Assembly (NCBI RefSeq): GCF_024521635.1
Contig: NW_026250409.1
Location: 1,302,001 to 1,366,000, forward strand
Length of the DNA stretch: 64,000 nt
Direction of reading: 5' to 3'
Source of the DNA: Tricharina praecox
Lineage: Eukaryota
Shown: positions 1-64,000 of the stretch, piece by piece
Layout: every line of letters starts with the position of its first letter
How positions within the stretch are numbered: the first letter of the stretch is position 1
Notes under the pieces: model-generated
What the model was told of the DNA's origin: nothing
The model's input: only the letters and a program-made list of their open reading frames with translations
Database searches by the model: none
Made by a program: the position numbers and the translations under genes

Positions 1-171
1 AATCGAGCATAGCCGTACAGCTTGCAGGGGAAGAGAAACTTGCTAAAAAGCAAAGGTAAGAGTAGGCAGAATTATCAAGAGAACTCATGAAGAGAAACAT
101 GAAGAGAAAAAGAAGAGTGCAAGCAGGAAACGCCAAACGCCACTGTGTCCGTGTCGATCGCTTCAAGTTTC

Positions 172-1804
172 TTACACACCATTGTAGTAATCGTTGTAAT
201 ATTTGACCCGCTGGTCAAATATGCAGCCGATGTCTTCTCCCTTGCGAACGATTCGGATCGTCTTCCAGGCATTGCCGTTTGGGAGTCTCTCCGGGCCCGT
301 ACCATTCTCCTTGCAGAGCAAGGTCTCAAGAGCCTGGAGGCTCATGACATTCTTGATGATCTTGTCAGGTACATCATCCGTATGCCATTCAGCAGTACCA
401 GGGGGGTAGCTGAAGTTGAGCGTGCCTTCTTCTTTGCCCATAGCCTCCAACTGCAAAAACCATTAGTCAAGTGCAATCGAAGACTAGAATGAATCACTTA
501 CGATGGCGTCTTTTCGAATGACCAGACCTCCCGTAAAGTGTCTGCGCATACTGAACACGTCGCCGATCTTGAAGACAGAGGTCTTGATCATCTCCGCGAG
601 CTTGATTTTGCTGCTCTCTCCAGCAATGGCTTCCGTGTATAGTTTCTGTTTCTCTCCCCAGAACACCTCAAAGTTCTCCTCCTTCCAGGAATCAAATTCA
701 CCAGCCAACCTCCTTTTTCTAGCATCGGCAGCCTTGGCGAGATACTCCGGCTCGTACTTGCCTTGACAAAGGTCTTCCTGGTAATTGCACACGCCCTCCA
801 TGAAAAAAGAGTCGTCGAACACGACCGGATTGATGATGGGCTTGCCATCAGGAACGGTGACATCGGAATTCGCCGGGTAGATTATGTCTTCAGCCGGAAG
901 AAGCGCGATGAGCGAATCGTACTCCTCGTCAGTCAAATTCTTGCGGTTGAGAACCTTAGGATTAAGGAGCCTCTGCATCGCACACATATCAGCAAACTTC
1001 TTTGAACGCGCAGTAAGAAGGAACACAAACCGAAAGATCCCCTAGAGCGAAAGGAGAGAATCGAGTAGCTAAGTTTTCCGGCTGCCACAACTCTTTCTTG
1101 GTGAGCTTCTTGGGCTGCGGCTCGGCGGTAGCCTTTTTCTGGGTCTTCGACTCGGCCTTCGCCTTACCCTTAGGTTTGGCCTTCGACTCGGCCTTAGCCT
1201 TGTCTTGGGCCTTACCCTTAGGTTCGGTCTTGGAATTCTTCGATTTGGGCCCGGTCTTAGAAACGACCGTAGCCTCGGGGCCAGGTGTAGCCTCAGCGGA
1301 AGTGTTGCAAGCGGCTACGCTCTTGGAAGGAGTACGAGCACGAACGCGACCTGAACGACGAACGGGAGAGTCTTCCTCCGCGAGTAGAGCGGCAAACACT
1401 TCGTCCGGAGTGGCGGTATGAGTCTTGACCCTCGCCGGAGTCTTCTTGGAAGTGACACGTTTCTTTCCAGCCTGATTCTTCTTCTTCGTAGCTCCTCTGC
1501 GACCCTTGGGATTGTAGCCGTCTAAATCATCTCCTTGATCATCTTCGTTCTTCCACTCCTTCTCGTCAACATTTCCACTGTCGTCCACCCCTCCACCCTT
1601 CTCAACGATCGCAAGTCTGGCGCGCTTGGGCGACGGCGCGGTCAGAGTGGTGTCGCCGACATCGATCATCTTGTCGTTGTCGTCGCTGCCGCTGTGCGTG
1701 GCGTTTTCTGCTGTGATCTTGTCGCCATGGTCGCTGGGAGAGGGAGAATGAGTGCGCTTGCGACTCTCCGCAGACATCGGTGCAGAGACTTGGAGCTCGT
1801 CCAT
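172..1804 (-). CDS. ASX-homology (ASXH/DEUBAD) domain chromatin protein, 3 exons (1804-1031, 972-502, 450-172)
   Basis: Three ORFs join in frame through GT-AG introns 1030-973 and 501-451, each with a branch-like motif. Lys/Glu-rich disordered N-terminus. Middle exon has an ASXH-like pattern (LT.EE...L..LLP ... FF...V.NYQEDL..G.Y.PE.L.KA..A...R..G.FDSWKE.NFE.FWG.KQK). Confidence 0.8.
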
Positions 1805-3569
1805 CGTCGTGTCCGGATGAGTCGCTGGTGATTATCGTAGTGGAGTACGACGTACGTTGTGAGACGTCGTGGGTGATCGTGGTGTGGTTTAAGGTGGATG
1901 TGGGAGGTAGCGGGGCAGTGATGGTAGATCTGGGGTAGGGAGACGCGACGCAACACTGTCCTACCGTGTCGGCTGCTCTAACGTGGGATTCGCTTAAAAC
2001 ACCGCGTGACGTCGTTCTATGAGCCTATATATGCACTCCAAGAATGCCAAGAAATGCGCTAATCTCGTTCTGTGTCCGTTGAGTCCTGAGGTTTAGAAAT
2101 ATTCCCGACAATGATGTCGCCAAAGCTTTCAATGTCTTGAGAACATTCCCATCTTTCCGTGTTAGGATTCCGACGAGGTATGTACGTGTACATGTGGACT
2201 CAGCCGCCTTCTTGTACGATCGCTCACAAGTTCACCCGCAGACTCACCCCGCAAGCACACTTCACTGGAAGCTCTAGATGGGAGCGCTCGCCATTTGAAG
2301 TCCTTTCTTGGTGCAGCGCGAGGGAAGAGTGCAGGCAAAAGAATATCATCAAATGACTCTATTTCAAATTCAAGCTCTTAACCGAGAAGCCATCGAGCTC
2401 GATACTCCAGCGCATTGGTGCCATCCGATAGTATCCGACTCGCTCTGTAGTCTGATATTTGCTATTGCCTCCAAGTGTCAGCCTCAAAGTTTGAAAGCTA
2501 TATTCAAAGTCATCGGCATGCCCTGGCTTCACGGCCATACAAGAAGAGGACTTACGCTTGGAAATGGCCACCAGATGAAAGCGTGGAAAACAGGAGAACA
2601 GGGGACGTCCACCGTTACGGCGGTGTAACCCCCAGCAGCTGATGGCCTTCCGTCGTGCAGCGTACCTTTACCGCAACTTCGGTGGATATATTTGGCCTCC
2701 TCCGGGATCTACATCTCCATCTCTTCAGATACTTTCCGTTCTCTTCTTCCGCTCGGGAGTCGGGTTTCAGCGACAATAGATCTAGCCCCTTGATACGCTT
2801 ACTGAGCCCAACTTCTCGCAGTGACCAAGATCCAAGTTGACAAAACTGCCTTGGATGAAGCAGTCGAATGGAAAGCTGAATAAGAGGAGCAAGGACTATG
2901 GTTGAACTGAACTGGACGAACTCGCGGAATAGACAATCGGCAACAGAATGGTGTTGGCCGATGGATAGTACACAGCTATGAAGCGAATCTACGGCTATGT
3001 TGCGTGCTCACGCCAACCATTACCACCACCGGGTGCCCCGAAGTGCTCTCGATGAGAGGCTCGTGATAGTGAATCATCTCTGTAGCCGATATGTATACGC
3101 AAAACGACAGATACACCGGTCGAATCGTCGGCCATTTCATCCGAATACACGCATCATCACACATAATGAGTGATTGCGTATGACACTGTAGGACTTGCAG
3201 TACATTCAGAGGGAGCGGCAGAAGTAAAACCAAAACCTCATCACTCGCTATAAAGCTAAGAGAGGGAGAGAGAACATCAATTTATTGCCGCATGCAGCCT
3301 TACTAGACTATGGTGATCACCAACTTCCCAACCTTTCCTGCCAGCTTCGTGGGGTCGAGAGAAAGCTCTACCACCACGGCCCGATGCTGCGCCGCTGCCT
3401 ACCAACCAATTTTACAAAGGAAAACCATGCTCACTTTCATTATCCAATCACTCAAAAAGACTCTGTTTCTGTTTGAGGATCGCGCCTTCGAGTCAGTGGT
3501 GATGATCTCATCCTGTGCGTGCCGTGATCTCATTATGGATGTGGCAATAGTTATCTATTCGAATTCTCT

Positions 3570-5560
3570 TATTCGGAGACAACTAGGAGACAACCTAGAG
3601 TTTACTTTGCCACGGTCGATTATGAGTGAGGAAAGCACGATCAGCGCGGGCTAGGAATCTTGGGAGAATCTGGATTTGCACGATTGCGCGAGTGATAGGT
3701 AGGGTATCTCATCTTTGCATCGGCAGTACGACCCCACCCCCCTACTTTCACACGCCCACTTGCAGCGCGCATACGGCTACACATACTTCTTACACAGATA
3801 CTTATTCGTGTAGGTAGCACATCCAAAGGAAACAAGTGACCACCCGGCGCCCCGCCCGCACGCCCGCACGCCTGGACGGGGGATGCGGAATGGGTTATCT
3901 CCCCATCTCCACGTACTCCGTCTCACTCGGCTCCAGCGCCCTCCACTACACCACTCAAATATGCACATCAAAACAGGTATCCAATCGATCCGCCAAGCAC
4001 GTATGTACGTTGGGAACGGTCCAGGACGAACGAGACATGCCACGAGACATGCCACGTCCACGTCTGGTGCGGGGCGCGGTGCATTTCTGCCGTCCGTCCG
4101 TCTCGTCCCGTCTCGTCTCGAATAAAGTGGCTGGCTGGAGATTAAAGTCCGTCGTCTAGAACGCCAGAGAGATCTTCACTTTTGGGCGGGTGGGAGGGTA
4201 TATAAGAACACGGATCGAACGACATCTTCGACAGCCGATCCGGTCCTCGAAGTCGAACAAACCCAAGCCGCCCCATAACATCAACATTAAAGCATAGACT
4301 CCACTGCATCTACCTATCTTAACTATGGATCTTATGCCATTTCCGTAGGTATGTTCCGTATATATCCATAATCCAACCAGGATGCTGATGCTATTGGCGG
4401 CCGCCATGATCCATCGGAGAGACAATTACGATTTGCGCCGATGCTCTGGAGTCTGGCGATCTATCACTCGTCCTGGGCTGGCTGGGGTTGCGATCAGCGC
4501 TGTTGCCGTGTTGGAAGTACCGAAATCCCGAACCCAAAACAAATGTTGTGACGATCTTCGTGTAGGGCTGGCTGCCTCGAGGGGGGCAGAGGGGCGGAGC
4601 TGGCCATTGCCATGGTTACCGCGACGTCGGATACACTCGGCCGAGCACGAGCAGGTCTCAGGCTTCAGGCAGTCAGTCGGTCAGTCCGTCAACCAGTCCA
4701 GCTCACCCGAAGATTGAATTGTCTAGGCCATGCACCTCCTCACCTCCTCCCCTCACCTTCTCCCCTCCTCCCCTCGCCTTAGACCTCATCTCCATAGCGA
4801 CGTTCGAACTGGCCCAGACCGAGACCCAGACCCCCACATCGGCGGTGGAAGCTCTCTCTCCCACCGAGCTGCAAGTCGCATGCATGCATTGCTATCCCAT
4901 TCCGTACGCAGATGCATGGGCACGGTTTCAGTGCCGCGGGCGCGTGGTTCCGTTGTTCCGACGCCGGTCCCCCACAGGCTGCGGGTTGCGGACTTGTCTT
5001 GTCTGGTGGATTCTCCGGGTCTCTCTTTCCAGCGTTCCAGCTTTGCAGCCTTTCAGGTTCCCTTCCCACTTCCCACTTCCCAGGCCCACATGTCTGTGTA
5101 GTTAGGTATGCCGAGGAGTAATTGGCGCGCATAGTTACCTAAGCAGGATATATCCCGTCTAGGTACCTATTGCATGATCGCACCCCGTAAGCCGTCAGTT
5201 GCAGCTCGCGTATCGTGCAATTTGACGGAAGGAATATCACTCACCTCCTCCCTTCCCTTCAAGTCCCTTGCATTCAAGTCCCGTCGCTGGTCGCCGGCAG
5301 ATGACGTTCCGTGCGTCCAAGTCCACTCGCTTCGTTGCGTTTCGAGTTTCTCCATGGTTGGTTGGTTGCTTACTTGCCCCCCCCCCGCTGTCTTCCTCCG
5401 AGCGAGCGGAGCAGCGACGACTCACGAGAGGTGATGGCCTACCTACTATACCTACCACTACTACTAGGAGAGGCACAAGGGAGGATGGAGATATAATACA
5501 ATAGAATTATCTATACATTTACCGTTACACACCTATCATTACTTCTACTTCTACTTTTCT
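3570..5560. repeat. ~2 kb non-coding duplicated segment; inverted, circularly permuted copy of 35511-37473
   Basis: Many shared blocks: 4111-4199 matches rc of ~36692-36780, 5192-5232 is identical to rc of 35661-35701, and 5388-5568 matches rc of 37473-37312. Flanked by TATTCGAATTCTCT (3556-3569) and TATTCGGATTCTCT (5561-5574). Confidence 0.9.
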
Positions 5561-5956
5561 TATTCGGATTCTCTCACCTAGGCACTCCATTTCCGTTGAT
5601 CTAAGCTGCTGCGGCTCTGCTCATGAGTACTCAACAACCTGGAAGGCTGGCTTTGTAGACAGTAGACAAGCTTTGATCACGACTCATGATTCATGGTGGA
5701 TCACCATCTCCCATGCTATCACTCGCACACATTCCAAGAGCTCCGTGCACATCAAGTCGCAAGCTCATCTCGAGCCACTATTCAACCTCAAGTACAACAC
5801 ACCACTCCCTTCAAAACGGCGCAGTACCTCCTTCCTGCTTCCTTTCCTCCTCCTCCACTTCCTCCTGCTCCACCAGCAGCGCACCTTCGTTGACTATACA
5901 AATTCAAAAACAACATCTACAAAAACAAACAACAGCCACAAAAACAAAAAACAAGC

Positions 5957-6539
5957 ATGAAGACCCGCCCCGAATAGTACTACCTCCACCCCATTCAACC
6001 CCTATAATCGTATACTAACCACCACCCACCTCTGCAGTACCCACCCCCCCTCAACCCGCGGCCACCGCGCGTCCCAGCCCCTGCCCCTACCGCTGCCCAA
6101 GCTGCCCAGCAGCGTCAGGAAGACCACCAAGAAGCCCATCCAGAAGCCCATCCAGAAGCCGGTCCCGAAGCGCACTCGCGTCGCGAAGCGCGTGCTCGCG
6201 CCTGCTCCTCCAAAGCTCAGGATCGAGATCCCAACCCACGCCCACCGCAGGATTACCCTGGAGCGTCGCGAGGATGGTATGGGGTTCGCTAGGACGGAGA
6301 TTACTATCGACGACTCAGACGAGGAGGAGGAGGAGGGGGTAGAGGTGGAGGAGGAGGCGAGAAGGCGCGCGGGTGAGTTGGCGGAGAAGGAGGCGGAGAG
6401 GTTGGAGGCGGAGAGGTTGGAGGCGGAGAGGTTGGAGGAGCTGCCGGAAGAGGAGAGGTGCTGGAAGACGGTTATGCACGAGGAGATGAGGAGGGAGGTG
6501 TGGATTGGGTTGAGGGAGGGGGTGAAGCACTACTATTAG
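5957..6539 (+). CDS. Small orphan protein (~170 aa), basic Pro/Lys-rich N-half and Glu-rich C-half; 2 exons (5957-5976, 6038-6539)
   Basis: ATG at 5957 follows a CA-rich leader. The 61-nt intron 5977-6037 (GTACTA...CTAAC...CAG) has matching phase (TA|T = Tyr) and joins the 6192-6539 ORF. Codons are strongly GC3-biased. Confidence 0.65.
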
Positions 6540-9500
6540 TAACTAGAGCAATAGAAGCCAACGATAAAGTTTGTGCTTGGATGCGCATTTCCAGGTGGCT
6601 TCTCAGGCTTACTTGTGTGGTTAGATACCGTTTTTAACATTACAGTCTTCTTAGTTCTACCTATCTGCGAACTTTTGCTTAGATGAATACCTCCATTATC
6701 CATATCCAGCTAAAATTGTACCCTTCGCATGTTCGTATTTTCAAATCCCCGATTAAGGCGCTTTTCTTTTCTCTTCTACCATTATTAATCGCATTCAACA
6801 TAGGTATCTACATTCTAGATATGACGCTTCCTCTTCCCTCGGCCCTCCACCTGTAGGCTGTAGTATACCTAGAGAGATTGAAGATAACAACGAACAAGAT
6901 AACAACGAACAAGCTGCCGCGCTCCTGAACCTACTGCTCAGCCTCCTTCCTTCCTCACGTCCACTGATGTCGCTACTCTATGGCCTCATGAGCGCGCTGA
7001 GCTGCGCTTGTTTTTTTTATTTTAATCATACTTGCGTTCAGCCTACCTAGGGAGGCTATGACTGGGCTGTACCATTCTTTCGCAAAAATCTGGTTTGGTA
7101 GTCGGATCCGAATGAGAAGTTGTGTCGCACACCCAGAGGCAGTCTTGACACTAGCGAGTGATATCTCATAGGGCGGTGACCACATGCAGCATTTGCCACT
7201 CCGACGCGCGGTATACCTATCAAAGCTCGCCGGTCATGGAGACTAGCGGGCTGTTCGTCGGTATGACGATGGCCTCCCGTTTCATCGTGCTGTATTCCTG
7301 AGTTACACCTGGGGCAGCTCAATGGTGCATCAGAATCCTGACTTGATTTCACGGTGGCTGTAGGCACCTACTCCACCACCAACCCAACAACCGGCTACGG
7401 TCTGCGGCAGTCACTCGCCCACTGGCTCTCACTCGGCTTCTGGTTAACGGCAATGCACACCTTCAGCAGGTAGTGCCGTACATATTTAGGTACGTACCTA
7501 GCTGCGCATAAGCAAAGCAAAGCAAAGAATAACCCCGCATGCTTCGATACTCCCCTGGGTGCACCAAAAACACGGTAGTTGTTCTCTCCGTATTCTCCGT
7601 GAAGTGATGGAGTCTTGAATCCACCCATCCTCCTATCCCTCCTTCCCTCCCTCGGAGTACTCGCCGCCAATTACTCCGAGACACCGGCAGGCGAATCCCA
7701 CCACCGGGCCGCGGCAGTGTGTATGTAGGTTGGTAGGCATGTACATACGTACGTAACGTGTTCTCTGCAGGCAGACAGGCAGGCAGGTAGGCAACGTACC
7801 TAAGACTTAAGTACTCTATCCGCCGCCACCGTCCGGCAGCTTACCTGTATGTACTCTATGCAGGGTGGAGAATCAGAACAAGCCCTTCTCTGCGCGCAAA
7901 GGAACCGCGCGTATCGTCACTAGAGTAGGTACCTAGAGTGCCCCTTGTCGGGCTGGATTATGTATGTGCATGAAGCACAAATCACTCCCCCTCCTCGGGC
8001 TCGTGGCCCGCACAGAACAGAACAGAACAGGGGGGAGCTCTGAGACATGCTAGAGTACCTAGAGTAGAGTACGATGACTAGAGTTCCTATCGTGGGTTGA
8101 TCAGAAAGACTGGCCTTTCGTTGTCTCGGTCAGCGGCAGCAGCAGTGTACGTACCTGGGTGCTCGAGATGAATCACACAATTGCGGATTACGCACGCATG
8201 TTAATCTGGATTTGTGGGCACTCATCACTGGCCGGCTGACTACCTAGCAGCGTTGTATGGGTATGTATCGAAGGTACTCTAGACATATCCGGGGATGCCC
8301 GGACGTTGGTGGCAACAGTGCTTGTTTCGGCAGGTTTATAGGGGCCGGATAGCAGCCTGACGTCTTTGAGCTGAGGCTGAGTGAAGGTGAAAGCGTGGGG
8401 GAACCTGCTAATCCAGAGTACCTACATACTCTGTCCGAGCGTCACCGGCTCCGAAATCAGCAGAGTATGTACGTGCACATAGCTAATCCGACGTTTGCAC
8501 AGATGTCTAGACCATATACCGTAGATAGTAGAAATCGGTATTCCTCCCGAGGTCTCAAGTCACTCCACAAACGCTTACTCGCACAAGCGCCAGCGCCAGC
8601 CCCCCAGCCCATCAGACGAATCCCTCTGCAGTGATCGATCGATCCGAATTATCCCCTCATCTCCGTTACGCGCTTATTGCGGCTGCCATGACATTTATCA
8701 GGGTCCCGGCGGGGCTCATGCCTCCGCCCCCTCCCTCCCACCCCCCCAGGGCCCCCACGCGTGGGGGGGCAGCTGGAACGTCCCGGAAATATCAGCGCAG
8801 ATCCACAGATGGTTTCCATCCGCCCACCCAGCGCGTCCCACGTGAGTCGGTGGGGGCCAAGAGTGCGCCGTGAGCCGCCAACCGGGCGGGTTGTTGCGGG
8901 ACGGCACGATTTGCGGGTTGGGTTTGGGGGGTTTTTTTGGGCTCTGCCGTGTTGAGGCTCCACTCCCCACCTCCCTCCCACGAGCAGACGGCAAAGTTGT
9001 AGTTAGTTATTGACATGTCATTTATGAGTACCTGGCTGGACACAGAGGAAGAATATAGGTCCGTCCGTTCGCGTTTGTATGGGTCATGTAGAGTATGTAC
9101 CGGTACCGGTACCTACTCCAGCCTCTAGGCCCTGACGCCGTTCCGGTTGGACTCGTCACTCACCCCTGCGGTCTGCCGCCGCTGTTAGAATACTTGTATC
9201 ATCCTGGCTGGTTGGATAGGTACTCATCCCTATTCAATAGGTATCGTCGAGATACATGGTATCTATGCAAATGGGGGATCTAAAGATCCCCCAAGACTCC
9301 CTACGATAGCTACAATTGCCCGACTCCATCGGCGTGAAAAACTGCGAATTTACGCCGGGAATTGATCAGCATTGACGGCTAGAACTCGGTCAGTCCGAAA
9401 ACTCGCCGTTCTAGCTCAAATGAATTTCCAATCCCTCCATCGGCTCGCTGTCATGTCATGTTGGTACGGACCATTGCCTCCGACAGAACAGGACAGAAAC

Positions 9501-10371
9501 AGGACGGGGGAATTCCGTCTCTTCCTCAGCTGCCCCGTCCAGTGTCCGTCCTTCCGTCCGTCCGTCCGTCCGTCCAGCCCATCACTGCGGAAAAAGCACC
9601 GAGCGCTTTGTGCGGTGTTATGGTAGAGTACTCGCAGACCAAGTACATACCTGCGCAAGGCATCTACTAGGAATATCTAACTACCGTGAGGATTTGTTTC
9701 AAGTACCGTCCTGCCGCCGCGAGTCGTTGATCAGTTCAGCGTAGTGAAACCCGTCGCAGCCTGAAGCCTGAAGCGAGCCTTTGTCTAGATCTCTAGTAGC
9801 GTAACCCACGTGGTTTAGCCCCTAATCTAGAAGGGCTCGTACGGGGACCTAGGGAGGTATCGATATGTACTCTATCTACATATCTACAGGTAACTACTCT
9901 AACGGCCGTATTCTTCCCTTCTATATACGTACTATATACTTGGCTGGAGAGCTTCCCGTCATCCATGCTTCTTCTTCATCTTCTTCAGCCTTCAGCTTCT
10001 TCTTCAGCTTCTTTAGCTTCTTCTTCGTCTTGTTCTTCGTCTTCTTCTTCTCTTCGCGAGGGGAAGTGCGTCTTCTGTGGCTTTTGCCATTCTATGCATA
10101 TATATCTCTGGAATCTAACCCCAGCTAGTCTAGGTACTCGAGTAAGTACCCCACTTCATCACCGAGCCTAGTTGCCGGGAGCTGCGTCCCAGGGAAAAAT
10201 CATGAAAATCGTCTGATGCTGACTGGAGTCTGGACATGTAGGTATGGGGAATAACGAACCCTTGGGCTCAGACTCGCCACTGGAAGTCTGCATGTGAAGA
10301 GGGGGGGAAACTCGAGAGAGGTCGACGGGTTTCGGCTTCCCGGGTTGAGGAATATGTGCAGTTATAGTATA

Positions 10372-10799
10372 TAGGGGTCCTCAAACCTATCTGGGTGAAA
10401 ATCTGGCCGGAATCTGGTCTGGAAACATTGGCCAATCAGAATGGCCAGACGTGCGATGTAGGTTTGAGGACCCCGTGCCGGGTGCTGTTTTGGATAGAAG
10501 CGTATGGGGCCGCTTTCCTCAATACAAACTGGCCAGACTGGCGTCGAGAGAAAATTTCTACAGTCTCAGTCCTTGATCCCGGAAACCAGCCGTTACCTAC
10601 ACCTATTCTGGTGAGCTAGAGGCGAGCTAGAGCTCCTGCAGTCACCCATACGGGCACCCAGACGGTGTTTTTGCGGTCTGGAAAAGTAGCGGCATCTGGA
10701 GAATTTTAGCGGATTCTGGAAAATTCGGTAATTGTCGAACCAGTAAAAATACCTTATCACCCGGCCAGATTTTCACCCAGATAGGTTTGAAGACCCCTA
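10372..10799. mobile_element. MITE / non-autonomous DNA transposon (~430 bp) with 39-bp TIRs
   Basis: TAGGGGTCCTCAAACCTATCTGGGTGAAAATCTGGCCGG (10372-10410) pairs with its reverse complement at 10761-10799, one mismatch. No transposase ORF. A third partial TIR lies at 10459-10474. Confidence 0.8.
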
Positions 10800-13124
10800 G
10801 TAGGTACCTGGGTATAGGTAGGATGTGTGTATGTAGGTGGATATGTAGTCCCTGGGTTGAGCGAGCGGCGGGAACATCCTTCCCCACGAAATTCTCGAAC
10901 CAGCCTGGTCTTAGTTTATGTAGTTACCGGGGGTGGCCAGGCCGATTGCTACCATAGTGATATCGTAGACTGCCCCTCCTACTCTAATACATAATCTACC
11001 TACACTAACAACCAACACCCAACGCCCGCCCGCCCTTCCGCAAAACGAAGTTACGAAACATCCCGAATTCCGCGCACGCACGGCGCATGCACGAACGCAC
11101 AAACATATCCGATGACGACAGAGGTGACGATATTCCCGTCTCTGGAAGGCTGTTGTATAGCACCTAGCACGCCACCCCTGTCGGCCAGCCGCATGGTCCG
11201 ACGGTCATGTGTGCCGCGACGGATGCCAATGGAGGGATGCCATTGGAGGAACCGCTGAATGTAAGGGAGAGGTGTTATTTCTTCGTGGTGAAGGCCCAAG
11301 GGGCAGTGTGCACTGTGCAGTGATCACTGGGAGGACTGTGAGGGAGGGGGGGAGGCATTCTGGTGTGGCATCAGCTAGCACTCGAGATGAGCTGGTGAGG
11401 GAGGCCCGGAGGGGGTGCATGGGGGAGGGCCCGGAGGGGTGTGGTGCACCGTCACGGTGGCTATGAATCTATGATGATATTCCATGATATATGGATAAGT
11501 CCGAACGCTCGGGCAAGCCACAGCTGAAGAAATCAGAGCTCGGTTATCACCTAAATACACCGCACCACAAATCCGCAAATCCGCAAATCCACAATTAGCG
11601 GTAGGCATGTAGGCTGGGTAACTACCTCAACCTATGTACCAAAGACCGAATACGGCAGCATCCCCATCGTCTACAGCGAAAAAGCAAAACCCCAGGGGCG
11701 ACACAACCACAAAACGGTTTTGCGATCTCGGCACAAATCGCTCAGTGATGTCGATCGATGGTACCATGATTGCAGTTGAGAAAAAAGAGGGAGGGAGGGG
11801 TTCGGTGCGGAAACAAGCAAAACAAAACAAAACACCACGAGCGATCGGTTGCGAGTTCAAGCCACCGTCAGGATTCAGGTCGTAGTTAACTACATTGTGT
11901 GGAGGCGGAGGAGAAAAGGAGATATATCTACTATGGCGCCAAGAGAGGCGAGTTCAAGCCACGCAGAATGGAGCGATGGAAGTGATGACATATAACCAAT
12001 GTGCATTGTGTGTGGTCAGTGGCTGGCCATGGACCGTAGTGCAAATGTGCAAATGTGCAAGTACATAAGGAAAAATGCGATCGATTGGCGTAGACCCTGC
12101 TCTAGAGATGTGGGGCGAGACACAGATGCGGCGTGAGAGGCACTCGAGACGGAAATCAACCAACACGTCATGAAACGGGATACTCACAAGTTCCGAGATG
12201 TTGGACCGTGCGGGAACTCGGGTGGCATCTTTGGAAGCGACCAACGGACGACCAGGTTAGGCCAGTACAGCTGTGTACGGGGCGAGCGGGGTAGCTACGG
12301 GATCCACCAGTTCCACATTCATTGGCGGGAATGGATGTCGGAAGCCGCTAGAGCTCCTTGGGAGTTGTGTACTATACACTGTAAGGCTAATTTTGTTTCG
12401 TGTTCAGACGAATGGTCGGTCCATGCAACGACGAAGCATGCCCTTGGAGTCCATGTGCCCCCACAATCAAATCGGAATTCACAGTCAGAGTGCACGATCT
12501 TGGCTTATATGCCGTATGTAGGTTCTGTTACTACATGCTGTAGACAGATTACAGAGCAGCTGAGCATCCGAGCAGTGGAGCAGCTGGGCGGATGATCGAT
12601 CTGGAAGACTAATCGGCTCGGAATAATTCCATCGGCAACAGACCATTGCTCCGTAGCTCTGATTGGTCGAGTTTGCCATGAATCATGCAGGCGACAGGCA
12701 AGGGGTGGGTGTGAATTCCGTAGTGTACATTCCACACCCGCTGCTAGTTAATACTGAAGCCACCGAAATCGGTGCAGTATTGGTTTTGCAACTCCTTCAT
12801 ATTTCTTTTTGCTGCCGTCAGATTCCTAGCAGTTCCGCGGGTTGCGATGCACGGCATTGCAGGCATTGTAGGTACAGGCCTCTGACTGATCGTGCCATTA
12901 TATCCGTATCTCACACGAACACCTGAACCCTCCTCCCCCTCCTTCCGCCAATCCCCCATGAACCTACTCACTCCCGCCTGCCCGATGATTATGGCGATGG
13001 CGATGGCGATGACGACGACGACGACGCCAAGTACGATGCATTGAACGAGAAACTATGCCGCCGTTTCATTATCGTGAACCCACTTTTATCACGTGGACCG
13101 CGATAACCGCAAAAATAAACCAGC

Positions 13125-14151
13125 CTAATTCATCGTGACCGCAAAATTATTTCGGGATCCCCCCGGCCTCACTTCCTCTTTCTTCCAATTTGCCTGCTTT
13201 GCTGCCTCGGCCGTATCCTCATGCCGCCACAGTCCGTAGATAAGCTTTGCCGATAGCTTTCGTTTCACGGGCGTATACCCCAGGGTCCCCATGATCCCCC
13301 GCAGCCGTGCCTCATCGAGATATCTGGAATTCGTCACACACGGTGCGGGAAGGACTAGGAACAGTGAGGGGAAGAGGCTGGATGCCGGATTGCCCGGCTC
13401 CTGTTCGGTGCTGCGGCGCAGGAACTGTGTTGTCCGGCGAAGCATGTCCCCTCTTCCTGCAGGGTCAGGCACATAGTTGAGCACAAGAGACAGCGAGACT
13501 AAGTCGAACTTGTCGTCGTCACTTGCAGGGAGCGGGCGCTGCATGAAGTCCTGCGTCTCGATGGCTGGATGCTGCGAATGCAGGTCTATGCGGGTAACCG
13601 TGAACAAGGAAGATTTCGAAACGGCGTTGTCCGGGCTGTGGTGCGCGCTGCGTCAACCTCGAAGCTCAACGGCGTGGGGAGGAAAGAAACCCGCTCTACC
13701 TGAGAGAACCCACCTCTAGCATCCGTAGCCCTCTCTCCTTGAGCACAGTCCTGTCGGCGCAGTCTTCGTTTATCCACTGCATCAGCAACTTCGACGAGTC
13801 GCCGCCCCGCTGCGCCGATTGCCCGTTGATCTAACCGTAGATTTCCGATTAGTACTTGTGTTAGACGCGGGCGAGAGAGCATACGCTAGCCTGCTGATAC
13901 TTCTCGAGGCCACCGCTCGCCTCAATCTCGGCTCGGAGTGTGCACGCCGCGGCCTCGTCGTTCCGCGATAGGGCTTGCGAGAGTTTTTTCTGCAAGGTGT
14001 GGTGGCTGCGGATCAAGGCTCGGCCAGCCTTGGACGAGAGGGACGATGATTGGGCTGCGGCGGTGGCATGTCGCACGGCTGGCGCAGCACTGCGACGACG
14101 CGATAACAGCACCGAGCCGGGGGGTTTCTTCTTGCTCTTGGATACAGCCAT
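13125..14151 (-). CDS. BMT2: 25S rRNA adenine-N1 methyltransferase (Bmt2 family); exons 14151-13885, 13830-13700, 13635-13125
   Basis: Motifs IRSHHTLQK, GGLEKYQQAS|INGQ...RGGDSSKLLMQW, LEVGSLSPDN, TRIDL, QDFM.RPLP, SLSLVLNYVP..RG.ML, LFLVLPAPCV.NSRY, RNNF. Two in-phase GT-AG introns. Confidence 0.92.
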
Positions 14152-17100
14152 AGCGCCGTCTTGTACTGTATGGGGATTTCGGAGGTATTCGGCGAAGTGA
14201 GCGACGGAGGGCAGAGGGCGGAGGACTGAGGGCGAAGGGCGGAAGTCGTGGGACGTGGGTCGTGGGTCGGTGTTTGCAGTGTGGTCGTGGTTTGGGGGGC
14301 GTATTTACTTGTTACCCTTTTCGGAGCGATCCTACTACTTAGAGTTCGTGCTAGCTAAAAGCGAACAATTGAGTTTTCTCGATGTGACGTGCTAGATGTG
14401 GCCAAGCGGGGGCGCGCGGGGAGAGAGACGAAAGTATGGAAGGGACCGAGGGAAGAAAAGTTTCTGGGAGGGTGATAGCGCTGGAGGCTCATCCCACGCG
14501 ACATCTGGAGGCATGGTTGAATGCCACACTTCCTCTCCCCCACACTATTTCATCCCAGGCCTCGCTAGGCAGCTTCACTGCCACACACTTATGCGCCACC
14601 CTCTTGACTGCCGAAGTGCACAGCACCGATCCCCACCACCACCACTACTACCAACTACCACCGCCTCCACCACACACCACCACCACCTCCACCACTGTTA
14701 CCACCACCACCACCACCACCATTACCACATTCAAAGGCTCCGGGAGATGGAACTGGCGCAGAATATTCGATTGCCGTGCGTGGAAGCAAAAGAAACTAGC
14801 ATTGCCATTGCACCAACCGTCCGCAGTACCAAGGCGACGCCAGAGAAGCTTTCCAGGTAGCAGCGTGAGCTGAGGCATCCAGGCAGGCAGGAAGGCAGGC
14901 AAACGTCTCGACCATCTCCTAGCTCACCTCAGGTGGTCGCCGGCATACTCTAGACCAGAGCATCCATATCGACCATCAGCGCGACCCCCAATGGCAGCTG
15001 TCGCTTGGAGCTGGCGGAGGAACGCCCTGAAAGAAAAAATGACTAGCAGAAACACAACTGCCGGTCTCGAAATTGCACTGCTTGCTAGGCTTGTCGATGA
15101 TGGTGATCTGCGCTCGGCGCGCGTGGGGCAAGGCTCGAAGACGTGGGGAGACGTCGGAACTTTCCAGCTGTCAACTGAACCCGATCGTTCTTCCGAACAT
15201 GGTACAGCTCGACTGTCCGGCATCCGTCTCATCATACAAAGTTTTAGGAGATATCTCCCCCGCCCCTTTCCCCCTCCTACCTCCGCTCCCCCTTTTACTC
15301 GCTGACAATTTTCTGCTACCGCTTCCTTGGTTCTCAACAAACCGCCGAAAAGGAGAGAGATGTGGATCCTGCCCAGCAAGTCCAATCAACCAGCCTATCT
15401 TTTTGGAGTCCCTCCCGCGGCCCAATATGTGTGCATTACCATCGTGTAGTGTACTTGCGGTAGTTGCTCGGTGGGACGTGCGTGCATACAATCGTCAACT
15501 CCCGAAATAAAGGGAAAAAATGTTGGCTTCAAACGCAACCGGGTTAGAGGGGGGGCAATTCCCAGTCTTCATGCGGATTCGTGGAACCTCCCGCGACGTC
15601 GGAATTGCGCAACGAAACGAAACGCCCAGCTATGTAATGTCGTTTTGTGTGCTCAGTGCGCTGCGCACATGGACGAGGAGCCACCGTCTCCTCGATTGCT
15701 AGAGCTGCATGGCTTAGCATCGGACAACATTGCATCTGGACCCTGAACAATTGCAATTGCAAGCTGCAATTGATCATGATCTGCCGGTCGGATTGCCCCG
15801 ACCCCCGGTGGAATTTCGAGCTGTCATACGACGAAAGCAGGGACCCCCCGAGAGCAAACTAAACGCCCAGAGACTTGAGACGAACGTCGTTGACGTCGTT
15901 CTCTCGTTCGCAAGGCTAAACTTGCACGCTTGGGGTTGCACACCATAAGCGCCTGAAAGCTGAATCATGGCACCTTCCCTATCCTAGACGTCAGGCTGGC
16001 AGCTGGCTGGGACCCTCTCCTTTTAATAATCGATCGACTCAACTGGTGAAAACCGGGAACAATGCTGCATGCGACGTCTCTCTGGCAATGGGTACCACAT
16101 GTCATGTACCCTCGAGTACCTATGCCTACCGACAACTACATAATGCTAGTTAGCGTCTGCTGCCGACGACACTCCTATGCCATGGCATCGGGTCCTGTCC
16201 CGCAATGTGGCACGCGCTGTTGTTTTGGCATGTTGCTTTCGGAAGGTCCAACAGACCTCGGCTCGCCCCGTTTGACAGCTCATTCGGCCGTCTCGTGGGC
16301 AAGTCAGCGTCAGTGACAGCGAGATTACATATGTGCCCTTTTTCGTGCGGTGGCAATTATTCGATTGTCGGACTTACATTCGCGGTATCGCCGGGACCGT
16401 CGGAGCAAACGGCATATGCAGAAGGCTTGCTGCTATTACCTGATGGTGTATATTCGCCTGTTAAGCGGACACCACAACTAACTACCATCTCGCCACTGCA
16501 CCACTGCATGCAACCAATTTTTCTGCCTACGGGCTGGCTGATTCTGATTCGGTGTTTGCATGACCAATAAGAGCTAACCTCCTGAGGGGATAGTGTTCGT
16601 GCATTTTCGGGCCTTGCCCTGCCGAGAAGGGCACACACAGCGCAAGGCTGCCGGTGGTGGTGGTGGTGGACCCCGTGCTCATATCTGGACAAGCTCGATG
16701 AAGCACGACCTGGACCGGCTCGAATACCGCTGGCCGCCGATATACATGCCGTACGCCTATCAATGCAGATGTGCAGAGACATGGTTCAGGATGAAGGGAT
16801 TTCCCACAGTCCACGGAGACGCCTCCTCGAGTGCTGCAGCAAATTTTCTTGATCTGGCAGCATCCCTTCAGTGTAAAATCTCGATCGTGATGCTACTCCG
16901 TCAGGGTATCGTATGTACCGGCTGGCATGTGCCTTGCAAGTTGCGCGCACCCAGAACAAGTCATCTGTTGCCACGAAAGCCAGAATCGGTTTGGATTCCT
17001 CTTTTTGAAGGCGGAGGAGAGAAGAGGGAGTTCCACGCAAATCACGATCGTACAAGCGATCCCAATGCTTCAATGTCAAAATCATATCTCGCTGGCCTTA

Positions 17101-17575
17101 CATACATGCGAGCAATCTCGGTGAGAAGTTTCACGGAGAAACCCAGTCGATGGAGATATTGGAAGTGTTCCGGGAAGTGGTGGGCCGCAGGCAGACGAGG
17201 GCTCCGGCCTCAGGTCAATCAGTGAGTGACGAGCAGATCTGGCTCGCTCACCGTGATTGGATGGAATATCTGAAACGTCAACTGCCGGAGTTCGGATTGG
17301 CGCGCCAGCTGCTCGAATGACCGTGGTCTGCAGGCATCATGGGCTACTCGGAATGGAGCGATGAAGCCCCCTCCCATCACAAGGCTGAAGCAGTCATTGA
17401 CTGACGGATTGACCGATGACCGCTTGCAAGCAAGCGCTTTGACCATAGCTTACTTGCAGCCTCAAGTAAATATGCCCCAATGCAATGCCATGTGCGATCT
17501 GCATTTCTGTGGTCTGATTTCGGATGCGTGCTTGCATCTCATTATCCTTGGGACGCGGATCATGCTGCTGGTACT

Positions 17576-17640
17576 GGTGGTGGTGGTGGTGGTGGTGGTG
17601 GTGGTTGTGGTTGTGGTGTTGTTGTTGTTGTTGCTGTTGT
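17576..17640. repeat. (GGT)n/(GTT)n microsatellite
   Basis: Triplet tandem repeat seen directly. Confidence 0.9.
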
Positions 17641-19589
17641 GTCGTGTCGGTTGTCGTGGTCAACTCTACATGTGGTTGCGGTGGTTGCTGGTGCTCCGTG
17701 GTTGTTCGAGAGAGAAGCGGACCGACTCAATCGCTGGCAGCCATACATAGGAGGAGACCCCATGCAGCCTATGCGGGCCATGCCATGCCATGCCATGCCA
17801 TGGGCATCTCACTCGTTTGCTTTCCTATCACCGACGCGAACGCCTTATTCAGCTCATCGCTCTGTTGTCCGCGGTTATCCGCCCCTCTCCTTCTCCCTCT
17901 CTCTGTCTCTCTCTGTTTCGGAGGTCGTCTCCCCTGCGATCTTGCCCGCGCGAGACACAATATAGATAGTTATTTAATTAAGTGACCTCGGCGAGTTCTC
18001 GTCTGGAGGACCGTGGGGCGTACTCGTATGTACAATACATATGATGTATGTATGTATCGAGTTAAGTGGCAGGATCACTGCTGTGAGTGAGTGACTACTG
18101 AGCAACAGTTCCAGCGGCTTGCATGACGGAGATCTGTCTATCTACTTATCGTCTAGTTACATAACTGACTAGAGTGTATTGTACATTATGTACGGTATGT
18201 ATGTTGTGCAGACCTCACATACAACCTACTCGAGAGCTGTCTAGCCGAGTTAGCCTTTTCGACGTACGTAAATATCTACCGTACATACGGCACATAGGTG
18301 GGTGGGTAGGTGGGTAGTTAACGTGTGCAGTGTGCAGATCAGTTACGGGGAGGGGAGGGGGGCACTCTGCTCTGCTCTGCTTGCTCTGCTATACACGCCA
18401 GCACGTGTATGTAGGCTACGGTAGTTACTCCAAAGGAGACCGGAGCACATACATACAGATGTACATTCATACATACATGTACACGACTCACACTCACGGC
18501 GCCGGCGAGGTATGATGTATGTAGGTGAGTTTGCGTAGCCCCCTTTCCCTTTCATTTCGGATGGGATGGGTCATGGACGTGGGGTCATGGGATCGGGCCC
18601 GATTTACGATTTTTTCTCTTTCGCAAAACCAATTCGTTTGAACTTTGAGGTGGGTGAGGGGCTAGGTAGGTAGAGTAGGTAGGCGGTGACTGAGTGAGTG
18701 ACGACGATGACGATGGTGGTTGTGGTGATGATGACGATGGTGGTGATTATGATGACGATGGAGCAACGGACTCTGAAAAGCCAATTGTGTACTCTAGAGT
18801 CTGGAGTTCCTGCATTTGACAGATCGATATCGATATCGATGGCTCTCTTTCTTACTCTGGCAGTAACGATCGTGATACAACTCAACTCTGACGACGTGAC
18901 CGATATTGATCTGATCTGACGACGACATCTTTGTTTGTTTTGTTTTGTTTTGTTTTGTTTACACCACGGAGCCAGCGATACATGTAAACTTAACTAATGG
19001 GCCAGCGTCACCGGCCATAACAAGTAGCTGGTACAAGCAGTAGTTAGTCACTGCGGCCGCGGTGACTAATTGTATGTATCAATCAATCAATCGCAGTCAC
19101 AGTCGCCCTGGGCAGTCTCCCTGAGCAGTGAGCAGTCGCCCCGGTACATACATGCTTCCTACGCACCTACCCACATAGTAACTCGCCAGAATTAGCAATT
19201 CCCTACTACGTAACTCGAACCCGAAAAATTGGTTCTGAAGGATCTGAAGGGCTCGGTTGTTGTATGTAGTCTGGTCGGTCTGGTCTGGTCTGGTCTGTCA
19301 ATCGCAACTGCCGGCTGGCCGCCGCCGGAGGTGCCAGAACTTACATACTACTAGTACGGTATACCCAGAAGGAAGCCCTTGAAGAAAAGGAAAAAAAGAA
19401 AGAAAAAAAAAAGCCGACTCGCTTGAGCACGCACTGCACTGATCACCGAACGGTAGGTACATACATCACATCATACATGGGAGTTCGTTCGGGCTGGCAG
19501 CTGGCAGGCAGCTGGCACGCAGGCAGCTGGTGCGCGCGCGCGAGGGCGCCACACACAACCATAGTTGACCGTAACCACGCGTTCGTCGT

Positions 19590-19632
19590 CCACCACCACC
19601 ACCACCACCACCACCACCACCACCACCACCAC
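19590..19632. repeat. (CAC)n microsatellite
   Basis: Triplet tandem repeat seen directly. Confidence 0.9.
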
Positions 19633-21153
19633 AGAAAATAAACCCGAGAGGGAAGGGGGGTGGATGGATGGGTGAAAGGGTGTGTGGATGTGTGGATGAC
19701 AGATCTGGTTGGGCAGACGGGCAGGCAAGGGATAACTAGAGTATGATGTATCTGGTGTTGTGGGATGCTACACTCCCACCCCAATCATCGGCTCCTTGCG
19801 GGTTTGCGGGTTTGTGAGCTTTTGTAGGGCGTTGTTTATGTACCGCATGCCGTCCCTCCGCTGCCTGCTGCTGCTGCTGCGCTGCACGCTGGGGATGAAC
19901 GAACCGCCCAAAGGGGAGCAGTAGGAGGAGAGGAGGGGTTGCCTGGAATTTGGAATTCCGCTGCTAGCTGCTCATATGCTCATAACTTACGCTCCGATGC
20001 TGCTAAGCTCGCCGTATGTATGTACCACCATCTCCATTCTACCTGCTACTCTACTGCCCAGGGGGGAGATGATGATGATGGGGGCGCGGGCAAGGCCCAT
20101 CTCACGAGAGTGTGTGCTGTGGACTGGACAGTGGAAGAGAGCCCGGGAGCCAAAGAGAAGGACCCGCAAACATAACAGGCGCAAGAACACATACACAGAC
20201 GATTTACCAACCGTCTAACTGCTGCGTACCTACCCTGCCCAAGTCCCGAGCTGAAAGCTCTGCTTGCTTGCTTGCAAGTTGCAAGGTCAATTCAACCTGA
20301 ATACCGGGACGGTCTGCGCTAAAAACAAATAATGGCAGACTGACAGACCATGCAATAATCTGTATGTGTGCAGAATGTCATGCCCCTGCCTTCGCCGGAC
20401 CAGGAGGGAGGGGGGTACGGTACGTGCTAACTAAGTTGTATCTAGGCACAGTGCACACCACACTGCAACTGCAACTGCACACTGCACACCCTCACTGGGG
20501 ACGCCAGGAATAAATAAATAATAATAATATTTCGGTCCATAAGGTCTAACAATTCGATATTATTATTATGGTTGTTTGAGCCCGTGCCTTATGATGGGAC
20601 CCTGGCTATCCCGGACTACCCAGCACTTTTTTTCGGAGTTTGGGTTCGCCTCATGCTGCCCGTATGGGCCCGCCCACACCTTCTACTACCCTCTACCCTT
20701 CACCACCCCCCCCCCCCCCCCCCCCAATCCTCCTTACTATCCCCACCCCCCCACCCCCCCTCCCCCCTTCCACATCGACGCGGTTCCCGAGCCTTGGGTT
20801 TACCTTCCGGGGAAGGGTGGGTGGGGTTCACTCCCATCATGTGTGCCTGCGCCTCCAGCCTAGATTAACATTGAGAAAGAGATAGGCCTGCCGGATGTAG
20901 GTACCGCCATCATCATCATCATCGTGGACGTCCTGTATAAATCCCAAGCATCCCCCCTCCAAACTTCGATGTCTTAGGCAGGCAGGCAGTCAAGAAGAAA
21001 GACGAATCGTTACTTCGTCGTCAACAGCATCTATCCGAAATACATACATATACCGCCTCTGAACAGTCAGTTCAGTTCAGTGGTCTTCGACGTCTCCCAA
21101 CTCCCTCAGTCAGTCCGCCAGTGATAGATCCATCGATATCCGCAAGTTGCAAC

Positions 21154-23446
21154 ATGGCCCGAAGCACAATGATGGCCATCCATAGCTCTCCCGAATACCC
21201 ACCATTTTCGTCCTCGGTCGAAAAGCCATTGGCATCGCTCGTGTCGTCTCTGCAACTCCTCGCTGAGGACCGTCGGCCGGCTCCCTACATAACGGCCATG
21301 GCTTATGCATCCAGCCTCACAACTGTGTTTATCCTGCTCGCCCTGATCATTGCCGTGCTCTATACCATCATCAAGGACTACCGGCGGCATGCAGTAATGT
21401 ATGCTTTTTTCCCCCACCCCACCCCCGCCGAACAACACTTGTCGTTTTGCTTTTTTATGCATTTCGACGTTTTGTTTGTTTTGCACATCTCTGACGCCGG
21501 TGCGATATGAAGGCCTCCAGGACCGTCACCGGTCCCTTTCGTTGGCAATAAATGGGATTTGCCGCCGTGCAAGCCGTGGTACAAGTTCAAACAGTGGACG
21601 GATATGTACGGTTCATTGGTAACCGTGTGGACCGGCCGACGGCCAACAATTGTCATTGGAGACCCAAAGGTTGCCTGCGACCTCCTGGACCGGCGGTCGG
21701 CAATATATTCCTCGAGGCCTCGCTTCGTTGTGATGGGTGAGTCTCCTACTGTTGTTGTTTTTTTCTTCTTTTCTTTCCAGAAGCCAAAAGGAAGCTCATG
21801 GCTTCCACGCGGCGGTTTGCGGTGGCGACGGTGGGTTGCACGCGCACCCACAATTCATGCGTGTGCCCTGTGGGTTGCGCATTTATTTATTTCATGGCTG
21901 ACCACACGAACATGCAGGCGAGCTATTTACCAATAACGACTCGCTGCTTACGATGCCCCACGGCGACAAGTGGCGGAAAACACGCAAGATATTCCACAGC
22001 GGCCTCTTGCGGAGAGCTTGCGAATCGTACAAGCCGATCCAGGAGGCCGAGTCGCAGCGGCTCCTGCGCGATCTCCTCCAGATGCCGCAGGACTTTGGAA
22101 GACATCTGGAGCGGTATGCGGCTTCGGTCATGGTGTGCGTCGCTTATGGTCGCCGTGTCGATGACTTGGACGATTCCATCGTCCAGCGCATATACGAACG
22201 TATGCAGTACATGTCGACGCTGAACGTGTGAGTACAACATCAATCTACTGCTTGTTCGTTTGCCCTATCCACCTGCCTTTGACTGCAGCACAAGGGTTGT
22301 CTCTTGAAAAAAAAAAATCCTTTCGTCCGCTTGTCCTCCCCCCCCCCCCCCCCCCCCCCCCCACCCCCCACAATCCGCACGCGGGCACCCGACGCTCGAG
22401 AACGTTTATAGGGGAAGCTCATTGACTGACCTGACGTCAGACCCGGTGCCTTTTGGGCTGAATCGTTTCCCCTGCTGAAGCTGGTTCCCGATTTTCTGGC
22501 CCCATGGAAGCGCGAGATCAAGCAGCGAGCCGCAGCGTCATCCAGACTTCTCCTGGGCCTCGCACAAGACGTGCGGCGACGCATGAACGAGGGCGACGCG
22601 CCCCCATCCTTCACCAAGAACCTCTGGGAGAAGTTTGACCAGAACCCCGGCGAGCTCACGGAGCGCGAGATTGCGTATGCCACCGGATCCCTTTTCGGCG
22701 CTGGCAGCGATACGTCGTCGTCCACACTCATGAGCTTTGTGCTCGCGATGACGTGCTTCCCGGAAGTGGCGGCAAAAGCACAGGAAGAGCTCGACCGCGT
22801 CGTGGGCAGAGATCGATCGCCTACTTGGAGCGACGAACCGAATCTACCGTACTGTGCTGCCATCATCAAGGAGACCCTGCGGTGGCGACCGGTAGCCGTC
22901 ATGGGCGGGACACCCCATGCCAGCATCAAGGACGATTACTACGACGGCCACTTCATTCCCGCCGGCACCACCATCCTTGGGAACCTCTGGGCGATCCATC
23001 ACAACAGCAAGTACTTTAAGGACTCGCACGAGTTTGTGCCCGAGCGATACCTCGAGGTGCAAGAAGGCACCGAGCCATACCCGCACCGTGATGGTCACTC
23101 CGCATTTGGATGGGTACGTTTAGCTCCTCCTCTTCTTCTTCCTCTTCCACGAATGATCATCGACTGACAATGCATACAGGGCCGGCGCATCTGCCCGGGC
23201 AAGCTGCTCGCCGAGAACAGTCTGTTCATCTCGATTACGCGCATACTGTGGGCGTTCAACATTTCAAAGCATGTGGACCCTGTGTCGGGCGCAGAGGAGG
23301 TGTACAACACATTTGCCTACACGGACGGCTTCAACTCGAAGCCGCAACCATTCCGCTGCGGCATTGCCGTGAGATCCGATCAGATCCGCGAGACGCTCGA
23401 ACGAGAGGCAAAACTGGGCGACAGGTTTCTCGAGAGATACAATTAG
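21154..23446 (+). CDS. Cytochrome P450 monooxygenase (OrdA/CYP64-like group); exons 21154 (or 21298)-21398, 21513-21736, 21918-22227, 22441-23113, 23180-23446
   Basis: N-terminal TM helix, PPGP hinge, W.K.R, I-helix GAGSDTS, ETLR (ExxR), PERY, heme motif FGW|GRRICPG split by the last intron. All four introns are GT-AG and in phase. Confidence 0.95.
22338..22362. repeat. Poly-C tract (25 nt) inside P450 intron 3
   Basis: Homopolymer run seen directly. Confidence 0.9.
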
Positions 23447-24802
23447 ACTCCCCTCGACTCGACTCGTCTCTCCAGCTGCGAAGCGCAGCGGATGGCTTGA
23501 TTGATTCATTCCGAGCGCTTTTCTTTTTTTGGTCTTTTTGGTTTTTGTTTTTACGGGTGGGATTTTTTGGGTTACTTCCTTCCTAACTATTATGGGCGGT
23601 GTTTTTTTTCTTCCTTTTTTCTTCCTTTCTCTTTTCACTTAACGGAGGCCATCTACCATCTTGCTTTTACTTTTTCCCATTTAGCGTTTTACTTCTTATT
23701 TTCTTTTTTTTTACTTCCCCTCACGGCTTTTTGGTGTATTTTACTACCCGTTTTTTATTGGCTGCTCGCTGTTTGGTTTGTGTCGGCATATGGGCATGTG
23801 TGTGTGTGTCTGTATGTGTGGCATGTGTGTATCTGTGTGGGTCTTACCGGTATTCTAGGGTTCGTTTCGGTTCGGTTGGGTTGGGGGTAATGTCGTTTTA
23901 CGGATTATTTCCTTTTGTGTCATTTTTGTGTCATTTGTTTTGTTTTTGTTTTTTTTTTCGGCGTACGGGGGCGGGGATTTTCTCTTTCAGTTTTTGTTTT
24001 GTTTTGGTTTGGATCGGGCTGCGCGCGCGCGGGGAATGGGATTTTGATTTTGGGTATTGGTTTGGGTTTTGGGTTTTGGGTGTCGGCAGTCAATGCAATG
24101 CGAATGCAACACATGGTACTCTACTCTACTTTGCTCTATCATACAAACAATCGATCGAGCGGTGCGGGGGGAGTGGGGGAGGGGGAGGGAGGTTCGTTCG
24201 GCTTTACTACTCTATTCCAATATACTCTACGTCTTCATGCGTTGCGTTGCCATCTTGCCATCTCCATCTCCGTGGCCATCTCCGTGTCTGTCTGTGTCCA
24301 GACTCCAGACCAGACTACAGACTCCAGACTCCGGAACTCGTATGTATTTATTTATGTACTTTGTACTCTATGTACCGGAATGTAGAGCATGTAGAGCATG
24401 TACCTAGAGTAATGTACCTTTCGTCCGGCCGACGGGCCATGCCTGTAGCTTTACAGTAGAGTAGGCAGGCTGTAGGCTGTCAGGTGTACCGTATAACTAC
24501 AGTACGTTATGGTGTATGGTGTATCCATGCCATGGCGTAACTACCTAGTTCGGCACCTACATAGGTACTCTACTCTGGTTATCGAGGAGTTCATCTGAAG
24601 TTGTGAGCGCGGATCGGAGGTGTAGGTGCGTACTGGTACTGGTACTGTGTACCCACCGGCCGCATGAGTTGAGTTGAGCTGAGTTGCGTTGGGTTCAGTT
24701 GGGTTCAGTTGGGTTGAGCTGGGTTGGAGTCTTGGAGTTTTAACTTTGGAGGTGCGGTACCACAGACATAGCCACAGCCGCTGGGGGAGTGAGAACCCCG
24801 CG

Positions 24803-24924
24803 GACAAGACATGACAAGACATGACAAGACAAGACATGACAAGACATGACAAGACAAGACATGACAAGACATGACAAGACAAGGCGAACCAGTGAGCCAA
24901 CCAGCCAACCAGCCAACCAGCCAA

Positions 24925-24967
<43 letters not shown>

Positions 24968-24969
24968 AC
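24803..24969. repeat. Compound satellite: (GACAA/GACAT)n followed by (CCAA/CCAG)n
   Basis: Pentamer-variant array at 24803-24883 and tetramer array at ~24895-24969. Confidence 0.9.
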
Positions 24970-26306
24970 GAAGAAGTTAAAACTTTCAACTCGATCACCG
25001 CCGCCGTTTTGCTTCCACGTGCACGGGGGTTCGGCTTCAGAAGTTCAGATGGGATGAGATGAGAAAGGAAAGGAAACTTTTCCCCCATCTGGTTTGGTTT
25101 GGAAGAGCGACCGTCCGGCCAGCGCAGTCAGCGAAGGCAGCGAAGGCAGCGAAGGCAGCAGATTGACTTCCTCGCCCTCGCCCTCGCCCACGTCCACGTC
25201 CACACCCGGGTTCGTGCAAGGCGGGCGGGCGTCGGGCGGGGGAGGGGGAGTCCCCGGTTTTCGCGATCGGGTTTACGCAAGGCATGCGCCGGATACACAC
25301 ACACATACACACACATATCATACATACACGCATATCCGACATCGTACATCATACATCATACAACATGCATCATACATCATACACACACATACATCATACA
25401 TCAGACATCAGACATCCTTTGGGGCCGGGGGAGGGGGGAGGGGAGGCTATAAGCAATAAGGCGTGCGGACGTGCGGACGTGTTTCTATCTCTGGATACCT
25501 ACATTCAACCTACATACATACATCATACATCATACATACCGACCGCTGAAACATGCATACCAACCTACAGCACAGCTCATCATCATTGAGGGAGCGATGG
25601 GCGATGGGCGATGGGCGATGGGCGATGGGCGACGGATGCATGGAACCCGCCACTCACCGCTCACCGCTCACTGCTCACCGCTCGAGGACGAGCAAACGAC
25701 GAAGCTGTGCTGCGTCGTTGCCCCTCAACCGACAGATGCGCAGGACAGCGCAAGACACCGCAGGGCAGGCCGGTGGTCCCGAACTCACATATGTACCGTG
25801 TGTACGCCCCAGGCTTGTTGATGTTTGAAACATCAACGGACTAACTTGGGTACTTACGTTGCTTACAAACTTTTATTTACTTGATCACGTAGACCGGAAA
25901 GAAAGAAAGAAACAGAGAAAGAAAGAAGAAATAAACAAAACGGCCCAGCGGCTAGTTAGCCACTTACGGCACTTCCTACAGTACCACAGTAGTCACTATG
26001 CCATATCTAGTAATAGTTACCACTGTAACTACCAGCCCACTAGAACCCACGGGGAAATAAATAAACAAACAAAGAAGAAGAGGAAGAAGCAAGCCATTTG
26101 ATTCGATTCGAGTGTCATTCATGAACAAAAACAAAAGCCCAAAAAAACAAAAGCCCAAAAAACAAAGCAACACAAAACAAAAACAAAACTGTTGGGGGCC
26201 CCTACGACGTGAGTACGTATGCACCCTGTAGGTATCAACACCAGTCAACACGAGTCAAAAACCGGACGAAACACCAACTCCGTCGATAGTTACCGGGTTC
26301 GGTCAT

Positions 26307-26307
<1 letters not shown>

Positions 26308-26353
<46 letters not shown>
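26308..26353. repeat. (GGCA)n microsatellite
   Basis: Tetramer tandem repeat. Confidence 0.9.
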
Positions 26354-29300
26354 TAGGTAGGTCTGAGGTAGGTGGGTCTAAGGTCCTCGTTCCTGTCACC
26401 CCAGGGCTGGCTGGCAGTGGCAGTGGCAGTCTGGCAGCCCGTCATGGCGTTGGCTTTGGCGTTGGCTTTGACTCGGACGGATATAATATCAGCCGAGGCG
26501 GTTGGGGGTTGGGTGGGGGGGTTCGGTTGGTACATTGCATTGCATTGTACACTACCGGTACGGTAGATACTCGTTCGGCTACCTACTCTAGGGAGACGAA
26601 CGGCGGACAGACGGACGGACAGATTTGATTGACTGATTGATTGCTTCTCGTGTCGGTAAGATGATGTACCTACTAACTACCGGTACCGGCATGTAGTAGC
26701 ACGGCATCCCGTCTTTCTGTGGGGCAACAACCTTAACATAGCTCATGGACATTGGACATTGGAACCTAGCGGTAGCTATTTGCATGTATGTATAGGTACA
26801 CTATCGGACTATCCTATCTACCTGTCCATGCATTTGTGTAGAGTATTTAGAGTACATAGAGTACCCTCCCCGCATACCTATACGTAGAGTACTAACAAGT
26901 ACCCAGTAGTTACGTGCGACACCCCGGACGACTACGACGACGACGACGACGACGGAAGAATTCCACGGCAACTCGATGGATAGGTAATGGATTCGCATCA
27001 GCTCGAGTCTGGCGTTTAGCAGGCAAGCCTCCCGTCCGCCGTAGCCGGCCGGCCTGCCGAATTCCACCAGCGCTCCAGCAAGTGGGTACCGTACATATGT
27101 GCTCTACGTAGTCCAGTGCAGTGCAGTCCACGTTTGCCTCCCTCCCTCGCTCCACCTCTACGCCTTAGGGGGGCGGGGGGGCCGCGATCTTTTTCTGCAG
27201 GGGAGGGAGTGAGAGAGGGCGGGGGAGGGAAGGGGGGAGGTAAGCGACTGTAGTTAAATGCACGACATAGGTATACGGGGGATCCCAGTCGTGATTCCGG
27301 GGGCGGAGCTGGCTGCTGGCTGCTGCGTTTGAGGAATTCCATTAATTCGATGCGGGGGATGGTCGACCGGGGGGTACATAGTAGGTATCATAGTGGCATG
27401 GGATGGCATGGGATGGGATGGGAGGGTATTGGATGGGCCAAGTAATGTAAATATCGTGCGCAGGGTTGGATACCGTAGAGTAGAGTGGTCAACGGTCTAC
27501 ATTCGTGCTGGGACGGGGACGGGTGGACACCGAACGAGGGTAGAGTACCTTTGTAAGATACTAGACGAAGTGAAGCAGCAAAGTGAAGCGAATATGTTGT
27601 TCTTCTTGCACTTGCTCTTGCTCTTGCCGATGTCTGCCGCGGGTAACTATCTAGCAAGGCGAGACGAGACGAGACAAGACGAGACGAACGGAGGGCCCGG
27701 CCGCTCCGTTGGTTGATCGGCCGGTTGGCTAGCGAGAGGGGGGATGCGCCGGAGGGATCTAGCGGAAAGCAGATGCTCGTGGCTCCGTACGAGTGCGACG
27801 GATCGAATGGCGGATGGCGGATTGAGTCATTATCCGGTTCGAGTGGGGAGGGGGAAGCCTGAAGGGAGAAGGAGACCGGCGACGACAGTATGACGCCGAT
27901 TCCGGTATGGTCATGAGAGAGGCGGTACTCACTTTACCGTACTGTACGAGTGTACCTCGAATATTCATCTCCACATTCCGATCGAGTGCTACAAACTACA
28001 TGCTACATACTCCACCATCCGGAACTCCGAGAGTGCCGGCTATGTAACGATACGGACAGACGGACACGTGCACTCACATAGGTACTCTAGGTAGGTAGCT
28101 CTACCAGTAATGCATAGAGTACACTATGTATGTACGATAAACGACAGTGCGTGCGTGCGGGGAATCATTTATTCACATTATTTAATCGAGCACTCGCATA
28201 CAGCCGCCTCGCGCTGCGGAATCGCTACAAGTACCTACATGGTACGTACTATATTATAGCATGTACCTAACTAACCAAGCCATGTACCCCGCGTGTACTA
28301 TCAGGTAGGTAGCCATGTAGCTGGAAGTACTTTAACGCCGACCTCATGACAGACAGTGAATTAGATGAGAACGCCGGAAGTACTTGCGCCAACCGGTGTA
28401 CACTTAGATTCCTAAGTAGAATACATGCAAGCGGCGTGCAGCTGCGGAAGTTGTTTTTTATATGTACAATACGATACATACAGTACACAGCCGCGTTTGA
28501 CACTTAACGGGGGAGGGCAGAGAGATAGGGTGGAGGGTACGGTGGAGGAGGAGGAGGAGGTATTAGCAGCCTGGTCCTGGTCCTCGTCCTGGGCCGATTC
28601 GATTCGATTAACTGGGCAGTAATACAAAAACCCGTATCTATGCAGTGTCGGCGTGCGGAGACGGTTACAAATTACAATGGCTCTATGTACGAGTTTTACC
28701 GGGGACGGAGGACGGGGGACGGGGGATGGAGGACGGGGGGCTAGGTATTCCGGACTCTATTGACCGGCTCGGCTGCGTTGATTGTTAATACTTGGTAGTT
28801 GATACAGTACTCGCCTGTGGACGACGGGCATGAGAACTCGGTATGTAGAGTACTTGGATACGGTATCGTATTCGCGACACTGACACCGTCAGCCGCGCGC
28901 CGGCTCCGGAGTCCGCTTGGCTGCGTAAGCCATGTCGCCGTGTCGTCGTATCGACGCTTCCCACAATAGACGCGAAGCGGAAGCGGAAGTGGAAGCGGCA
29001 CACAACGTACAAGCTTGACCTTACAAGCTCCATACAAGCTCCATAGCGGAATCTGGGGAATCCGGGGATAACCTCAGCCTCCGGGCGGACACCGTATGTC
29101 ATACCGTGTGTATCGCCCCTGTCATTCCATGCCAGCCGAGTTTTCCATCCGGGCCATCTGGCTCTATGTAGCTTTTGGCTATTCCCCAATATTTACCCTC
29201 TGCTCATCGAATCTCATCGCATGCAGCGCTCCACTCGAGTATCCCATAGTTAGTAGTCAAAAAAAAAGAAAGCAAAGAACAGAAGTCAAAAAAAAAAACC

Positions 29301-30180
29301 GGATTAGCAACGCACCTGCCCACGGCCAACAGCCAACGGCAACATCCAACAGTGAGAAAAAAACCCGCCTCCATGGTTCAGGAAAACCGTCCTCGTACCT
29401 CGCTTCTCGCGAATGCCGAAAGCGAGCGAGCGAGCGAGCTCAACTACCGTATTCACGCTCCACGGGCCCCCGCAACCCCACCCCACCCCCAACCCACGCA
29501 CCCCGTCAATCTCTGGGGCTTGTGAATGCAGGTGGCTATATTAAACGCGTTGGGTACTGGGCACTCACTCACTCACTGGGCAGGACAGGGCTCTCGACAG
29601 TGCGCAGGGAGAGGCTCTTAGCGAGTTGCGGGGGCGGCTGGGGCGCTGGAATAGGCAGGCTGGCTGGGTGCTATGTATGTAAATGCTCTATGTACTTTGT
29701 ACGAGTACTTGGGTGAGAGGTATGTATGTAGATAAATGTAGGTACTTTATCGACAATAGCCGAGCGGCGATGCCGGCGTTTGGAGTGGAGTGGAGTGGAG
29801 TGAACTGGAGTGGAGTGGAGGACAAAACCAAAAACATTGATGGGCAGTGGGCAGTGGGCAGTGGGAGCAACGCTCACGTGGCTACCTAAAAGTCGGGGTT
29901 GAATGTTTGTATAATATATTGGCGTATTGGTATATTGACATATGTACGGTGTACCTATTGGCGTATTTCTTGTAGATTGTAGATTGTTGTGATACATACG
30001 GTCGCCGAGTACGGTAGAGTAGAGTATACTCTACTATTATGGGTAGCGCGTATCGAGGTACTGTACTGTACTCTATCGCATCGTATCGTATCGTCGGAGG
30101 GTGGCAGAGGGAGAGCGAGAGGGGGCCTGATCGATCATCGTCGTGAGTCGTGACTTCCGTCGACGTTGGCCAAGAGCTAT

Positions 30181-30218
30181 GGCACTCTGGCACTCTGGCA
30201 CTCTGGCACTCTGGCACT
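30181..30218. repeat. (GGCACTCT)n octamer repeat
   Basis: About five tandem copies. Confidence 0.85.
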
Positions 30219-33200
30219 CCACTCTACGCTAGAGCGCAAAGCACCGCGTGTCGGTGACGATACCCACATACCTACTTTATTAACCAAGTATCTGGTTACT
30301 CCCTTGGTGACTGAGCTCAACTTGAAACCGACGGCACGACGAGTCGGCTGAGTCTAAGCCACATCCATATCGGCCCCCCGAGGTGAAGGCCGATGCAGAG
30401 TGAACAGTGAAGAGTGAAGAGTGAAGAGTAAAGAGTAAAGGGTAAAGGGTAAAGGGTAAAGGGTAAAGTGTGAAGGGTGAAGGACGGCGGTTCGCATTGC
30501 CGTTCCCGGCTGATCGGTCACTGTAAATACCACAGACATGCTCGCTACATATGGTATACGAGGTCGGTATTTGTCATCCCCCGCATGTACATATGTGCAA
30601 GTCAGGCCGTGGCGTTGGAGACGGCTGCTCGGCCGCGTACGTAGGCCACCCAGGTAAGCATGCTGGCCTCTTTCTGCCTCTCATGGTCAGTACCAACAGT
30701 ACCCATATGCGGATGGAGTAGGTACCCACCTAGGTACCCGCCCCCCTAGGTAGCGTATGTACCGTAAGCTGTAACGTTTGGAGATTTTTTTCATTGCTTC
30801 TTTTTGTCGCTCCCATGGTTCAGGATGCGCCGGGTCCCGACGTCCCGTGCACGGCGGACGTCGTCGCCGCCGTTGTCGTTCGGAGCGGTGGATGCCCGTG
30901 TTTTGAATAACCGTCACGACTTTTCTTTTTTCTTCTCCTCACATCTACAAACTTAGGTAAGTGTCGGCTCCCCCTCCCCCTTCCCCTTTGACGGGAGCTC
31001 CGGGATATGTACTACCACCGCCGTCGATCGCGGCAGATGGGGAACAACAAGCGCCCAAAACAAAAAACAAATGGTTTCTGCTGCTGCTGCTACTGCTGCG
31101 TACGTGTGGCAAGGCGAGGGTGGTGGTGGAGGGGGTGGTGAGCAGCGTGGGGGCGAGGAATCAGGTCCGCGGAAGTAAGTTAGAACTGAACAGCTCACAG
31201 CTCACAGCTCAAACCATGTCCGCCCTGAGGGAGGGCGGTACTCTTCCAACGGCTCGCGGTCGGTCGGTCGAACACCCCCCCACGTTGACATCCCTCGCTC
31301 CTTCCTTCGTGTGCTCGTGAAAGTCGACGCCGGATGTTTCCCCAGGACCAGAAACGCGCTCGCGGTTAACTAACCACCGACGGTCGCGCGCGGCTATAAC
31401 TAGCAGCCTGGTCTGCACTGTCATGACCATTTTCGGCGCACGCTTTCCTGCTATGTACACACACATACATACGCTGCGGATCGGAGACCACCCTGTGCGC
31501 ACTGCGGAGATGGGCACCGCTCGCGGCATGGTCCCACGTAGAGTGTGATATGATGTGATATGCAAGGCGCGTATGATAGGGGGGGGGGGATCATTTTATT
31601 GACGTTTCTATAGACCTAAAGAGAGCCACCGCCGCGAGACAACCTAGCTAATCCTACCGCGAGAGAGAAGTAGTTACACTAGCCAATGGGAATCTGTCCC
31701 AGCAAAGTACATACACGGTAACGACTGATATTTATCGCGTACGATAGGTAGAGTACATAGCCGGGTTTCTGTTCTAGTTGGTCGGCCGACGGCAATATGT
31801 AAGCGGTGATGGTGAGGCCGGTAGCTGGTTGGTTGGCTGGTAAACGAGTACAAGAACGAGATAGTTACCGCTCCACTCCACGGTATCTAACTACAAAGAT
31901 ACTGATCCGTCCAGAAATCTGTCGTTCAATGGCACGCACGACTAACTACGGGGGAAAGGGAAGGGAAGGGAAGCTATCATCACATATGCACGCACCGACC
32001 CGCAGCCGAACGGACACACCCGGCGGTCCGCTAGGTAAGTTACAAGCAAGTATACCTAGGGAAGTACATAGTACTTACCTAAGGTACTTGACTAACTACA
32101 TAGCACCGGCCAACCACATCCACCTCGCCTCAGATTCGTCTCCCGACGGAGAGAATTGGGAGACCGGAGGGAGCGACGAACGAACAAACGGGCACATTGC
32201 GTTCGCCACTAACTAAGGATGAAGCTCGCCACCAGGCGGCCCAGCAGTTAGTCACCTCTTGGCTGTGCGAGGTAACTTACACACCTGCACTCTATGTGCT
32301 AGGTATAGCGATGTGCCGGTCGATTTGTCGTCGACGTGACAGCTCTCTCTCGGTCTTGGTCCGCACCCGTTCCCAGGTAAAGTAGTTGGCAAGCTGTCCG
32401 TCAACGTGACAGCTTGGTTTACAGCTGTTCCTATGTATGTCGGTAGGTGGTGCCATTTCATCCCATGGATGGAATCATAGCTGTCTCCACCGGGTTTCCC
32501 TTTATTCCACCCATCCATCCTTCTGCCGGCACGTACATAGAGTAGAATAGCTGTGGGGAGCACCGTAGCTGCCGGTATGCCTAGGTAGGCAAGTAGGTAC
32601 TCTATTCTACTCGATACGATATCTGCGCAACCGTAGATCTTAGAACCCACAAATCTGCACGTACGTACTTGCCTACCGGTATGCACACACGATCCGGGTC
32701 CACTGTATACATATTTCTCGCCTAGGTATGTATGTAGGCAGGTATTGCTTGCCTGTCACCAGTCGGTGCACGGTGAGACAAGGCAAGGCTCGGGGGTAGA
32801 GCGGGAGGGTGGGTGTGGGTGTGTATATGGTCAGGGAAGGGCATCTGGCCAAGAAACATGTATGTACGTACGTACAGCATCACCGGCCTTCTAGACGCAT
32901 ATATACAAACACCCACACACGCCAGCGCCTGCCGAAGCGAAGGGGGTCGAAGGTCGGTGGTCGGGCTGAATGGTGGATGCATGGCTTGCGGGAATTAGTC
33001 ATTGCGACGGTTATCCAAGGCGAGACACACACACGGAGGGGGCGTACATAGTGGTGTGTTTGGTTGAGTTCGGTTGGCTGGCTGTTCGTATCGACAGATC
33101 AGCAGCGCTGGGTGTAGCCCCGCATGCCATCACCAGAGCAGCTGTCCCCGGACGGGGGACATGTGTGCCCCGCACTCACATATGCGCTGGCGAACGGGAT

Positions 33201-35510
33201 AAGACATTTCGAGACCGTCGAAAGAGTGGGACCGTCAGGCTAACCACCGGCCCCCCTCACGATGCTCCGATGAGCCTGCGGGCTTCAGCTTCCCCGGACT
33301 CCAGACTCCAGGGCCCAGCCGCTGAGGCCTGATCCTTACAGATGTGTGTGCGGAGGGGAGGTGGCGTGCTCGTTCGAATCCGGATGCCGATGGTCGATGG
33401 AGGGATGCACGGATGGACGGATGGATGGATGTGGATGAGCTGGAGTGAAGTAAAAGATCAGTCACATTCCGTTCACGATGGGTGGCGCCGACTGGGAGTG
33501 GCGATTGAGCACAGTGCATGGTTGGCACACCATCTCACTCTCCCAGTGCCCACTCTGCTACCATCACACCCTCATTCAGCATACATCACACCTCACATCC
33601 TCACACCACCACACCCTCACACCCTCATGAGCACAAACTCAGAGACATCCTCACACCCTCACAGTCTCACAGTCTCACACGCCCCATTCACCCACCATGC
33701 TGCTGCCACTGCGCACATCCAACAATAACACCGCGTACGGATGAACGATGATCAGCCAGCTGATTTCCCAATTACACGAGTGACACACCGCTTCTCTGAT
33801 CACAGCATGACTGCCACGCTGCCTGTGAGTTACTGTGGGTAGTACATGACGCTATTCGACCCATCACAACTTCAAGCTCATATCCCGAAAGAAAGAAAGA
33901 AAACCCCCCAAAACGTGCGCGTGCGGCGGCAGCCGCTTAGCGGGGTAGGTACTTTGATCGAGGATCCCCGCGTGAATCGGGCCAAGTCAATCTTTTAGGT
34001 TCTTCCCTCTGGTCGGTCGTTCGTTCTCGTTCGTGGCACACCTCCGCTTTTTTTTTCTCCCGTGGGACCGGAAATTGATTGACAGATCACACCACGAGTG
34101 ATCGGTCGTGAAGAACACACCCATCACCCCTCACCCATCATCGCCGAGGGCCTGAGAGGATTGGCCTGTTTACCTGCCTGCCTGCCTTATGGTAGAGACT
34201 AGCAGAAGTAGCGGAATTACCAAGCCGAGCCGTCTCTGGGATTGATGGTTCTAGGTTGTAGACAACTTACCGGTAGTTACTTTCGCTGGTTACACCAGAC
34301 CCCCCCACCCTCCTAATCGCGCACCACCGCGCCCCGTGGACGGAATACGAACTACTGTACCAAAGTGCTAATACTACCATGACGGCCCCGGTGTGTCAAC
34401 GGTGGGCCCGCTGCAACGTAGAGTTTCACCAGCTACCCATGATCATCATCATCATCATCATCGTCTGGCGTGCTGAACGTTAATCATTCGCTCGGTGTCA
34501 CTCAAGTCTCGCAGGGGGAGGGGGGCTTGTGTGTGCTGCTGCATCGATCTCAAAACACTCTGTTTCAATATACCATATACCCACCTACCTACATGGCTAC
34601 ATGGTACCCCCAATCTGCAGCCCAGAGGCAATGCACGTCGAACCATGGTTCTTCCATGACAGCTGCCCCCTCCCACCCCCCAACCCCCATGCCCCCATGG
34701 CCGTGGACTGGGAATATTCACCTGCCACCACCCACTACCGCCCACCGCCACCCACGCACGTGCACGTGCACAATACTAAGCCCCCCCCCCTTCCCTAGGC
34801 CAAGTGCACTCTAATCAGCACTTGCGGGACCGCAAGGGCATTACGGCATCAGCATCATTGCGAGATGGCCGCAGGTGGGTAGATGGCACATAACTCATAC
34901 TTCATACATACATCCTGGAACTATGAGGCATGGTTGGACCGGACCATAGTTGCTCTACGGCGATCGAGGCACTGAGCAGGGCATCAGTCCAGTCCAGTCA
35001 CATGCCATGCTATGCACTTTGACGTTGACGCTGATAGGTGGTTTGTTAGGCTCGGTGCACTGTATATAACAGCATGCCCAGCAGCGCGAGTGATCGCAAG
35101 TGCTTATCAAATCTATCGATCCGGCGGTATATACTCTACTCTACTCTACGTACTCTACCCCGGCCACCAAAGGTCCAACACGGCGTTCGACATAAGTACA
35201 TGGAACCGACATGGCCCTGATTGACCGGAAAGAACCCCCCCTCCCCTGCACGTATTACGCGCCGGCGGCGGCCGCGGATGTGTGGCATCTTGCGAACTGC
35301 AGATATTTGTCATTCACCATGGCCATCAACTCTCGCTCCCTCGCGAGCGAGTGGCATGGCTTCTTCTTTCATCTCGTCGAGACTAGGCATCTACGGTATC
35401 TACATAGCATGGGAAGGATCGAGCGAGCGAGAAACATCGCCAACCGCCGACTACATGCCCACCGGAGAAATCTATTGGAGGCTGGAGGCGGGTGAGCCGG
35501 CCCGGGGGCC

Positions 35511-37473
35511 CGGGGGTGCGCAAGTAAGCAAGCAAGCAAGCATCGAAAAACTCGAAACGGAACGAAGCGAGCGGACATGGACGCACGGAACGTCATCTGC
35601 CGACCGACCGGCGACGAGACTTGGAGTGAACGGAGGAGGTGGTGAGGGTGAGTGATATTCCCTTCCGTCAAATTGCACGATACGCGAGCTGCAACTGACG
35701 GATCATAGAGTGCCTATGTATAGGGGATAGCCTACCCGGGTGACTATGCGCGCCAATTACTCCTCGGTATACCTACAGGCCTCAGCCTACCTAGACATGT
35801 GAGCCTGAGAAGTGTGAAGTGGGAAGTGGGAAGAGAACCTGAAAGGCTGAAAAGCTGGAAAGAGAGAACCGGAGAATCCACCAGACACGACAAGCCCGCA
35901 GCCCGTCGCTCGCAGCCCGCAGCCCGTGGGGAACCAACGGGATCCGGAACAACGGAACCACGCGCGCATCCGCGCCCGCGGCACTGAAACCGCTTCCATG
36001 CATCTGCGTACGGAAGGGGCTAGCAATGCATGCATGCGGCTTGCAGCTCGGTGGAGGAGAGAGCTTCCGCCGCCGATGTGGGGGGTCGGCGCTGGGTCTG
36101 GGCCAGTTCGCTACGGAGATGAGGGAGGAGATGAGGTCTGAGGTGAGGGGAGGAGGGCTCAGCTTCGTGCTTCGGTGCATGGCCACTTTAGGTGAACTGC
36201 ACTGACTGCCTGCCTGAAGCCTGAGACCTGCTCCTGCTCGGCCGAGTGTATCCGACGCCGCGGTAACCATGGCAATGGCCAGCTCCGCCTCCTCCGCCCC
36301 CATCGAGCCAGCCAGCCCTACGCGAAGATCGTCACCACCATTTGTTTTAGGTTCGTAATTTCGGTACTTTTGATACGGCATGGCAACAGCGCTGATCTCA
36401 ACCTAGGTAGCTTAGTCAACCTAGGACGAGTGATAGATCTCCAGACCTAGACTCCAGAGTATCGGCACAAATCGTAATCGTCTCTCCGATGTTGATGGCG
36501 CCGCCAATAACAGCATCAGCATCAGCAACCTGGTTGAATATAGGTATACCTATACGGAATACATAATACGGGAATGGCATGAGATCGACCATAGTTAAAA
36601 CGTAAGATAGATGGGGTCTGTGCTTTGATGGGGCGGCTTGGGTAACCGCGGATCGGGTGTTGAAGATATCATTCGATCCGTGTCCTCATCCACCCTCCCA
36701 CCCGCCCAAAAGTGAAGATCTCTCTCGCGTTCTAGACGACGGACTTCACTCTCCAGCCAGCCACTTTATTCGAGACGAGACGGACGGCAGGAATCTACCG
36801 CGCCCCCGCGCACTGGACGTGGACGGTAGCATGTCTCGTGCGTCCCGGCCCGTCTCCAACGCCCCAACGCCCCAACGTTCTAGGCGGAGCGATTTGATAC
36901 CTGTTGTATTGTGGATTTTTGTGTGGTGTAGTGAGGGCGCTGGAGCCGAGTGAGACGGAGTGCGCGGAGGTGGGGAGATCACCCATTCCCATACCCAACC
37001 AGGCGTGCGGGCGGGCGAACGGTCAGTTGACGCCTTAGTTGCCTAGACGAATACGAATCTGTGCATTGGTATATGCGCTGCAGGTGGGCGTGTGAATTTA
37101 GGGGGTGGCCCGGGTGGGGTACTGCTGATGCAAAGATACGATATCTATCACTCGCTCAACCCGTCAACACTGAGAATCAAGATTCTAAGAAGATCTATTT
37201 CTCTCTCTCTCTCTCAAAGATTCCAAGACCGTGCTGATTGTGCTGATTATGCTTCTCATCACCATCAACCGTGGTTTATAAAAGTAAACTCCAAATTGTC
37301 TCCCAGTTATCTCCGAATAGAAAAAGTATAAGTCACTCATACCTACCTAATCTATTGTATCTCCATGGAATCTCTATTGTGCTCCCCCTACTGGTAGTAG
37401 TATGCTACCTAGGCTATCACCTCTCATGACTCGTCACTACTCGATGCTCCGCTCGAACTTCCGAGGAAGACAG
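35511..37473. repeat. Presumed donor copy of the ~2 kb duplicated non-coding segment
   Basis: Its reverse complement reads B (37473-37320) then A (37319-35511), whereas the copy at 3570-5560 reads A then B. Confidence 0.88.
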
Positions 37474-38151
37474 ACAGACTGCAATTGCAGCAGCAGCAGC
37501 AGGCAGCAGTCATGGCTATCCTTACCGTATGTACCTCTACTTCTCCCGCGCGCCTGCAGGCTGCAATCACCGCCACGAGAGATGCTTACACACGACGCAA
37601 TAATCCGCTCCGATGGATCTGGGCTCCGGGGTGTAAGCTGAGCTACATACCTAATAAAATAGCCCGTGGAAGGCTCTCCTGCAGTGCAGTCGCCGCGGTC
37701 ATTCAAGTTCACTACCCAAGTATGTACTTACCTACCGCACGATTTATCACTCGCGACCCCCTCTGGAAACCACAAGACAATGGCACTTCTCCGGTTCCAA
37801 TTGTATAGGTAGGCAGGGTACTTCCTCTGTGCACTCCATATCAATGATCACGTAGGTATGCCTAGGAGGCGGGCGAAGGGGGTCGCTACCCTGAACCGGT
37901 TACTTGCACTACAGACTGAATTTGGTTGACTGCCAATGCCATGATATACAGTAAGTTCAATCAATTCAAACTTCTCCAAGCCCTCAGATACCCCGGTCGC
38001 TAGTTACCAATAGCCTTGCAGACGTGGCAAATACCCTATTCTCCCCATCCCGCAAAAAAGAAAATCCATGACACATAAAAAACAAAACAAAGAAAACCGA
38101 AAGAAAAAAGGCAACAGGTATTCACAAATAACTCCCTAAACCATGCGGGAC

Positions 38152-39474
38152 CTACTTCCTCTGACCGTAAGCCTTGGTGGCCCAGTCACCCTTGTAGACG
38201 ATCAGGTCCTGGGGGTCGTAGTCGTGGCGACCGCTCAGGTACGAGTCGATGATCTTCTTGGTTCCGTCGGCGTAGCGCTTCTGCGCGTCGATGGAGGTAC
38301 CCGAGATGTGGGGGGTCATGGCGTTTCCGGCACCGTAGATGTTGCGGGCATTGCGCAGAATGTGGTCGGCGGGGGCGGGCTGGGGGTTCCAGACGTCTCC
38401 TCCGTAGCCGCGGAGCTGGCCGGAGGCGAGTGCCTCGGCGATGTCCTCCTTGACAACGATCGCTCCACGAGCGGTATTGATGAGCCACGCTCCCTTCTTC
38501 ATCTTCGAGATGAGCTCCTTGTTGAACAGACCCTTGGTGCTCTCGTGGAGAGGGCAGTTGATGGTGACGACATCGCACTGGCCGAGCATCTCCTCGAGGG
38601 AGTCGACACGGCGACAGCCGATCTCGGCCTCCTTCTCGGCCGACAGAGGCTGGTAATCGTAGTAGAGGAGCTCCTTGCAGTCGAAGGCCTTCAGACGACG
38701 GAGGACACGCTCGCCGATGCGGCCGACGGCCACGGTTCCGACGACTTTGTTCTCCAGATCGTAGGAGTCCTTGGCAACGGCAGCGACGTTCCACTCGCCG
38801 GCAACGATCTGCTCGTGGGCGGGGACGAAGTTGCGGACAAGGGTCAGGATGGTCATGACGACGTGCTCGGCGACGGAGACAACGTTGGAGCCGGTGACCT
38901 CGGCAACGGTCACACCGCCGTTGGTCTTGTTGGCGGCATTGAGGTCGACGTGGTCGGAACCGATACCGGCGGTGACGGCGAGCTTGAGGTTCTTGGCCTT
39001 GGCGAGACGCTCAGCGGTGAGGTAGCCGGGGTGGAAGCTGTGAAGGGGTCAGTCTCGCATCCGGGCAGCCGGGAGAGGGGGGGAGCATACGGAGTGGTGA
39101 TGATGATCTCAGCATCTACGAGCTCGCGGTCGAAGACGGAGTTCTCACTGTCCTTGTCGGAGGTAGTGACAAGGGTGTGGCCCTGGTCCTCGAGCCACTT
39201 GCGGATACCGAGCTCGTTCTCAGTTGTTCCGAGAAGAGCGGGAACCTGCTCGGCGTGGATGCCACCCTATGGATCCGTCAGTTTCTGGGGGTTGACGAGA
39301 ACTTTGGGAGTGCGGGGGGGTACTCACATCGTAGAGTACTGCGAGAACTTTGACCTGCGGATTGAAAGTCTGTGTTAGCCGTCGGACACCAGAAGCCGCG
39401 GGCCTCATGAATGCAGTTGACTGAGGCCTAAGGGAGCGCATTGCCGTGCGCAGGAGGGCTGGAGAAAGTACCAT
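38152..39474 (-). CDS. FDH1: NAD-dependent formate dehydrogenase; exons 39474-39328 (optional intron 39471-39355), 39266-39091, 39037-38152
   Basis: [47 protein letters not shown], Rossmann motif AVGRIG..VLRRL, YYDYQ, INCPLH, NTARG, GDVW.PQP, PHISG. Confidence 0.97.
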
Positions 39475-42089
39475 GGTTACTGATGAGTCAGGAGAAAGAT
39501 GGAGGAGAACGGAGGAAGGAGGAGCGAGGCCTATAAACTCAAGAGTCAGTGGGTTGTCTTATACCGATGAGCGGGGGACAGCGAGAGTTTATATGATATC
39601 TGGTGCAGCTCGCCAGCAATGACACGATTGCAGCAATATCTTTGCCGCCGCAGACAACAGCCAGCAGCGGAAATCAATGCCGGCGATCATCATCGGATGG
39701 GATGGCTGGAGAGATGGGCAAAGGATATAGATTGGGGTCTGCAGAACTCACCGGCAGAATGCTGCTTAGCTGTCGAGACGAGGAGGGCGTTGTTGAAGCG
39801 GGAAGAGCGGATGCAGAAGAGAATGTATCCGAGCAGTGGGCACGCTTTCCTTTTAAACCAACCCGCTCAAGTGGCCGGTCGAGCGCAAAGGGCGGTCTGG
39901 CGGCCGTGGAATGGAAGCTCCGGGTATCGTCAATTGCATATGGAGGGTTCACGATGGTGTTTGCCTCGTGGACTGTCCTGAGTGCCGACAAGTCCGGCCG
40001 GGGAAAGTCCGGATAGCAGTGCTGTCGACCGCTTTGGGCGAAAGCGCCGAACGCGAAGGGATGAGCTTCTTCCCCACCATCCAGCCCATGCGGATAATTG
40101 AGGCGGGCGCATTGAAGACCTAAGTAAGTAAGGAGACTAATCACCTGCCGCACACGTACTGCAGAGTACTCTGCTCCAGAGCAGCGCGAGGGATCGTCGA
40201 ATGCGGATGGCTTGTTTGCCTCGTCCGCGCCTCTTTTCCGACCTTCCCATCTACCCATGGAAGCCATTTATTATTCGGACACGCAGCCATCTTCCGGGCA
40301 TGGAGCCTTTCTCCGAGTCGCGAGTCTTTACATAATTCCTCAGTCCCAGCACTTCATCGCGCTAAAAACCTCCAGATACTCGATGCCCAGCCACGAGTGG
40401 ATACCGCTGTTGATCCACCACCGAGCTTCGCCATCCGCGGCATATCGGCACCCCGCTTTCCCCCACTACGCCATGGCTCGCGCATCCCTGTCCCGCCACT
40501 AACTAATCCACGCCCACGACGAATCCACGGGTTATCCATCTAGCCCATGCCATCAGATCACGTCAAAAAAGCGTGGCGCGAGCGCGATGATTGCCAGCAG
40601 TTATGCAAGGGCTATCGTCGACCGTTCGTCGCCGTCGTTATTGCGCGCGCCCGCTCCCGGCAAGGGGCCCTGCGGCACGGACTTCCTCCCGCGGCTGCTT
40701 CCACTACTCGCGTAGGGTTCGCGGGAATTTCGGGGGACGACAATAGTAGACGTCGGCTGGCACGGCGACGGAGTCGAGCTCCCCCCTAGGGTACTTGGGT
40801 TTCACGCTGTGTGCGCTGTGGGGTAGCTACCCATAGTTAGGCACCTGACTGGCAAGCTGTGTGTATGTGTGTACGCCATCTCATTCCGACACGTAAGATT
40901 TCACTGGCACGTTTTTGTTTCATCTACTGGTACTATAGTTCTACACGTTTCGCACGTCGCCCGGAGGATGGCACGGATGTAACCCGTCGTACGACACGGC
41001 AGGAGTCGAGATGCTTCCCCGGTGTAACCGCGCAGCAGATGGATTCCGCATGCCCACTGGCTGCGGATTGCAATCCACGCATGAGACATGCAAGGCGGAT
41101 AGGTATGCTTGGAAGTCGGACAATAGGTCGGTATGCAAGGTTGAGAAGTAGGTAGGTACGCAGTTGAAGTCGGAAATGCAGGATTGAAACCTCCATGGCG
41201 AAGCTCACATTCGCTAACGGCTCACATCTTCATTTGCAATGCCTGTTCTGTGGCCACCGACGACCCACGAAATGGCGATGCTCACCCGGATGAGCGGAGC
41301 GTAGGTATCGCACTCCCGAAAAGCCACCTACCTACCAGACGGAACCACCGGCTGGAAGTGAGCCCTCCTGAGACACCGGAAAGAGGCATATATGTATCAT
41401 AGATGTTAGGTTGAGTTTTGGACGTATGTAGCGCGTGGTGAGCTCATATATAGTACCTACCTAGGCCGTTGATCAACGCTACCCATGGGCCCATCCGGGT
41501 GTGAAACCCCCAGCTCATGGTAACTACATTGTACTTCAAGAAAGGCCGCACAGCTACCGCGGAAATCGCGAGCGTATATATTGGAGACAGTCGAAGAAAG
41601 GCCTTGCCAAGCTTAACAACCCCCCCCCCCCCGGGTACCTAATCCACCAACCAGTCCTGACATCTTCCTGGGAGCTCGGTTGTGCGGAGTCAGCGGAGTC
41701 GGCGGACGGCGTTTGAACCACGAAGGCAAGGCCTCCAGCGAACCCGAATCGATACTATGTGGTAGACTATGGTATACTTGCCTCCAACTCAAACAGAGCG
41801 TGCGGTATATGTCTGCTTTCGAGATGTTCTAGCATTACTACTTCTCGTTATCGAGAAATCTTCATGTTTTTATACCTACCGGTGCACGGACTCGCGCACG
41901 GACGCTGCCCGACATCCGGAGATACCCGCATTCCCTTCCCTTCCCTGACCCATCATACCGTGGATACATAGTCACGTTACATGCATATGTATTATACTCG
42001 CCTCCGTCCGGCTGACGTTATTGATCATTGATGGGCAGCCGCCTTAAGCTTGTATTTATTTATTGCCTTATGCATGTTCGAAACGCCTG

Positions 42090-42133
42090 CCTCTTGCCTC
42101 TTGCCTCTTGCCTCTTGCCTCTTGCCTCTTGCC
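42090..42133. repeat. (CCTCTTG)n heptamer repeat
   Basis: About six tandem copies. Confidence 0.85.
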
Positions 42134-42481
42134 TTACCTTGCGACACAGGCACGTTCCAGGTAGGCCGGAGACCATGCGTGGGGGTGGGGCGGGGAATGG
42201 CTGTGAATGTGGCTGAACGATGGACAACCCGTTCCCGCTCCTTCCCCAGCGTCTACCGAGGTACTCTACGATACGTAAGAGGGTGAGGGTTTGAGTGATC
42301 ATCAGGTGTCACGGTTGACGGTTTTATGTATGGCAGGAGTGCGATGGGCATACTTCCTATACTATATACCTCCTAGCACATCGATATGGATTTCCCGCAG
42401 ACATGTGGATGCTTGAACTAGCACCAAACATTCCTCCGACGTTCCCATCCCAATTATTACACCTATTTACACCTCACCTAA

Positions 42482-44940
42482 CTACAAATTCAACACGACC
42501 GGCGAGCTTCCCTCATGTCTCTTCCCCTCCTTCCCATGATCGCACCCCGCACACCCGGGCTCACACGTACACTTCCTGCCATCCCCGTCACTGACCTCAC
42601 ACGTACATGTCGTCTTATCCGGCGGCACAGAGCACTCGTGGACATTCTTCTCGTGGCCGCCGCAGGGACAACCCGTGGCTCCGGGAAGACACCTGCACGC
42701 GTCTGTAGGCGCGTCCTTGTTTCCGCAGGTGCACTTTGTGGGACTGAAGGGCGAGGATTGCTGTAGTTCCGCGAACAGTCGGTCGTCGCCGTACAAGGGG
42801 GAGGGGTCGGTAGCCAGCGTGGAAGCCGCGATTGGAGTGGGTGAAATGACGGTTGGCTTTGTGGAAGGGACGGTGGATGTAGAGGACGTGGCGGGAGCTA
42901 GCAATGTGGCTTCGGGTGTGTCCGATGATGTGGAAACGACCGTGTCCGGCACGATCAGTGGCGCCATCGTGTCCGGGGCAGCAATGAACATCGGCACGAA
43001 CGGCGCGGCGGTTGCTGAGAGGGACGAGTGGCGCGCCGTTTGGTACGGCCCCGCCATCGATGCCGCCGCGTCTGAGGTCGGCATGGGCGAATCATCGTTC
43101 CTATTGTAGTCCGAAGCGGCGACCGTCGTCTGCTCGCTCTCGTCCACCTTGTAATCCGACGCGCCCACCGTGGAATAGAAACACACCCCAGTCGTAGCCT
43201 TACCGCAGGTTTGCGGGTCGACGCAATCGCAGACCGCGCCGCTGGGCTTATCGTCCAGGCCCAACCCACTCACGCCCAGATCTCCGAGCTCCCGCCACTC
43301 CTTCGGCACGGCGCCCATCCCCGGCTTCGGCCCGTGCTGCGCCACCCTCGCCGTCGGATTGCTCCAGCTCTTGCGCGCGCACCCCCGACACGCACACGTT
43401 GTCGGCGAGCATGAGCACACGCCCATGTTGCCCTCGCACTCGCACACGGTCAGCCCCGTGCCGACGAGGGAATGGCTCCTGTGTTCCCTTCCGGTGCGCA
43501 CATCCGTGACCGAGACTGGCGCGCGCTGCTCCTCCTCCCCCCCTTCCTCGTCTGCCCGAAGCTTCAGCAGCGAGTTGACGAGATCGACGATGCACGTCTC
43601 GAGCGGGCGGTAGGACATTCCCAGCTCGCGGACGGACTTGCTATTGTCGACGGCGTAGTGCAGCGGCGGCAGCGGCGCCCCAGCCGGGTTCGGCGTGAGC
43701 CCCGTGTTGACGAGATGCGGAAACCGCTTCTGGATGATCTTGCACACCTCCGTGTAGGAATATCCTCCGGCAGCAACCAAGAACCGATCCTCCATGCCCG
43801 CACGCTTCCGCGGCGCCTCCAGCGCGCGCACGTGTGCCTCCGCCGCATCCCGCACGTCCACCCACGCGTACATCTTCGTCTCCGGTACGGACTTCTCGCT
43901 GCCATTGATGAGCCGGTAGATATCCGCCGTGCTGGTGTTCAGCGTGTCCAGCCGGGTGTGGTGCTCGATCGGCCCGTACACCATGGGACAGCACACGGTG
44001 GCTAGCGAGAACCCCGGGCGGCTGGTGGAGTGCGCGGACGTGTGCTTCTCCATGAAGTCCCACGCCTCGTGCTCGGCGAGGATCTTGGCGGCGCTGTAGG
44101 CGATCGACTCGGGAGCGCGCGCCGCCTCCTCATACGTAATCGGGTTCCAGTCGAGTTCGTTGTATGTGTAGTCCGGGCGCAGGCCGGCGTCGGGGCTGAC
44201 GATCGCGGCGAAGCTGGAGCTCATCACTACCCGTCTACACTCGGGATTGTACTGCAAGATGGAGGCGAGGAGGTTTGTGGTCCCCCGGATCGCCGGGTCC
44301 AGCAGCGTGAGGCGGTTGTCGATCGGGCCGTTGGGTACAGAGGGGGAGGCCGTGTGGATCACCTTTCCCCGCAGAATCAGCAGCGATCCGGAATGATGGT
44401 CATGACGGGAGACAAACCCCCTTCACCCCTTTGACAGCCTCATCGTACGCCCATGGCACTGTGGAGTCTTCGATAACCACGAACGACAGACTCTCCATCT
44501 GCAGCGGCCGAAGCTTCCGGATGTCGTCTGCCTTCGACGGTGATCGAACCGCGCACTTGACATTGTACCCTGCGTTGAGCAGCGCCGAGATGACGTGCGC
44601 AGCAACGAATCCAGACGCACCTAGACATCCGTATGTAGGTATCAGCAACGACCGCCGCCGCATGATGGAGGAGAGGGGAGGGGCATGTAGAACCAGTCAA
44701 CAAAATCCAATCCCCCTTCTGCACACCCGTGACCTCCGTCTTGCTTGCAACAATCTCCTCTTCCCTTTCCTTCACCTCCTGCGTTTCCTTTTCCTCTTTG
44801 CCACCCCGGTTTAGTGCCTCCTTCTCCTCCTCCTTCCGCCTCCGCTCCTCGGCAAGCACCTCGTCGTGCGACGGTCCATCGTCGGTCTTACTGGTGAACA
44901 CACCGACCGTGTCATGAATGACTTTCGCGAGCGTATCCAT
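42482..44940 (-). CDS. Extended SDR (NAD(P)-dependent epimerase/aldehyde reductase, Gre2/DFR-like) with long Cys-rich C-terminal extension; exons 44940-44694, 44620-44418, 44362-42482
   Basis: ILLTG|ASGFVA nucleotide-binding motif, VIHTASP, PAI.GT.NLL, SSFAAI, catalytic YSAAK (YxxxK), VDVRD.AEAHV.ALE. The frame stays open ~350 aa past the SDR end. Confidence 0.88.
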
Positions 44941-46483
44941 CTTATCTTTTCCTGTTCGTTCGTTCCGAATATAGTTTTGTTTCCGTGCAGCAGTCAGATG
45001 CGAGGGGGGTGGGGGAGGGCTGGGCCACAGCTTTATGCAAGGAGGAGGGTGTGCATTCCGCCGCGCTGGAAGTTTCAACTTTCAAGTACCAGCCAACCAG
45101 CCAGCCAGGCCATCATTACGATCATTACGAAGTGTGAGGTCATGGTGCGCTGATGCGGTGATGTGATGCGCGATGCGATGCGCCACGGCAGGTGGCGAAC
45201 GCGAGGAAATAAGGGTCCTCCCTCACACCTCCACCTCCACCTCCACCTCCCTCCTGACGAAAAAGAAGCGTATGTACTCTAGTGGCCTGCCTCGACGTCA
45301 CGGCGAGTGAAACCCCGCGTGTAACCCCCTAATGCCCGCGGCGCGCGTCGTCAGCTGTCCGTGGCATGCCGAAAGTCACAGGTGGTCACTCACGTTCTAC
45401 TCTACGGCGCCGGCTGCCATACATGGGCTACTATAGGTAGGCCCACTCGGTAGTGAGAGACCCACCCATGTCCAGATTATGGCGTCCGGAGCACGTGAAA
45501 GATCGCTCCTCATGTCACGTCCGCTGTAAGGTGGTGGTGAAGTTTTAACTTTCAAGGAGCACTGTTTTCAGTTCTGAAGGAGTCAAGGACTCGGTCATGC
45601 GAACTGTATCCGGGGGGAGTCAAGGAGGAGATATATTCTGCTGTCTGGTCTGCTGTCTGGTCTCGTCCCTAGCTCCGGCGGGTCTATCTCCCGAGTCCCA
45701 AGCCAAACACATTCTGTACATATAGAAGGGCACTGGCCCGGAGTAGAAGAAGCAAGCAAGCAACAAAATAGTTCTATCTTCCTACTAATTATCTTATCTA
45801 GGTATCTCGGTATCTTTGACAACCCAAAAATGGGCGAGCAACAAAAACGTGATCAATTGAAATACATAGTAGAGGTCTCGTTCGATGATTATGATCATGA
45901 TTTACATACAAGGTGATGTCTGATGGGGATCACCACAGAAAGAATAGAAATAGTGAGTGACAACAGAAATAGTGACAGCAGAAACAAACTTTAAACGTTG
46001 CACGACCGCATCGGGTCTGCATCGGGTCTGCATAGGGTCCCACTAGGTCTCGGCATGGTCTCAGCAAGGTCTCGTCTCTTCGGCGCTCAGTGCACACCGA
46101 TGACACCAAGCCGCCGCCGCCGCCTCCGCGCTCTGCGCTCCTCAATGGTTGTGGGTTACACCTGTACTACTACCTCACTCGATAGGATACTCCGACGGTG
46201 GATTGGCCGCGCTACAATAAGCTACATACGCACATGGCGTACTGTGCGTGAGACAGATGGCAGTACCCTTTATGGTGTTCCTAACTGTGAGGCTACGGGG
46301 CAACGATTATGACAACATTGTTTCTGTTTAAGTGCACGCAGGATCAATCACCCAGCAGCGAATGATAATAAAACTTCAAATATCCCATTCACCAACCATC
46401 CACCCATCTCCACCGCCCCTGCTTCATCTTCAAATTTCAATATCTTCGTGTACACGTTTATACCCCCCACCCGTCCCGTCCAT

Positions 46484-49400
46484 CTAGTAACTCCCAACAA
46501 ACGCCTTCGCCTTAATCCTCCTACTACTAGTACCCACCAAGACACCGACGCCAGGGGCGGGAATGACCCAGTTCTGCCTGACGACGTCCCAGTAGCTCAG
46601 ATCCCTTCTCGTGAGCTTAAACGCCACCTTCCTGCTCTCGCCCGGTCGTAGGAAGACCTTCTCGAAGCCGCGGAGGGTTTTCGGTGGGAACGCTATTTTC
46701 ATTAGCACGGTTTGACTCAGGAGGTGGGGGAGGGGGAGTGGGAGGGGGTGCTAACGAATCGGCCCGCTCTGCGGGAACTCAAGGTATAGCTGCGCGACCT
46801 CTGCGCCGGCGACCTTGCCAGTGTTCTTGACTGTGACGGAGACCTCGGCCAGGACCTCCCAGAGCGCGGGGTTGCCGCCCTGGCCGCCGCCGGCCTGGCT
46901 GGGCTTCTGCACGGTGGTGTAGCCTTCGGGGTAGGGGTACGCGCCGACGGTGACGTTGGCCGCGTCCAGGTACGGGTAGATGAAGCGGTTGATCTTGGTG
47001 AAACCCTGGGGGTAGAGCGCTAAGGATTGGTCCGGGAGCGTGGTGTTGTAGACGGGCGGCTTTGCTGTGGCGCGGGGGCGCGCGGCGGGCAGCGGCGTGA
47101 GCTTGCCCTTCTTTGTCGTCTTGAGCTGCGAGTATGAGAAGGTGGTGTATGAGAGCCCGAAGCCGAACTCGAAGCGCGGCGTGATCTTTTGCTGGTCGAA
47201 GTGTCGGTAGTCGACGAAGATGCCGTCGGTGAAGTCCGACTGCGGCGGCACTGCGTTCTCCGTGTAGATTATTCCCGCGGCCGCGCCGTAGTCGGCGAGC
47301 GACTTGCCGATGGTGTAGGGGAGCTTGCCTGAGGGGTTGACGGCGCCCCAGAGGACGTCGACGAGGGCGCTGCCGCTCTCCATTCCGGGGAGGTGCGCCC
47401 AGACGATAGAGCGGACTTGACGCTTGGTCGCCCATTTCTCCATGATTATGGGGCCGACGCTGTGCACGATGACGACGGTCTTCTCGCACGCGTTGGCGAC
47501 GGCAAGGACGAGTTCATCGCCACCCTTTTGTGTGTTGAGATCGTTGCGATCACCAGCTACGTCTTCCCACGTGAGGTATCCTTCGCCGGAATCGGCATTG
47601 ACGAAGACGAGGCAGACGTCCTGCTTGGCCGCGGACGCGGCGATCTCGGATGTCAGGTTGTTCTGGGTGATGGAAGTGACTACTCCGCCGTACGACTTCG
47701 CTTTCGCGGTAATGGCCGAGAGCGGGTCGATGAGATACTCGAATTCCGTGCTTCCACTTCCCCAGCCGACTGCCAGTGTTCCCACATTGCAGCCCCGGTC
47801 GACGCAGACGTTCGGTCCGCCCGCTGGTAGCGCAGCATCTTCGCCGTAAACACCGATCTTCATCTGCTTCTTGAGCGGCAGAGTTGAGCCCTCGTTCTTG
47901 AGGAGTGCAATCGCCTCGGCGGCGATCTTCCGCGTCAGAGCTGGATGGTCCGCCATCACATTGACGTGCTGGTTTATCAAACCGACCGGAGGCTCGTAGG
48001 AGCCATAGTAGATGTTACCGGTATCGTTTTGTGTCCATGAGCTGAAGTTGGGCTCTGGGTAGTCAGAGTCCTGGCCGAGCTGATACCACGCGGCAACTGT
48101 TTTCGTCAGCATCGCTGTGGTGGGTATGATCCCACGCGTTCTAGGTCTGCGTACCAATTCGTGTAGCCATGTCATCCAATCGCTCAATCGGCACAGAGGA
48201 ATTTAGCACTGCTTCAGTGAGGCGCGGGCCGAGCATAGGAACTCTGTCGTCCCAGACATAACCATCGCCTGTAAGGTCTGTCAGCGAACATTCGCACCTC
48301 GCTCGCAATCCACGGAAACCTACCAGGCATGGACATGTCCATCCCCGCCAATACCGAACCAACTCCACTCATTTGCGCCAGCCAATCACTCATGATGAAT
48401 CCCTGGAATCCCAGCTGATCTTTCAAAACATTATTCTGCAGCCAGGAGTTCTGGCATGCGGCAGAATTATTGACACGGTTGTACGAGCACATGACTGCGC
48501 CTACTCCGGCCTTGACACTGTCCTGGAAGGGCCAGAGGTAGACCTCGTGCAGAGTACGGTCGTCGATATTCGACGAGATGGCGCCGGGGCCTTGTCGGTA
48601 GTGCTCTTGCTCGTTGGCGATGAAGTGTTTCGCCGTGGCGATGACACCCTGCGATTGCATGCCCACTACCGTCTCGTAGGATGCGGCACCCTGAAGATAG
48701 GGGTCCGAACCGAAGCCTTCCCAGTTTCTACCACCGGCCGGGTGCTTTCCCAAAGCGCCTGAAGAACATGTCAGTCCACATATTCGCAGAGAGGAGGGTG
48801 AAACATCATACCCATAGCCGGACCCAATGCTACGTTAACACCCTTCCCCCTAAACTCCGCCGCAATAGCCTCTCCACGCTGTCTCATCAAGTCCTTATCC
48901 CAAGTTCCTACGTCCGTTCATCAGCCCTCTCTCTCTTCACGAGCACCCACGTATGTATCGAGCCATACCACCAGTCGTGATCCCCGCCGGGAACGAAGTA
49001 ATCTTATCTCCGAACCTAACACCCAACGGGCCGTCCTGGAGACAAATCGACGGGAAGCCGAGCCGCGGTACTGCTCCGGTGTTGCCCACGCAAGGACCCA
49101 TCTGCCATCCCGTTCCGGTGGTAACGTTCACTTGCACGCCATGTCAGGACTCGGTGGTAAAGGTGGTGTGGCATCAGTAGGCACATACCCTTCTCCGTCA
49201 ATGTCATCTGCGACACCAGATCGGCCGCCTTGCGGTATGATTCCTCCCATGATTTTACGGTGCCTCCGAGAGCTATATGTATGCCGGAGTTAGCCACAGT
49301 GTCCGAAGGGAGTGTGTATGTACACAGATGGGGACCACCAACGCGTCGGGTACCAAGGCGGACTGGTGGTAGCGATGCCCTGGCGCGGTTCGAGCGGCGC

Positions 49401-49790
49401 CGAAGCGGCAAAGAGCGAGTAGCCCAGCAACACGGCAGCAGTAAGTCCGATCATCGTGAGAGCTCTCCGTCGAGTCAAGATAACGTCTGCGACGCTGCTG
49501 GCCCAATTCCGGGGGGCGGGTCTTTTAAAGACGATAAAGCTGCTGCTGCTGCCGTCGCTGCCATCATCGTCATCGCTGTCGTCGTAGTACCCGTCTTCTT
49601 CCCCGTCTTCAGAGGCGGATTCAGATGCGGAATCATCACTCTGCAGAACCAATCTCCGGGTCTCCTGCATGGCGAGATCGTCTGTGTATCGCTCCCCCCC
49701 CTTGCCATCTTCCGCTGGCAGCCGTCGTTCTCCCCGCGTCCTGTTGTACCCCGCTGCCATCTCCAGGTCCAAGTCATGCATGGTCGTCAT
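46484..49790 (-). CDS. Glycoside hydrolase family 3 beta-glucosidase with N-terminal membrane anchor (BglE-like), multi-exon
   Basis: [55 protein letters not shown], catalytic [28 protein letters not shown], Fn3-like GAEVAQLY / LRGFEKV. Hydrophobic segment after RRR. Start codon inferred. Confidence 0.93.
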
Positions 49791-51141
49791 CTGTGGTGGT
49801 TGTCGAGGAGGAAGGTGTTGTGCGCTCTCTCGTAGTTCGTTACGGGCGTACTCTACAAGTATTACTCCATCCACCTAGGTATGAACTATCGACTGTTGGA
49901 TGATGTCCGGTCCGGCATTGTCCCCTGCTGGTCGCTATACCCCCGGCGATCAACACAACTATACTGCATCCGGTCGCTGCTCGGTGTAACGTGCGAGCGA
50001 ACTGAAGTCTGACCAGTCACGATTCACCATGCGGGGTGCAGCTGGCTGCGGGTGGCCGTTGGAGATGTAAATAAACATCCGCCTGCCCCCGACGCCGAGT
50101 CGACACCGGACTTTGGCCCGCGCGAAGGAGTCAGCAGTCAATTGCAACCGTCGTACGCAGTTACTCGGAGGATTGCCAGTGAGCGGGTTCCACCCATCGT
50201 CCCGTCTGACAGTAGAGTACCTGCTCATACATAGAATACCGACACGGCAATTCGATGTCCGACGTCGGTCTCCTGCCCGACCACCGACCACCGACCACCG
50301 ACCGTGTGGGTTATGCACCGATGAGTGGCGCTATTGCTCCGCACTTCGATGCAGGTACATGCATACATGCACACCATAAAGTCCGCCACATATGCATATC
50401 CCGTCATTCTATCCGCCACTTGGGAACACACGGCCCGACCAGCCATTAGTACCGTCCTCCGTTACCAGGATGGTCCACTTTTTACGCGCAGAGTTCGCAG
50501 CTCGACTTCGGGACGTCGTTTCCGCGAGGAGATGCACAAGTACCTCCACCCAACACCACAAGCAATATCTGCTGATTTGATATGGTATATGTTGGTTGCA
50601 CTGCAGGTGGATTCGGCAGTCGACGAACATAGACATGGAGTTCTCCTCCGCCCATCTTCGCGAGCACAGCAGCTACTAGGTAGGGAGGTACTCAATCCGC
50701 CTGTTTATTGCCAAGTGACATCACCGAGGGCCATTGACCTTCCTGCACCAACCTCACCCACCGTATTGTGGCTTCCCCTTCCCTCCCCACACCCTCCCCA
50801 CACCCTCCCCGCGCCCTCCCCACACCCTCCCCGCGCCCCCTCCCCGCAATTACTAGCGATGCCCAACTCTAGGCACCCACAACCCACGCCCCCAACCGAA
50901 GTCGATCCCGCGGGGTTCTAACCGGGCACCACAGCACCAGGCGAGCTCGCGAGTCGAGTCGAGTCAAAAATATGCAGTTCGCCTCCAGCGTGCAACTTGA
51001 ACACCGGGCGTATGTATATTGCGGTTCGTCCCCGTCCCCGTCCCCGTCCCCGTCCTCGATCTCTAGCTTCTGGATTCGGGAACCCGTACGTGCATCGATA
51101 CGATCGTGCCTTGGTCTTGGAGTTGGTCCTGCGGTTCGCCG

Positions 51142-51142
<1 letters not shown>

Positions 51143-51175
<33 letters not shown>
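51143..51175. repeat. Poly-G tract (33 nt)
   Basis: Homopolymer run seen directly. Confidence 0.9.
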
Positions 51176-52369
51176 CGGCTGGGGGGCCTGAAGGATGATT
51201 GTGGATGTGATTGTGAATGGCTTTGCAGAAAAGCAAAAGCAAAAGCAGCAGCAGAATACCCCCCCCACATACTTACCTAGGACTTGGAGCCGGACGATGG
51301 CCAGACCAGCAAAGCCCGCTCATCGATCCGATAGTTTGTAGGACAACCGGCCCACCGTCCTAGTGTCCGGCCAACACAACACAACAGTGATCGAAGTCTC
51401 TTCTACCTACCAGGTAGTATGAAGGTAAGTACATAGGCCAATCGACGCTCGGAGCGGCCGAGAAACTCCACGCTTCGTACATACGATGCGAGGGCTCAAA
51501 TCTTAAAATACGGTGCATGTATGACCGGTGTTTATCCGCACACTGCAGTTTACAGTACCTACTACCTACTACCTAGTGCCGTTGACAAGTACTAGGCAAG
51601 TACTTAGAGACCTCCGACGGGTAGAGTACGGGCAACTGGTGAGACCGATCGAATTGACCAGAAAGCAACAAGAAAAGAAAGAAGCCAGTGTTCTTCAGAC
51701 TGGATAACCTCCAAGTAGAGTACCTCTGCGGTGTTGACAATGTCTCATGTCTGATGTGTTGAATGACAGCCCGACCGACCAGACGAACACAAAAGCAGCA
51801 GCAGAGAACATCTCAAGTTATCAACGTTGAGGTGACCAAATCGGGTCTGGCCTTGAATCCCACAATACTAGTAGTTAGTCCACTAGAGTGGACAACGAGT
51901 AGCTTGACCACCTCCTTCTGATTATATCATTCATCATCACTCGTCCATACCCATCTGACAGTGAGGACGAAATTATGTCGTTGAATCACCATGCGAATCC
52001 CCACTAACCCGTCCACCGTCGATTTTCAACAGCCATGCCATGTATTCATTACCACCCACCTACCCACCTAGGTACATCTAGAAACCCAAGTATCACGCAT
52101 CTAGTTATATCCTCCCATAGTTACCACCCCCAACCCAAAAGCAATAGGTAAAGTGCCATAATGAAGGAAACCCCAGGCCCAAATTCGCAGGATGGCTCTG
52201 CCGGGTATAATGTATAATGTATTTACCACCGAAATAATCCCAGGTACCGGTATTCACACCTCGCGGCTCACCCTCACACCTCACACCTCAGCCCTCCCCA
52301 AAGAAAAGATAAAAACAAGTCATTAACATCCCGCTCGCTTATGTATGTATAAACTCCAACTCCACTCTC

Positions 52370-55300
52370 TCACCCCCCCCACTTCTCCTCGCCCTCCTCC
52401 GCCTCCTCCATGCGCGCTAACTCCCTCCTAAAAAAATCCCTCTCATCCTCGAGCAGCCCCACATCCGCGCCCATGCTGCGCGGGTAATGGCGAATATTAT
52501 AGAACAGCGTAAGCGCGCGCAATGCCTCCTCCTGTGGGCCAGCCTCCTCAACGTCCGCGTCGACATCTCCGCCGGCGAGCCAGTCGTCGCGCAGCTCCGG
52601 GCGGCAGTGGAGGTAGATACTAGTGATGACGCGCATGTTGCTTTGTCGCCACTTGCGGCCGCAGTAGGGCACCTGGCCCTTGAACACCTTGAGCGTGTAG
52701 AGGCGCAGGTCCCGCTGCTGGCATTTCAGCGGCTTGCGCAGGATCACTGATGAGCGGAATTGTACGAGAGCGAGGTTGCGGTGCGATTTGCCCTTGACGA
52801 CCTTTTGCAAAACTCGCATGATGTTGATGCTCGTGAAGAAGTTGCGCCAGCTGAAGTCGGTTATGGGGAGGGGGGGTTCGGTGGGTGGTGGTGGGGACGT
52901 GGCGGCGGCTGGAGGCTGCGGCTCAGGCCGAGAGAAGCGTATTGGCGGAGGGCAGGCGTCGTCCGGGCTGTAGGATTCGGTCGGGGACGAGGTGAGAGGT
53001 TGCGGGGAGAGGGAGTGGAGGTTGCAGATCCGGAAGTAGGCGCGTTCTGGGCGGTCGGTTTTGGCGGTAAGCGAAGCGACCACGTCTTGCTGGTTGAGCA
53101 GCTTCAGGACAAGCGGGATGTAGTTGGAGTCCCAGAGAAGCTGCGTAAAGTACTCGAACTTCAAGACGTCTGTACTCCAGTCAGTCACCGATACCGTGAT
53201 GTAGACAATGATGGGACGCACGAGAAACTCGGAACCATTTCAGCAGGACCAGGAAGAGTGCCGTCACCGCCTTCGAGGTGATTTCTCGCATACGGATGGT
53301 ATCTAGTTCCTCCCACTGCTTCCTCTCGGCCGCCTCACGCTCCGCCTGCTCTCTTTCCCGCTGCCTCTCCCATTCAGCTGGATCGGGTGGATCTTCGCCG
53401 ATTGGTGTGAGTGTCTTTCCTCCATTAATACTGCCGTCCTTTCGCTTGCCGAAGATGGTGCGCAATGATAGTGATGGCGTAAAATTGACATCGCCTGTGG
53501 CCGGGTCGACAATCACCTTACCACCGCTACTAGGAGCTGCAACAACCGCCTTTAGCATACGATCGTACCACCAAACGGGATTGGACCAACCTCTGCCATC
53601 TTCTTCCACGAATGTGTTCTGTGGTGGTGGTGGCGGTGGTGGTGGCGCTGTAGGTGGCGCGGTGATGCTTTGCAATATTACCTTGAACAAGACGATCACC
53701 AACGACTGCATCTGTGGCAGAATAGCTTGCTGTTTCCCGCCTGTCAGCCTTGCCCACTCCTTCCCTCTCTCTTAGGGTACAAACATAGACATCATCCACA
53801 GCCGCCAGCCTCTTCTCCTCCCATCTCGGAATGCGATCTGCCAGCTCCCAATTCTGCTTCTTCAAATCCAGCTGATCATCGACCTGCCAGCCGCGTCCAT
53901 ACTTCTCGAACGCCTCCCTCTCCTTCCACAGCTGGCGCATCGCCAGACTAGTCCGTGTTCTGCCCGAAAACAAGTCTCCAGCCTCCTTGATGCTGCTGGG
54001 CACACCGCCGGCATCGTCCTCGTCCGCTGGAGGATACATGAACGGAAAACTCTGGTTAGTTTGGTAGTTCTGCTTCTTCTGTCCCTTTCCGAGAGCGAGG
54101 GGACTCGGCGGCGGAGATGGTATTGGTGTGGCGATGTGCACGGCCTTGTCCAGGATGCTGGCGAGGTTCTCGCCGCCACCCTTTCCGCCTAGGAGGACAT
54201 CCGTGTTTCCGCCCGGTCGCAGGGAGCTTTCTTGCATTGCAAGCGAGGGCAGGTAGGAATTACTCTCAAAGGCGAATAGCGATTTTGGCGGGTTGTATGC
54301 AGGATACTTGGCGATCAGTTCTTGTCGGAAGAGGAAGTAATCGAGTGGGTTGGCAGTGATTATATTCTTGTCAACCTCCGAAGACAGTCCTTCAGAAACC
54401 CTGGAGAACTCCTTGACCTTGGCAAGATGCTTATCCGGTGATCCGAACAGTAGCAACGCCGTCTTCCAAGTCAGGATCAAAAGATGCGTCAATGGAATGT
54501 CGACATTGTCCTCCCATCTAACCCGCGCGATATTCGTGATGAGATATCCGAGCAACCCGCCCTCTCCCGGCAGCTGCGAGATCTCATCTCTGAACGACTC
54601 CAGCTCCTCGTCGAGGCCAATATCCTTCTCCTCCGTCTCCTCCTCGCTAACCATCCTCGTGACCTCAATCAGAAAGTAGAGCACTGTAAGAGCCTGCTTA
54701 AGTTCCCTTCGGTTCCACGCTTTCTGACTGAGCAACTCGTCGGCATCGACACCGTTCGGGAGGCCATTCGCCGTCGCCGACGCCTGCTGCGCAAACTCCC
54801 ACTCGCGACCCAGCGATTTCCGGAGACAACCAAAGACGCTCTCGGTGACGCCGACCTTCCGCAGCAGTTTGTTGTTGCGCTTGATCCACGCCATCTGCTC
54901 CTCCTGATCATGCACCTCGCCGTAGACGCCCTGCGCAACAAAACTCAAGCCCTCCAGCCCCTTGACCCGCTCCTCCTGGCTGGCCTGGTCGAGTAGGTCC
55001 GCGCACCGAGCTATGTACCGTCGCCGCTTGACGTCCTTGCTCGTCATCCACCGTGATTGCTTGCCGGGCGGCGGCGGCGCGGTCTGGTGCGGCGGTAGCG
55101 ACATCTTCGTGTACGTAGACTGGAACGATTGCTTCGCGCCGACGATCAGCAGCGACAGGTCCGCGGTCGAGTACGAGAACCACTCGCTCAGCTCGGTGGT
55201 CAGGGTATCGGTCGCAGTATATTGAAACGCATACTCTGGTTGCTACACTCCGCATCAGCACCCGCCGCATTGCCACCCTTCGCACCCAACCCAACCCAAC

Positions 55301-55817
55301 AGACAGCGCCAGCCACAGCGGCCCTGTCTTAAGGAAAATACCCACAAAGACTCACCACGTATCTGCCCCCCTCGCCCACCAGCTTCTTGAGCTGCATCAT
55401 ACTCAAGCTGTCCTGGGCAACACCGCCGCCGCCAGGGCCCTGCTGCGCTCCCTCACCACCGCCATTCTGCTGCCCTCCAGAACCAGCACCCGCACCAGCC
55501 CCGCCACCCTGCTGCTGCTGCAATTGCTGTTGCTGTTGTTGCTGTAGCGACGGCGACTCCTGCCTGATCCTGCTGACATCGATCCTAGCGCCCTGGTTCT
55601 GCTGCTGCTGTTGCTGGTTCTGCTGCTGCTGCTGGTTGTGCTGCAGCTGCTGGTGCTGCTGCAGCTGATTGTGCTGCAGCTGTTGCTGGTGCTGCAGCAG
55701 CAGCTGTACCGGCTGTGTATTCGGCGTGGGCGTGGGCGGCAGCACCGACGGCGGGGGCGGCGGCGGCGCAGCTTGAGCTTGAGCGTGATTATCGACGTTC
55801 CTCGAGTCCTGCGCCAT
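52370..55817 (-). CDS. FAR11: STRIPAK subunit Far11/STRIP (HAM-2/PRO22), N1221 + DUF3402 domains, multi-exon
   Basis: EYAFQY...D....ELSEWFSY, L.FVAQGVYGE, PLDY.LFRQE...KYP.Y.PP, QTNQ.FPFMYPP, VP.SI.EAG.LF, REITSKAV..L..LLKWF, LLWDSNY.PL.LK, FSWRNFF, LYTLK.FK.QVPYCGRKWRQSNM.VIT.IYL.CRPELRDDWL. Confidence 0.93.
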
Positions 55818-56540
55818 AGGCTTGCTGCGGTCGGGATGTGGCAGGAACAGCGGGTTCTCAGTGAGGCGCACTGACGACGACCTTCGCCGTCGGCCCTGGA
55901 TGGCCGGTACTGCGAGTGCGGCTGCGGATGCGGGCGCGGCGGGTCCTGGATCGCCTCCGACCGTGGCCCCGGCCGCTGCGTGAGTTGGTAGGTGCAGATT
56001 GACGATTGCGTGGGGGACCGGGGGTAGGTTGGGAGGCGCGTGGAGGGTGGAGGGCGGTTGGGGGGTGGTGAGCGTGGTGCGTGGATGTGGGTAGGTGGAG
56101 AGGAATAACTAATGGCGCGCGGGCGTAAAGGAGGGTGGAGCGTGGAGTGGGTGTGATTTTTCGTGACCTGGCCCTGGCGGAGTGCAGCGTTGTTTGCGCT
56201 GCGCTGGACTGTGGAGTCCCGGGTTGCGAGGGATGTGGGATTACCCTATGTGGTACAATGCGAGTGATATGGTATGGGTAGATGAGAGCACCAATACGGT
56301 AAACAATCGAATAGGTAGAGTCTCACCAACAGGCGGACGGCACTATCTCTCTCTGCTGAATCCTCAGGCCGTATACAAGAACAATGAATATAGACGCAGC
56401 CATTACAACAAAATTGTAGTCTCGCACGTAAAATGCAAACAAGAGTCAAACAAACCCAGCCCGCGCCCGCCAATGAATATCAATCGCCGCTCGCATACAC
56501 CTTAGCTTATCCTACGCCTCGAAAACACGGCCTCATTCCA

Positions 56541-57314
56541 TTACCGGTAGGGCGGTCTTCCCGGCGTACCCTGCAACCCTGGTCTTCCTCCCGCAGCCCC
56601 ACGCCGCATATTCCCCCCCGCCGCACCTCCCCCACCACCATACGCCTGCGGGGCCGGCGCCTCAAAGCCTCCGCCATATCCATCATCCCACGGCATTCCG
56701 GCGGCGACATACGGCTGCCCACCCGTTGGCATCGGCATCTCGACCCTGCCGCCTTGCCTCTGCTGCGGCGGCGGAGGCGGCTGATGCTGCAGTTGCGGCG
56801 GCGGACTAGGACTAGCAGCGCCGCGGCTTCCCCACAGCCGCTCCTTGATCCTCTGCTGGGCGGTAAGATTCCCGCTCTGGGAGCCGCCGCCCATCTGCGG
56901 GTGGTGGGGGTGGTGCTGGTCGTCGGGAAACATTTGGTGCTGCTGCTGCTGCTGCTGCTGGGCACGCGACGCGGCAGAGCCCGAACTCGCATTCCGCCCG
57001 ATCTGGGGCCGCTGCTCGACCGGCGCATCGAAGATGTCGCTCAGACTTGTGCCGGCGGAGTGCTGTGGCGCGGCGTTGGGAGCTGCGGGACGTCGGCCGT
57101 ACGTGTTGCGGAGGGAGGTGACGGGGGATTGCGAGCGTTGGTTGGGAGGGGGGCCGAGCCAGTCAGGATATGCGCGCTGCTGCTCTTGGTAGTAGTTGCG
57201 GAGCACGCGGGAAATGTGCGAGTCGTCCTCCGTGTCGCCGTCGGCTTCGTCGCCTTGCCGGAGAGAGGCGTAGCGGGTTTTGGTCGCGGTGAGGATGTTC
57301 GAGAAGTACGACAT
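56541..57314 (-). CDS. MSO1: Mso1-like Sec1-binding protein (Mso1 N-terminal domain, Gln/Pro/Gly-rich tail)
   Basis: RYASLR...EADGDTEDDSHISRVLRNYY......PDWL resembles the Sec1-binding region of Mso1. SLSDIF and AQQRIKERLW motifs are also present. Likely start is ATG 57314. Confidence 0.75.
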   Translation of the reverse strand: MSYFSNILTATKTRYASLRQGDEADGDTEDDSHISRVLRNYYQEQQRAYPDWLGPPPNQRSQSPVTSLRNTYGRRPAAPNAAPQHSAGTSLSDIFDAPVEQRPQIGRNASSGSAASRAQQQQQQQHQMFPDDQHHPHHPQMGGGSQSGNLTAQQRIKERLWGSRGAASPSPPPQLQHQPPPPPQQRQGGRVEMPMPTGGQPYVAAGMPWDDGYGGGFEAPAPQAYGGGGGAAGGNMRRGAAGGRPGLQGTPGRPPYR

Positions 57315-57759
57315 GTTTGGTGGTGTTGGTGACGGTGGACCGACAGCTGGGGCGATGAAGGGGTGGTGTTTAGAATTGGAGGAGGAAGTGGGTGGTGCTA
57401 CGCGAGAGCTTGCTTGGAGCACGGGCCACAAGTGGAGGCGCTACGACAAACAGAGTAGCTAAGCGGAAGCATGAGAAATCACTCTTGAATAGCGAAGGAG
57501 CCTGAAGGGATCGAATTGAATACACGGTTATCGAATACATTGGGTGCTCGTCTACAGACCGCAAGTCCATGAATTCACAAGGTACGGCAACTGGCGAACA
57601 AACCACGCTGGCGGACATAAAACACCTATGAGACATCGTGGCAATTTACCACTCGCTTGCCCGAGTGGTAAACTGTATTTCAACCTCCAGCGCTATGTAG
57701 GAACAATGATAACACGCGTAAACGCAACAGTACAGAAACACCACACGGAACATGCCGTA

Positions 57760-58446
57760 TCAATCCCTCCTCCTGGAATCCCTATCCCTATGTCTCCGGG
57801 GACTTTTTCTTCTGCTCTTGTACCTTCTGTGCGCGTCTTTCTCGTCGCGGTGGTGGTGTCTATCCTTCTCGTCGCGGTGATGGTGTCTGTCTTTCTCGTC
57901 GCGGTGGTGTCTATCCCTCTCGTCGCGGTGATGGTGCCGGTCCTTCGCATCTCGATGATGTGAGTCCCTCTCATCCCTCCGCCTGTCCCCGCGCTCCTTC
58001 TCCCTCTGCCTGCTCCGGTCGCGATGCCGATGACTCAGCTCCCTATCGCGACTCCTGTCGCTCCTCCTACGCCTCTCCCTCCCCTTGCCCTTGCCCTCCC
58101 CGTCTTCATTTACCCCCTCCCCCTCCCCCCCCTCCCCATTGTCTTCCCCCATCCCCCCCATGGCCGGCATAACAACCCCCAACGCGACATTAATCGCCTC
58201 CTCCTCCGCCCGCTTCACCTCCGCGCGCTCCATCCTTATGCGCTCCTCCTCACTAACCCCATCCCCCTCGCCCGTTTTAGCATACCATGTAAGATCCTTC
58301 CCGCGCTGCCACCGCCCCACGGGCGCCATCAGAGAGTGCCCTAGATAGTTCTCGCGGTCTTTGTCCTCCTTGACCGCGTCCCAGCTGAACTCTGCCCGTC
58401 CCCCGCGGGAGGTGTCGCCTTTGCGGATGCCGGAGAGGAGGTCCAT
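57760..58446 (-). CDS. MMtag-domain protein (multiple myeloma tumour-associated protein 2 homologue) with Arg/Asp/His-rich tail
   Basis: [45 protein letters not shown] signature; repeated RHHHRDEKD units. Confidence 0.88.
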
Positions 58447-59261
58447 CTCGATGCGGGGTCGTTGTGGTGGGTGAGAGGGTGAGGGGGGGTGGGCGAGGGG
58501 GGGCGTGGGTGGTGGTCGTGCGGTGGTCGTGCGGGATGTAGAGATGTAGAGAGAGTTGTTGAGAGAGAGAGAGAGCTGGTTGCTGGACGTGTTTGGTTTG
58601 CGTGTTTGCGGCAGCAGCTGCAGGCGAGCACGGTGAGTTGCCGCTAGTTAACTCCCACTAGCGTGGGGCTGTGAGACATGGCTGGCTTCACTTCAACGCC
58701 GGCGCCGCACGTAGTTACCGCAACTACTAGTGCGCTATGTAGGACGAAGACATGAGAACTTGAGAACTTGAGAAGAGAACACAACGACAGAAACGGTGGA
58801 TTCTTCAGTCCATTCTGGCGCGTGGCATGCATACGATATTGCACTCACTACCAGAAGCTTCATAGTGACAACTTATGTACCAAGGGCCCATCTATGTACT
58901 ACCGCATACGGAACGGGCCGACCGGGCTTCTCAGCGGTGTGCCGCCAAACCGGTTACAGGAGCCGCAACATGTGAAGAGGGCTATCAACGGTCAATGGCC
59001 AATTGTCCGGCCACGGGTTTGCTGATGTCACATAACTACGAGTCAAGGAACCGGATGGGCGATTGCTACAGGTCGATCACCAGCACCAAGCAAGCTCCAG
59101 GACAGCTTCACATATCACTCCAGAATGGCAACGACGCAATTGATGGAAGATCCGAGTTTATTCCGGCTCCCAATAATTCTCCCGAACACTGACAAAACAA
59201 CGAAGAATAAGAACCGCCATCCTTTACGAACTCAGCTCTCTTCAATCGATCGTTTTCGTAT

Positions 59262-59735
59262 TTACACTGCAACAACCTCATTAGCCACAGCCACAGCCAG
59301 CAGCAGGCAAGTGTAAAGAGTGGGACATACCGAAAACGAACTCTCCATTGTGGTTCTGCACGCGCTCGGCCAGGTTGATATCGGCGGACTTCTCCTCGCC
59401 ATTTTCGTCCCTCAGGTTGGCACGGAGGACAGGAACCTCGCCGCCTCCCTCGATCGAGAAGTGTACGTTGGAGGCGGAGCCCGAGAAGCCTAGGTAGCCG
59501 CGTAGATCAGTATTCGTATTCAGGTGAAGTGCGAAGTCGGGGGTAGTTGGTTGGATGGATGGATGGATGGATAGGTACCTTCGCCGTCCCACTGGAAGTG
59601 ACCGTTGTTGTTGCCGATGAACTGGTCGAGATCGATCTGGGTCTCGTTGAGCGAGCCGTCCTCCTTGCGCAGCCGGCCCACGAGGATGCGGTTGTCCTCG
59701 ACGCAGATTTCTTCGGAGCTGAGGTGGAAGGACAT
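59262..59735 (-). CDS. Cyanovirin-N homolog (CVNH) lectin; exons 59735-59579, 59489-59331, 59266-59262
   Basis: Two CVNH half-repeats: MSFHLSSEEI...IDLDQFIGNNNGHFQWDGEGFSGSA and INLAERVQNHNGEFVF. Two in-phase introns. TATATAAA-like box upstream (~59852-59858). Confidence 0.92.
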
Positions 59736-61369
59736 GGTGAGTGTTTGTGGTGGGTAGGGTGTAGGTGGGTAAAGCTGTGGTGTGTGGTGGTGGATGAAGG
59801 GGTGATGGGGACAGAAGGGAATAGGTAGCGGAAGGGGAACTGGATGGGAGCTTTATATGCGGCAGCAGTCCCGCCTTTGGGGAGCTCGCTGCCTGGCTGG
59901 CTCCCTGCCTAGGCGGGGTGGGATGGGGTTGGCAGTTGGCACTGACGACGACGATAACTTGGCTATTGCTTGGAGGGGTCAGAACGGCGAGCAGCTACGG
60001 TACTCTAGTTAGCTGTCCCTGCTCCGGTCAGGGATCCCCGCCATTTCTGGCTGGGCGGACGGTGGGTGTGCGTTCACTTGCGGCTTGCCATGATCTGATG
60101 AAATTGCGTGCCGGATTATTCTCGGCGGAGCTAATGATTGCCTTAGGTATATCTTGGCACGGGAGATGTTGCACCGTGCAGGCGGGCGTGCGTATTATTC
60201 GGTCTGGAAAGCTCTAGATATATGTACCGGTATATCTGGCTTCAAGATACCTAGCGTCCGTCCGTCTGTCTGTTGACTCTCGAGGTCAGGGCGGAGCGGA
60301 GCGGGCATTGGCGGAGACACTGGAGGGGACGGTGCTCGGCGAGTCTTTGCTGATTGATGTCAACATTCCGCCATGCCCGGAAACCCGCTCCCACTCACTG
60401 CCTTGGCAGCTGCAGTGACCGCAAAGACGAGCATCGGAGTCACGGGATGGAAATCACCATGGCCGTTCAGGCACAGCAAAGCGGGGACAGTGCGGAACAT
60501 GCAGTGATCGTGAGAAACGGTCGATGACATCAACTCTCCCGATTGCGCGACTGCTGCAGCTCTTTAGTTACCTAGAGGGACCTCGCCGCCCTGCAGAAGA
60601 AGTCCCCCCGGGTGCCCTGCAGTGACACGAACGGTTGTGCATGGTAACTAGTCCGTGTTATCTGTTGGCTGCGAAGAGTCCCCAACCCCAACCTAGGCCT
60701 GATGACCTGATGTGTTGATGAAAACGATACGATACGGTACTACGATCATCACCGGCTGTGCAGGGTACTCTACATCATGCAAACGGAAAGTGAGTTGGGC
60801 GAGTTTCGAATCTTGGCAGTCCCTGGGCGGGCATAGTCCGCACAAACCGGGGATGCGGGCATATTTCAGGCACTGGCGGCCGCTAGCCCGCATGCCCGCA
60901 CTCCGACTTGATCCCCGCCCCCGCCCCCGCCACCTGCCCGCTCTAGTCATCACACAATATCACTCGGCAGCGTGGGAAACCCCGACTTCTTAATTGAGCC
61001 GCTTGCACAACGCACAAACAACGACCCCAGGTGTTGAACCCTACTCATCACCGCCACCTCCTACTCACGACTGCCCACTCCTAGCCATCACCGATAACCC
61101 CTCCTCCTCATCACCAATAACTCATCTCCGACAACTTCTACTCATAACCGGCAACTCGAGTTGAACCCTACTCATCGCCGACGACTTTTCCTCATCATAA
61201 CACAACTTCTGCTCACCACCGATAACTCATAACTCACAACTCACGACCAAAACACCCAAGTACTCATAACATCCCCGCTCACTCGCACATCTCTACGACC
61301 CACATACCTTCTCCCCTCTCCCCTCTCCCTCCCTTCCTACCGTCAACACCACCCCACCCAATCTACATC

Positions 61370-64000
61370 ATGGCTTCCCCCTTCGACCCCGACCCCAACC
61401 AGCGCTCCTACAAAGCACACCAAGCCTACCAAGCATACATTTCACCCCGTCCGCCGCTAACATTCACCACCTGGTACGCATCCGCCTCAGCCGCGGACGA
61501 TGTCGTCGCCGCCCCCTCCGCGTCACGAGAGACGCTCGCGGCCATGATCGCGGCGATCGCCGAGGAGATCCTGAGCGAGAGCGAGGACGGCGACGTACGG
61601 CAGGTGCGGGAGGCGGCGGAGGAGCTGGGGTACCACGGCGGGACGTATACCGCCCTGGGAGTAATGGAGAAGGAGGATCTGTTGCGCGCGGATGAGGATG
61701 CGGTGGGCGAGGAGCGCGTGGCGGTGGGTAAGTTCGTTGAGGTGTGGAAGAGGGCGGATGGGGTTGATGGGATCAACGGTGGCCTAGGGGAGCGGCAAGA
61801 GGTAAAGGAAGCGGAAGTGGGATCGCTCGTGGCGGAATATGCCTCCGGCGGTGGAAGCGGCGAGCAGGAGGAGGTGGAAGCGAGGCTGGCTGCGGTCGAG
61901 CGGCTCCACGGTGCTCCTATGGATGTGGCGGCGACGAGGCGCATCGAGAAGTGGGTGTCGCAGGTGCGGGACGGGAAGTCGGTCGTGGTTGGTGGCAATG
62001 CTCTGTTGGATGATGCGCAATATTTAACCAGGGAGCAGGAAATTGAATTGGCGTCCGCTGCTTTTGACGATACGCCTGGCTTCGATGACAAGCGCGGCAA
62101 GAAGATTGAGCAGAATAATGTCAAGCGTGGCAAGAAGATTGAGCAGCAGACACCGGAAGTGGAAGTGGAACAGGTCGTTGTCGACGAACAGGTTCAAATT
62201 GATGTCGCCAAAGAGCAGGATGCCATCGTGGGAGATAACCATCAAGATAAACCACTGGAGTCGAAAATCAAGCCAGCTGTTAACGAAGAGCATATAAAAG
62301 CTGTCCCCGCGGAGCAGCTGGTGGAAGTGGCCCCGATTGTTAGCCGCCAGCTTCAAGTCACTGCGGAGGTGGTTGGGGATGAGCACACCGCCACTTCGCC
62401 GGTTACCGCCAACTATCCAGAGGATCTCGTGGATATCTTCGGAAATGCGTGCCCCAAGTATTCTCCTCCGCGAGCTCAGGCGTTCGAATCGGCTCCGGCG
62501 TTTGAATCGTCTCCGGCGTTCGAACCGGCCCCGAACATCAAGATTGAAGCCCCGGCTACTCCAACTCGCTGCTGGCGTTTTATCGACGACGACACCATCC
62601 TTATTGACGTCGAACCCTTGCCAGAACCGCTGGTGGCACTTCCTCCGGCTCAGACCCGAATTCAGGCGGAGAAGATAGTCACACCAGCTCCGGGTTTGGC
62701 CACGTCAATTCCAGCCACGGCTTCGGCCACGCCTTGGTTCCATGCTTCGTTCCAGGCTACGTTCCAGGGTCCGGTACTGGCTCCAGTCCTGGCTCAGGCT
62801 CCTGTGCAGAAGGTGACTCCGGCTCCGGATCAGAAGAAGGTGACTCCGGCTCCGGTGCAGAAGGTGACCTCCCTGGTGATGGTTATTCCTCCTCCAGTCC
62901 CCGCCGTGGCACAACAGGTAAATCTAGCTGCAGCACCTGGGGTGGCATCGGTCCCTAACCCACAGCTTCCTCAGAACCGCGTTATACCTACTGGCCCAGC
63001 CTTCCCAAGCGCACTCGCGCCCGGACAACCTACCAAGGCCCATCAAGGCAAAGCTGCGCCCATCATCAATCAGGCCAGCACGCCGTCAGCTCAGAAATCC
63101 TACGCGAAGGTAGCTTCGGGAACTCGTGGCGGACGGGTTCCACCTATCCAGCCGGCAGCGCAACGAATTGATCCTCGCATACCACCTCCGTCTATCTCCT
63201 ACGCGACTGTAGTTACTAACGGTAAGAATACCGACTTTCCGCCGCTGGGTGCTGTTGCAAGCTCTGCTTTTCCACCGCTTCCCGTGGTCGTGGTGAGTAA
63301 GGGACAGCAGGCTCCACAGCACCCGGGAGTCAATGCCAAGGGTGGAAATGCTGCTCCCGGTGGCGGCAAGGGAGTGAGTGCTCAGGTTCAAACTCAGAAA
63401 ATGGTAGGCGCCCGGAACCAAGCCGGAAGTAAGAACACAGCTAATGATATGGTGAAGATTTTCGTTCCTCCACCTCAACCAAAGGCCAAAGCTCCGGTCA
63501 ACACCCAGGCCAACAACCAGTCAACCAAGATGGCCAGTCCCCAGGGCTTCAATCCCCCTCTTGGTCCCGCCCCGAAGGCGCCCGGCAGCTTCCACTTCCT
63601 TTCCCCAGCCCCCAATCAGCCCGCTGCACCTCTTGTATCGCCCCTCTCCCCGCCTTTAGGCGCTCCGATCTCCAAGAATATTCTAACTATCCCCCACCCT
63701 GTGCAGGGTACTCGCCCCCCTCCAGGACGACCCGCGCTCCCTCTCGGGCTCCTCAGTCCCCCAGGTCCTGTGCAGAATGTCCGCCCTCCGACAGCACCCA
63801 CCTTACCCGTCGGCCAGGCCATCCGCCCGCCCCCAGGCCTCCCAGCCCAGCCTGTCTCTGCGCCCCCAACCCATCCCGAAAATTCTACCCCCCTCTCCCA
63901 GCAGCCTGCCACCCGCGACCCTGCCAAACTGGCGAAACGCAAGCGTGGACCCAACGCAGGCAAGAGGATCCAGGGTATGCACAACGACGCGTCTCAGCAG
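61370..64000 (+). CDS. Long hypothetical protein (Glu-rich N-half, Pro/Ala-rich C-half), truncated by the window end
   Basis: ATG at 61370 (MASPFDPDPNQ...) after a C/A-rich leader. No stop seen in this frame up to 64000, which explains its absence from the ORF track. Contains short internal repeats (APAFES, APVQKVTP). Confidence 0.7.
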   Translation, partial: MASPFDPDPNQRSYKAHQAYQAYISPRPPLTFTTWYASASAADDVVAAPSASRETLAAMIAAIAEEILSESEDGDVRQVREAAEELGYHGGTYTALGVMEKEDLLRADEDAVGEERVAVGKFVEVWKRADGVDGINGGLGERQEVKEAEVGSLVAEYASGGGSGEQEEVEARLAAVERLHGAPMDVAATRRIEKWVSQVRDGKSVVVGGNALLDDAQYLTREQEIELASAAFDDTPGFDDKRGKKIEQNNVKRGKKIEQQTPEVEVEQVVVDEQVQIDVAKEQDAIVGDNHQDKPLESKIKPAVNEEHIKAVPAEQLVEVAPIVSRQLQVTAEVVGDEHTATSPVTANYPEDLVDIFGNACPKYSPPRAQAFESAPAFESSPAFEPAPNIKIEAPATPTRCWRFIDDDTILIDVEPLPEPLVALPPAQTRIQAEKIVTPAPGLATSIPATASATPWFHASFQATFQGPVLAPVLAQAPVQKVTPAPDQKKVTPAPVQKVTSLVMVIPPPVPAVAQQVNLAAAPGVASVPNPQLPQNRVIPTGPAFPSALAPGQPTKAHQGKAAPIINQASTPSAQKSYAKVASGTRGGRVPPIQPAAQRIDPRIPPPSISYATVVTNGKNTDFPPLGAVASSAFPPLPVVVVSKGQQAPQHPGVNAKGGNAAPGGGKGVSAQVQTQKMVGARNQAGSKNTANDMVKIFVPPPQPKAKAPVNTQANNQSTKMASPQGFNPPLGPAPKAPGSFHFLSPAPNQPAAPLVSPLSPPLGAPISKNILTIPHPVQGTRPPPGRPALPLGLLSPPGPVQNVRPPTAPTLPVGQAIRPPPGLPAQPVSAPPTHPENSTPLSQQPATRDPAKLAKRKRGPNAGKRIQGMHNDASQQ

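Follow-up and report, generated by a model that had tools for sequence, protein, structure and literature searches.

A circularly permuted, inverted two-copy duplication of non-coding DNA in a filamentous fungus, and the case for a circular template

Colour sidedness in cattle reportedly arose at the KIT locus by serial translocation via circular intermediates, as inferred from a circularly permuted duplicated segment; this vertebrate case is said to involve hundreds of kilobases and to be recent and linked to a phenotype, unlike the duplication described here. For the human genome, Chicote et al. (2020, PMC7450558) describe circular-intermediate segmental duplication pairs (cSDPs), in which the derivative carries the sequence in the opposite order to the donor. 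In the model of eccDNA-mediated human duplication outlined by Takahashi and Innan (2020, PMC7188851), a fragment closes into a circle, which is then cut at a different point and goes back into the genome, the outcome being recognised by a permuted dot-plot. Among fungi, the account of region B in wine and other strains of Saccharomyces cerevisiae (bioRxiv 10.1101/2025.11.11.687820), which cites Galeote et al. 2011, describes copies that keep circular continuity and are opened at different points, and takes this as an eccDNA footprint.

In a stretch of 64,000 nucleotides of Tricharina praecox, analysed as a whole and referred to here as the window, we confirm a two-copy, non-coding, old, permuted duplication with sharp boundaries. 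Copy 1 (3570-5560) and copy 2 (35511-37473) lie on opposite strands and share two blocks, each collinear between the copies, which stand in the order A-B in copy 1 and B-A in copy 2. In copy 1, which we take to be the derived copy, block A (3570-5387, plus strand) opens with TATTCGGA and matches the reverse complement of 37319-35511, while block B (5388-5560, plus strand) opens with CTGTCTTCCTC, matches the reverse complement of 37473-37320, and is joined to the end of block A at 5387/5388. In copy 2, the presumed donor, block A (35511-37319, minus strand) carries the homology to 3570-5387, and block B (37320-37473, minus strand) lies directly upstream of it in donor orientation. The fusion of the two outer ends of the donor can therefore be read in copy 1 at 5387/5388.

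BLASTN analysis of 3000-6200 against the window returned three matches, all on the minus strand: 3684-5385 with 37159-35512 (74.7% over 1793 columns, E = 0), 3570-3661 with 37319-37217 (73.8%, E 1e-10) and, for block B, 5388-5504 with 37473-37347 (69.5% over 131 columns, E 4e-9). When the coordinates of these matches are summed, the totals are approximately 40,843-40,897 for block A and 42,851-42,861 for block B, and the matches form two anti-diagonals offset by approximately 1,960-1,970, which is the self-comparison pattern predicted by an earlier reading made from the DNA alone (the sequence-only reading). That reading had proposed that blocks A and B are homologous to the reverse complements of 37319-35511 and 37473-37320 in swapped order, and BLASTN bears this out, as does the local alignment of block B, whose score of 43 compares with 8.5 ± 1.3 (maximum 15) in 500 shuffles (z = 27). 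The proposed homology of block B over the whole of 5388-5560 is thus significant, but it falls short in extent: the last ~55 nt (5505-5560) align poorly to the donor, save for a terminal ...ACTTTT(C)T ahead of TATTCGGA. For block A, a global MAFFT alignment gave 1384 matches, 281 mismatches and 297 gap columns, i.e. 83% identity in aligned columns, with 42 indels between the copies. The unit measures 1963 nt in copy 2, in agreement with the ~1.96 kb piece proposed previously, and for copy 1 that length is corrected to 1991 nt.

The number of copies was assessed from the contigs of four public runs (X1-X4), an approach in which copies elsewhere in the genome of less than 80% identity would escape detection. 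Depth over the element is at the level of the flank, and the one second variant found corresponds to copy 2. In run X1, depth ranges from 7.4 to 21 over the element and from 7.3 to 9.7 over the left flank, and the one alternative contig type seen has the letters of copy 2 at 14 of the 16 positions listed. As to the copy count, which the sequence-only reading had raised as a question, two copies are all that is detectable at an identity of at least 80% in the contigs of the four runs. An origin from an rDNA circle was dropped because the depth is single-copy.

The same contigs bear on the possibility that the permutation is an assembly artefact, created by mis-joining reads from two diverged copies. 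The left junction is bridged by contigs of X1 (record 4, 3405-4137) and X3 (record 19, 3539-3857), and the fusion at 5387/5388 by contigs of X4 (record 30, 5198-5490) and X3 (record 22, 5362-5550). As X1 possibly stems from the very sample that yielded the window, it is not counted as independent support; against a mis-join stand the bridging contigs from runs other than the best-matching one, which span the left junction and the fusion and differ by 0.3-2%. What speaks for one is the right junction (5560/5561), which no contig among those listed bridges, the X3 records ending at 5550 and resuming at 5564. Copies that differ by 17% and by 42 indels are not confusable in assembly, and an artefact is hardly credible. 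The proposed fusion of the donor's outer ends at 5387/5388 holds, both by direct reading and in the bridging contigs. An empty-site allele was also sought in the four runs, and none of the 12 joints listed skips 3570-5560, a result that does not count as evidence that such an allele is absent.

Copy 1 lies upstream of the 5' end of an ASXH-domain gene that flanks the acceptor (484-1804, minus strand; Pfam PF13919, E 4e-19), and copy 2 lies just downstream of the 3' end of a D-isomer-specific 2-hydroxyacid dehydrogenase gene of the formate-dehydrogenase-like type (38152-38913, minus strand; Pfam PF02826, E 1e-50). In a metagenome scan with the flanking ASXH exon, 64 stretches fitted the pattern and one (L001) was confirmed. 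This relative is syntenic at the ASXH locus, with an anchored interval of ~6.0 kb as against ~9.9 kb in the window, and shows no trace of the element, but its intergenic DNA is too diverged to align, so no empty site is readable; its matches to the element are all of low complexity, the best (E 4e-4) falling on a CGTCT-type repeat. When metagenomes were scanned for a 22-nt stretch that copy 1 and copy 2 share without change, 0 matches were found.

The K2P distance between the copies is ~0.19. A RIP-mutated repeat is ruled out by the mismatches, which comprise 151 transitions and 130 transversions and show no C-to-T/G-to-A bias. Coding is likewise ruled out, since 12 of the 42 indels are multiples of three, 12 ungapped blocks reveal no codon periodicity of the mismatches, the reading frames of copy 1 and copy 2 are not in common, a Pfam search found no domain in any of the 15 ORFs of the element, and a homologue search with the longest of these (196 aa) found none. 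Scans of the window for tRNA and Rfam families gave 0 matches. A depth spike at ~3260-3400 does not correspond to a recognisable tRNA.

Copy 1 is flanked by a 14-bp direct repeat: TATTCGAATTCTCT on the left (3556-3569, plus strand), which was read directly and is probably the original target sequence, and TATTCGGATTCTCT on the right (5561-5574, plus strand), the first 8 nt of which are identical to the 8-mer at the donor's opening point. The latter is the TATTCGGA found by sequence match at the internal B/A boundary of the donor (37312-37319, minus strand), where the derived copy opens. Within the window, the TATTCGRATTCTCT pattern occurs only at 3556 and 5561, and TATTCGGA occurs at 3570, 5561 and 37319 (minus strand), in accordance with the earlier claim that the copy was opened at the donor's internal TATTCGGA. 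The 14-bp duplication with one mismatch claimed alongside it is real for copy 1 only: its two members agree at 13 of 14 positions, which was equalled in 2 of 2000 shuffles of ±30 nt around both insert edges, while at the edges of copy 2 no flanking direct repeat was found (best 9 of 14, equalled in 1950 of 2000 shuffles). Because the repeat is found at copy 1 and not at copy 2, copy 1 is taken as the derived copy, a polarity drawn from the flanking repeat and not from an outgroup.

Both acceptor junctions of copy 1 show microhomology. The short microhomology with the opening point noted in the sequence-only reading is present, but the junction homology is longer than was stated there, as a second register pairs 3558-3577 with 5549-5568 at 17 of 20 positions; moreover, the insert is readable as one unit plus 8 bp. 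At a fixed register, the chance that the repeat and the insert begin with the 8-mer of the donor's opening point is, as a rough estimate, ~4^-8, and this sharing favours the use of microhomology over a blind staggered cut. The sole mismatch of the two 14-mers falls inside the 8-mer, with the right-hand copy having the donor's G, which is weak evidence, since a divergence of 17% predicts ~2 mismatches per 14-mer. At the join of the end of A with the start of B (5387/5388), where copy divergence blurs the picture, no microhomology is discernible.

A target-site duplication of 14 bp would also be accounted for if a LINE-type reverse transcriptase had inserted a copy of an RNA that was circular or permuted, leaving a circRNA-derived pseudogene, the length range of repeats made by target-primed reverse transcription taking in 14 bp. 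Such an origin is disfavoured by the lack of splice signals and tail, as there is no GT after or AG before the joined donor ends on either strand and both insert ends lack a poly(A) or A-rich tail, and its probability is close to negligible.

The ends of the element were examined for the features of mobile DNA. Neither TIR, LTR, ATIR nor terminal hairpins were found there, and the Pfam search of all 15 ORFs revealed no transposase, recombinase or Rep-Hel gene, as the sequence-only reading had held for TIRs, LTRs and a transposase. A non-autonomous element with a circular DNA form, be it Crypton-like with a tyrosine recombinase or Helitron-like, could nevertheless have been mobilised in trans and have integrated at a TATTCGRA core; the flanking direct repeat and the 8-bp core common to insert and target would suit such an element, and circles of fungal Helitrons are documented in the account of PMC5148889. 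We strongly doubt this explanation. Only two copies are seen at an identity of at least 80% in the four runs, they have different ends, whereas an element would re-open at its own, and copy 2 is without a flanking repeat. In addition to the lack of TIR, ATIR and terminal hairpins, the ends TATTCGGA.../...CTTTTCT are unlike the FoHeli termini given in PMC5148889 (TCAG...ATTTT or TGCCT...CTCCTGT). Simple recombination at the core would not duplicate the extra TTCTCT. Furthermore, Helitrons are not known to make a target-site duplication.

The flanks of copies 1 and 2 show no further homology to each other, and hence hold no tandem or LTR remnants. The tandem A-B-A-B array and the LTR element that the sequence-only reading had set against its own proposal accordingly find no support, and LTR truncation (B-A-B) and a tandem array were rejected because no remnants are present in the flanks of either copy. 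A tandem array might also have been transient: the donor would once have been B-A-B-A, an internal A-B would have been duplicated to the acceptor, and the donor would later have collapsed to B-A. This intermediate is topologically equivalent to a circle, tandems are readily collapsed by unequal crossing-over, and nothing in the sequence forbids it. It requires three events, however, leaves no second-unit remnants on either side of copy 2, and by itself offers no account of the 8-mer common to the acceptor repeat and the opening point; we regard it as improbable.

On balance, we lean towards one ancient event in which a non-coding segment of ~1.96 kb was duplicated, from 35511-37473 to an inverted position ~30 kb away, upstream of the ASXH-domain gene, by way of a topologically circular template that was most likely an extrachromosomal circle. 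The change from B-A to A-B, with microhomology or short-indel junctions, is the signature ascribed to circular intermediates in the accounts of PMC7450558 and PMC7188851, and is therefore counted in favour of a circle. The outer ends of the donor, which is intergenic and downstream of the dehydrogenase gene, would have joined with little or no homology to form the circle, the join being the fusion now at 5387/5388. A 3' end, ...TATTCGAATTCTCT, left at the acceptor by breakage or stalling may then have primed on the circle just ahead of its TATTCGGA, where the similarity would be short (TTCTCT of the acceptor with the TTTTCT-like end of block B). Synthesis would have proceeded through A, over the closure junction and through B, and would have overrun its own start by 8 nt, giving a second TATTCGGA. 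On return to the acceptor, this 8-mer would have paired with the acceptor's TATTCGAA, so that TTCTCT would be re-copied and an apparent 14-bp target-site duplication would result. No enzyme of the element's own would take part.

The data show a duplication that is permuted, sharply bounded, old, non-coding and present in two copies, with copy 1 derived, and they show its junction sequences; the circle itself and the synthesis-dependent route are inferred. We favour repair synthesis on a circular template because microhomology at both junctions and an insert of one unit plus 8 bp fit synthesis-dependent copying better than the pasting of a cut circle into a staggered break. The original proposal, that a circularised piece was re-integrated by microhomology, is partly supported: all of its topology (permutation, fusion, opening point and repeat) holds, and copy-synthesis is preferred to the pasting of a cut circle.

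A related route would dispense with the circle: in a replication-based process (MMBIR/FoSTeS), the nascent end would switch templates serially along the donor in its linear, chromosomal form and would pass from the acceptor to 37319, through A to 35511, back to 37473, through B and TATTCGGA, and then to the acceptor via the 8-nt microhomology. The microhomology at both acceptor junctions is consistent with this route, as are the inverted orientation and the distance of just 30 kb on the same chromosome, and the account of PMC7450558 treats integration as a replicative interaction and has MMBIR/FoSTeS among its keywords. Indeed, a linear donor with one extra template switch gives an identical product, which sequence alone does not separate from that of copying a circle. 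That extra switch is nonetheless one more than the circle model requires, and the second donor stretch must stop exactly at the start of the first, leaving no gap and overlapping it by the 8-mer at most, although a microhomology-guided exit partly accounts for this. The switch from the end of A to the start of B is also without visible microhomology, though divergence blurs this point. Template switching on a linear donor appears unlikely, if far from negligible.

Amid sequence that is otherwise near-unalignable, islands of 90-97% identity emerge from the identity profile of the two copies (coordinates of copy 1, plus strand). The first (4108-4227, 90-95%), also evident in the alignment, ends in TATATAAG at 4199-4206, a sequence not retained in copy 2; the others lie at 4552-4670 (92-97%, with no excess RNA structure), at 4846-4905 (~90%) and, at the end of block A, at 5287-5385 (~90%). 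A structured RNA in these islands was rejected, all 10 of 10 folds giving z values between -0.92 and +1.60. In run X3, which is a few percent diverged, the element has 18 differences in 1071 nt and the flank 44 in 1061 nt (Fisher p = 7e-4), a comparison in which paralogous or foreign DNA may be the source of the flank pieces. On the element, X4 contigs span 4248-4831, starting ~40 nt past TATATAAG, and 5198-5490, and are a lead rather than evidence of expression, since the assignment of X4 to RNA is a guess. Island identity, the contrast between element and flank in X3 and the X4 contigs are leads, none of which amounts to proof, to a further reading: the 2-kb unit might be a non-coding module with a function, one that travels, or formerly travelled, in the form of a DNA circle, that integrates by recombination at the TATTCGRA core and that inserts a TATA-type promoter of its own where two genes have their divergent promoter region, with both copies since kept under constraint. 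We consider this distinctly improbable.

If copying from a circular template is the true explanation, the locus would provide a small natural fungal example of circle-templated duplication with acceptor junctions read to the base, in which microhomology longer than in the human cases and an insert of one unit plus 8 bp would point to copy-synthesis and not to cut-and-paste. It would also illustrate how non-coding DNA, possibly regulatory, can land between two divergently oriented genes. The number of such footprints in fungal genomes could be obtained by scanning for duplicates that are permuted and present in two copies.

No new category is created by this locus, as the signature and the model are already in print for humans and yeast. 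The sequence-only reading had remarked that circle-mediated duplication is known from yeasts and vertebrates, and its signature is indeed described in the accounts of PMC7450558, PMC7188851 and bioRxiv 10.1101/2025.11.11.687820. A literature search, judged by titles, found no base-resolved case in a filamentous fungus. Of the fungal systems, the non-canonical Helitrons of Fusarium oxysporum form circles with joined ends, but PMC5148889 presents them as elements of many copies, with defined termini, asymmetric TIRs, hairpins and Rep-Hel genes, and the present element showed none of these features. Region B is closer, being fungal and consisting of copies of circular continuity with differing opening points; by the preprint's account (bioRxiv 10.1101/2025.11.11.687820), however, it is ~17 kb long, carries genes, was acquired horizontally and exists in multiple copies, ten variants being known among strains, whereas the present case is one old event in native non-coding DNA.

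The human cSDPs, as characterised in PMC7450558, resemble the present case in that the outer ends of the donor are fused inside the derivative, the junctions carry microhomology or short indels, and long homology and transposon features are lacking; integration is proposed there to be replicative, as is preferred here. Those pairs are large, from primates and polarised by outgroup genomes, while the present case is 2 kb, non-coding, fungal, intrachromosomal at 30 kb, inverted and without outgroup polarisation. It also has microhomology of 7-8 of 8 nt, as against 1-2 bp in the pairs described in PMC7450558, and a 14-bp acceptor duplication. Finally, both the model and the permuted dot-plot signature set out in PMC7188851 are the same as in the present case; the three cases given in that account are ~20-130 kb long with 95-97% identity, whereas the duplication described here is 2 kb long at ~83% identity, with both acceptor junctions resolved to the base.

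BLASTN comparison of 3000-6200 with the whole window aligned 3684-5385 with 37159-35512 (E=0), 3570-3661 with 37319-37217 (E 1e-10) and 5388-5504 with 37473-37347 (E 4e-9), all on the minus strand, and the coordinate sums of these matches fall on two anti-diagonals ~1,960 apart, the pattern that the sequence-only reading had predicted for a self-comparison. The repeat finder likewise returned a chain of inverted matches (3887-5385 versus 35512-36989). In a global alignment of block A between copy 1 (3570-5387) and copy 2 (37319-35511), 1384 columns match, 281 mismatch and 297 contain gaps. The similarity of block B (5388-5560 and 37473-37320), which that reading had considered open to refutation, is significant (z = 27 against 500 shuffles); its last ~55 nt align poorly, except for a T-rich end before TATTCGGA. 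Together, these matches and block alignments reveal the order A-B at 3570-5560 and B-A on the opposite strand at 37473-35511. The outer ends of the donor are joined inside copy 1 at 5387/5388, and copy 1 is opened at TATTCGGA, internal to the donor (37319-37312), so that the blocks, the fusion and the opening point all lie where they had been placed from the sequence.

The flanks of the two copies differ. A direct repeat of 13/14 lies at the edges of copy 1, a level reached within +/-30 nt in only 2/2000 shuffles, which bears out the proposed 14-bp flanking duplication with one mismatch; the mismatch falls within the first 8 nt of the repeat, and the right-hand copy carries the donor's G. TATTCGRATTCTCT occurs in the 64 kb window at 3556 and 5561 only. 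At the edges of copy 2, in contrast, the best direct repeat is 9/14, equalled in 1950/2000 shuffles. This difference points to copy 1 as the derived copy that was inserted, with copy 2 as its likely source. The repeat finder detected a second register of homology at the junctions (3558-3577 versus 5549-5568, 17/20). Furthermore, the acceptor sequence ...TTCGAATTCTCT is similar to ...TTCTACTTTTCT, in which block B ends, and TATTCGGA follows both, which indicates microhomology at both acceptor junctions.

Permuted copies would not arise from a transposon, since such an element is opened again at its own termini. A circRNA retrocopy was rejected, as neither strand has GT/AG at the joined ends and the insert lacks an A-rich tail. 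A FoHeli-type Helitron was rejected as well, its termini (PMC5148889) not matching the ends of the insert. With these ruled out, the template would have been circular or have behaved as circular. The acceptor repeat starts with the same 8-mer as the insert, and this 8-mer also marks where the donor was opened. Had the acceptor been cut blindly with staggered ends, the 8-mer would have to coincide by chance (~4^-8 by our own estimate). A simple crossover at the 8-mer would leave the extra TTCTCT unduplicated. The junction anatomy is best explained by synthesis on a template: a 3' end at the acceptor, ...TTCTCT, would prime at the TTTTCT-like end of B, TATTCGGA-A would be copied, the closure junction crossed and B copied, after which synthesis would overrun its own start by 8 nt and return to the acceptor through pairing of TATTCGGA with the acceptor's TATTCGAA. 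Such synthesis would also account for the position of the single 14-mer mismatch, a weak point at 17% divergence. The sequence-only reading had envisaged a circularised ~1.96 kb piece re-integrated ~30 kb away by microhomology; the permuted topology and the junction microhomology stand, whereas other templates would give the same product as the circle. A circle is the simplest option for this template and, judging from the footprint, somewhat more probable than otherwise. A linear donor with one extra template switch would leave an identical product, and we consider it rather unlikely. The same product would also arise from a collapsed tandem at the donor, which seems improbable; when 670-740 nt of all four flanks was compared by sensitive BLAST, nothing was shared with the other copy, neither a second unit (tandem remnant) nor a second B (LTR-like B-A-B), which gives no support to the concern that both copies are fragments of a larger tandem A-B-A-B repeat or LTR element.

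The 2-kb unit is non-coding, as judged from indel lengths (a multiple of three in 12/42 between the copies), the lack of codon phase among mismatches in 12 ungapped blocks, and ORFs that copy 1 and copy 2 do not hold in common. None of the 15 element ORFs searched against Pfam gave a match, and among 600 candidates the longest (196 aa) had no homologue at E <= 1e-3. The unit showed neither TIRs nor LTRs, in agreement with the earlier observation that these and a transposase are lacking, and it has no terminal hairpins; tRNA and Rfam family scans of the window gave no match. The substitutions between copies (151 transitions, 130 transversions) carry no RIP signature, and RIP was rejected; the K2P distance of ~0.19 implies that the duplication event is old. 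Conservation between the copies is a mosaic, with islands at 4108-4227, 4552-4670, 4846-4905 and 5287-5385 being 90-97% identical and other stretches 43-68%. The islands fold no better than shuffles (z -0.92 to +1.60 in 10/10 folds). A 39-nt patch identical in both copies (5191-5229) forms an imperfect hairpin (CCGTCAGTTGCA ... TGCAATTTGACGG) that is not unusually stable (z -0.7 and -0.9), and has no match in the metagenome contigs. Between strains, the element differs at 18/1071 positions versus 44/1061 in the flanks (p = 7e-4), with the caveat that the pieces of flank could come from paralogues or foreign DNA, and contigs of X4, a public sequencing run only guessed to be RNA, begin ~40 nt after TATATAAG at 4199-4206. 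The islands, the low element divergence and these contigs are leads towards the boldest reading, in which the unit would be a non-coding module that has a function, is carried on a circle and contains a short core for recombination; we regard this reading as highly improbable.

Sampled words of 2400-6700 were recovered at 90% in one public run and at 17-44% in three more. Contigs of four runs (X1-X4) were aligned to 1500-7600 at a likeness of at least 80%. Depth in X1 was 7.4-21.3 over the element versus 7.3-9.7 on the left flank, and each conserved island had exactly one alternative contig per run. Among the alternative letters listed within the element, 14/16 are the copy-2 letter; the other two comprise a letter adjoining a gap in the alignment and a letter peculiar to X3. 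Depth and a single alternative contig type matching copy 2 thus indicate two copies and no family at this identity (>=80%). The left junction is crossed by X1 record 4 (3405-4137, 0 differences) and X3 record 19 (3539-3857), and the A/B fusion by X4 record 30 (5198-5490, 1 difference) and X3 record 22 (5362-5550). Among the X1-X4 contigs listed, none crosses the right junction (5560/5561), and no joint skips the insert as an empty allele would. X1 is possibly the window's own source sample; the insert is also present in X2 and X3, which differ by 1-5%.

A metagenome scan with a conserved 22-mer gave no match, and one with the ASXH exon retrieved a single syntenic contig, L001 (73% protein identity), of a related organism. 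It is anchored at 256-982 (window 11764-11094) and 6995-7958 (window 1171-200), and the interval between anchors, ~6.0 kb versus ~9.9 kb in the window, is ~3.9 kb shorter. L001 holds no trace of the element, and its intergenic DNA does not align at all; its shorter interval is compatible with insertion in the window's lineage, but, with unalignable intergenic DNA, does not represent an empty site.

Domains encoded by the long ORFs of the window are ASXH, GH3 C-terminal, N1221/DUF3402 (Far11/STRIP-type), epimerase and 2-hydroxyacid-dehydrogenase. An X4 contig leaves out the 64 nt of 2176-2239, which have GT..AG ends and lie upstream of the start codon (ATG at 1804) in the minus-strand ASXH-domain gene; this is likely a 5'-UTR intron of that gene and suggests that X4 is RNA. 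The domains and the GT..AG interval suggest eukaryotic DNA, most likely that of a filamentous fungus. Immediately beyond the insert, on its downstream side, a + strand gene probably occupies 5800-7320; the insert would thus lie between two divergently oriented genes. This stretch includes a Glu-rich ORF (6192-6539, +) with an EAERL-type repeat and no Pfam match, and X4 contigs at 6831-7317. The (GAG)n coding microsatellite at 6318-6357 draws contigs of many organisms in 4/4 runs (depth 173-1605), which is a low-complexity effect. Depth spikes sharply just upstream of the insertion site, where 3259-3400 reaches 319x in X1 versus ~8x around it. Contigs that carry this sequence (X1 n=61, X2 n=35, X3 n=17, X4 n=11) have loose ends, located before 3259/3266 and after 3313. 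Single-copy within the window and without a tRNA call, it resembles a dispersed repeat of short length (SINE- or MITE-like) or else a short sequence of wide conservation. Elsewhere in the window are very long homopolymers (C20-C26 and G32; 20706-20725, 22340-22365, 51144-51175), some of them inverted relative to one another at a distance of 29 kb (I14/I17), a tandem array with a 10/15-nt unit of GACAAGACAT-type (24793-24892) with a weaker relative at 27643-27692 (D4), and, within 5 kb, long (CAC)n/(GTG)n arrays on both strands (14624-14743, 17547-17657, 19566-19641; D1/D3, I8-I25), which could encode repeats rich in His or Val, or could be simple microsatellites.

At the level of sequence, the copy 1/copy 2 pair has the features of the circular-intermediate duplication class, with a circle proposed from the footprint and the polarity assigned from the direct repeat flanking copy 1. 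Cattle KIT is reportedly a further case for comparison. A title-level literature search found no such duplication in a filamentous fungus. Published accounts describe human duplication pairs in which A-B/C-D is changed to B-A/D-C, with junction microhomology of 1-2 bp or indels of 1-27 bp, and propose circularisation followed by replicative interaction with the acceptor (PMC7450558); three human eccDNA-type duplications of ~20-130 kb (PMC7188851); and, in yeast, ten variants of Region B that keep circular continuity (preprint 10.1101/2025.11.11.687820, citing Galeote et al. 2011). The present case differs from these in its scale (2 kb) and host, in the length of its microhomology, and in the 14-bp duplication of its acceptor.
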